Below, piece by piece: positions 1-41,595 of a DNA stretch of 41,595 bases. Position 1 is the stretch's first letter. Each line of letters begins with the position of its first letter. The translations under genes were made by a program, and so were the position numbers. The notes beneath the pieces were generated by a model, which saw nothing but the letters and a program-made list of their open reading frames with translations, had not been told where the DNA came from and made no database searches. The DNA is from Lachnospiraceae bacterium. Its GTDB lineage: Bacteria; Bacillota; Clostridia; Lachnospirales; Lachnospiraceae. Location: assembly GCA_009774155.1 (NCBI GenBank), contig VSNE01000460.1:1-41595 (forward strand), in the 5' to 3' direction.

Positions 1-488
1 CGGCAGTAGCGGTGCAGCCGTCCCCGGTCGAGGTCCAGTGCGCTTGCCAGAAGCATCTCGTGGCTTGCCATGATGTTGGCCAGGTTGCGGAGGGTTTGCG
101 GTGTGTGGCCTTTGGCACCGATGTGGATGTGGACCCCGCATCCTCTGGAGGCATCGCTCTTGGCGCCTGCGTGTCTGAGCTGCCTGCAAAGCTCCTGCAG
201 GGTTTCGATGTCGCCGTAGGTCAGGATCGGGGTGACCAGTTCGCATTTCTGCTCGTCCGGCCCCGCAATGGAAACATCCTTCTGGAATTTCCACTCGCGC
301 CCCTGTGTGTCCCAGGCTGACCAGGTGCTATAGCCGTTGCGCCCTGCGGTGTTCTCGTACCTGCCTGTGCCGAAGTAGGCGGCGGCAACCTTCGCTGCCT
401 TCTGGCGGGTGATGCTGTTCATCTCGACCTCGACCCCGATGGTCTGGTTCTTCATCTCTGCAATCTGCCTTGCTGTTTTCTCGTTCAC
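1..488 (-). CDS. Amidoligase-family protein, 5' part (runs off the window; absent from the ORF track)
   Basis: Hand translation from GTG at 488 after GGAGG: MNEKTARQIAEMKNQTIGVEVEMNS...WKFQKDVSI...KCELVTPIL...RGCGVHIHIG. GVEVE, ELVTP and CGVHIH are amidoligase-type motifs. Confidence 0.85.
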   Translation of the reverse strand, partial: MNEKTARQIAEMKNQTIGVEVEMNSITRQKAAKVAAAYFGTGRYENTAGRNGYSTWSAWDTQGREWKFQKDVSIAGPDEQKCELVTPILTYGDIETLQELCRQLRHAGAKSDASRGCGVHIHIGAKGHTPQTLRNLANIMASHEMLLASALDLDRGRLHRYC

Positions 489-534
489 TCTGAAATCCTC
501 CGTTTTCGTTTGGTGTGTTTTCCCTTTCGGTGTA

Positions 535-567
535 CACATATTCGCTCTAAAAGAGGATAATAGCAAG
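535..567 (-). promoter_or_regulatory. Putative phage promoter, copy 1 (TTGCTA-17 bp-GAATAT)
   Basis: CTTGCTATT-N10-AGAGCGAATATGTG on the minus strand. Both blocks recur with identical spacing at 1591-1623. Confidence 0.6.
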
Positions 568-618
568 GCCATTTTCGATAATATACTACACAAAGATGAC
601 CGCAATATATTGTGTAGT

Positions 619-867
619 TTACACCATTTTACCACCATCTGATGTGTTCTTGACCTTCCGGCACAGGTCTTCTCCGAACGCCACGGAAAGGCCGCTGCCG
701 TTGTCCCAGGCGACCATGATGGAGCCGATATCATCCACGCCCATCACAGTGCCCTGTGTGCCGATTGGCGGCGCCTGGGGATCGTCCATCCGCAGCAGTT
801 CTACACGGGTGCCTGCAGGATACTCTCTGCGGATGCGCTCTACAATTTCCTTACTCGGAAACCGCAT
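619..867 (-). CDS. DUF4314-like phage protein
   Basis: YPAGTRVELLRMDDPQAPPIGTQGTVMGVDDIGSIMVAWDNGSGL. ATG at 867 preceded by GGAGGTG. Confidence 0.8.
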   Translation of the reverse strand: MRFPSKEIVERIRREYPAGTRVELLRMDDPQAPPIGTQGTVMGVDDIGSIMVAWDNGSGLSVAFGEDLCRKVKNTSDGGKMV

Positions 868-1561
868 GGTCAGCACCTCCATTCTTGAATGCTGAGGAAC
901 CGGAGAGGTTCTTCAGCAGGATCTTGCGTTCGACTTTGTATTCGCTGCCGATGAAGCCCAAGCGCAGGAGAAAGCAGCGGAAGGCGTACTTCTCATTATC
1001 CACCGCTTTCTCCGTGACCGTCACGCGCTTGGCGTTTTTGCTCATCTCGCAGAGTGCGGAAATGAAATGGGTGTAGGCCTTGACCGCATCGGCGTCCGGC
1101 AGCTCCGGGAACCAGGGAAATGCTACCCGGTCTTCTTGAATCTCAATTGGAAGTTTGCTAACACCGAGCGCCTTCTTAATCAGGCTACCCTTGGCATCCA
1201 GCAGCTTGGTGAGGTTGCCTACCGCCACCTTGTCCAGCGGAATCTCCACCGTCAGCCCCACCGTTTCGCTCTGTGGCTCGGTTTCGCTTTCTTCGGATAA
1301 TTCCTCGGAGAGCTGTTCCTCGCCGTCCTGTGCCTCGCATTCAAAGCCTGCGGCGGTGATAGCTTCAAGTACCTGCTCGACCTCCTCGCTGTCAGCGCGG
1401 TCGTCAAACAGGAGCGTCCCATCCTTGGTGACCGTGAAGTAGTCGATCTCATAATTGCAGGTGGGCATGAATTTGTATTCTGCCCTGGCACCTGTGGCAT
1501 CCGAAATGACCTTGACCAGCTCCTTGCGCTTTGCGCCTGTCACATTGTATCTGATTTTCAT
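851..1561 (-). CDS. Conserved phage accessory protein (often labelled virulence-related protein)
   Basis: 236 aa with AGGAGG RBS. C-terminal NEKYAFRCFLLRLGFIG...RKILLKNLSGSSAFK is typical of this prophage family. Confidence 0.75.
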   Translation of the reverse strand: MKIRYNVTGAKRKELVKVISDATGARAEYKFMPTCNYEIDYFTVTKDGTLLFDDRADSEEVEQVLEAITAAGFECEAQDGEEQLSEELSEESETEPQSETVGLTVEIPLDKVAVGNLTKLLDAKGSLIKKALGVSKLPIEIQEDRVAFPWFPELPDADAVKAYTHFISALCEMSKNAKRVTVTEKAVDNEKYAFRCFLLRLGFIGSEYKVERKILLKNLSGSSAFKNGGADHAVSE

Positions 1562-1590
1562 GTGCGAAAACCTCCTTTGTTTTTGGTAGT

Positions 1591-1623
1591 CACATATTCG
1601 CTCTGAACCCCTGAAATAGCAAG
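1591..1623 (-). promoter_or_regulatory. Putative phage promoter, copy 2
   Basis: Same two blocks and spacing as 535-567, about 30 bp upstream of the 1561 start. Confidence 0.6.
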
Positions 1624-1660
1624 CAATTTCCGCACATTTTGCTGTAGAATAGCTGCCGGA

Positions 1661-3598
1661 TCATTCGCCGGATAACTGTGCATAGTACACGATGCCGGAA
1701 AGCACAAAACAGACGTTAGGCAGCGCCACTCCGTTGCCCCACATTTTGTATTCCGCAGAATCGGAGTGAGGGTCTTTCAGCCACTTGATGATCTGATTGC
1801 GGCTCTTCGGCTTGGAGGAAGCTCCCATGATCCTCCGGTGTGTCTCAAACACCTCCGTCCAGAACTCGATCTCTTCCTCGGTCGGTTCGTCAGTCTCTAA
1901 ATTGGAACACCACCAGTCCGGGAACCCTTGCAGTCTGGCACATTCGGTAGGCGTCAGTCTGCGAACGATGTAGTCAGGCTCTTTGGATACGGTAGGCGGA
2001 TCTTTGAAATCTGTAGCGACCAACGTTTCCGTCACATCATCATCCGTAAAATTGGTGTGAAAGGAACTCTTGCTTGAATGATAGATAGGCTGTCCGACCG
2101 CTCCCGGTCCTTTGGACACCATCGTTGGCTCGATCTCTGTTTCCACCGTGATTCCGAACTTGGCATTCCGTCCCATGTTGTATGTGGCACGGTCGATTCC
2201 GTAGGCTACCGCATGACGGTCGGTAGCATCCAGCGTGAAGGACACATCCTCATTGACGCCGCTGCCCTGGGGACCGTTCTTGTCGGATCTTCCGATCATG
2301 GAACCCTGCACAGCCACCACAGCCATGCCGCCCTGGTTGCAGGAGGGATTGCCGCCGCCCCTGTCCAAACAGCGGGAAGTGTCCGCTTCATAAAAACTGC
2401 TGTGCGGATTGTCCGATTGCATGGCGTGGCTCTGCTTGGAGCAGATGCCGTAGACCTTCGGCACAAATACCGTCTGGTCATTGTTGCAGCCGAGGGTAGC
2501 GGATTTGTTCTCCTGAATTAATGCACCCTTGCCGCCGCCCTCACAACCGGAGCGGATCTTCAGCGTCTTTGGCGTTTCCACCACGAAGGGCTGATTGTTG
2601 CCGCCCGTTCCGTAGGTAGACATGACCGTTGGTGCCGTCTTCAATGGACCGGTGTATCTGGTGTCCTGGCTATGGTTCTCATAGACTGCTGCAGGGACTG
2701 TTCCTGCCCGGAGGGTGGGAGAGGTTTCCTCCTCGTAACCGATGGAGCGGCTGTGTGCGGAATGCTCGGTGCAAAATCCTGCCGATTCCATCACGCAGGG
2801 AGGATGATGAGCTTCTGCCCGGAGAGTGCAGGTGACGCCGTCCGTTACATCCATACGGTTTCCGCCCTGGTCATTCAGGCAGACGCAGCCTGCCGCTCCA
2901 GAGCCTTTTTCAGAAGCTCCGGCAGCTCCTTGCCACGAACGGAAGCCCTGCGGAGTATACCCAGACACGCCTTCGGACTCAAATAGTATTTTTCCGGCAC
3001 TCCCGCCTGCAAGATCTGCGACAAGGTAGATACGTTTTCTGCGTTGGGGAACTCCCCAGTACTGCGCATCAAATACCCGCCATGCGAGACTGAAATCGTC
3101 TGCCATGATCTCTCCGGCGGTCGGCCACTTCTCAGGTCGAGGAGTATGAATTTCGTATCCTTTGACCGAGCAGACCTCTTCGAGGACGGACTGGAAGTCC
3201 GCACCCTTGTTGGAGCTGAACGCGCCGGGGACGTTCTCCCAGACGATGTATCTTGGATATCTGCCATTGGTTTTACACCTCATTTCCTTTACGATTCTTA
3301 TTGCCTCATAAAAGAGGTTGCTTCGTGAGCCGGCAAGCCCGGCTCTTTTCCCGGCGATGCTCATGTCCTGGCAGGGTGAGCCGAAGGTGATGATATCCAC
3401 CGGCTCAATCTTCCCGCCATCCATCCGGGAGACATCGCCGTAATGCTTCATAAACAGCAGCCTTTTGGTAGTCACCCGGATAGGAAACGGCTCGATCTCC
3501 GAAGCCCACACAGGGGTAATGCCGGAGATCAAGCCGCCTAAAGGAAAACCGCCGGAGCCGTCAAACAGGCTGCCGAGGGTCAGTTTATTCTGTTCCAT
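1661..3598 (-). CDS. C5-cytosine DNA methyltransferase with a long multi-TRD variable region
   Basis: Motif I LFDGSGG, IV GSPCQ, VI ENVPG, VIII QRRKRIY, IX RRLTPTECARLQGFP, X YKMWGNGV. ATG at 3598 after AGGAGG. Confidence 0.93.
   Translation of the reverse strand: MEQNKLTLGSLFDGSGGFPLGGLISGITPVWASEIEPFPIRVTTKRLLFMKHYGDVSRMDGGKIEPVDIITFGSPCQDMSIAGKRAGLAGSRSNLFYEAIRIVKEMRCKTNGRYPRYIVWENVPGAFSSNKGADFQSVLEEVCSVKGYEIHTPRPEKWPTAGEIMADDFSLAWRVFDAQYWGVPQRRKRIYLVADLAGGSAGKILFESEGVSGYTPQGFRSWQGAAGASEKGSGAAGCVCLNDQGGNRMDVTDGVTCTLRAEAHHPPCVMESAGFCTEHSAHSRSIGYEEETSPTLRAGTVPAAVYENHSQDTRYTGPLKTAPTVMSTYGTGGNNQPFVVETPKTLKIRSGCEGGGKGALIQENKSATLGCNNDQTVFVPKVYGICSKQSHAMQSDNPHSSFYEADTSRCLDRGGGNPSCNQGGMAVVAVQGSMIGRSDKNGPQGSGVNEDVSFTLDATDRHAVAYGIDRATYNMGRNAKFGITVETEIEPTMVSKGPGAVGQPIYHSSKSSFHTNFTDDDVTETLVATDFKDPPTVSKEPDYIVRRLTPTECARLQGFPDWWCSNLETDEPTEEEIEFWTEVFETHRRIMGASSKPKSRNQIIKWLKDPHSDSAEYKMWGNGVALPNVCFVLSGIVYYAQLSGE
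2875..3267 (-). CDS. Nested +1-frame ORF inside the C5 methylase, candidate small (beta-type) subunit
   Basis: GAGGTG 8 nt before the ATG. C-terminal LSQILQAGVPEKYYLSPKACLGILRRA resembles the post-motif-VIII segment of C5 methylases. Confidence 0.65.
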   Translation of the reverse strand: MADIQDTSSGRTSPARSAPTRVRTSSPSSKRSARSKDTKFILLDLRSGRPPERSWQTISVSHGGYLMRSTGEFPNAENVSTLSQILQAGVPEKYYLSPKACLGILRRASVRGKELPELLKKALERQAASA

Positions 3599-4823
3599 CC
3601 GTGACCTCCTCATAGCTGTATGTCTTACCGCCCCGCAGGACGCTCACGCCATCCGCAGAGCCGACCTGCTCGATGTAGCGGTTTACGATGACATCGCAGA
3701 ACTTTTCGTCCAGCTCGATGGTGCGGCAGATGCGGTCGGTCTGCTCACAGGCAATGAGGGTAGAACCGGAACCGCCGAAAGGGTCAAGCACCACTGAGTT
3801 TGCCATACTGGAGTTGCCGATGGGATAAGCCAGCAGCGGGATCGGCTTCATGGTGGGATGGTCACCGTTCTTCTTGGGCTTGTCAAACTCCCAGACGGTG
3901 GTTTCCTTCCTGCCCGTGTACCACTGGTGCTTGCCGTTTTTCTTCCAACCGTACAGCACAGGCTCATGCTGCCACTGGTAGGGAGAGCGTCCAAGGACAA
4001 GGGACTGCTTCTTCCAGATGCAGCAGCCGGATAAATAAAATCCCGCATCGGCAAACGCCCTGCGGAAGTTTAAGCCTTCGGTGTCGGCGTGGAACACATA
4101 GATGGATGCGTCCGCCGCCATGACCGACTCCATATTCTGAAAAGCGGCAAGCAGAAACTCATAGAATTTCTCGCCTGCCATGTTGTCGTTTTTGATCTTG
4201 CCCGCCGAACCCTCATAGTTGACGTTGTAAGGCGGATCGGTGATCACCAGGTTTGCTTTGACGCCATCCATGAGCGTGGTGTATGTTTCAGTCTTCGTGG
4301 AGTCTCCGCATACCAGCCGGTGCCTGCCAAGCGTCCATACGTCACCGCTTTTACTGAACACCGGCTTTTGCAGCTCTGCGTCCACATCGAAATCATCCTC
4401 TTTAGCCTCAGTTCCATCATCAAACAGAGCCGCCAGCTCCTTTTCATCAAAGCCGGTGAGCAGGGGATCAAAGTCCATGCCCTGCAAAGACTCGATCTCT
4501 ACTCGCAGAAGCTCCTCATCCCATCCGGCGTCCATCGCCATGCGGTTGTCGGCAATGATGTATGCTTTCTTCTGCGCCTCGGTAAGGTGGTCGGCAAACA
4601 CACACGGAACTTCCTTGATGCCTTCCTCCTTTGCCGCCATTATTCTGCCGTGGCCTGCAATCACGCCATAGTCGCGGTCAATGATGACAGGGTTGATAAA
4701 GCCGAACTCCCGGAGGGAGGAGCGGAGCTTCGTAATCTGCTCCGGGGAGTGGGTGCGGGCGTTGTTCACATAGGGCACCAGTTTGCTGATTGGCACCAGC
4801 TGCATTTCCGTTGTTGTTTTCAT
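3585..4823 (-). CDS. ParB-like N-terminal domain fused to an N4/N6 DNA methyltransferase
   Basis: ParB-like NNARTHS...FGFINPVIID...IAGHGR, then DPPY, HPTMKP and LDPFGGSGST. ATGA overlap with the upstream gene. Confidence 0.92.
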   Translation of the reverse strand: MKTTTEMQLVPISKLVPYVNNARTHSPEQITKLRSSLREFGFINPVIIDRDYGVIAGHGRIMAAKEEGIKEVPCVFADHLTEAQKKAYIIADNRMAMDAGWDEELLRVEIESLQGMDFDPLLTGFDEKELAALFDDGTEAKEDDFDVDAELQKPVFSKSGDVWTLGRHRLVCGDSTKTETYTTLMDGVKANLVITDPPYNVNYEGSAGKIKNDNMAGEKFYEFLLAAFQNMESVMAADASIYVFHADTEGLNFRRAFADAGFYLSGCCIWKKQSLVLGRSPYQWQHEPVLYGWKKNGKHQWYTGRKETTVWEFDKPKKNGDHPTMKPIPLLAYPIGNSSMANSVVLDPFGGSGSTLIACEQTDRICRTIELDEKFCDVIVNRYIEQVGSADGVSVLRGGKTYSYEEVTDGTE

Positions 4824-5605
4824 CGCACCAGCCCCCATTCCGCAAATTTCTCAAAGCCGCCAAGGGACTGGATGTATTTCCGGGCAGTCTCCACGATCTC
4901 CGCATAGGGAATGCCGTCCACGGTATCGTCCCCAATGGCGCAGGCAAGCTCCACGGGCTTTCCCGTTTCCTGGGCTTTCAGCCAGGCGTAGATATTGACC
5001 GACACATCCGCTTTGGACAGGTCTTTACCATGCAGACCGCCGCCCGTGACAGAATCTGCCATATCGCTACCCAGCTTGCGGTTGGTTGCACCTGTGTCCA
5101 CATCCGTGCCGCCCGTCCAGTCTCCCAGAGGGTTGATCTCGGCGTGAGGATACACTTCCTTGAGGTGATAGATCTTGGCGTTGCTCTGGCAGAGAATGAG
5201 CCTTGCGCCGTCCAGAATGTATTTCCCGTCATAGGGATAAGTGTGATACACACTTTTGGCGATCTCGCAGAGTGCTTTCTGCTCCTCGGTCACAGGCATC
5301 CCTTTGAAGATGCCGTTGTCGCCGCAGCGGATTCCGTCTGCCTGGTTATTGGCGAGGTGTCCGTCCTGCGGAACTTCCACATAGTCCGTGTGCAGATTTC
5401 CTGCGATGCGATGGACGATCCCGGTCACCTCATCCAAAGAGATGTGTACCGATGTTTCCGCAATGATATGGCAGACGCCGTGACCGATGAGAACCTCCAC
5501 GGCGATCCTTGGATTTTCTTCTTTTCTGTACGCCGCATCCACCAGAGCGCCGGCAATACGGTCAGCCACCTTGTCCGGGTGGCACGGATTTACTTTCTCA
5601 AACAT
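4820..5605 (-). CDS. Shortened S-adenosylmethionine synthetase (MetK-like), phage-borne
   Basis: HPDKVADRI, GDNG, DTGATNRKL and GGGLHGKDLSKAD match MetK signature segments. Only 261 aa. Confidence 0.85.
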   Translation of the reverse strand: MFEKVNPCHPDKVADRIAGALVDAAYRKEENPRIAVEVLIGHGVCHIIAETSVHISLDEVTGIVHRIAGNLHTDYVEVPQDGHLANNQADGIRCGDNGIFKGMPVTEEQKALCEIAKSVYHTYPYDGKYILDGARLILCQSNAKIYHLKEVYPHAEINPLGDWTGGTDVDTGATNRKLGSDMADSVTGGGLHGKDLSKADVSVNIYAWLKAQETGKPVELACAIGDDTVDGIPYAEIVETARKYIQSLGGFEKFAEWGLVR

Positions 5606-5609
5606 GATT

Positions 5610-6158
5610 TCACCCCTTCCTTGCCCGGAGCAGACGCTCCATCAAATCATCCTGAGGAGAAACGTCCCCGTAATCGGTGCTGCAGTTTTCCTTCACGATC
5701 TGGAAGATCTCGTTCCAGAGCCGCACTGCCTGGTTCATGTAGTTAATGCCGATGTTGATGAACGGGGACGGGATCGGCTTCTGGGTGGTCGGGTGCTTGG
5801 AGAGGAAGCCCATGCGGTTGGTCATCTCCTCGCACTGAATCCAGCGGGCGCTGCACATGGCGTAACGCTCCAATAGCTGGGGCGACACCTTCGCCGCACA
5901 GCCCACCTTCCTTAACCACTCCCAGGTTTCCGTGTATATCTCCTCCGCCTGGAGCGTACTACCGTCACGCTGCTCGGCGGAGAGGAACTCATGGGGCTTT
6001 GGCATATCGACACCCTCGACTTCGGGAATATCCAGCACTTCCAATCTGCGCCCGCCCGGATTGCCGTTCTCGGCTTTCTCCCTGACAGCGGATTTCTTCC
6101 TTCCCGCACCGGGTCTCGCACCGCCGCGCCCGCCTGTGTTATTGGATTTTGTCGGCAT
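5610..6158 (-). CDS. P27-family terminase small subunit
   Basis: GGRGGARPGAGRK N-terminus, LLERYAMCSARW, and DDLMERLL C-terminus. Lies downstream of HNH; GAGGTG RBS. Confidence 0.85.
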   Translation of the reverse strand: MPTKSNNTGGRGGARPGAGRKKSAVREKAENGNPGGRRLEVLDIPEVEGVDMPKPHEFLSAEQRDGSTLQAEEIYTETWEWLRKVGCAAKVSPQLLERYAMCSARWIQCEEMTNRMGFLSKHPTTQKPIPSPFINIGINYMNQAVRLWNEIFQIVKENCSTDYGDVSPQDDLMERLLRARKG

Positions 6159-6204
6159 TTTCTCACCTCTTTTCCGCAAAAATAGAGCGACCGCTATCGG
6201 CCGC

Positions 6205-6292
6205 CGTCAATTACCCTTTTGATTTCGCCTTTTTCGCGCACGAAGCCCCAGGCCGCTGTCCGCGTACAGGACTCGCAGAGATTTTGACCGCC
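6205..6292 (-). other. Putative cos/packaging region
   Basis: Non-coding gap between HNH and terS with GGGCGGTCAAAATCTCT...GACAGCGGCCTGGGG...CGCGAAAAAGGCGAAATCAAAAGGG. This is the usual cos position in HNH-terS phages. Confidence 0.5.
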
Positions 6293-6640
6293 CTACCGGT
6301 CGCCAAGGTCGTGGTGGATCTTGGTATGGCAGGAACGGCAAAGGCTCATCAGATTGTCCCTTGCATGAGTGCCGCCCTGAGAGATGGGAACGATGTGGTG
6401 TACCTCATCCACAGGAGTCAGCCGTCCTTCCTTCAGACACATCTCACAGAGAGGATGCGCCGCAGCATAGCGGTCACGGATGCGTTTCCAGGCTCTGCCG
6501 TACTTCTTATTTACGTCCGCACTGCGTTCGTATTTGTTGTACTGCCTGCGGGCGGCTGCTTCGTGTTCCTTGCAATACTGACCGTCCGTGAGGTTGGGAC
6601 AGCCGGGGTAGGAGCATGGCCGCTTTGGTTTCCTTGGCAT
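6293..6640 (-). CDS. HNH endonuclease (terminase-associated)
   Basis: CEMC...EVHHIVPISQGGTHARDNLMSLCRSCHTKIH. ATG at 6640 after GGAGGTG. Confidence 0.92.
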   Translation of the reverse strand: MPRKPKRPCSYPGCPNLTDGQYCKEHEAAARRQYNKYERSADVNKKYGRAWKRIRDRYAAAHPLCEMCLKEGRLTPVDEVHHIVPISQGGTHARDNLMSLCRSCHTKIHHDLGDR

Positions 6641-6660
6641 CGTCTCACCTCCTTGGGGCA

Positions 6661-6697
6661 TAAGAAAAGCCCCCACAGGATCGCTCCCATGAAGGCT
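6661..6697 (-). terminator. Hairpin with GCGA loop and short U tract in the late-operon leader
   Basis: AGCCTTCATGGGA-GCGA-TCCTGTGGGGGCT followed by TTTCTT. Confidence 0.5.
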
Positions 6698-6724
6698 GTT
6701 TTTGTATTCTACTTCGCTATTGTA

Positions 6725-6770
6725 ATGATATCACAGGACGGGAGTGCCATACTGTGCCAAACCGTGCCAA
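6725..6770 (-). promoter_or_regulatory. Putative late promoter with activator-binding repeats
   Basis: TTGGCACGGT TTGGCACAGT ATGGCAC (10-bp period), then extended -10 TGaTATCAT, directly after the activator gene. Confidence 0.65.
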
Positions 6771-6773
6771 CTT

Positions 6774-7184
6774 TCAATCCGGGACAGAAAAATTCTGGAG
6801 AGCCGACCCGTGTATGCGGTGTACCGTGCGAAGCGACACGTTCAGCATCCGGGATATCTCCTCCCAGGAGCAGTTGTCCAGGTAACGGTAACGGAGTACC
6901 AGCTGCTCCTCACGGCTGGCAAGCCTGTCGATTGCCGCATTGATGGTTTCCTTGAGACACACCAGATACGCCACCTTTTCCGCCACATCCCTCTGGATGG
7001 CGTCGATTTTCTCAAGGCACCGGACAAAAGGGGCTTCTGTCGGCTTGTTTGGATTGTAGTGCGGTTCGAAATTACTGCCTGAGACGCTGCTCGATAAATC
7101 CCTCCAGTAGTCAATCTCACGCAGACGGCAGTTTATAAGGGCATCCAGGTGCCGCGCCTGGTTCAGATACTCTTTTGCGGTCAT
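6774..7184 (-). CDS. Late transcriptional activator (ArpU/RinA/DUF1492-like, sigma region 4 HTH)
   Basis: MTAKEYLNQA...EQLVLRYRYLDNCSWEEISRMLNVSLRTVHRIHGSAL. Sits just before HNH-terS. Confidence 0.85.
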   Translation of the reverse strand: MTAKEYLNQARHLDALINCRLREIDYWRDLSSSVSGSNFEPHYNPNKPTEAPFVRCLEKIDAIQRDVAEKVAYLVCLKETINAAIDRLASREEQLVLRYRYLDNCSWEEISRMLNVSLRTVHRIHGSALQNFSVPD

Positions 7185-7408
7185 GCGTCCACCTCCTTCT
7201 GCAGGGAGCGGATCAGCATCTCGCCTTTCACATCTGTGAGTGCCGAATACCACTGCGAACGGAAGAACCGCTCAATTTCGGCTTTATCCGCTTGCGCCGC
7301 CCTATTACGGGAGTTGGCTTTCAGGCTTTTCAGCGCCATGCGGTAATCCTTCACAGCTTGCAGGATGATGGCGTTCGCAAGGTCCTCGTAAATCGTGATA
7401 TTGCTCAT
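7181..7408 (-). CDS. Conserved small phage protein
   Basis: 75 aa with GGAGGTG RBS and ATGA overlap. YEDLANAIILQAVKDYR...IERFFRSQW. Confidence 0.8.
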   Translation of the reverse strand: MSNITIYEDLANAIILQAVKDYRMALKSLKANSRNRAAQADKAEIERFFRSQWYSALTDVKGEMLIRSLQKEVDA

Positions 7409-7430
7409 ATTCGCACCTCCGAAATTTTGA

Positions 7431-7470
7431 TCCTCGGATTGGCACGGATTTTCTTAGATTGTCTCAGATT
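7431..7470. repeat. Four 10-bp-period degenerate repeats
   Basis: tcctcggatt ggcacggatt ttcttagatt gtctcagatt. Confidence 0.6.
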
Positions 7471-8828
7471 TTCAAGTCCGCTTTCACGGCATCGATCAGG
7501 GCCGTCTGGGTATGCTCCTTTTTGGAGAGGGCTTTCATGATGCGTTCGTCAATGGTGCCCTTTGTGACGATGTGTTGTACCACCACAGTTTCAGAAGTCT
7601 GCCCCTGCCGCCAGAGCCGCGCAATGGTCTGCTGATAAAGCTCCAGGCTCCAGGTCAGTCCGAACCACACGATGGCCGAACCGCCGCTCTGGAGATTCAG
7701 CCCATGCCCGGCGGAAGCGGGATGGATCAGCGCCACCGGCAACTCGCCATTGTTCCATCTGCGGATACTGGCGGCGTCATCCAGCTTTGAGAACGGGATA
7801 TGCAGCTTTCGCAGCCTTTCCGAAATACGGGTCAGGTCATGCTTGAACCAGTAAGCCACCAGAAGCGGTTTGCTGTTGGCGGCTTCGATGATGTCCTCCA
7901 AAGCGTCAAGCTTGCGGTCGTGGATGCGGATGGTTTCGCCGCCGTCATCATAGATTGCGCCGTTCGCCATCTGGGAGAGTTTCCCGGAGAGGGAGGCGGC
8001 GTTGGCGGCAGTGATCTCTGCGTCGCCCAGCGACAGCACCAGCTCCTGTTTCAAGTCCGTGTATTTTTTCTGTTCATCCTCGGAAAGCCGAACCGTGTAT
8101 TCACTGCTGACCAGCTTTGGCATATGCAGGTGGTCGGCGGACTTCATAGAGATAGTGATGTCCGAAATCTGTCGGTAGATGGCGTCCTCTGCATAGGGCA
8201 GGGGTTTGTAGGAGTAGATGACCTGGCCGTTTCGCTTGTCCGGCGTGAAGTAATCGGTGCGGTACTTGGTGATGAACCGTCCAAGCCGCTGCCCCATGTC
8301 CAGGATGCGAAACTCCGCCCACAGATCCATCAGACCGTTGGACGCAGGAGTGCCGGTCAGTCCGACGATGCGGCTCACCTTTGGTCTGACCTTTAACAGT
8401 GACTTGAACCGCTTTGTCTGGTGATTCTTGAACGAGGATAGCTCATCGATCACCACCATATCGAAGTCAAAGGGAATGCCGCTCTCATCAATGAGCCACT
8501 GGACGTTTTCCCGGTTGATGATGTAGATGTCAGCGCGTCTCATCAATGCCGACCGGCGCTGGGCTTCCGTCCCGACAGCCACGGAGCAGATGAGATCCTG
8601 AAGGTGATCCCACTTATCCGCTTCAGCCGTCCATGTGTCCCGCGCCACTCTTAAGGGTGCGATGACCAGCACTTTATGGACCTCGAAGCTGTCAAACAGC
8701 AGGTCGGCTATGGCTGTCAGCGTGATGCTGGTTTTTCCCAGGCCGCAGTCTAAGAAGATAGCGGCTGCGGGGTGTGTCTCAATGTAATCCACCGCATATT
8801 TCTGATATTCATGAGGTTCGTATCTCAT
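7464..8828 (-). CDS. SNF2-family (SF2) phage helicase
   Basis: LDCGLGKT, DELS, TGTP, GHGLNLQ and ARLWRQGQ motifs. Likely start MRYEPHEYQ at 8828. Confidence 0.92.
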   Translation of the reverse strand: MRYEPHEYQKYAVDYIETHPAAAIFLDCGLGKTSITLTAIADLLFDSFEVHKVLVIAPLRVARDTWTAEADKWDHLQDLICSVAVGTEAQRRSALMRRADIYIINRENVQWLIDESGIPFDFDMVVIDELSSFKNHQTKRFKSLLKVRPKVSRIVGLTGTPASNGLMDLWAEFRILDMGQRLGRFITKYRTDYFTPDKRNGQVIYSYKPLPYAEDAIYRQISDITISMKSADHLHMPKLVSSEYTVRLSEDEQKKYTDLKQELVLSLGDAEITAANAASLSGKLSQMANGAIYDDGGETIRIHDRKLDALEDIIEAANSKPLLVAYWFKHDLTRISERLRKLHIPFSKLDDAASIRRWNNGELPVALIHPASAGHGLNLQSGGSAIVWFGLTWSLELYQQTIARLWRQGQTSETVVVQHIVTKGTIDERIMKALSKKEHTQTALIDAVKADLKI

Positions 8829-9090
8829 CCAGTATCCCTCCAATCTGCTCCGTATCGTCCAGCACATACACCGGAAATCCCAGCCGCCGCAAAAGCCTGT
8901 GGCGGGAAAGCTGCAGAGGTCGCGGCTTTTCTCCCAGAGCCTTGACTTCAACAAAGCCTATCCGTCCATTCGGCAGCAGCACCATGCGGTCCGGCATACC
9001 GTCAAAACCGGGAGATACGAGCTTGGGGCAGATGCCGCCGGCCTTTTTGACCATCTGCGTCAGTTTCTTTTCAATTTCTTTTTCTCGCAT
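8809..9090 (-). CDS. VRR-NUC domain nuclease
   Basis: EKEIEKKL...GMPDRMVL...FVEVK...RPLQ. Confidence 0.9.
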   Translation of the reverse strand: MREKEIEKKLTQMVKKAGGICPKLVSPGFDGMPDRMVLLPNGRIGFVEVKALGEKPRPLQLSRHRLLRRLGFPVYVLDDTEQIGGILDEIRTS

Positions 9091-9308
9091 CTGACATATT
9101 CCTCCCAGCATTCCTTAAAGGTCTCAAGGCAGGCATCACAAGCGCCGCTTCTGACCAGATGATTATGGATGATGTCATGCCATCCCTTGAATTTGCAGGC
9201 ACGATTCCTGGGGAAGTGTTCGGAATCCCTCGCCATATCTCTTGCGAGATCTCCTGCGGGAGAGTCACTCGTTTTGTAGTTTCTTATCATGTAATTGTAG
9301 AAGTTCAT
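9060..9308 (-). CDS. YozE/SAM-like small protein
   Basis: MNFYNYM...AGDLARDMARDSEHFP...FKECWEEY. GGAGGT RBS. Confidence 0.7.
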   Translation of the reverse strand: MNFYNYMIRNYKTSDSPAGDLARDMARDSEHFPRNRACKFKGWHDIIHNHLVRSGACDACLETFKECWEEYVRCEKKKLKRN

Positions 9309-9339
9309 GTCATTACCTCCGTGTTCTTAAAAACCTGAA

Positions 9340-9580
9340 AATCCTTACGCGCGTGCATATGCGTGATTTACGGGTTCTGTACAGTCTTTTTTATACATTT
9401 TCAATTTGTATGCTTTTTTAGGAACACAGGAACGAAGCCTGTAAAGTTGCCTTGCGGCGGCACATTCGGTGTGTTCCTGGCGGCGTTCCCGGAGTCTCCC
9501 CTGGGAACACTGCCGGAAGTCGGGAACTGTTCCTTATTCGCTCCGTTCCCGAAAAATCAGTCAGGAACATCGCCGGGAAC
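9340..9580. repeat. Putative replication origin: ten GGAAC/GTTCC pentamers beside an AT-rich tract
   Basis: GGAAC at 9421, 9429, 9504, 9523, 9564, 9576; GTTCC at 9473, 9485, 9529, 9545. T-rich 9385-9420. Immediately downstream of the primase/helicase. Confidence 0.6.
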
Positions 9581-11896
9581 AAAAACGAACTGGGGCCCGT
9601 AGGGCTTGACGCGCTCCTTTTTCTCCTTGCGCACCCAGCCGAGCTTGGTGAGCATGGCTGTGAGGTTGTTGGATTCTGCGCGGCCAAGGCTGCCCTGGTC
9701 TTTGCCGAAAAGCTCACACCAGATCTCCATATTGCAGACCCGTGTTCTGGCAACCGTACCCACACGGCCAATATTGTTCACTCCGGCGAGGAAGGAGCGG
9801 CGGTCGAACAGATCCATGCCGTCCCAATCCTCCGGGAGCAGGGTCTCCAGATACTCGCGCACCAGCCCTTCACGCTCATCGGACTCCAGGGCTTCCCGCT
9901 GTTCGCTTTTCGCCAGCATCTCCAGGTCGGGAGCAAGATGCAGCTTTTCGCCGTCCTTTACAAGCACCAGCACCTCCGCCCAGATCTGGCAGATATCCTC
10001 GGTGGTAAGTTCCCAGGAGTGTTTTATGCCGACGCCCGGCGTTTTGACCGGCCAGAACCGGCGGTTACCCGTGGTATCCCGCAGATAGCCGGACTCGGCA
10101 TTGGTGGTGCCAAAGAAGATACACTGCCTTGGGTGCGGCGTTGCCCGTCTGCCGAATGCGGCGCGGTAAATATCGTTCTGGCGGGAAAGGAAGGAGCGCA
10201 GCGTCTCCACCTCGGCTTTGCGAAGCCCCGCCAGCTCACCGATCTCCAGAATCCAATAGCCCTGCAGCTTCTCGGCAGCGGTCTTGTCCTTGGTGTCGCT
10301 CAGGTTCAGACTGTCGGAGAACCACTCTCCGGCAAGGCGGGAGATGAGGGTAGACTTGCCGATGCCCTGGGGACCGTTTAAGACCAGCATGGTATCAAAC
10401 TTCACACCCGGCTCCTGCACCCGGCGCACGGCGGCGCAGAGGGTCTTTCTGGTCACGGCACGGACGTAGGAATTATCCTCCGCACCCAGATAGTCGATGA
10501 GGAGCGTGTCCACACGGGGAACGCCATCCCATTCCGGCAGAGCCGCCAGATATTCGCGGATGGGATGGTAGGAGCGGTCATCTGCCACCTTGGTCACGGC
10601 GATCTGATAGTTGCGCTGGGAGAATGTACCGTAATGGGAGTCCACATAGCTGATCAGCTGTGCGTCATCGGCGTCCCGCCAATACTTGGACGGGTGCTTC
10701 CAGGGTACCTCGCCCTTGATTTCCATGCCGTCCAGCTGCTGGTTGAACACGATATTCTGGAGCTGCGGGTCATTCTGGAGGATGAGCGTGATGTTGTGGA
10801 GGTTGTTCTTTAGCACCGTGGAGCGGGGTTCATACTGGAAACGCTTCTGCCAGTCGGTATCCTCGCTGCCGGAGAAATCCGTCTCGGCGTCCGCCATTCT
10901 TTCGCTTGCCGCCAGCAGCTTTACCTCATCCTGCTGCATGGCGAACTCGCACATCGCCTTATAGGACGCTTTTTCGTCCAGATCGCCAAAGCGGTGGGTG
11001 CGGACGATGTCAAAGGCGTTGCACAGCTTGAGGTAAGCCGGGTCTTTGGCGTGGTGGCTGTATACGAATTTATCTTCCTTAATCTCCACACCCGCCATAC
11101 TGGAGGATGCGATCAGGTGCCAGCGGTTCTCATTGTCGGTCGGCTCATAGACATCGGAGAGAAATGTCTCCAGCGCCTTGCTGATGGGATAATAAGTGCG
11201 GTTGAACAGACCCACCACGCCCTCTTTGGTCAGCGGGTCCTGCACCTTCTGCTGTGCGGTGGTATTCGCCTTGCTTTCCCTGGAAGATGTGGGCAGTCTT
11301 GTAGGGTCGGTCCATTCCGGGTGCTTTGTGAGAATCGCATCGGGGTCGAGCCAGCCGCCGTCTGTCTCCTTATACACAAAGGAACCGTTAGCCGGCGTGG
11401 ACGGCCAGTACATCAGCTGATTGGGCTGGTAGGAACATTCGTCGAAATAGTCGATGCCCAGCATCTGAGCCAGATAGCGGGACACCGCCACAAATTCCTC
11501 CGGGGTCACATCCCTGGTCAGCGGGAATACCAGCCGGACGCGGGGATTCTCCTCTGTGCTGCTGTGAGTGGTGTACAGCGCAGAGGCATAGGGGCAGAGG
11601 GACTCATAGCTATCCAGAAAAGCGGCGTCAATGCGGTCGCCGTCAAGCGCCACCATCGAGCGGCTTTCCACCGTATCGACCTTGCGCCTGCCGCCCTTCA
11701 GAACGCCAGCCACAAAGCCGCCGTGGTCTTTGGCGGTGTCACGCTGGGCGCGGCTCATCTTCGCATATTCCTCGGCGGACTCGGTGGTGCGGATGGTCAC
11801 TTTGAGCCGCTCCTTTAGATTGTCAAATCGTATGGTCTTGTTGACCCATCTCTTTGCCTGCCGGTTGTTGCCGTAGGCGATGTTCAGTTCACGCAT
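9557..11896 (-). CDS. VapE/VirE-family primase-helicase
   Basis: N-terminal primpol-like LDGD...YTTHS...PRVRLVFPL. C-terminal GPQGIGKST Walker A, GTTN and TGNRRFWPV. Confidence 0.9.
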   Translation of the reverse strand: MRELNIAYGNNRQAKRWVNKTIRFDNLKERLKVTIRTTESAEEYAKMSRAQRDTAKDHGGFVAGVLKGGRRKVDTVESRSMVALDGDRIDAAFLDSYESLCPYASALYTTHSSTEENPRVRLVFPLTRDVTPEEFVAVSRYLAQMLGIDYFDECSYQPNQLMYWPSTPANGSFVYKETDGGWLDPDAILTKHPEWTDPTRLPTSSRESKANTTAQQKVQDPLTKEGVVGLFNRTYYPISKALETFLSDVYEPTDNENRWHLIASSSMAGVEIKEDKFVYSHHAKDPAYLKLCNAFDIVRTHRFGDLDEKASYKAMCEFAMQQDEVKLLAASERMADAETDFSGSEDTDWQKRFQYEPRSTVLKNNLHNITLILQNDPQLQNIVFNQQLDGMEIKGEVPWKHPSKYWRDADDAQLISYVDSHYGTFSQRNYQIAVTKVADDRSYHPIREYLAALPEWDGVPRVDTLLIDYLGAEDNSYVRAVTRKTLCAAVRRVQEPGVKFDTMLVLNGPQGIGKSTLISRLAGEWFSDSLNLSDTKDKTAAEKLQGYWILEIGELAGLRKAEVETLRSFLSRQNDIYRAAFGRRATPHPRQCIFFGTTNAESGYLRDTTGNRRFWPVKTPGVGIKHSWELTTEDICQIWAEVLVLVKDGEKLHLAPDLEMLAKSEQREALESDEREGLVREYLETLLPEDWDGMDLFDRRSFLAGVNNIGRVGTVARTRVCNMEIWCELFGKDQGSLGRAESNNLTAMLTKLGWVRKEKKERVKPYGPQFVFVPGDVPD

Positions 11897-12426
11897 AGTC
11901 GGTTACCTCCTCGCTCGTCGAAATAAACTCCATTTCGCTCACTTCCACAAAATTGTGAAAGTTCGCACATTCCGTTATTTCTCCTCTCCCAGAAAAGTCT
12001 AAAGTCTTTTCTGGGGTCCCTTTAGTAAAATATCTCAAACAGTAGTTCTTCCATTTGGCCCTGCGGATCTCCGCTTCCATGCCGGAAGAGATGTATTCTC
12101 CGAACACCCACACCTCGGAGCATTTGCTCATGAGGGCGTTTCCAAAGAACAGCCCCAGCTGGCGCTCCTTTGGATTGTCGTCACGCAGAAACTGCGGAAA
12201 CAGCAGATGCGGTGCAATGGGGATATACCCCGTGTCTACGGCGAAGCGGCTGTATCTCCGGGCGTTCTCCACGTTGGCTTCCACATCCCCGGCATAGGGT
12301 GAGCAGATGTAGACGATGGGACGGAAAGCGCGGAGGGCGCGTTCTTCCTTTTCTATATTGGTGAGGGCTTCATAGGTGGTGGGGTCGTAGTAGCCCTCGC
12401 TATTGAATTTGTTGATACTCATAGGC
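11889..12426 (-). CDS. DUF4406-like (nucleoside deoxyribosyltransferase-fold) phage protein with a C-terminal insertion
   Basis: VYICSPYAGD...IPIAPHL...CSEVWVFG...SSGMEAEI. Start near MPMSINKF (about 12420-12430) after GAGGT; exact codon approximate. Confidence 0.75.
11916..12020 (-). repeat. 105-bp structured (two-hairpin) in-frame insertion, REP/MITE-like
   Basis: CCCAGAAAAG..CTTTTCTGGG hairpin, then a GAAATAA..TTATTTC stem enclosing ACTTTCACAA/TTGTGGAAGT. Exactly 35 codons. Confidence 0.55.
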
Positions 12427-12435
12427 ATTACCTCG

Positions 12436-14376
12436 CTAATCTTTCTTGTAAAAATCGGTCTCGTAGCCATCTGCACGAAGCTGCAGTCCGTTTGCCCAGG
12501 GTGGAGTTCTGCCCATCTGGTCACAGACGGCCTGTAAGGACATCCGGCGGTCGGCTTCAATGACCACCTCGTCATGGATGTGCATGACGATGGAGCAATA
12601 GCGAAGGGTCTGCATGGCGTAGCAGAGGATATCGCGGGAGGTTGCCTGGACGATGTTTTCCACGAATTTGGGGCCGTAGCTGTCCAGACGCTCCCATTTC
12701 TTTGTGCCGCCAACGCCTTCATAGGTGATGCAGTCGCCGCCGAACTTGTTCGTCCCGATCTTGGGCTTGACATAGGCAAGATTCCTGCCGGACGGCAGGG
12801 TGATGAACAGCATTCCGTTTCTGGCGGAGAATACGATGCCGTGTGTTTTCGTGGTTGTCTTGCGGGTGACGGCGTCCATCACAGCGCGGTCAACCGCCCA
12901 CCAGAACTGCACGATTTTCGGATTCGCCTGTCGCCATGCGGAAACCAGGGCAGGAAGCTCGTCCTCGGACAGCCCCATCTCCAGTGCGCCCATCGCTTTC
13001 AGTGCGCCCACTGAGCCACCGTAGCCGAGAGCCAATTCGGCGATCTTGCCTTTTTGCCGCAGGTGGCCGTTGACGCCGTGCTTTTCTACGGGGACGCCGA
13101 ACATCTGGGATGCGCTGGCGCAGTAGATATCCTTGCCCTCAGCGAATACGTCCTGCCGCCATTTCTCGCCGGCAAGCCACGCAATCACCCTGGCTTCAAT
13201 CGCGGAGAAGTCCGCCACAATGAACTTCCTGTTTTTCTGCGGCACGAATGCCGTGCGAATCAGCTGGGAAAGGGTGTCCGGTACATCCTCATAGAGCATT
13301 TCCAGAGCGTCAAAGTCGCCTGCCCGGACAAGCCCTCTGGCTTCGGATAGATCGTCCAGATGGTTCTGCGGGAGATTCTGCATCTGAATGATACGGCCGG
13401 CCCAGCGCCCGGTGCGATTGGCTCCGTAAAACTGGAACATCCCTCTTGCCCGACCATCGGCACAGACGGCGATCTCCATTGCCTGATACTTTTTAACACT
13501 GGATTTCGCAAGTTGTTGGCGTAGGGTTAGTACCTTTTGAAGCTGAGGCGGCGCAGTTTTCAAAAGCTCCGCTACAGCCTTTTTGCCAAGGGTATCGGTC
13601 TCCACACCGTTATCCGCAAGCCACTGTTTCATCTGCTGTACCGAGTTGGGATTGTCCAGCGAGGTCAGTTCTTTCATCGCCTGGGTCAGCTCCGAGCGGG
13701 AGCGCCCGTCCATCTGAATGGCCTGCCGCACCAGTTTCATATCCAGACCCACGCCTCGGTCGTTGATCTCCTGGTCGAGATGGTATTCCTCCCAGACGCC
13801 GTCAGGCACGGGATACTTGGAGAGCCGCGCCTGGATGGACATCTCCGTCTCCACATCGCGGACGTTGTATCGCTTGAACGCCAGCCACTTGTCCGGGGCG
13901 TGTTCCGGTAGATTGCGGGTGCGCTGACCATTGGTCTTGGTTGGCGCACAGGGCTGGCAGAAATATTTGATGAGGTCTTTGCCTTCGGTCAGCTTTTGCT
14001 TTTCCAATCCGAGAACAGCCCCGACTCCCTCCAGGGATAAGGGTAGCCCCATATACGCCGCCCAGACCATCGAGCATTTCCAGGAGTCCGGCTCCAGATA
14101 GTCGCCGGTCGGATAGCCCAGAAAGCGTGACAGGCAGATGCGTTCAAAATTGGCATTGAAGGCCCACTTAGTTACCTTGTCATCCTCCAGAGCGCAAAGA
14201 ATCTCCGAGGGAATTTTCTCCCCGCAGGCAAGGTCTATCTGCTGTACGGAACCGCCGTCCACGCTGTAGGCAAAGAGCAGTATTTCAAAATCGGAAGACT
14301 CCACATAACGGTACACGCCTGTTTTGGCAAGGGGCTGGTCGCTATAGGTCTCCAGGTCGATTGATAAGGTTTGCAT
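12436..14376 (-). CDS. Phage family A DNA polymerase
   Basis: Exonuclease motifs IDLET and AFNANFE; polymerase motifs RTGRWAG, ADFSAIEAR, KIAELALGYG and HIHDE. Confidence 0.93.
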   Translation of the reverse strand: MQTLSIDLETYSDQPLAKTGVYRYVESSDFEILLFAYSVDGGSVQQIDLACGEKIPSEILCALEDDKVTKWAFNANFERICLSRFLGYPTGDYLEPDSWKCSMVWAAYMGLPLSLEGVGAVLGLEKQKLTEGKDLIKYFCQPCAPTKTNGQRTRNLPEHAPDKWLAFKRYNVRDVETEMSIQARLSKYPVPDGVWEEYHLDQEINDRGVGLDMKLVRQAIQMDGRSRSELTQAMKELTSLDNPNSVQQMKQWLADNGVETDTLGKKAVAELLKTAPPQLQKVLTLRQQLAKSSVKKYQAMEIAVCADGRARGMFQFYGANRTGRWAGRIIQMQNLPQNHLDDLSEARGLVRAGDFDALEMLYEDVPDTLSQLIRTAFVPQKNRKFIVADFSAIEARVIAWLAGEKWRQDVFAEGKDIYCASASQMFGVPVEKHGVNGHLRQKGKIAELALGYGGSVGALKAMGALEMGLSEDELPALVSAWRQANPKIVQFWWAVDRAVMDAVTRKTTTKTHGIVFSARNGMLFITLPSGRNLAYVKPKIGTNKFGGDCITYEGVGGTKKWERLDSYGPKFVENIVQATSRDILCYAMQTLRYCSIVMHIHDEVVIEADRRMSLQAVCDQMGRTPPWANGLQLRADGYETDFYKKD

Positions 14377-14402
14377 TTCGTCACTTCCTTCCATACCCCA
14401 AT

Positions 14403-14428
14403 AGGGCGGCAGATCGCTCCGCCGCCCT
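14403..14428 (-). other. Intergenic hairpin with GCGA loop, no U tract
   Basis: AGGGCGGCGGA-GCGA-TCTGCCGCCCT. Confidence 0.5.
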
Positions 14429-14440
14429 GGGGATTGGTTG

Positions 14441-14626
14441 TTATTTCTCCAGCAGCTTCATGCGGTTTTCGTGATACTCTGCGTCACGGGCCGCCTGTTC
14501 CCGCTCACGCTTTTCACGCTTGCGGTCATAGATGAAGGACTGGATACTGCTGATCAGAATGACTGCGCTGATGCACAGCCAGATGGCGAGAACTGCAAAA
14601 AGCAGAATTGTCTGAATCATTGTCAT
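14441..14626 (-). CDS. Small membrane-anchored protein
   Basis: Hydrophobic N-terminal helix and charged tail. GGAGGT RBS. Confidence 0.75.
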   Translation of the reverse strand: MTMIQTILLFAVLAIWLCISAVILISSIQSFIYDRKREKREREQAARDAEYHENRMKLLEK

Positions 14627-14646
14627 GGTCGTTTACCTCCCTTGTC

Positions 14647-15222
14647 TTAACCGAGGAAATCCTCGTCGTCATCAGTTGCGAAGTCGGCTTCAGCGCTGGC
14701 CTTGCCGCCCAGGGGTTCGCCGGGACGGATAAGCTGCAGGTTGTTCAGCCCGCAGGCGATGCCCTTGTTGCCGTTGCTGTTGAAGGCGTACAGGTTGATG
14801 GACGCCCTGCCGTACACGCCGGAATACACCTCGGAGCGGGTCAGCACGGGATTGCGGTCTGCGTCCACGATGCCGGGAGCAGTGGCGGAGTTGGCGTTGA
14901 TGAAGTAGGCGTTCGCATAGGCGGGATCATCGGGTCTTTCAATGTCGCCGTCTCTCAGCGGGGTCTTGATTGCGGAGAGAGGAGGTACGGAGCGGCCGTT
15001 GCCCTTCAGCTTGGCCTGTCCCTCCTGGTAGGCGGCTTCAATAGCGGCCTTGATTTTCGCCACCGTCTTGGTGTCGGACTTCGGGATGATCAGCGAAACC
15101 GAGTACTTCGGCGTGCCTCCGTTGATGGACTTGGGCTCCCAGACGTTGGCGTAGGACCAGCGGGTGTCGGGACCGGTGATGACCTTCATAGGGTTGTTGA
15201 CTCTGTTTGTGTTGTTAGCCAT
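14647..15222 (-). CDS. DUF2815 single-stranded DNA-binding protein (T7 gp2.5-like)
   Basis: RWSYANVWEPK...PLRDGD...VYSGVYGR...GLNNLQ, with acidic tail DDDEDFLG. Confidence 0.88.
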   Translation of the reverse strand: MANNTNRVNNPMKVITGPDTRWSYANVWEPKSINGGTPKYSVSLIIPKSDTKTVAKIKAAIEAAYQEGQAKLKGNGRSVPPLSAIKTPLRDGDIERPDDPAYANAYFINANSATAPGIVDADRNPVLTRSEVYSGVYGRASINLYAFNSNGNKGIACGLNNLQLIRPGEPLGGKASAEADFATDDDEDFLG

Positions 15223-15223
15223 A

Positions 15224-16351
15224 TTACATTTCCTCCATAAAATCATTTTTTGCGGTATTCCATTCGGGCCGTTTATCGCTCGACCACACGAGCGTCGGCC
15301 TGCCTTGCGGCTTTTCAATGTAGGGTGCGAGAAGCTCCTCAAAGCGGGATTTGCCCAGCATCTTCTGCATGGCGGTGATGCCGAGGAGCTTCTTTTCATA
15401 GGGGTCAAAGCCTGCGCCCTCAACGGCTGCGGCTACTGCGGTTTCACTGGTATACCTGCGGTTGGAGCGGCCCTCGACCAGCTTCCATCCGGGGAACACC
15501 GTGCCGCTGACAGCCTGCTGGAGCGCGTATTCCTTCACGTCCGCAGCCCAGGCGGTAAGAGCGTCCACCTTATCCAGGATGTCGGCGATTTCCTCATCGG
15601 TCAGGAGGGGTGGCTCCTCAAAGTCGTACCGGGCAAGCGCGAGATTCGCTTCAGCTCGTTCCCGGCATTCGGCCTTTGCCTTACAGAACCGGCACCATTC
15701 GCCGCAGTGAAAATCGCCGCCGCCCTCGTATGCCAGCTTTGCCTTATAGGTCAGGTCATTCCGTGCCCATTCGAGCAGATCGTCCTTTTCCATGACGCAG
15801 ACGCTGATATTGGATTTCCGGGGTTGATAGATGGTCATGCGGACGGAGTCGATGTCGTAGATGCCGTCAAAGATCTCCAGAGCGCCCAGGGCATACAGCA
15901 TCATCTGCGGATTATCCACGGCGCTGACCTCTACGCCTTTGCCGTGCTTATAGTCCACGATGTTCAGCTCACCGTCAGCGATGACGATGCAGTCGGCGGT
16001 GCCGAAGCCGTCCTGTACCCAGCGGGAGAAATCCACTCGTTGCTCGATCAGGATGACCGGGTCGGCGCAGGCCTGCTTTGCGGTCTCCAGAAGCTCCGAT
16101 ACATAGGCGGTATACCCGGCGGCGCAGTCCTCCATCTCCTCGTTGTACCAGGAGAGGTTTTCGATGGGATCGTCCGCCGGAACCCCCAGAGCTTGCTTCA
16201 GCCGAAACTCACAGAGTGCGTGAGCGTCCGTCCCCTCGGCGGCGTAGTCGCTTCCCTTATCCTCGTAGGCTTCACACAGCCTTGCGGAGGGCGGACAGTT
16301 GAGCCAACGCTCTGAAGAAGAAGCGGATAAGACTGCGTGCTTAACTGCCAT
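15224..16351 (-). CDS. DUF2800 Cas4-like PD-(D/E)XK nuclease
   Basis: HAVLSASSSERWLNCPPS, GFGTAD, VDYKHG, QMMLYALG and WCRFCKAKAEC. Confidence 0.88.
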   Translation of the reverse strand: MAVKHAVLSASSSERWLNCPPSARLCEAYEDKGSDYAAEGTDAHALCEFRLKQALGVPADDPIENLSWYNEEMEDCAAGYTAYVSELLETAKQACADPVILIEQRVDFSRWVQDGFGTADCIVIADGELNIVDYKHGKGVEVSAVDNPQMMLYALGALEIFDGIYDIDSVRMTIYQPRKSNISVCVMEKDDLLEWARNDLTYKAKLAYEGGGDFHCGEWCRFCKAKAECRERAEANLALARYDFEEPPLLTDEEIADILDKVDALTAWAADVKEYALQQAVSGTVFPGWKLVEGRSNRRYTSETAVAAAVEGAGFDPYEKKLLGITAMQKMLGKSRFEELLAPYIEKPQGRPTLVWSSDKRPEWNTAKNDFMEEM

Positions 16352-16658
16352 CCGTCATCACCTCCGCTTCGGCGAGCAATGCCTTGTAGTGTGCGGGGTC
16401 GATTTGTGACAGCTTGGATGCGCCGTACTTTTGAAGCAGGGCGCGGATCTCGGCGGTGTGTCCCTGGCGGGATTTGTCTGCAAGCACGGCTCGGACCTGC
16501 TCCAGCGTCAGTTCCGGTTCAGGCGGAGAAGCAGGAGCATCCTCTGCCTGCGGTTCACTGCTGAACATCTTCGTCAGCCAGTCAGCGGCATCCGAAATAA
16601 CAGCGGCAGCACTGCGAAGTTCTTCGATGGTCTGCGCCATATCGCTCATTCTGCTCAT
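16341..16658 (-). CDS. Conserved phage hypothetical protein
   Basis: 105 aa with GGAGG RBS. LTLEQVRAVLA...LLQKYGASKLS. Overlaps neighbours in operon fashion. Confidence 0.8.
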   Translation of the reverse strand: MSRMSDMAQTIEELRSAAAVISDAADWLTKMFSSEPQAEDAPASPPEPELTLEQVRAVLADKSRQGHTAEIRALLQKYGASKLSQIDPAHYKALLAEAEVMTDGS

Positions 16659-16806
16659 GCGATTTTCCTCCTTCCCTGGATTTGCTCTGCTGGCGTGCGA
16701 TGTTCAGGTTGCTTGCCAGTCTTCTTGACACCACGCTGATCGCGGTCAGGACATCAACAATGTCCTCGTCGGCATGGGCGTCATAATGGTTTGCGTTGTA
16801 ACTCAT
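16582..16806 (-). CDS. Small hypothetical protein
   Basis: AGGAGG RBS before ATG 16806. DVLTAISVVSRRLA helix. Confidence 0.6.
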   Translation of the reverse strand: MSYNANHYDAHADEDIVDVLTAISVVSRRLASNLNIARQQSKSREGGKSHEQNERYGADHRRTSQCCRCYFGCR

Positions 16807-16893
16807 ATCGGCGGTCCCTCCTTTCCCAAGGCGTCTTGTGTTGCCTTTCAATGACCCATCTGGACAGGAAAGGAGGGGTTGGCCGAAAGATTT

Positions 16894-17406
16894 TTAGAAT
16901 TTTTCCTTGAGCCGCTTCAGTAGCTGATTTCTTTTATACACGAAGGTGTTCCGGGGCATCTGCAGCCGCTCTGCGCCGGCGCGTTCGGAAAGCCCGTCCG
17001 CAATCGCGATGAGGATCTCGTAGCTTTCCGGGTCAGATGCCTGAAGCTCTGAGAGCAGACCGTTCAGGATCAGGGAGTCGATATCGATCTCCGTGGTCAG
17101 CCTGTTATCCGCAAGAAAGCTGGTGCGGGAGACACCGTTTTCGCAGGCGTTCTCCATCTCCGTGTCGATGGAGAGATGCTGGGGAGCGTCCTTCGGGATA
17201 CAGCGGAACTTGCAGGTATCGCAAAGGCCATCACATTTGTAGCTCTTTTTGTACGGGATGCAGCAGGCTCCGGCTCTCTGCTTTGCCTTGCGGGTAGCAC
17301 CCACGAACCGCTCCCAGTCGCGCTTCTGTTCCGGGGTGACCTCGATCCACCGCTTGAGTGGGCGGTAGTAGATGGTTGATGTGGTCTGATTTACTTTTTT
17401 TGACAT
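16894..17406 (-). CDS. Sigma-70 region 4-type regulator with a Cys-rich segment (first gene of the lytic arm)
   Basis: CC...CDGLCDTC, with C-terminal HTH DGLSERAGAERLQMPRNTFVYKRNQLLKRL. GGAGG RBS. Confidence 0.75.
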   Translation of the reverse strand: MSKKVNQTTSTIYYRPLKRWIEVTPEQKRDWERFVGATRKAKQRAGACCIPYKKSYKCDGLCDTCKFRCIPKDAPQHLSIDTEMENACENGVSRTSFLADNRLTTEIDIDSLILNGLLSELQASDPESYEILIAIADGLSERAGAERLQMPRNTFVYKRNQLLKRLKEKF

Positions 17407-17410
17407 TTTC

Positions 17411-17482
17411 TTTTCCTCCAATGGTTTTCAGATTCATGGAAACCACCGAAGGAAAAAGGCCTTGTGGGGTTTCCACAAGACC
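17411..17482 (-). promoter_or_regulatory. Structured leader: terminator-like hairpin plus SD-sequestering hairpin
   Basis: GGTCTTGTGG-AAACC-CCACAAGGCC-TTTTT. TTTTCCTTCGGTGGTTT pairs with AAACCATTGGAGGAAAA, covering the GGAGG. Confidence 0.55.
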
Positions 17483-17495
17483 ATCCAATCGTTTG

Positions 17496-17536
17496 TAAGG
17501 TCAGCTGCCATAGTTGATAAGGTTAATAAGGTCAGC
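17496..17536. repeat. Operator-like direct repeats TAAGGT(C/T)A in the divergent control region
   Basis: TAAGGTCAGC at 17496 and 17527, TAAGGTTAA at 17518. Confidence 0.55.
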
Positions 17537-17585
17537 GACCGAAAAAGTTTTTATAAACCGGCTATAGCGAGTTCATCGCTGGGGA

Positions 17586-17614
17586 TTGTATTTTCGGATT
17601 TTTTGTGATATACT
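17586..17614 (+). promoter_or_regulatory. SigA-type promoter of the defence arm
   Basis: TTGTAT-17 bp-TATACT with extended -10 TG. Confidence 0.7.
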
Positions 17615-17702
17615 ATGTTTTAATGTGGTTTGTTGGGAGTTGAAAACTCGAAAGACTACCACTTTTCGGTATGTAAATGACTGTCAATCGGAGGGACAAC
17701 CT

Positions 17703-18566
17703 GTGACAATAAACGAATATCCTCGCCTTTGCGGAGGCACCTTCTTCACGTTGGTGTTACAAGCCCTCCAGCAACGAATGAATGCGAGAGAACACTACGA
17801 CGGCGACAGCGACGGCTTGTCTGACCCGGAAGTTCTGGTGGGACTCATCAAGGTCATCAATCCCGCCTATACTGATCCCGGTAAGGAAAAACTCAAGACT
17901 ATAGTGAACAACTACAAAAGATGCGAAACATCGACCAGCATCTATTTCCCGTTTGGTGATGATCAGGTCATTAGCGCATTCGATGAGACTGTAAGGAAAA
18001 ACTATAAAACGGCATTGAACGGGATGATCGGTTTTGTGAATGCCTTCCTTGACGTGAGTGAGACAGTTCATAAGGATGTCAATCTTGTACGAGCACTCGT
18101 CGATCTGGTTCAACAGGATCAAACCATCCAGGTTGGGGACGAGTTCTTTATCGGGCCAAATGGAGAGAAAAAGAAAAAGGCCGCACTTGGCGACCTTAAA
18201 GAAGTATGCCTCCCGTCGTTCCTACTTGGCGTTTGGCATTATGTTGTTGTAAACCGAAAGGACAACGGCATCGGCAAGAAGACTTATGATGTATGGTGTC
18301 CATCTACAGGTGGTGGTCAAAGAAAATATACCGCTCACATGGGTGAAGGAATTCTTGATGGTCTGGCAACCTATTTGGTGGATGCTGTAGATAAGTCAAC
18401 GATGGACGGTGAGCCGGTCGAGACCGTCATCATTGAGGATGCACAAGAACAGCCAGTTCAACAGACCGTAAACAATCCCTTCGTATTTCATTTCAACCAG
18501 TATGGAAACAACGGTACACAGATAGGCCATGTTGAGAATTACTATGGCGGTAAAAAGGAGGATTGA
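17703..18566 (+). CDS. Hypothetical protein (287 aa) with C-terminal NQYGNNGTQIGHVENY motif
   Basis: GTG at 17703 after GGAGGG. Globular-looking region, acidic linker, N/Q-rich tail. Confidence 0.85.
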   Translation: MTINEYPRLCGGTFFTLVLQALQQRMNAREHYDGDSDGLSDPEVLVGLIKVINPAYTDPGKEKLKTIVNNYKRCETSTSIYFPFGDDQVISAFDETVRKNYKTALNGMIGFVNAFLDVSETVHKDVNLVRALVDLVQQDQTIQVGDEFFIGPNGEKKKKAALGDLKEVCLPSFLLGVWHYVVVNRKDNGIGKKTYDVWCPSTGGGQRKYTAHMGEGILDGLATYLVDAVDKSTMDGEPVETVIIEDAQEQPVQQTVNNPFVFHFNQYGNNGTQIGHVENYYGGKKED

Positions 18567-18570
18567 GCTT

Positions 18571-19233
18571 ATGAGCGATGATACACAGATTGCGAAGACG
18601 GGCAACAATCTTCCTCAACCGGGACAAACGCAGCAGCCGATTCAGACAAACCTGAATCAATACGGAAACGACAGCACGCAGATTGCGTATGTTCAACACT
18701 ATGACGCCACTACAAATCAGACGGTGCTTATTATGCAAGGAGCACAGCCAGCCGGTGGAACTGTCGTTGGACAAGGTGTCACATTCAACTATGACTGTTT
18801 CAATTTTTTTGTCCTTGGAACCGAGCAATATGACGGTCCAACGTTCATGGTTCCAAAGAATCGAGCTTTAACAGAAAGTACATCGGACGAGATGAAAGCA
18901 CAGTGTGCCGCACTCACTCCAGAGGCGATTGAGATCATTAAGACTTTTCCAGCGCTGTTTTGTAGTGAGAATCATAATTTCACAAAAACCGATCCCGACC
19001 ACATGGCCTATTACGGTTATGTGACAGATATAAAAGTACAGGACAATGGAATCAAAATATATTTCACTAAGCTGAATGCACTGCCTCAGCAGGTCTTGAT
19101 AGACCTTGCTGCAGATCTATGCATTGGCGGTGCAAAGGCTTATAACGAACTCAGTCGGACGCATTGGGCAATCAAGCGAATTAATCTGGTGGAGATCCTT
19201 GAAAAAGCAGGATACAGAGTATTCAAACTTTAA
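18571..19233 (+). CDS. Hypothetical protein (220 aa) with N-terminal NQYGNDSTQIAYVQHY motif and a C-terminal ELSRTHWAIK domain
   Basis: AGGAGG RBS inside the end of the upstream gene; 4-bp gap. Confidence 0.85.
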   Translation: MSDDTQIAKTGNNLPQPGQTQQPIQTNLNQYGNDSTQIAYVQHYDATTNQTVLIMQGAQPAGGTVVGQGVTFNYDCFNFFVLGTEQYDGPTFMVPKNRALTESTSDEMKAQCAALTPEAIEIIKTFPALFCSENHNFTKTDPDHMAYYGYVTDIKVQDNGIKIYFTKLNALPQQVLIDLAADLCIGGAKAYNELSRTHWAIKRINLVEILEKAGYRVFKL

Positions 19234-19266
19234 TCTTCATGGTTATGCAAAAATGGAGGTAATACG

Positions 19267-19467
19267 ATGAGCCGCGAATATGAAGAAATGCAAGTTGAAA
19301 AGTGGGTTAATCTGGAAGATGTGGCTGAACATCTAAGCATTAGTCAAGATACAGTTCGCACATGGATAAAGGAAGGAAAGCTGCCCGTGTACAGGGCCGG
19401 TAAAAGATATAAATTTAAAATTTCCGAAGTGGATGAATGGGTTCGCAAAGGAAGAATTCAGGAGTGA
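19267..19467 (+). CDS. Excisionase-type helix-turn-helix protein
   Basis: WVNLEDVAEHLSISQDTVRTWIKEGKLPVYRAGKRYKFKISEVDEW. GGAGGT RBS. Confidence 0.9.
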   Translation: MSREYEEMQVEKWVNLEDVAEHLSISQDTVRTWIKEGKLPVYRAGKRYKFKISEVDEWVRKGRIQE

Positions 19468-19499
19468 GATTAAATACTGGAATAGGATGGTGAAACCGA

Positions 19500-21788
19500 A
19501 TGCAACGTAAGGTTCCTTCAGCAATTACGAATATTACGCTCAATAGAGCAACATTTACAGACGTCTCGATTGACGAACTCACATTCGTCAACTTTTTCTA
19601 TGGTAATAACGGTGCTGGGAAATCTTCTATCGCCCATGCTATAGCTGCTGATGATGGTGTTGTCTGGACCGATGGCAAGACCGCTGCGGATTTTGACGTA
19701 CTTGTCTATAATCAGGATTTCATCAATGATAATTTTGTAAATTACGGTGATCTCAAAGGCGTCTTTATCTTCGGTGAAGAGGACATAGAGGCTAAGAAAA
19801 AGATTGCTGATCTTACTGAACAGAAAAAACAGAAATCGGAAGCTCGTCAGGTTGCACTTGATGAATACAAAAAGAAAACAGACGGTCTTACATCTGCACT
19901 GACGCAGTTTCAGGATACCTGTTTTACAAAGACGGCGGAAATCCGCAGACGCTTTGAAAAGTGCATGGACGGTAAGAAGCAGAAAAAGAACTTTGCGGAA
20001 GCTGTTCTCGGCGAAGTAAAACCGACTGACTGCGATCTGGCAGAGTTGGAGCGCCTTTATGACGTTGCCTTCGATGATTCAGCCAGAGCGTATCCAGAGT
20101 TCAAAAAAGCAGCTGCGACCACCTACGGCAGCCTTCCCGGAAAGGATCTGCTCGACAGGATGATTGTCAGTAGCAGCGATACGCCTTTCGCCAAATTCAT
20201 GAAGGCCCTCGGTGACACAGCTTCCGACTGGGTTCGTGATGGACATACCCATTATGCTGGTGCAGCCGGTGGGAAATGCCCGTATTGCCAGCAAAAGCTC
20301 CCCGCAAACTTCGAGGCAGATATAGCTGCTACATTTGATGCTCAGTACCAGCAGGACATTCGTGATCTTGGTCAGTTCCAGACTGTATATGAAAGAGAGA
20401 CCAGAGAGATTGTCCGGGTGATTCAGGCAAATGCCCGCGACGTTATGCCGACGATTGATCTGATGGCTTATCAGGAAAAACTCGCCTTGCTGGAGAGCAA
20501 CTTTGAAATCAATCGCCAGCGTATAGCTGAAAAGGTCAAAGAGCCTTCGAAGACTATCTCACTTGAGGACACTGACACGCTCCTGCTTGCGATCGGTGCC
20601 ATGATCGATGAGATCAATAAGCAGATCAAGGCAAACAACGATGTTGTTTCTGCTAAGCGGTCCAGTAAGACGAAGTGCAAAACGGAAATTATGCAGTTTC
20701 TTGCGTTCATGCTTGCCGCTGATGTGAAAAGTTACCAGGACGAAGTGGCTCGTCTCCAGAAGGAAATCGAGGACGTCACAGAGCGTGGAAAGAAGCTTAA
20801 AAAGGAAATTGGAGATCTCACCACAGAGATTTCTGCCTTGAATAAGCATAATGCAAACACTGAAGCGGCCATTGATAGTATCAATAAAATCCTGCGGGAC
20901 TCCGGTTTCCAAGGCTTCGGCATTCGTGCCAAGGCCGGTGTAGAAAATGTATATGAGGTTATCCGCGAGGATGGCTCCGTGGCCGAAAACCTCAGTGAAG
21001 GCGAGCGTAACTTCATCGCATTCCTGTATTTCTACCATCAGGTTCGTGGCAGCATGAGCAGCGAAGAACTCAAAGAGAAGATCGTCGTTATCGATGACCC
21101 GGTATCCAGCATGGATAGCACAGCCTTGTTCCTCGTCAGTGCAATCGTCCGTGAGATGGTCAATGTCTGCCGGAACAATACCGAGTACCTGAATCCGAAA
21201 GTTCCAGGCGACTACATCAAGCAGCTGTTCGTGCTGACGCATAACGTGTACTTCCATCGTGAAGTCACTTACCAGCAGGTTGGATATTATAACTGTACGT
21301 CTTTTTACATGATCCGGAAAAACGACAACATTTCCACCATCAAACTCTGTAAGCGGCAGAGCAAGGAGATTCCGTCTGAAGAGGAGAATTATAATCCGGT
21401 CCAGAACTCCTACGCTGCGCTGTGGGATGAGCTTCGTGACCTCCAGTCTACAATTCCGGCACTAAATGTGATGCGACGTATTCTGGAATATTACTTCCTG
21501 CAGCTTTGCGGGTATGAAGGAAGCGATCTTCGCGAGATCGTGCTGGATGAACATCGGAATAAGTTCATTAAACAGGTCGAGGGTGAGAAGCCGGATATGA
21601 CCGACTACCAGCTGGCGTCTTCTTTGCTGTCCTATATCAACAATCCCAACGGCATCAGTGACGGGCTGAACTATGTGGAGGATTGCGAGGATGTTGAGGC
21701 TTATAAGAGGGTCTTCGAGATGATCTTCGATGCCCTCGGTCAAAGCCAGCACTACAAAATGATGACTGGCAAACGGATCGAGTCCTGA
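19500..21788 (+). CDS. RloC-like (AAA_13) ABC ATPase with coiled coil and zinc hook
   Basis: Walker A GNNGAGKS, CPYC hook, LSEGE signature, IDDPVSSMD Walker B, LTHN, and C-terminal NVMRRILEYYF. Confidence 0.85.
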   Translation: MQRKVPSAITNITLNRATFTDVSIDELTFVNFFYGNNGAGKSSIAHAIAADDGVVWTDGKTAADFDVLVYNQDFINDNFVNYGDLKGVFIFGEEDIEAKKKIADLTEQKKQKSEARQVALDEYKKKTDGLTSALTQFQDTCFTKTAEIRRRFEKCMDGKKQKKNFAEAVLGEVKPTDCDLAELERLYDVAFDDSARAYPEFKKAAATTYGSLPGKDLLDRMIVSSSDTPFAKFMKALGDTASDWVRDGHTHYAGAAGGKCPYCQQKLPANFEADIAATFDAQYQQDIRDLGQFQTVYERETREIVRVIQANARDVMPTIDLMAYQEKLALLESNFEINRQRIAEKVKEPSKTISLEDTDTLLLAIGAMIDEINKQIKANNDVVSAKRSSKTKCKTEIMQFLAFMLAADVKSYQDEVARLQKEIEDVTERGKKLKKEIGDLTTEISALNKHNANTEAAIDSINKILRDSGFQGFGIRAKAGVENVYEVIREDGSVAENLSEGERNFIAFLYFYHQVRGSMSSEELKEKIVVIDDPVSSMDSTALFLVSAIVREMVNVCRNNTEYLNPKVPGDYIKQLFVLTHNVYFHREVTYQQVGYYNCTSFYMIRKNDNISTIKLCKRQSKEIPSEEENYNPVQNSYAALWDELRDLQSTIPALNVMRRILEYYFLQLCGYEGSDLREIVLDEHRNKFIKQVEGEKPDMTDYQLASSLLSYINNPNGISDGLNYVEDCEDVEAYKRVFEMIFDALGQSQHYKMMTGKRIES

Positions 21789-21857
21789 TCATTAGACGGA
21801 TGAGTATGTATAATAAAGGCAGCAAAACTCTGCCGAATGAAAAGCGAGGTAACCAGC

Positions 21858-23948
21858 ATGGCTGATAAAAAGATAATCGATGCAATGTGGGACGATTCTC
21901 CGGTAGATGTTTCCACAGAGGTGAATTTTATATGGTCCATCGCCAATAAGCTGCGTGGTACATATCAGAGCGATAAATACAAGGATGTCATCATTCCGAT
22001 GGTCATCATCCGCCGCTTTGAGTGCGCCCTGGCTCCCACGAAGGCCAAGGTCGTGGAAACCTATAAGGCGAATCCAAATTATCCGGCGAAAGCGATGTAC
22101 CGTCTGTCCGGCTTCCAGTTCTACAACACCAGTGAGTTTGATCTTGCAGAGCTGGTCAACGACTCCGACCACCTGGCGGCAAACTTTAAGGCATACATCC
22201 AGGGCTTCTCTGCCAATATTCAGGACATCATTCGCAGCCTGGATTTTGACAAACAGATCGACAAGATGGACAAGAATAACCGGTTGCTCTCTGTAGTAAA
22301 GGCGTTCTCTGAGCTGGATCTCGATCCGCACACCATCGACAACGTAAAGATGGGCTACATATTTGAAGACCTGATCCGCAGATTTTCTGAAAATGCGGAA
22401 GCTGGCGACCACTACACCGGCAGAGATATTATCAAGCTGATGGTCAACATCCTGTTGGCGGAAGGTTGTGATGATATTTTCGATGACGGAAAGGTCATTA
22501 CCGTATTGGATCAGGCCTGCGGAACGGGTGGTATGCTCTCCACCAGCTATAATTTCATTAAGCGTTACAACCCCTCTGCCGATGTGCGCCTGTTTGGTCA
22601 GGAGATCAACCCGGAGTCCTATGCCATCTGCCTGGCCGAGATGATGATCAAGGGGCAGAATGCGGAGAACATCTGTTACCAGGACACCATGAAGGCCGAC
22701 CGTTTTAAGGGCACGAAAATGCGCTTTGTTATCGAAAATCCGCCGTTTGGAACCCCGTGGGGCGGAAAGGACGCTGCTGAGGGTGTGGAGCAGGCGGTTC
22801 AGGACGAGTACAAGAAAGGCTTTGATGGACGCTGGGGCGCAGGTCTGCCGGGCTCCGGCGATATGCAGATGCTGTTTTTGCAGTCTGCCATCGACAAAAT
22901 GGATGACCATTTGGGTCGTGCCGCCATCATTGAGAACGGCAGTCCGCTGTTTTCCGGCGGCACATCTTCCGGCGAGAGCCAGATCCGCCGCTGGATGCTG
23001 GAAAATGATTTGATCGAGGCAATCATTGCCCTGCCTGTGGACCTGTTTTACAACACGGGCATCGCCACCTATATCTGGGTGCTTTCCAAGAACAAGCGCC
23101 CCGAACGCAAAGGAAAGATCCAGCTCATCGATGCCTCCAGTTTTTTCAAGAAACTGCGCAAGGCCCTGGGTGATAAGAAAAACGAAATCTCTCCTGAAGA
23201 CCGTACCGCTATTACCAAGCTGTATGCGGACTTCACTGAGAACGAATATTGCAAGATCTACCCCAATGAGGAGTTCATCTACCGGGAATATGCGGTGATG
23301 CAGCCCCTCCAGCGCAGCTATGCCATTACACCGGAGCGCATTGAAGCGATGCTCTCCAAGGGATCGCTGTCCTCCCTGTATGACCAGGCGAAAGTCGATG
23401 AAATTGAGAACATGGAGGAACCCACCGGCAAGGATTTGAAGAAGCTGGAAAACTACCAGAATAATCAGCCGGTCTATGAAGCCATTCTCGCCGCATTGAA
23501 AGAAGCCATATCGGATGAAGTCTACCTCTCCCCGGCGGCGTTTATGCCGGTACTCACCAAGGTGCTGGCGAATGTGACCACCGACAAAAAGCTGCTGGAT
23601 AAGATCGCCGATGGTTTCTCTGTCATGGACAAGTCTGCCGAAATTCAGCGCGACCGCAAGGGTAATGTACTTTATGACAAGGAGACCAAGGACACCGAGA
23701 TCGTGAAGTGGGGCGAGAGCATCGAGGACTATATGGCCCGCGAAGTGCTGCCTCATATCCCGGATGCGGTGGCGTTCTTTGAGGAAAACTTGGGTGCCAA
23801 GAAGCCGGTTATCAAAACCGGAGCGGAGATCCCCTTCACCCGCTACTTCTATAAATACCAGCAGCCGGTACCCAGCGAGGAGCTGGAGGCAAAGTTTATG
23901 GAACTGGAGCTTTCGGTCTCGGAGCGTGTAGCAAAGCTGTTTGAGTGA
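21858..23948 (+). CDS. hsdM: Type I RM methyltransferase subunit (element-borne)
   Basis: FIWSIANKLRG, GDHYTGR, DQACGTGGML, NPPF and LFYNTGIATYIW. Confidence 0.95.
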   Translation: MADKKIIDAMWDDSPVDVSTEVNFIWSIANKLRGTYQSDKYKDVIIPMVIIRRFECALAPTKAKVVETYKANPNYPAKAMYRLSGFQFYNTSEFDLAELVNDSDHLAANFKAYIQGFSANIQDIIRSLDFDKQIDKMDKNNRLLSVVKAFSELDLDPHTIDNVKMGYIFEDLIRRFSENAEAGDHYTGRDIIKLMVNILLAEGCDDIFDDGKVITVLDQACGTGGMLSTSYNFIKRYNPSADVRLFGQEINPESYAICLAEMMIKGQNAENICYQDTMKADRFKGTKMRFVIENPPFGTPWGGKDAAEGVEQAVQDEYKKGFDGRWGAGLPGSGDMQMLFLQSAIDKMDDHLGRAAIIENGSPLFSGGTSSGESQIRRWMLENDLIEAIIALPVDLFYNTGIATYIWVLSKNKRPERKGKIQLIDASSFFKKLRKALGDKKNEISPEDRTAITKLYADFTENEYCKIYPNEEFIYREYAVMQPLQRSYAITPERIEAMLSKGSLSSLYDQAKVDEIENMEEPTGKDLKKLENYQNNQPVYEAILAALKEAISDEVYLSPAAFMPVLTKVLANVTTDKKLLDKIADGFSVMDKSAEIQRDRKGNVLYDKETKDTEIVKWGESIEDYMAREVLPHIPDAVAFFEENLGAKKPVIKTGAEIPFTRYFYKYQQPVPSEELEAKFMELELSVSERVAKLFE

Positions 23949-23960
23949 GGTGGTGATAGT

Positions 23961-25217
23961 ATGAGAGAAATGAAGGATAGTGGGATTGAGTGGATTCACG
24001 ATATACCAGCCTCATGGGATGTGATGCCGAACAAGTATCTTATGCATAAAATAAAACGAATCCGCCCTGTTTATGGGGGAGAAGATATTCTGTCACTGAC
24101 TATGAAAGGCGTGATTGTTCGCGATTTGGATGCCGGCGGGAAAATGCCGACTTCCTTTGACGGTTATCAGGAACTCTATCCCGGCAATTTGTTAATGTGC
24201 CTATTTGATATTGACGTTACGCCAAGATGTATTGGACTAATAAAACAGTTTGGCCTATCAAGTCCTGCATATAGCCAGTTTGTCTTGAGTGACGGTGTAG
24301 ATGCTGCATATTATTGCTATTATTACACCATGCTTGACAATGACAAAACGCTGCTGCATCTTGCGAAAAATCTACGTCATTCTTTGACAGAAGAACAATT
24401 AGGTGCGGTGCCAATAATAGTTCCTCCAATTGAGGAGCAAAAAAGAATCGCCGATTACCTCGACTCTAAATGCGCCGAAATCGACGCCCTCACTACCGAC
24501 ATCCAGGCTCAGATTGACACCCTGGAGCAATATAAGCGTTCCATCATCACCGAGGTGGTTACCAAAGGACTAAACCCGGATGCGGAGATGAAGGATAGCG
24601 GGATTGAGTGGGTGGGGATGATACCGGCGCATTGGCCTGTGCATCCCGTGTATACCTACTTCGGCGAGAGAAAGAACAAGAACAGATTCGGCGTGGAAGA
24701 TAACTTGCTGTCTCTGAGTTATGGCAGAGTTATCCGCAAGGACATCAATACCAGTGACGGTTTGCTTCCTGAAAGCTTCAACACCTACAATATTGTTGAA
24801 GCCGGAGACATTATCATCCGCCCGACTGACTTGCAGAATGATAAGCGTAGCCTGCGTACCGGCCTGGTTAAGGAGCATGGTATTATTACATCGGCGTATA
24901 TTGACTTGTGTCCAATCAAGAAAGTAGATTCAAGATATTTCCACTTTCTGCTCCATGCCTATGATGTTATGAAGGTGTTTTACAACATGGGCAATGGTGT
25001 GCGACAGGGATTAAACTATTCTGAGTTTTCCCGATTGATGGTATTTGAGCCATCATATGACGAACAGGTGGCTATTGCAGACCACCTTGATGCGAAATGT
25101 GCTGAGATTGATGACACTATCGTCCAAAAACAAGAACAGCTCTCCACATTGGAGGCTTACAAGAAATCTCTCATTTATGAGTATGTGACCGGGAAAAAGG
25201 AGGTGCCCTTGTCATGA
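23961..25217 (+). CDS. hsdS: Type I RM specificity subunit (element-borne)
   Basis: Two halves each opening with EMKDSGIEW; PPIEEQKRIADYLD and PSYDEQVAIADHLD helices. Confidence 0.95.
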   Translation: MREMKDSGIEWIHDIPASWDVMPNKYLMHKIKRIRPVYGGEDILSLTMKGVIVRDLDAGGKMPTSFDGYQELYPGNLLMCLFDIDVTPRCIGLIKQFGLSSPAYSQFVLSDGVDAAYYCYYYTMLDNDKTLLHLAKNLRHSLTEEQLGAVPIIVPPIEEQKRIADYLDSKCAEIDALTTDIQAQIDTLEQYKRSIITEVVTKGLNPDAEMKDSGIEWVGMIPAHWPVHPVYTYFGERKNKNRFGVEDNLLSLSYGRVIRKDINTSDGLLPESFNTYNIVEAGDIIIRPTDLQNDKRSLRTGLVKEHGIITSAYIDLCPIKKVDSRYFHFLLHAYDVMKVFYNMGNGVRQGLNYSEFSRLMVFEPSYDEQVAIADHLDAKCAEIDDTIVQKQEQLSTLEAYKKSLIYEYVTGKKEVPLS

Positions 25218-25606
25218 AAGTTGAATACATTACATCTTCTCTTGGGACAGGCACTGAGCTCCACATTTCCTCTGACGAATACAAGCGAATTAGCAGCGAG
25301 AGCGGTTGGAATGAACACCCAAATCTGATGTTTGCCATACGTTCCTATGTCAGGGAAAACCAATGTACGAATAAAATCATAAGTAGGGACTTGGATGAAG
25401 CGTACCGGCATATTAAGAAGGTTGGCACCATTGCCCTTGTAACCCAAACAGATGGGGACGTCGCATGGTGTGAGGTATACGCGATTACAGAAGGTGAAAT
25501 CATTCCAGTAATAACAAGTAAAGATGGTCATGAGCTCAATATCAACTATTCGAGTAAGACCCTGCGACAGATGAAGCGAAGCCAGAAAGAAAGAGAGGCG
25601 AATTAA
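25214..25606 (+). CDS. Hypothetical protein embedded between hsdS and hsdR
   Basis: 130 aa. ATGA overlap with hsdS and 1-bp gap to hsdR. Confidence 0.75.
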   Translation: MKVEYITSSLGTGTELHISSDEYKRISSESGWNEHPNLMFAIRSYVRENQCTNKIISRDLDEAYRHIKKVGTIALVTQTDGDVAWCEVYAITEGEIIPVITSKDGHELNINYSSKTLRQMKRSQKEREAN

Positions 25607-25607
25607 A

Positions 25608-28571
25608 ATGAATAATATCCTCTCGGAAAAAGACTATCAAAAATATCTGCTGGAGCGGCTGGCAGACAACGGCTATGTCATCCGTAAGGCATCTCATTTC
25701 GACCGTCTTTTTGCTGTGGATCGGGAGATGCTCATGAAGTTTCTGGCTGACACCCAGCCGGACACGATGGATTATCTGCGGAAGATATACAAAGATGACC
25801 TGGAGGACACCATCGTCAGCTTCATCAACGCAGAGACGACTAAGGCCAGGGGCAGCCTGATCGACGTGCTGAAGCACGGCATTGAGATCTCTAATCGACA
25901 GTTGGATTTGATGTACACCAAACCCGCCACCACCTTTAACCCGGAGCTGACGAAGAAGTATGGGCAGAATATCTTCTCCGTCATGGAGGAGGTCTGGGCC
26001 AGCGACAAAGAGCGGATCGATGTGGTCATTTTCCTGAACGGTCTTGCCATCATCTCCTTCGAGCTGAAGTGCAATACCGCCGGGCAGTCCTATCAGGACG
26101 CCATCTATCAGTATCGCACCGAGCGCAACCCCAAGACCCGACTGTTCCTGTTCAAGGCAGGTTGCCTTGTAAACTTTGCGATGGACTTGGAGGAGGTCTA
26201 CATGACCACCAAGCTGGCGGGCGAGGCCACATTCTTTCTGCCGTTCAACATGGGCAACGGTGAAGGTGTAACCGCCGGGGCGGGCAATCCCACCTTTGAG
26301 GATAAATACAGCGTATTCTATATGTGGGAGGACATTCTGACCAAGGACACCGTGCTTGACCTCATCAGCAAGTTCATCTTCGTGGAAGTAAAAGAAAAAG
26401 TCGATGACCAGACCGGCAAGGTAAAGCGTTCTGAAAATTTGATTTTCCCGCGCTACCATCAGCTGGATGTCATCCGTAAGCTCCTCGCCGATGTTCGGGA
26501 AAACCGTACCGCTCAGAATTATCTGATCCAGCACAGTGCCGGTTCCGGTAAGACCAATTCCATCGCTTGGTTGGCTCACCGCCTGACTTCGCTCCACGAT
26601 GCCGACAATAAGATCATCTTCGACAATGTCATCATCGTTACCGACCGTGTGGTAGTGGACAGGCAGCTCCAGAAAGCCATTATGGGTATGGAACATAAAG
26701 CCGGGCTGATCCGGGTGATGGACGATAAATGTAATTCCACTGATTTGGCGATTGCCCTCAACGGTAATACCAAAATCATTGCCACCACCATCCAGAAGTT
26801 TCCGTATATCGTGGACAGCGTGAAGGGGCTGAAAAATAAGCGGTTTGCCGTCATCATTGACGAGGCCCATTCCTCCACCGCCGGTAAGGATATGGCCGCT
26901 GTTACGATGTCTCTGGGCTCCGGCGAGCAGTTTGACGGCGATGTGGAGGACATGATCTCCGACGAGATCAAGCGCAACGGCAAACAAGCCAATGTGTCCA
27001 TGTTCGCCTTTACCGCCACTCCGAAGCCTACCACCATCCAGCTCTTTGGTCGCTTGAACACCAAAGGTCAGCGGGAGGCTTTCCATGTCTACTCCATGAA
27101 GCAGGCCATCGAGGAAGGTTTCATTTTGGATGTATTGCAGAATTACACCGAATACTCGACCTTCTACCAGATCAATAAGGAAATTGAGGATGATCCCCGC
27201 TGTAAGACCAACGCAGCCAAGCGACAAATCGCCCGCTTTGTGGAGCTGCATGATACCAATATCTCGCAGCGGATCGAGGTCATTGTAGAGCATTTCCGCA
27301 CCACCGTTATGCAGGAGCTGGGTGGCCAGGCCAAGGCAATGGTTATCACCGCCTCTCGGCAAGCCGCCGTGAAGTATCGTCAGGCGTTTGAGGATTACAT
27401 AGTGAAAAAAGGGTATGAGGGCATCCACGCCTTGGTAGCTTTTTCTGGCAAAGTGAAACTCCCAGATGATGAAACCGAATATACAGAGGCTTTTCTGAAC
27501 GGCTTTCCGGAGGATCGGCTCACAAAAGAATTTGATACTGATGCCTACCAGGTGCTGTTGGTTGCAAACAAGTATCAGACTGGATTCGATCAACCGAAAC
27601 TATGCGCCATGTATGTGCTGAAAAAGCTGCGTGGGGTGAATGCGGTCCAAACGCTTTCACGCTTGAACCGTATCTGCCCGCCTTACGATAAAAAGACTTT
27701 TGTCTTGGACTTCGTGAACAGCTATGAGGATATGAAAGCTGCATTTGCACCTTATTACACGACTACGCTTCTGTCAAATTCCGTGACGCCAAGCGCCATT
27801 TACGACCTGGAGGCCAAGATCGATGCCTATGCGCTATTTGATCCTGCGGATATCGACAGTGCAAACGAGATCCTGTATGCGGAAAAAGTCACCGGCAAGC
27901 AGAAGCAGCGGCTGACCTTCTTCCTGCAAAAGAGCAAAAAGCTGCTGGATCACTATGAGTATGGGGAACAGCGAGAAGCGGTTGCTGCCATGCGCAGCTT
28001 TGTCCGCTACTACGAGTTCTTGTTGCAGGTGTCTTGCTTTGAGGATGTCGAACTGCACAAGAAGTATAACTTTATCGCTTACCTGCTGGCGTACATCAAT
28101 ATCAAGCATCCTGGTGCCGGTTTTAACCTTGACGGTAAAATTAAAGCATCCAACTTTATTCAGAAGAAGGGTGAAGAGCACGTTTCTTCAAACCTGGTGG
28201 CAAAGCCGGTGATGAAACTGCCCACGGCCGAGCACTTTGGTCTTACGGAAGATAAGGAGCAGCGGCTGTCAGAGATCATTGATGAGATAAACAACCGCAC
28301 CGGTAAATCCTATGATAACGATGTGGTGGTCAAGGCCATGCTTCAGATCAGGGATATTCTGATGAAATCAGAGAGACTTAAGACCAGCGCAAAGAATAAT
28401 ACGCAGAAAGACTTCGAGTTCTCCTACTTTGATGGCATTGACGATGCTCTCATCGAAGGGCTGTCCCAGAACCAGGATTTCTTTTCCCTTCTGCTTTCCA
28501 ATGAGGAGATGAAACGGCAGGTTTTGGGTATCTTCTCCGAAGAAATCTATAAGAGTTTACGAGACGCATAG
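25608..28571 (+). CDS. hsdR: Type I RM restriction subunit (element-borne)
   Basis: RIDVVIFLNGLAIISFELK nuclease, HSAGSGKT, DEAH, TATP, QTGFD and SRLNR. Confidence 0.95.
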   Translation: MNNILSEKDYQKYLLERLADNGYVIRKASHFDRLFAVDREMLMKFLADTQPDTMDYLRKIYKDDLEDTIVSFINAETTKARGSLIDVLKHGIEISNRQLDLMYTKPATTFNPELTKKYGQNIFSVMEEVWASDKERIDVVIFLNGLAIISFELKCNTAGQSYQDAIYQYRTERNPKTRLFLFKAGCLVNFAMDLEEVYMTTKLAGEATFFLPFNMGNGEGVTAGAGNPTFEDKYSVFYMWEDILTKDTVLDLISKFIFVEVKEKVDDQTGKVKRSENLIFPRYHQLDVIRKLLADVRENRTAQNYLIQHSAGSGKTNSIAWLAHRLTSLHDADNKIIFDNVIIVTDRVVVDRQLQKAIMGMEHKAGLIRVMDDKCNSTDLAIALNGNTKIIATTIQKFPYIVDSVKGLKNKRFAVIIDEAHSSTAGKDMAAVTMSLGSGEQFDGDVEDMISDEIKRNGKQANVSMFAFTATPKPTTIQLFGRLNTKGQREAFHVYSMKQAIEEGFILDVLQNYTEYSTFYQINKEIEDDPRCKTNAAKRQIARFVELHDTNISQRIEVIVEHFRTTVMQELGGQAKAMVITASRQAAVKYRQAFEDYIVKKGYEGIHALVAFSGKVKLPDDETEYTEAFLNGFPEDRLTKEFDTDAYQVLLVANKYQTGFDQPKLCAMYVLKKLRGVNAVQTLSRLNRICPPYDKKTFVLDFVNSYEDMKAAFAPYYTTTLLSNSVTPSAIYDLEAKIDAYALFDPADIDSANEILYAEKVTGKQKQRLTFFLQKSKKLLDHYEYGEQREAVAAMRSFVRYYEFLLQVSCFEDVELHKKYNFIAYLLAYINIKHPGAGFNLDGKIKASNFIQKKGEEHVSSNLVAKPVMKLPTAEHFGLTEDKEQRLSEIIDEINNRTGKSYDNDVVVKAMLQIRDILMKSERLKTSAKNNTQKDFEFSYFDGIDDALIEGLSQNQDFFSLLLSNEEMKRQVLGIFSEEIYKSLRDA

Positions 28572-28583
28572 TGAGGTGATTGT

Positions 28584-30980
28584 ATGTTTGAGCAGTTTCG
28601 TTTGACAGAGGTACTGGTACAGTACAAACAGAATTTCGTTTCAAAGTTGTGGGGCGAAGAAAAATATAAATGGGAAGCTGTGAAGTGGTTCCAGGATAAT
28701 TGGGATGTGAATGCTCCTGACTTTGCAGAAATGTTAAACCGCTCCCTGGACAAGACCTATAATCTGCTGGCGTCTGCTAACAATTTCCCGAAAGGAATGA
28801 TTGTTGGCTTTGCTAAATCTGCGCCTGAAGAAGTGCGCGCCATGTTTTTATCGCTGTATGATGAAAGCAAAGATGTGTACGAACGAATCAATGCGTTCAA
28901 AATGCAGTCGACTGTTCTGCTGGAGAAGTATGGAAACGGAGCTGCACAGCACTATCAGTACGAAAATGCCATCAGCACATACCTTTGGCTTCGTTTTCCG
29001 GATAAGTACTATATCTATAAATTTGGTGAGGTAAAAACAGTTGCCAGTGAACTGGAGTCGGATTATCGTTTCAAAAAGGGGGCTTATGCTGATAATATCC
29101 GCAATTTCCTAAAGCTGTATGACGAAATCAGCGCAGCACTGAAAGAAGATACAGAATTAGTGAACCTGTTTCAGTCTCAGCTTACAGATACCTGCTATCC
29201 TGATCCAGAACTGAAAACACTGACCATTGATGTTGGTTTTTACATTAGCAGACAATATGCCCAGAGAGATACTGCCGTTGCTGTAAGTGCTGATTGGTAC
29301 GGCGCAGATTATGATCCGGGTCTTTCTGTTGAGGACTGGATGAAACTGCTGAAGGATGAATCTGTCTTTACTACTGGAGCCCTTGAAATCATGAAGCGCA
29401 TGAAGGATTATGGTGGAATGGCTTCCTGCACACAGCTCGCAGTGAAATACGGCGAGACAAAGAACTTCTATAATTCTGGCTCTGTTGCGTTGGCGAGGCG
29501 AGTCTGTGAAACCACGGGCATAACTCCGAATAGCAGAGACGACGGTTCTACCCAGTGGTGGACCATCCTCTACACGGGCCGTGACGCAGGAAAAGACGAG
29601 GACGGCAGCTTTGTTTGGAAACTGAGAGACGAGCTTTCAACTGCTCTCGACAAAGTAGACCTCAGTGGCATTGAACTGTATGTCGCAGCGGCCCCCGGAG
29701 AGCAGGATCATGGTTACTGGTGGTTGAATGCCAATCCGAAGATCTGGAGCTTTTCCGACATTGCGGTTGGCGAGGTTCAGTCATACACACTTTATAATGA
29801 GAACGGGAATAAGCGTCGTATCTTCCAGAACTTTCTTGATGCGAAGGCTGGAGATATGATCATCGGATATGAATCGAATCCAGTGAAGCAGATTGTTGCC
29901 ATCGGTCGTGTCAGCGCAGAGCAGGATGGAGAGAAGCTGTTTTTTGAGAAGGTTGAAGGCTTGACCTCACCGATTGATTATGCAACTCTTCGTGGATGCC
30001 CTGAACTGGAGCGCATGGAGTATTTCCAGAATCCGCAAGGCAGTCTGTTCAAGCTCACCAGAGGTGAATATGACTTCATCCTTGACATGATTCGTGAGGA
30101 GAATCCGGTCACTTCTGAAGCATCCATTGATGCTTATACAAAGAGCGACTTCCTTGATGAAGTGTATATGACCGAAAAACGCTATGAGAGCCTTGTGGCT
30201 GTTCTTCGCAACAAGAAGAACATTATCCTGCAAGGAGCGCCTGGTGTCGGTAAAACCTTCGCCGCAAGACGTCTGGCATGGTCCATGATGGGTGAAAAAG
30301 ATGACGGTCGCATAGAATTTGTACAGTTCCACCAGAACTACTCTTACGAAGATTTCATGATGGGCTATAAACCGGTCGAGGATGGTTTTGAGCTGAAGTA
30401 TGGCATCTTCTATCGCTTCTGCCAGAAGGCTGCAAATCAGCCTGACAAAGAGTTCTTCTTCATCATCGACGAGATCAACCGTGGCAATATGAGTAAAATC
30501 TTTGGTGAGCTGCTGATGCTGATTGAAAAAGACTACAGAGGCACAAAGGCAACTCTGGCCTATAATGGGCTCTCATTCTCCGTGCCAAAGAACCTCTACA
30601 TCATTGGCATGATGAACACGGCTGACCGAAGTCTTGCCATGATCGACTATGCGCTCCGCCGCCGATTTAGCTTCTTTGAGGTGGAACCGGGCTTTGATTC
30701 CGAAGGCTTCATTCAGTACCAGAACGACCTGAACAACGAGACGCTCAATGAACTTGTTTCTAAGGTTAAGGACTTGAATCGCGAAATCTCACTTGACAAG
30801 TCGCTGGGTAAGGGCTTCTGCATTGGCCATAGCTATTTCTGCGGCAGGGATGTATGCACCGAGGAATGGCTACACTCCATCGTTGACTACGACATTCTTC
30901 CGATGCTAAGCGAGTATTGGTTCGATGATGTGGGCAAGCTCCAGCGTTGGGAGAACATTTTGCAAGGTGTATTTCAATGA
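28584..30980 (+). CDS. mcrB: McrB-like GTPase with an EVE-like domain and long N-terminal region
   Basis: GAPGVGKT, VQFHQNYSYEDF, IIDEINRG, NTAD and LRRRF. EVE-like WWLNANPKIWSF...AKAGDMIIGYES. Confidence 0.92.
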   Translation: MFEQFRLTEVLVQYKQNFVSKLWGEEKYKWEAVKWFQDNWDVNAPDFAEMLNRSLDKTYNLLASANNFPKGMIVGFAKSAPEEVRAMFLSLYDESKDVYERINAFKMQSTVLLEKYGNGAAQHYQYENAISTYLWLRFPDKYYIYKFGEVKTVASELESDYRFKKGAYADNIRNFLKLYDEISAALKEDTELVNLFQSQLTDTCYPDPELKTLTIDVGFYISRQYAQRDTAVAVSADWYGADYDPGLSVEDWMKLLKDESVFTTGALEIMKRMKDYGGMASCTQLAVKYGETKNFYNSGSVALARRVCETTGITPNSRDDGSTQWWTILYTGRDAGKDEDGSFVWKLRDELSTALDKVDLSGIELYVAAAPGEQDHGYWWLNANPKIWSFSDIAVGEVQSYTLYNENGNKRRIFQNFLDAKAGDMIIGYESNPVKQIVAIGRVSAEQDGEKLFFEKVEGLTSPIDYATLRGCPELERMEYFQNPQGSLFKLTRGEYDFILDMIREENPVTSEASIDAYTKSDFLDEVYMTEKRYESLVAVLRNKKNIILQGAPGVGKTFAARRLAWSMMGEKDDGRIEFVQFHQNYSYEDFMMGYKPVEDGFELKYGIFYRFCQKAANQPDKEFFFIIDEINRGNMSKIFGELLMLIEKDYRGTKATLAYNGLSFSVPKNLYIIGMMNTADRSLAMIDYALRRRFSFFEVEPGFDSEGFIQYQNDLNNETLNELVSKVKDLNREISLDKSLGKGFCIGHSYFCGRDVCTEEWLHSIVDYDILPMLSEYWFDDVGKLQRWENILQGVFQ

Positions 30981-32029
30981 TTAAGGACAAGAACATCTTC
31001 ATAAAAAACATATACTATATGCTTTCGTATGCCTTCACGACGCTGAATCAAGGCGGTTATGAGGATGTTGCAACCGAAGAGTTTGAGAACATGCACAACC
31101 TCTTCGCTGCGATTTTGGCGAAGGGCATCAGCAGACAGTTGAAACAAGGCCTATATCGGGAGTACTTGAACCGGAAAGAGGTTGTTGCTGTCGTTCGTGG
31201 CAAAATCGATATGCCAGGAACCATACAGAATCGACTTGCCAGAAAGCGCGTGTTGACCTGCGAGTACGATGATCTCTCCGAAAACAACCTTTTCAATCAG
31301 ATACTCAAAACAACTGTTATGCTTTTGCTCCGGCACACGAGGGTGAATCAGGAATACAAGAGCGACCTAAAGAAGGAAATGCTGTTCTTCTCGAATGTTG
31401 ACACAATCGATCCAACCACGATCCGCTGGTCGGCCATTCGGTTCCGGAGGAACAATCAGACTTATCGTATGCTCATTAGTCTGTGCCAGCTCATTTTGGA
31501 AGGAATGCTTTTGACGACAGACTCAGGAGAATATAAGCTGGCTTCCTTCGTTGATGAGCAGCGCATGAACCGCCTGTACGAGAAGTTCATCCTCGAGTAC
31601 TATGCGAAGGAATGCCCGCAGGTGACAGCAACAGCCTCACGGATTCCGTGGGCTTTGGATGATGGCGTTGGACCCTTACTGCCGATAATGCAGAGTGATA
31701 TCATGCTCACAAAAGGTAGCGAGGTACTTATCATCGATGCAAAGTATTACACGCATACCACACAGACTCAGTACGATGTCCACACGCTTCACTCCAGTAA
31801 TCTGTATCAGATTTTCACCTACGTCAAAAACAAGGATACGGAGTTCGGCGACCAGCCACACACAGTTTCCGGTATGCTTCTTTATGCAGCAACGGATGAG
31901 GCCATTCAGCCGGACAACAGTTACCAGATGAGTGGGAACAAGATCAGCGTCCGAACACTTGATTTGAATCGGGATTTCTCCGAAATTGCTGCACAGCTGA
32001 ATGAAATTGTGGATGAACATTTCTCATAA
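30977..32029 (+). CDS. mcrC: McrC-like nuclease subunit
   Basis: ATGA overlap with mcrB; IKNIYYMLSYAF, LYEKF, SDIML...IIDAKYY, LYQIFTY and GMLLY. Confidence 0.92.
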   Translation: MIKDKNIFIKNIYYMLSYAFTTLNQGGYEDVATEEFENMHNLFAAILAKGISRQLKQGLYREYLNRKEVVAVVRGKIDMPGTIQNRLARKRVLTCEYDDLSENNLFNQILKTTVMLLLRHTRVNQEYKSDLKKEMLFFSNVDTIDPTTIRWSAIRFRRNNQTYRMLISLCQLILEGMLLTTDSGEYKLASFVDEQRMNRLYEKFILEYYAKECPQVTATASRIPWALDDGVGPLLPIMQSDIMLTKGSEVLIIDAKYYTHTTQTQYDVHTLHSSNLYQIFTYVKNKDTEFGDQPHTVSGMLLYAATDEAIQPDNSYQMSGNKISVRTLDLNRDFSEIAAQLNEIVDEHFS

Positions 32030-32133
32030 CCTTTTAATTTTGCCCAACCTTTTAATTATTCCAAAATCACTACACCGCAAGGCTGACACTCCGTCTGGCT
32101 GCTGGGAGGTAGCGGCAAAACTGAATACATAAA

Positions 32134-32224
32134 AATAGGGCTTCCAAAGTCAGCGCATGACCTCGGAAGCCCTTATTTCAAGCCTTTTTTTGCGGCTTTT
32201 GCCCCGGAGAGGGCTTTTTCTTTT
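32134..32224 (+). terminator. Hairpins/terminator at the element end
   Basis: AGGGCTTCC...GGAAGCCCT stem, then GCCC-CGGAGA-GGGC-TTTTTCTTTT. Confidence 0.5.
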
Positions 32225-32229
32225 GTATC

Positions 32230-32263
32230 AAAATCAGTAGGAACATAGATCCGGCCTGTGGTT
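32230..32263. other. Element/host junction (att site)
   Basis: ...AATCAGTAGGAACATA|GATCCGGCCTGTGGTT: non-coding DNA abuts the Asp codon of the hsdM DPACGSG motif. Confidence 0.7.
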
Positions 32264-33129
32264 CGGGTTCTCTGCTTTTGAAGGCTGAGAAAATTCTTGG
32301 CAAGGATGCTATCCGCAACGGGTTTTACGGACAGGAAATCAATATCACAACATATAACCTGTGTCGTATCAATATGTTTTTGCACGATGTAGGATTTGAT
32401 AAATTCAATATTGCCTGTGAGGATACCCTTATTAGCCCGCAGCACTGGGATGACGAGCCGTTTGAATTGATTGTTTCCAATCCGCCATATTCTATTAAAT
32501 GGGCAGGAGATGAGAACCCGCTGCTAATTAATGATCCTCGTTTTGCTCCTGCCGGAGTACTGGCGCCAAAGAGTAAGGCGGATATGGCATTTATTATGCA
32601 TAGTTTGTCATGGCTTGCGTCAAATGGTACGGCGGCTATCGTATGCTTTCCGGGTATTATGTATCGCGGCGGTGCGGAACAGAAAATCCGTAAATATCTG
32701 ATAGATAATAACTATGTGGACTGTGTGATTCAGTTGCCGAGCAATTTGTTCTTTGGTACTTCGATTGCAACCTGTATTATGGTAATGAAAAAGAATAAGC
32801 CGGATAATAAGACATTGTTCATTGATGCCACAAGTGAATGTGTGAAGGTTACGAACAATAATAAGCTGATGCCAGAGAACATCGACCGAATTGTGGATGT
32901 GTTTGCAAAGCGTGAAGAAGTGGAGCATTTTGCACATCTGGCAAGCTATGAGGAAGTGTCCGGCAACGATTATAATTTATCGGTGTCCACATATGTTGAA
33001 GCAGAGGATACCAGAGAGAAAATTGACATTGTGAAGCTGAATGCGGAAATCAAAGAAATCGTTGCCCGTGAGCAGATGCTTCGCGACGAGATTGATAAGA
33101 TTATCGCAGAAATTGAGGTGGGTGCATGA
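32248..33129 (+). pseudogene. hsdM: 3' part of resident type I hsdM, interrupted by the element
   Basis: Frame reads [12 protein letters not shown]...GQEIN...SNPPY...[10 protein letters not shown]. No in-frame start between the upstream TGA (32158) and the motif. The N-terminal domain is missing. Confidence 0.9.
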
Positions 33130-33347
33130 ATATAAAAGACCTAAAAGTACCTTTTAACGCACCATTGAATGAAATTGATACAGAAAGGCAGACTTATGGA
33201 TGTAGAGCAAATAACCCTGATATATGTGCAAATAATTCAATTACTAATATTTGCGCTTTTACCTCAGAAGATTGTATCTGTAGAAAACCCTCTCGTGCGT
33301 GGAAAAAGCAATATCATAAATTGAGTGGGGGACAGCAAAATGAGTAA
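33126..33347 (+). CDS. Small Cys-rich protein within the resident RM operon
   Basis: 73 aa with five Cys. ATGA overlap with hsdM and overlap with the hsdS start; GAGGTG RBS. Confidence 0.75.
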
Positions 33348-34491
33348 AATAGATGATTTGATTCAGAAGTTCTGTCCCGATGGAGTTGAGTATAAAGCAA
33401 TAAAAAATTTGGCTGAAGTTGGAACTGGAAGTAGCAATGGTAATGAAGCACAGGAAGATGGTGAATATCCGTTTTTCATCCGTTCTCAGACTGTGAAACG
33501 GAAAAACGATTGGGAATACAATGAAGAAGCAATAATTATACCAGGAGAAGGCGGCATTGGAGAAATATATCATTATGTAAATGGAAAATATGCTATTCAT
33601 CAAAGAGTTTATCGCATTCATTTTATAGATAGTTCGGTTGATGTAAAGTTTGCATTTCATTATTTTCGGGCATTTTTTAAGAATTTTATTATGCGTAAGG
33701 CTGTAAGTGCAACCGTAAAATCTATAAGAAAACCTATGATAGAGGAGTTTATGCTGCCTGTACCTTTTCTGGAGGTACAACGTGAAATAGTCCGTATGCT
33801 GGACTCTTTCACGTCACTTACAGCCGAGCTTACAACTCGGAAGAAGCAGTATAATTTTTACCGGGACAGAATGCTGACTTTCGGTAATAAAGCAACCGTC
33901 TATAAAATGTCTGAATTGTGTGAGTCAATTGCTGATGGAGATCATATGCCACCACCAAAGTCAGATTCCGGAATTCCATTTATAACGATTTCTAACATTA
34001 CAGAATATCATAATATTGATTTTGAAAATACGATGTATGTGCCGGAATCATATTATAATTCTTTGGCGGAAAAACGCAGACCACGTAAAGGAGACATTTT
34101 ATATACTGTGGTTGGTTCTTATGGAATACCAGTATGTATTGAGAATGATAAAAAATTTGTGTTCCAACGGCATATAGCGATATTGCGTCCGAATAACGAC
34201 ATTGTAAAATCAAGGTATTTGTTTCATGCTATGCAAAGTACAGATTTTAAAATACAAGCAGAAAAATCTGCTAAAGGAGCAGCACAAAAGACAATTGCGT
34301 TGTCAGCGTTGGGAAAGATGCATATGTCTGTTCCAAGTATGGATGTGCAAGAGCGTATAGTAGAAGTTCTTGATAATTTTGAAGCCATTTGCACCGACCT
34401 TAATATTGGTCTGCCTGCGGAAATCGAAGCGCGTCAGAAGCAATACGAATATTACAGGGATAAGCTGTTATCCTTCAAAGAATTACCGTAA
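33340..34491 (+). CDS. hsdS: Resident type IC-like specificity subunit
   Basis: FCPDGVEYK, EVQREIV...LTAELTTRKKQY, and GLPAEIEARQKQYEYYRDKLLSF. Confidence 0.93.
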   Translation: MSKIDDLIQKFCPDGVEYKAIKNLAEVGTGSSNGNEAQEDGEYPFFIRSQTVKRKNDWEYNEEAIIIPGEGGIGEIYHYVNGKYAIHQRVYRIHFIDSSVDVKFAFHYFRAFFKNFIMRKAVSATVKSIRKPMIEEFMLPVPFLEVQREIVRMLDSFTSLTAELTTRKKQYNFYRDRMLTFGNKATVYKMSELCESIADGDHMPPPKSDSGIPFITISNITEYHNIDFENTMYVPESYYNSLAEKRRPRKGDILYTVVGSYGIPVCIENDKKFVFQRHIAILRPNNDIVKSRYLFHAMQSTDFKIQAEKSAKGAAQKTIALSALGKMHMSVPSMDVQERIVEVLDNFEAICTDLNIGLPAEIEARQKQYEYYRDKLLSFKELP

Positions 34492-34629
34492 CTGTTCAGA
34501 GCCAGCCTTCAAAATGCTTTGTATTTCGGAGGTATGGCGTACCCGCCAGATAAAATCTCATAAGCCATCTTAAAAATGCAAGCATTATACGGTTGGTGTA
34601 TGAGATTTTGCTTGGCTCTGAACAGTTAC
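34488..34629. repeat. 142-bp MITE/REP-like element with perfect 17-bp terminal inverted repeats
   Basis: GTAACTGTTCAGAGCCA ... TGGCTCTGAACAGTTAC, internal AAAATCTCATA/TATGAGATTTT stem, ATTACC on both flanks. Confidence 0.75.
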
Positions 34630-34656
34630 AGATTACCAAAGTAAGGGGGCGAGGAT

Positions 34657-37600
34657 GTGCCGTACTTTAATATTGTAGCGGAGACATCGGAGAATACCGT
34701 TGTCACAGAATATGAGCCAGTTAAAAAGAAATCTGACAGTTATCAGAGTGAGGCTGCGCTGGAACAGGAGTTTATCCGTCTGCTGTGCGAACAGGGATAT
34801 GAGTATCTGCCTATTCACACAGAGAAAGAACTGACTGCCAATCTCCGGGAAAAATTAGAGGAACTGAATAATTATCGGTTTTCCGATACAGAGTGGGATA
34901 ACTTTTTCAAAAATACCGTTGCCAATCCCAATGAGCATATCGTGGAAAAGACCCGTACCATTCAGGAGGATAATGTTAAAGTATTAAAGCGTGATACTGG
35001 GGAAACCAAGAATATTACATTGATTGACAAAACCAATATTCATAATAACAGACTGCAGGTCATCAATCAGTACATGATTGGTACGGAGGACGGTGCAAAG
35101 CACAACAACCGCTATGATGTTACGGTATTGGTCAACGGTCTGCCTCTCGTGCATATCGAACTGAAACGCAGAGGGGTTGCCATCCGTGAGGCGTTCAACC
35201 AGATCAACCGCTATCAGAGGGATTCTTTCTGGGCAGGATGCGGACTGTACGAGTATATTCAGATTTTTGTTATTTCCAATGGTACGAATACCAAATATTA
35301 CTCCAACAGTACCAGACGGAACGCGGAAAAAGAGCATGAGAAACGAGGAGCAAGTAAGACAAAGACCAGTAACAGCTTTGAGTTTACCTGTTTCTGGGCG
35401 GATGCAAACAATCGGGTAATTCCTGACCTCATTGATTTTACTAAGACTTTTTTTGCAAAGCATACGATTTTAAATATCTTAACAAAATACTGTATCTTCA
35501 CATCTGAAGATATGTTAATGGTCATGCGCCCATATCAGATTACTGCAACGGAGCGTATTTTAAATCGTATTGAGATTGCCAATAACTATAAAAAGTACGG
35601 CAGTGTGAAGGGCGGCGGATATATCTGGCACACGACTGGTTCCGGTAAAACGTTGACTTCATTTAAGACTGCAAGATTGGCATCGAAGCTGCCTTATATT
35701 GATAAGGTGTTGTTTGTGGTTGACCGTAAGGATCTGGATTATCAGACTATGAAAGAATATGACCGCTTTGAAAAGGGTGCTGCCAACAGCAATACTTCGA
35801 CTGCCATACTGAAACGCCAGCTGGAAGATCCGGATGCGCATATCATTATTACCACAATACAGAAACTGGCTACTTTTATAAAAAAGAATCCGGGGCATGA
35901 AGTGTATATGAAGCACATTGTCATTATTTTTGACGAGTGCCACCGCAGCCAGTTCGGAGATATGCATACAGCGATTGTGAAGAACTTTAAGAAGTATCAC
36001 CTGTTCGGATTTACAGGTACACCCATTTTTTCTGCAAATTCCGGCAGGACGAAAAATCCGGAATTCTTTACCACAGGGCAAACCTTTGGAGATCAGCTTC
36101 ACAGCTACACAATCGTGGATGCTATCAACGATAAAAATGTTCTTCCGTTCCGGGTGGACTATATCAAGACGATGGATATGGATGAAGAAATCACAGACGA
36201 AATGGTCTGGGATATTAACCGGGAGAAGGTTATGATGGCTCCTGAGCGTATCCGGCTCGTGACGCAGTATATATTGGAGCATTTTGATCAGAAGACCTAC
36301 CGTGGGGATAAAACATACATATATAATACGCTGATCAATATTGCGGAGGTGGCTTCTGCCAGACGTGATGAGGTGGAGGAAATTAAGCAGAAACAGCGTA
36401 TCAGCGGTTTCAATTCTCTCTTTGCGGTATCGAGCGTACCGACGGCAAAACTGTATTATCAGGAATTTAAGAAGCAGATGGCAGCAGATCCGATCAAGAA
36501 ACTGCGTGTTGCGACCATATTCAGCTATGGTGCGAATGAGGAAGAGTCAGACGGTATTTTGGATGAGGAAAATTCCGAGGATACCTCTGCCCTCGATCAG
36601 CCGTCCAGAGATTTTCTGGAGGAAGCTATTAAGGACTATAACGAAACGTTCCATACGAACTATGATACTTCCAGTGAAAAGTTCCAGAATTACTATAAAG
36701 ATGTGTCACTTCGTATGAAGAATAAGGAACTGGATATTCTGATTGTAGTAAATATGTTCCTCACGGGATTTGATGCCACAACCATGAATACACTGTGGGT
36801 AGATAAGAATCTGAAGATGCACGGTCTGATACAGGCCTTCTCCCGTACCAACCGTATCTTGAATTCTACTAAGATCTTTGGAAATATTGTTTGTTTCCGA
36901 AATCTGCAAAAGCGTGTGGACAGCGCTATTTCCTTATTTGGGGATAAAAATGCCGGAGGCATTGTCCTGCTGCAGAGCTTTAAGGACTATTACTATGGAT
37001 ATGAATCCGTAGACGGAAAGCAGATGCCGGGATATGTGGATTTGATGGAGGACTTGAATTATAGATTTCCGCTGTCAGAGCCGCAGATTATAGGTGAACA
37101 GAATCAGAAGGATTTTATTGCACTGTTTGGCGCAATTCTCCGTATGCGGAATCTCTTGCTTTCTTTTGATGAGTTTAAGGGCAATGAACTGATTTCCGAG
37201 CGTGATCTTCAGGATTATCTTGGACGCTATCAGGACTTGCGTGACGAATGGAAACGCAAACGGCAGGAAGGTACGGATATTACAGATGATGTGGTATTTG
37301 AGATTGAACTGATCCGGCAGATAGAAATCAATATTGATTATATTCTTATGCTCGTAAAGAAGTACCATGATACCCGCTGTGAAGATAAGGAAGTGCTGAT
37401 CACCATCAATAAGGCAATTGATGCCAGTCCGGAGCTGCGCAGTAAGAAAAAGCTCATTGAAACCTTTATTGCGGGAATCAATGATGTGAATGATGTCATA
37501 AATGAATGGCATAGCTATGTGGCGGAACAAAGAGAACATGAGCTTGATGAAGTTATAAGAGAGGAAAGGCTGAAGCCGGAAGATACCCGTAAATTTATGG

Positions 37601-37866
37601 AAAATGCGTTTCGGGACGGAGAGATTAAAACATTAGGAACAGACATAGACAAGCTCATGCCTCCAATCTCTCGTTTTGGCGGTGGCGGCAGAGCTAAGAA
37701 GAAACAGGGTGTCATTGATAAGCTGAAGACATTTTTTGAAAAATATTTTGGTATCGGCGGTTCGGCATCCTTTACCGAACCGAGACATAAGGTGATTACT
37801 TATGATTTTGACAGACAGGAGACGCTGTCGATGGCAGCAGAGCCAAAAGAGCCATACGAAAAATAA
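34657..37866 (+). CDS. hsdR: Resident type IC (EcoR124-like) restriction subunit
   Basis: RYDVTVLVNGLPLVHIELK, HTTGSGKT, DECH, TGTP, LTGFD and QAFSRTNR. Confidence 0.95.
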   Translation: MPYFNIVAETSENTVVTEYEPVKKKSDSYQSEAALEQEFIRLLCEQGYEYLPIHTEKELTANLREKLEELNNYRFSDTEWDNFFKNTVANPNEHIVEKTRTIQEDNVKVLKRDTGETKNITLIDKTNIHNNRLQVINQYMIGTEDGAKHNNRYDVTVLVNGLPLVHIELKRRGVAIREAFNQINRYQRDSFWAGCGLYEYIQIFVISNGTNTKYYSNSTRRNAEKEHEKRGASKTKTSNSFEFTCFWADANNRVIPDLIDFTKTFFAKHTILNILTKYCIFTSEDMLMVMRPYQITATERILNRIEIANNYKKYGSVKGGGYIWHTTGSGKTLTSFKTARLASKLPYIDKVLFVVDRKDLDYQTMKEYDRFEKGAANSNTSTAILKRQLEDPDAHIIITTIQKLATFIKKNPGHEVYMKHIVIIFDECHRSQFGDMHTAIVKNFKKYHLFGFTGTPIFSANSGRTKNPEFFTTGQTFGDQLHSYTIVDAINDKNVLPFRVDYIKTMDMDEEITDEMVWDINREKVMMAPERIRLVTQYILEHFDQKTYRGDKTYIYNTLINIAEVASARRDEVEEIKQKQRISGFNSLFAVSSVPTAKLYYQEFKKQMAADPIKKLRVATIFSYGANEEESDGILDEENSEDTSALDQPSRDFLEEAIKDYNETFHTNYDTSSEKFQNYYKDVSLRMKNKELDILIVVNMFLTGFDATTMNTLWVDKNLKMHGLIQAFSRTNRILNSTKIFGNIVCFRNLQKRVDSAISLFGDKNAGGIVLLQSFKDYYYGYESVDGKQMPGYVDLMEDLNYRFPLSEPQIIGEQNQKDFIALFGAILRMRNLLLSFDEFKGNELISERDLQDYLGRYQDLRDEWKRKRQEGTDITDDVVFEIELIRQIEINIDYILMLVKKYHDTRCEDKEVLITINKAIDASPELRSKKKLIETFIAGINDVNDVINEWHSYVAEQREHELDEVIREERLKPEDTRKFMENAFRDGEIKTLGTDIDKLMPPISRFGGGGRAKKKQGVIDKLKTFFEKYFGIGGSASFTEPRHKVITYDFDRQETLSMAAEPKEPYEK

Positions 37867-37879
37867 TCATAAAGAAAAA

Positions 37880-38010
37880 GTCAAAAACCCCGCAGCAAGC
37901 TGACGGGGCATCAAACTTGTAGCGCAGCAGATCTGCGGGGTATTTGACCCTCGCGGCATTCGTCAAATGGATGCTTTGCATCCGCTTGACTCATTGCTCG
38001 CAGGAATAAA
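37880..38010. repeat. Palindromic REP/IS200-IS605-end-like repeat
   Basis: GTCAAAAACCCCGCAG pairs with CTGCGGGGTATTTGAC. Internal CCCCG-CAGCAAGCTG-ACGGGG hairpin; second stem GTCAA-ATGGATGC/GCATCCGC-TTGAC. Confidence 0.6.
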
Positions 38011-38019
38011 AAAATTTTA

Positions 38020-38185
38020 CAGCGTCATTCTCAGTGCCATCTGTGAAAGGGCGGTTTCTGCGGGACGCATGACGAAAGGATATTTTGTGTTATCTGTTGA
38101 TCCTCTTGGTGTTATAGAGGGAAAAAAGCTCTTGAGTTAATCGGACTCAACGGCAGCTTTTGCCCGTTCGGATGCGGATACGCTG
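38020..38185. other. Candidate multi-stem structured RNA or repeat
   Basis: CAGCGT/ACGCTG and CATC..GAA.GGGC/GCCC.TTC.GATG close a region with three internal hairpins. Confidence 0.35.
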
Positions 38186-38238
38186 AATGTGTTAAAATAG
38201 AACGAGCTGATAAGAAAATTTAAAGGAGCAGGGGAATC

Positions 38239-38871
38239 ATGGGTTATCGATATCTGGATATGGATACATATAAAAGAAAGAGTCATTTTGAATATTTTAA
38301 CAGTCTGGCTTATCCGTATGTTGGGCTGACTGTAAATGTGGATATTACAGAACCGCTGAAAAGGATTAGGTCGGAGAAATGGTCTTTTTTCTTTACTGTC
38401 TGCTATTGCGTTTCAAAGGCGGCCAATGAAGTATCTGAATTCAGACAGAGAATTATCAACAACAAAATTGCGGAATTTGACCATTGTAAAACCTCGCATA
38501 CAGTGGCATTAGAGAATGGAACCTACTGTTATTGCACTCTTGACAGCAATATGCCGTTTGCTGAGTATCTTCCATATGCATCCCGGGAGCAGGAGAGCGC
38601 GAAACAAAAAAAGTCAATTGAAGAAAATGAATCCGACATATATGACAAGCTCTTTATCTCCACTCTGCCATGGCTTTCTTACACGGCTCTGATTCAGCCC
38701 GTCCCGATTCCGGCAGACAGCAACCCGAGAATTACATGGGGCAAATATTTTATTCAGGAAGGCAGCGTGTTGATGCCGGTGTCTGTGCTGTGCCATCATG
38801 GACTGGTTGACGGGATACATATTGCTGAGTTTTATAAGCAATTGGATGAACAGATGAGACAATTAACATGA
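38239..38871 (+). CDS. CatA-like (chloramphenicol O-acetyltransferase family) protein
   Basis: RKSHFEYF, TVNVDIT, ISTLPW, PRITWGK, and catalytic HHGLVDGIH. Confidence 0.85.
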   Translation: MGYRYLDMDTYKRKSHFEYFNSLAYPYVGLTVNVDITEPLKRIRSEKWSFFFTVCYCVSKAANEVSEFRQRIINNKIAEFDHCKTSHTVALENGTYCYCTLDSNMPFAEYLPYASREQESAKQKKSIEENESDIYDKLFISTLPWLSYTALIQPVPIPADSNPRITWGKYFIQEGSVLMPVSVLCHHGLVDGIHIAEFYKQLDEQMRQLT

Positions 38872-38890
38872 TAAGTAAAATTTATATGAC

Positions 38891-38919
38891 TTGCTAATCA
38901 CTGCATTCTGCGATATACT
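38891..38919 (+). promoter_or_regulatory. SigA-type promoter of the merR-like gene
   Basis: TTGCTA-17 bp-TATACT. Confidence 0.6.
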
Positions 38920-38984
38920 GAAAAACCCTATATTTTAACACCAGACTTTGAAAACGTGGGATAATGGGAATGGAGGTGTGTCAA

Positions 38985-39737
38985 ATGAATATATACAGGA
39001 CAATAGACATAGCCAGAGAGATCGGAATACATGTGAATACCGTGCGGTTATATGAAAAGTGTAATTTAATTCCAAAGCCGGAGCGGTTGAGCAACGGATA
39101 TCGGGTATTTACTGAGCTTCATATGGAGCAGTTCAAATTAGCGAGGGCGGCTTTACAGGTGGAGGTTCTTCAGAATGGACTACGCAGGCGTGCCGTTGAT
39201 ATTATTAAGGTTTCTGCGGCAGGTGATTATGAAACGGCGGCGGATCTGACCAGGCAATATATTGAACAGGTGGACAGGGAGAAAGTAAATGCAGAAGAGG
39301 CCATACAGATTACCTGTAAGATTTTATCCCGTATAGGGGATAAAATCACGGAAACACAAACAACATATAAAAGGAAAGAGGCGGCAGATTATCTGGGGGT
39401 AACAGTTGATACGCTCAGAAACTGGGAATTAAATGGTCTGTTTACAATAAAGAGAAAAGAGAATGGATACCGGGTTTATACAATGGAAGATATACAGAGA
39501 TTGAAAATCATCCGCTCCCTTCGCTGCGCTAATTATTCTCTTTCCGCTATTTTGAGAATGCTTCAGGCATTATCTGATGATCCAAAGGTAAATATCCGGG
39601 AGGCTATCGATACGCCGGGAGAGAAGGATGATATCATAAAGGCCTGTGACAAATTGCTGACTTCTTTAAATGAGGCGAGAAGGAATGCCAGTTATGTGGC
39701 TGCTCAGATTGAGAAGATGAAAAAAATATCAGAATAA
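38985..39737 (+). CDS. MerR-family regulator with two HTH domains
   Basis: IAREIGIHVNTVRLYE...NGYRVF and AADYLGVTVDTLRNWE...NGYRVY. GGAGGTG RBS. Confidence 0.9.
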   Translation: MNIYRTIDIAREIGIHVNTVRLYEKCNLIPKPERLSNGYRVFTELHMEQFKLARAALQVEVLQNGLRRRAVDIIKVSAAGDYETAADLTRQYIEQVDREKVNAEEAIQITCKILSRIGDKITETQTTYKRKEAADYLGVTVDTLRNWELNGLFTIKRKENGYRVYTMEDIQRLKIIRSLRCANYSLSAILRMLQALSDDPKVNIREAIDTPGEKDDIIKACDKLLTSLNEARRNASYVAAQIEKMKKISE

Positions 39738-39805
39738 AACCCTACAGTTATCCACCACAGCTGAATCAGATGCTAACCTTTGTTTATTAAAAAACAAGGA
39801 GGCAT

Positions 39806-40540
39806 ATGGACGTGGAAGAAACTATTCAGATTAAGGGCTTAAGTAAATCTTATGACGGAAGAAAGGTGCTTGAGAATCTCAGCTTCTCAGTTGCAGCAGG
39901 CGAGGTGTACGGTCTGCTTGGCGCAAACGGCGCGGGCAAAAGTACTGCGATAGAAGCTATCCTTGGTACAAGGCAGGCGGATTCCGGCTCTGTGCGCATT
40001 TTAGGATTGAATCCGTGGAAACAGAGAAAGCAGCTTTTTGAACAGGTTGGGGTGCAGCTTCAGGACACTAATTATCCGGACAAAATCAAAGTAAAGGAGC
40101 TCTGTGAGGAAACGGCATGTCTGTATAAACATCCGGTAAACTGTGACGAATTATTACAGAGGTTTGGCCTGAAAGATAAGAAAAATGCTTTTGTCAGCGA
40201 ATTATCCGGAGGCCAGAGACAGAAGCTTTTTATTGTTCTCTCTCTTATTCCCAATCCTGAGGTGGTTTTTCTGGACGAGCTTACTACAGGGCTTGACACA
40301 AAAGCAAGGAGAAGCGTCTGGAAAAGCCTGCTGGAGTTAAAGGAACAGGGGATGACCATTTTGCTGTCCTCTCATTTTATGGATGAGGTAGAAATTCTCT
40401 GTGACAGGATTGGAATACTAAGAGACGGAAAATTTGTATTTGAAGGAACAGTGCATGAAGCAGAAGCACTGAGTTCCTGTGAAAAGCTGGAGGATGCATA
40501 TTTGTGGTTTGCCGAAGAGGAGGAAACAGACAATGAATAG
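39806..40540 (+). CDS. ABC exporter ATP-binding subunit
   Basis: GANGAGKST, LSGGQ, FLDELTTGLD and SSH. Confidence 0.95.
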   Translation: MDVEETIQIKGLSKSYDGRKVLENLSFSVAAGEVYGLLGANGAGKSTAIEAILGTRQADSGSVRILGLNPWKQRKQLFEQVGVQLQDTNYPDKIKVKELCEETACLYKHPVNCDELLQRFGLKDKKNAFVSELSGGQRQKLFIVLSLIPNPEVVFLDELTTGLDTKARRSVWKSLLELKEQGMTILLSSHFMDEVEILCDRIGILRDGKFVFEGTVHEAEALSSCEKLEDAYLWFAEEEETDNE

Positions 40541-41276
40541 ATTTTTTACAGTGCTGAAAACGGAACTGAAACTGTCTTTCCGGGGAATGGATATGATTAT
40601 TTTCGCCCTCTGTATACCGGCAGTGGCAGCAGTTATTTTGGGAGCCGTTTATGGAAACAGGGCGGCAGCGCCGGGGGCGGAATATTCTTTTCTGGAGCAG
40701 TCCTTTGGAGCGCTGTCGACGATTGCGGTCTGTGCCGGCGGTGTGATGGGACTTCCGCTGCTGATCTCTGATTACCGCCAGAAGAGGATTCTGAAAAGAT
40801 ATAAGGTGACGCCTGCAAGCCCGGCATTTTTGCTGGCGGTATGGGTAGCCATATATGCAGTCTATTCCCTGCTGTCCCTGGCGTTGGTTTTTGGAATATT
40901 ATCTTTATTCTTTGGATGCAGGTTCAGAGGTTCCTTTGGAATATTTCTGATTACATACATCTTAGTTATGCTTTCTATGTTCAGCATTGGATTGATGGTG
41001 GGGGGCGTTGCTCCTGATATGAAAACGGCCAGTGTGACAGCCAGTGTGCTGTACTTTCCCATGTTGATTTTCTCAGGGGCCACATTGCCCTATGAGGTGA
41101 TGCCGCCTGCATTACAGAAGGCGGCGGATTATTTGCCTTTAACACAGGGGATCAAGCTGCTGAAAGCATCATCGCTGGGATTTCCGATGGAATCGGTGTG
41201 GATGCCGATTGCAGCAATGCTAACGGTTATGATTATCTGTGGAGGGATTGCGGTTCGATTTTTTAAATGGGAATAG
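40533..41276 (+). CDS. ABC-2 type permease
   Basis: About six hydrophobic segments, FSGATLPYEVMP...YLPLT. Overlaps the ATPase stop. Confidence 0.92.
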   Translation: MNRFFTVLKTELKLSFRGMDMIIFALCIPAVAAVILGAVYGNRAAAPGAEYSFLEQSFGALSTIAVCAGGVMGLPLLISDYRQKRILKRYKVTPASPAFLLAVWVAIYAVYSLLSLALVFGILSLFFGCRFRGSFGIFLITYILVMLSMFSIGLMVGGVAPDMKTASVTASVLYFPMLIFSGATLPYEVMPPALQKAADYLPLTQGIKLLKASSLGFPMESVWMPIAAMLTVMIICGGIAVRFFKWE

Positions 41277-41309
41277 ACAGCGGAAATTTATATGTTTAAC
41301 ATGCAACGG

Positions 41310-41335
41310 GCCCTTTTTCCGACAGGAAAAAGGGC
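41310..41335 (+). terminator. Perfect 11-bp hairpin after the ABC operon
   Basis: GCCCTTTTTCC-GACA-GGAAAAAGGGC. No clear U tract. Confidence 0.5.
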
Positions 41336-41402
41336 ATAAGGTGTGGCAGAGGCATATGATTCATGGAGGTATCATGTATTCTGTGCCATGTGAAAGGGAA
41401 CT

Positions 41403-41595
41403 ATGAAAGAGAATCAGGTCATGGATATGACACAAGGGCCGGCGCTGAAGCAGATGACAATGTTTGCCCTTCCGGTATTGGCCGGTATGCTGTGCCAGAG
41501 AATTTATAATTTTGCGGATACTTATATTGTAGGCCGGTATCTGGGAGATGAGGCACTGGCGGCAGTGAGTATTGCCGGAATAGCCACGTATATGC
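41403..41595 (+). CDS. MATE-family efflux transporter, 5' part
   Basis: Hand translation MKENQVMDMTQGPALKQMTMFALPVLAGMLCQRIYNFADTYIVGRYLGDEALAAVS matches MATE N-termini. Confidence 0.88.
   Translation, partial: MKENQVMDMTQGPALKQMTMFALPVLAGMLCQRIYNFADTYIVGRYLGDEALAAVSIAGIATYM

Follow-up and report, generated by a model that had tools for sequence, protein, structure and literature searches.

A conserved gene nested in the +1 frame of phage C5 cytosine methyltransferase genes: a candidate small subunit of the enzyme

The 41,595 nt window analysed here (Lachnospiraceae bacterium, GCA_009774155.1, contig VSNE01000460.1, positions 1 to 41,595, forward strand) contains a phage C5 cytosine DNA methyltransferase gene that encloses a second reading frame at 2875..3267 on the minus strand. 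Judged by its conservation among related phages, this nested frame is very likely a real protein-coding gene. Its product is probably a small partner piece of the enzyme, and the statement as a whole, that the overlapping gene is real and that it encodes a small subunit of the phage C5 methyltransferase, is given a probability of about 0.6. The best reading, we infer, is a heterodimeric methylase whose small subunit has gone unannotated, and this reading gains from natural variants that have the nested sequence fused to the half of the enzyme that carries the target recognition (TRD) modules and motifs IX and X.

The host gene and the nested frame

The main gene (1661..3613, minus strand) encodes 650 aa from the first ATG of the listed open reading frame, and its homologues begin at MEQNK, nt 3598. 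Residues 13-199 match Pfam PF00145 (E 1.2e-41), and phmmer aligns the protein to the M.HhaI and M.HaeIII structures, including motifs VIII and IX. Motifs I, IV (PCQ), VI (ENV), VIII (QxRxR), IX and X are all found in one chain, as in a C5 cytosine DNA methyltransferase. Motifs I-VIII are followed by a linker, several TRD-like modules and motifs IX and X; in the translation the modules between motifs VIII and IX are of the ...TL.A... type. Motif VI lies at 3230..3238 and motif VIII (QRRKR, aligned to M.HhaI 144-170) at 3032..3046, both on the minus strand, and the same bases read GRTS and PNAEN in the nested frame. Motif IX (VRRLTPTECARLQGFPDWWCSNL) is located at 1898..1966, minus strand, where main residues 545-567 align to M.HhaI 271-293; the earlier note had placed this motif in the main frame, unlike in M.EcoHK31I, and the alignment bears it out. 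The main frame has all ten motifs and an extra piece is not obviously needed, an observation that speaks against a subunit role. There are 80 viral homologues of the main gene, with 53-98% identity.

The same module contains a gene upstream of the C5 gene (3585..4838, minus strand) for a 417-aa protein with ParB_N and N6/N4 DNA methyltransferase domains (Pfam PF02195 and PF01555), and the 3' end of this gene overlaps the start of the C5 gene. The order of N6/N4 methyltransferase gene followed by C5 gene is common to Javan105 and NatCom_11578. Contigs covering 1661..4838 at 90-99% identity, one of them 26.7 kb long, occur in four metatranscriptome runs from three studies; such contigs are uninformative on transcription, strand and frame.

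The nested gene consists of 130 codons plus a stop, from the ATG at 3265..3267 to the TGA at 2875..2877. Its offset from the main start (3613-3267 = 346 = 3x115+1) places it in the +1 frame, and it spans main-frame motifs VI and VIII. The start context in the window is aaaggaaATGAGGTGtaaaaccaATG. A Shine-Dalgarno-like GAGGTG (3276..3281, minus strand) is found 8 nt before the nested ATG and is made from the main-frame codons ATG-AGG-TG (Met-Arg-Cys), and a +1-frame TGA at 3280..3282 (minus strand), five codons before the ATG, closes the frame upstream. The 130-codon frame and the spacing of its ribosome-binding site are those that had been proposed in the earlier note. In most related loci the +1 open stretch starts 4 codons before the nested ATG.

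Conservation among related phages

Could the open frame have arisen by chance? In the window alone it could. When the gene was synonymously reshuffled 2000 times, keeping the main-frame protein and the codon usage of the gene, the +1 frame was free of stops in 11.8% of cases (P = 0.118), which is not significant, and many further alternative-frame ORFs of 60-150 codons are present in the same gene. Both observations would fit an explanation without a second protein, in which nucleotide-level constraints such as RNA structure or codon bias, or chance in a G+C-rich gene, keep the frame open. Across relatives, the openness of the nested frame is far beyond chance. No +1-frame stop is found in 84 of 84 scorable sequences (83 loci and the window; L068 was left out as its 5' end is cut), for which reshuffling expects 0.7-5.2 stops each. 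The frame is open beyond what the main frame predicts in diverged homologues as well, with P values of 0.004 (Streptococcus phage Javan105) and 0.0055 (an Enterobacter prophage); for an E. coli phage-plasmid, none of 2000 reshuffles was free of stops. All three have the same +1 ORF.

A larger set of 118 distinct related viral loci was drawn from 160 IMG/VR loci after 42 were excluded (29 that duplicated another locus at the nucleotide level, 11 fragments lacking ENV..QxRxR and 2 truncated at the 5' end). The nested frame is open in all 118, with a length of 129-142 codons, so the stops in close homologues that the earlier note had named as a reason to abandon the proposal do not occur. The nested start, at a position 10 codons before ENV, is ATG in 115 loci and GTG in 3, and an SD-like site accompanies it in every locus. 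ATGAGG is kept in 116 of the 118, so the main-frame Arg codon there is AGG. The main-frame residue at the nested start varies between Asn (AAT), Asp (GAT) and Gly (GGT), and the third base is always a T before G. Start codon and ribosome-binding site of the nested frame are thus its own and are conserved, and ribosomes would initiate independently at the internal GAGG-N(8-10)-ATG in the methyltransferase mRNA to give a protein of about 130 residues.

The nested frame is also widely distributed. A phmmer search with the nested protein returns 3479 cluster representatives at E <= 1e-3, and the open +1 frame is conserved from 39% G+C, the value for Javan105, to 59%. Mycobacteriophage Dove carries the same +1 ORF. 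In the cases seen, from Firmicutes, enterobacterial, Vibrio and mycobacterial phages, the nested gene always occurs with a C5 methyltransferase gene, a distribution that shows its co-inheritance with these genes across very distant phages. The nested gene is almost never annotated.

Selection on the nested frame

The earlier note had expected depressed synonymous change in the main frame over the nested ORF, together with conservation of the +1 frame, its SD and its start codon, and both expectations hold. The depressed synonymous change and the nested-frame periodicity are strong at residues ~75-130 and weak at 1-74. The C-terminal module, residues ~75-130 (2878..3045, minus strand; ...STLSQILQAGVPEKYYLSPKACLGILRRASVRGKELPELLKKALERQAASA), is conserved and has three predicted helices. 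In 10-codon windows the synonymous-codon identity is 0.81-0.94 over the module versus 0.25-0.52 outside the nested ORF, and the observed/expected ratio is 1.55-2.51 versus 0.84-1.17. Identity over the module is 0.74-0.92 in the +1 frame versus 0.36-0.87 in the main frame. Diversity by codon position, computed on 34 representatives with <90% identity, gives 0.355/0.156/0.153 at main codon positions 1/2/3 of the module, where main position 1 is nested position 3; in the flanks it is highest at main position 3 (0.55-0.60). Over the module selection acts on the +1 frame, and all that the main frame encodes there is a variable linker.

The N-terminal part, residues 2-74 (3046..3264, minus strand), overprints motifs VI-VIII, is weakly constrained and is predicted to be disordered. 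Its observed/expected synonymous-codon identity is 1.0-1.5 and the diversity peak stays at main codon position 3. Nested Pro74, within the motif VIII overlap, is at least 90% conserved. It is proposed that the first ~75 residues are a largely unconstrained, disordered run-up imposed by the overprinting of motifs VI-VIII, and that the last ~55 form a conserved three-helix module.

These patterns show purifying selection on the nested gene at the level of the protein, and they bear on the explanation without a second protein. Variation has three-base periodicity in the +1 frame, amino-acid conservation is higher in that frame than in the main frame, conservation extends over the whole range from 39% to 59% G+C, and the start codon survives three different main-frame residues. 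Against this evidence, nucleotide-level constraint or chance is considered a very improbable source of the nested frame, and a translated nested gene is the preferred reading.

The nested product

An AF2 model of the nested protein has helices at residues 79-86, 98-111 and 117-129, with pLDDT 79-91 over residues 91-130, while the N-terminus has pLDDT 48-61 and no secondary structure. Confident helices behind a disordered N-terminus are as would be expected of a piece that needs a partner. No Pfam family matches the nested protein at E <= 1, and the profile of the nested family has 0 matches to PDB sequences at E <= 10, so no solved methyltransferase is among them. Foldseek finds no PDB fold at E <= 0.001, and a wide VIA-align search gives a best Z of 4.6 to generic helical repeats. 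The search against PHROGs returns only a weak match to phrog_16143, 'DNA methyltransferase' (E 7e-4), and the ESM Atlas matches are only clusters of 132-160-aa 'hypothetical proteins'. An AF2 model of the beta-type protein P0270, intended to show the packing of the module in cis, has a mean pLDDT of 44.7, is confident for the module alone and is unusable for fold comparison. A reading of the module as a degenerate motif IX is likewise unsupported, as the hhalign comparison between the nested and main profiles gives a probability of 0.1.

The earlier note had suggested that LSQIL...KYYLS is the segment that usually follows motif VIII, and this suggestion could not be confirmed. The nested profile matches no Pfam family, solved structure, fold or part of the main protein, so the replacement of a canonical methyltransferase segment by the module is a tentative idea based on resemblance. 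It is proposed that the module may be a detached structural piece of the C5 methyltransferase, with the catalytic N-terminal domain (motifs I-VIII) on one side of it and the recognition and C-terminal half (TRD modules, IX and X) on the other. The nested protein would bind to the enzyme and would be needed for its activity.

A real and translated nested gene could also have a product that is not a subunit. Such a product might be a small regulator that binds DNA and controls the methylation module, or some phage protein, for instance one active against host defences, that has only its locus in common with the enzyme. In favour of this, the module (RRASVRGKELPELLKKALERQ) is a small basic protein with helices at 98-111 and 117-129, motifs I-X are already in the main frame, and likeness to any part of a methyltransferase is not demonstrable by profile, fold or hhalign searches. 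However, the nested gene is never seen apart from the C5 methyltransferase gene in the phages at hand, and its in-frame fusions to the TRD-IX-X half, including a cluster of 216 members, are hard to square with an unrelated function. A product of this kind is regarded as unlikely, although it is the most serious competitor of the small subunit.

Natural variants

Variation among related genes provides further evidence for the nested protein as a subunit. In many proteins the nested sequence runs on without a change of frame through TRD modules and motifs IX and X, and one cluster of such fusions has 216 member sequences. Most of these long forms are singleton clusters found on 1-4 contigs, and some of them could be broken genes or homopolymer assembly errors. 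Among 12 related Lachnospiraceae loci, the TRD-IX-X half is on the nested frame in 4 and on the main frame in 8, and a difference of 1 nt, in a poly-G tract directly after the module, separates these forms. A single-nucleotide change at this tract assigns the recognition and motif IX-X half to either the nested or the catalytic gene, which points to the nested protein as a piece of the enzyme.

Separated forms are also found. Dove has three separate ORFs, one each for the catalytic part, the nested protein and the IX-X part. In split relatives the +1-frame beta chain begins within alpha, some 400 nt from its start; for example, the relative L168 has an alpha of 280 aa and a beta of 427 aa. The division of motifs I-VIII and IX-X between chains known from M.AquI is seen only in relatives such as L168-L170 and Dove, and in the window one frame has motifs I-X.

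Chimeras of about 240 aa that begin in the main frame and end in the nested one are common, with hundreds of database proteins, and their junctions are scattered over many places, mostly before motif VIII. They show that frameshifted alleles are in circulation. Could the module be reached by recoding instead of internal initiation? A programmed +1 ribosomal frameshift near motif VIII would give a protein of ~240 aa with motifs I-VIII and the module. A shift just after motif VIII puts LSQIL...KYYLS directly behind RIYLV, the hundreds of ~240-aa database proteins have this architecture, and the overlap contains GGAAAAATACTA, in which an A-run is followed by ATA and CTA, codons that are rarely used in many bacteria. 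However, the scattered junctions of the chimeras resemble mutations and not one recoding site, and for this reason the chimeras were rejected as evidence of recoding. A frameshift has no need for 80 open +1 codons upstream or for a start codon (ATG or GTG) preceded by GAGG, but all 118 loci retain the two features, and selection on the +1 frame is already visible within motif VIII, at nested Pro74, upstream of any useful shift site. By inspection there is no single conserved shift site, and the downstream frame has a start of its own. Recoding is judged improbable, and independent initiation at the nested start remains the preferred route to the module.

Relation to known systems

The closest known parallel is M.EcoHK31I (E. 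coli HK31, YGGCCR), which is described as a two-polypeptide C5 methyltransferase (PMC2836561, PMC3404938) whose small chain is encoded wholly inside the large-chain gene in another reading frame (PMC2836561). According to the published accounts, silent removal of the internal start codons led to loss of activity, which beta supplied in trans restored, and the first 42 residues of beta are dispensable in vitro (PMC2836561, PMC3404938). The large chain is described as lacking motif IX, which is supplied by the small chain (PMC2836561, PMC3404938). Compared by published description, the window resembles this system in having a small chain wholly within the large-chain gene in another frame, and the dispensable first 42 residues of beta are similar to the weakly constrained, disordered first ~75 residues of the nested protein. 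Unlike M.EcoHK31I, motif IX is in the main frame in the window and the nested profile has no similarity to the main protein. Strictly, the nested product does not qualify as a beta subunit of the M.EcoHK31I type, as motif IX is in the main frame.

M.AquI is described as a two-subunit C5 methyltransferase split in the variable region, with motifs I-VIII on the large chain and the rest, including IX-X, on the small chain (PMC3404938). This is the layout of split relatives such as L168. The window enzyme is unsplit, unlike M.AquI, and only the module would be a separate product.

Two phage records contain related nested frames. In Streptococcus pneumoniae phage MM1 (AJ302074.2), the C5 methylase ORF13 encloses ORF14 (141 aa, annotated 'putative methyltransferase'), which is read in its +1 frame and matches the nested protein of the window (BLASTP E 4e-6, residues 62-99, SLSDILEE..DERYFLS). 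ORF13 is a short single-TRD enzyme of 385 aa, whereas the main gene of the window has several TRD-like modules, and ORF14 stops soon after YFLS, without the KAC.GILRRA..RGK.LP helices of the window module. ORF14 has no recorded function besides its annotation. The dmt gene of coliphage P1 (AF234172.1) contains a 162-codon, ATG-started ORF in the +1 frame of its C5 half that ends in ...LLSQVLEQTSIPQRYFLSSKACAGILRRGEKRRKSLPPLLQMALQ, the same module, and that has no annotation in the P1 record. Unlike the window gene, the P1 host gene joins a C5 to a Dam methyltransferase and has a single recognition region. Its nested start is further upstream; in L004, a related phage-plasmid, the distance to ENV is 24 codons, versus 10 in the window.

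The multispecific C5 methyltransferases of Bacillus phages SPR, phi3T and rho11s have one catalytic core followed by several tandem recognition modules, and the main frame of the window resembles them in its several TRD-like modules between motifs VIII and IX. The SPR, phi3T and rho11s enzymes are not known to have been reported with a nested gene. A literature search for a conserved nested family in phage C5 methyltransferase genes found no paper that describes one; its precedents are M.EcoHK31I and the bare annotation of ORF14 in MM1.

Significance

Standard bacterial and phage annotation drops nested genes on the same strand, and the one discussed here is found in thousands of phage and prophage methyltransferase genes, as counted by the 3479 cluster representatives, including that of the model phage P1. 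If its product is part of the enzyme, the common view of phage orphan C5 methyltransferases as single chains leaves something out. To recode or codon-optimise such a gene, as is done for example in the pre-methylation of DNA against restriction barriers, would then silently delete a subunit.

A broader possibility is put forward tentatively and is, on balance, doubtful. Enzymes of two or three polypeptides, with the +1 product as an obligatory structural element, may make up a very large class of the C5 methyltransferases called 'orphan' in phages, P1 Dmt among them, and poly-G slippage behind the module in some lineages may re-wire the recognition half as a heritable switch of assembly or specificity. 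If so, the annotated, cloned or codon-optimised versions of these enzymes lack an essential part or would destroy it.

The family is also a clean natural system in which to study overprinting. Selection acts in the nested frame on about 55 codons, where the main frame relaxes to a linker; for about 75 others, which cross the best conserved of the catalytic motifs, the nested frame is simply kept open.

The methyltransferase locus

The window is one complete 41.6-kb contig from a 3.29-Mb draft genome, and at 1661..3613 on the minus strand it carries a phage C5 cytosine DNA methyltransferase gene of 650 aa (PF00145, E 1.2e-41). The enzyme has motifs I-VIII, a linker, several TRD-like modules and motifs IX and X in that order. 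A gene with ParB_N and N6/N4 methyltransferase domains (3585..4838, Pfam) adjoins the C5 gene on its upstream side. Downstream, at 851..1561 (-), lies a 236-aa gene that occupies the same position in Javan105 ('virulence-related protein') and NatCom_11578 ('hypothetical'). No tRNA gene and no Rfam family at threshold was found in the whole window (1..41595). For the methyltransferase locus, the closest phage record belongs to a gut phage in the proposed order Heliusvirales. RNA-library contigs span the locus, which is no proof of its expression. Relatives found in such contigs have paired +1/-1 indels in the methyltransferase gene, 5-11 nt apart, at 3333/3344 and 3409/3414; these are short compensated frameshifts of the main frame, upstream of the nested ORF.

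A conserved gene nested in the +1 frame

An earlier note, made from the sequence alone, described a 130-codon ORF with its own Shine-Dalgarno sequence and ATG in the +1 frame of the C5 gene, and this ORF is present at 2875..3267 (-). It begins 10 codons ahead of motif VI and ends 56 codons after motif VIII starts. GAGGTG, located 8 nt ahead of the ATG, is supplied by the main-frame Met-Arg-Cys codons, and there is a TGA in the +1 frame five codons upstream of the ATG.

When synonymous codons were permuted in 2000 trials that preserved both the methyltransferase sequence and the codon usage of its gene, the +1 frame of the window was stop-free in 11.8%; the window alone does not show that the open frame is more than chance. 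It is the comparative evidence that decides that the ORF is beyond chance. The main protein served as the query for gathering homologues, which kept the sampling independent of the nested ORF. The first set took the top 80 out of at least 620 viral contigs, and 80 more formed the second. No +1-frame stop occurs in any of the 84 sequences that could be scored in the first set (the window and 83 of 84 loci, namely 80 viral loci and four annotated phage or plasmid records), where synonymous reshuffling predicts 0.7 to 5.2 stops in each; for Streptococcus phage Javan105 (39% G+C) the reshuffling P is 0.004. Of the 160 IMG/VR loci, 118 were distinct and complete over the region after exclusion of 11 fragments without motifs, 2 loci cut 5' and 29 duplicates, and the frame is open in all 118, with a length of 129-142 codons.

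The start signals are also conserved. The tenth codon before ENV is ATG in 115 of the 118 distinct loci and GTG in 3, and it is preserved although the overlapping main-frame residue varies between Asn (AAT), Asp (GAT) and Gly (GGT). All 118 have a Shine-Dalgarno-like site, and ATGAGG, with AGG as the Arg codon throughout, is present in 116. That the module, the last ~55 residues of the nested ORF, is instead a frameshift product is improbable.

The depressed synonymous change expected of a dual-coding region was found in a codon alignment of 34 representatives (<90% identity). Over the last ~55 nested codons the amino-acid identity is 0.74-0.92 in the +1 frame versus 0.36-0.87 in the main frame, and the synonymous-codon identity is 0.81-0.94 versus 0.25-0.52 outside the nested ORF. 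The ratio of observed to expected synonymous identity reaches 1.55-2.51 for the module, compared with 1.0-1.5 over the initial two thirds of the nested ORF and 0.84-1.17 outside it. Nucleotide diversity at main codon positions 1/2/3 is 0.355/0.156/0.153 in the module, a periodicity of the nested frame, versus 0.21/0.11/0.55 and 0.30/0.18/0.60 in the flanks. These data identify the C-terminal module as a protein under purifying selection. The main frame over the module is a variable linker, STLSQILQAGVPEKYYLSPKACLGILRRASVRGKELPELLKKALERQ, and the N-terminal ~75 nested codons appear mostly to be just held open across motifs VI-VIII. The nested gene is very probably a real protein-coding gene, and it is highly unlikely that no second protein is made at all.

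AlphaFold2 (52 homologues) predicts residues 1-78 to be disordered and helices at 79-86, 98-111 and 117-129, with pLDDT 79-91 over residues 91-130. This prediction of a disordered N-terminus and a helical C-terminus agrees with the selection pattern.

Distribution and unusual fusions

Searching 1.84 billion representatives with the 130-aa product (phmmer) gave 3479 matches at E <= 1e-3 and 1113 at E <= 1e-10. The same +1 ORF, its frame verified by coordinates, occurs in Javan105 (131 codons), an Enterobacter prophage (144), an E. coli phage-plasmid (165), P1 dmt (162, unannotated), mycobacteriophage Dove (159) and pneumococcal phage MM1, where GenBank lists it as ORF14, 'putative methyltransferase', within ORF13. 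Of 301 genomes sampled evenly from the window's phylum, 15 have the gene, a frequency that fits a prophage-borne gene. The genome of the window has a second, partial copy (profile positions 1-85) at the end of another contig (L166, G000:C388:7260-7499, plus strand), implying that it holds another related methyltransferase gene or prophage.

Several database proteins join the nested sequence to other proteins. A phage integrase (P0164, 410 aa, PF14659/PF14657) and a family-A DNA polymerase (P0185, 652 aa, PF00476) pass in frame into the complete nested ORF at ...RPME and ...KPME, just ahead of the usual nested start. Recombination breakpoints or insertions may have arisen at the 5' edge of the nested gene, or the assemblies may be chimeric. 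P0007 and P0064, in which TRDs, IX and X follow the nested sequence, run in frame into motif I (SLFDGIGGF...) of a following methyltransferase; the methyltransferase genes could be in tandem with no stop between them, or the arrangement could be circularly permuted. In hundreds of proteins of about 240 aa (for example P0155, P0163, P0188, P0225 and P0237) the methyltransferase N-terminus crosses into the nested frame at various positions, in most cases with loss of motif VIII. Some of their clusters have 11-18 members, which indicates that frameshifted alleles, probably inactive ones, circulate in nature.

Relation to the methyltransferase

M.EcoHK31I is the classical example of a small chain whose entire coding sequence lies inside the gene of the large chain, in another frame; according to two reports (PMC2836561; PMC3404938), the first 42 residues of its small chain can be dispensed with, and activity is lost when the start codons are silently knocked out. 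The layout in the window is alike but differs in one defining feature, and for this reason the gene is not classed as M.EcoHK31I-type: motif IX sits on the main chain, as the earlier note had held. Main-frame motifs VIII and IX align with M.HhaI residues 144-170 and 271-293, respectively. The literature searched yielded no description of the conserved nested family, and passages on the methyltransferase in the Heliusvirales paper do not name a nested gene.

Does the nested product belong to the enzyme? The nested profile had no match among Pfam families, solved structures or folds, nor in the main protein. A real gene whose product has an unrelated function is a less likely alternative. The module may be the canonical segment that follows motif VIII in single-chain enzymes, as the earlier note had suggested. 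In many database proteins the nested sequence runs in frame on into the TRD modules and motifs IX and X. Six that were looked up are singleton clusters (1-4 contigs), and one cluster has 216 member sequences. For the lineage of the latter, DNA from 13 Lachnospiraceae and related Clostridia genomes was examined. In three loci (L168-L170) the catalytic ORF (motifs I-VIII) ends 62-77 codons past motif VIII and the nested ORF, which begins at its usual ATG, spans 426-427 codons and takes in the TRDs, IX and X; L167 shares this split layout, with a further break in its long ORF downstream. The main frame continues in L171-L178, where the nested ORF ends after 126-130 codons. A single base separates the split from the fused forms, in a poly-G tract immediately after the module: the split forms have G8 or else G7 with one additional A, and seven of the eight fused forms have G7 (G4 in L171). 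The tract lies about 60 nt before the LDFAHAD codons, and the extra base transfers the TRD-IX-X half from the catalytic to the nested gene. A slippage switch, fixed alleles or an assembly error in the homopolymer could account for the difference. The window has the main gene fused through IX-X and the module free, with no G tract at the junction.

M.AquI provides a parallel to the split relatives. In Dove (locus L181, 1041..2159) the C5 methyltransferase falls into three separate ORFs: gene 107 (motifs I-VIII, 248 aa), the unannotated nested +1 ORF (1213..1692, 159 aa, GTG start) and gene 108 (motifs IX-X, 116 aa). Together with the Lachnospiraceae forms, Dove shows that the same three parts occur in differing covalent arrangements, as would be expected if they assemble into one enzyme. 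The best supported explanation, to which we give a probability of about 0.6, is that the nested product is a putative small subunit of the methyltransferase.
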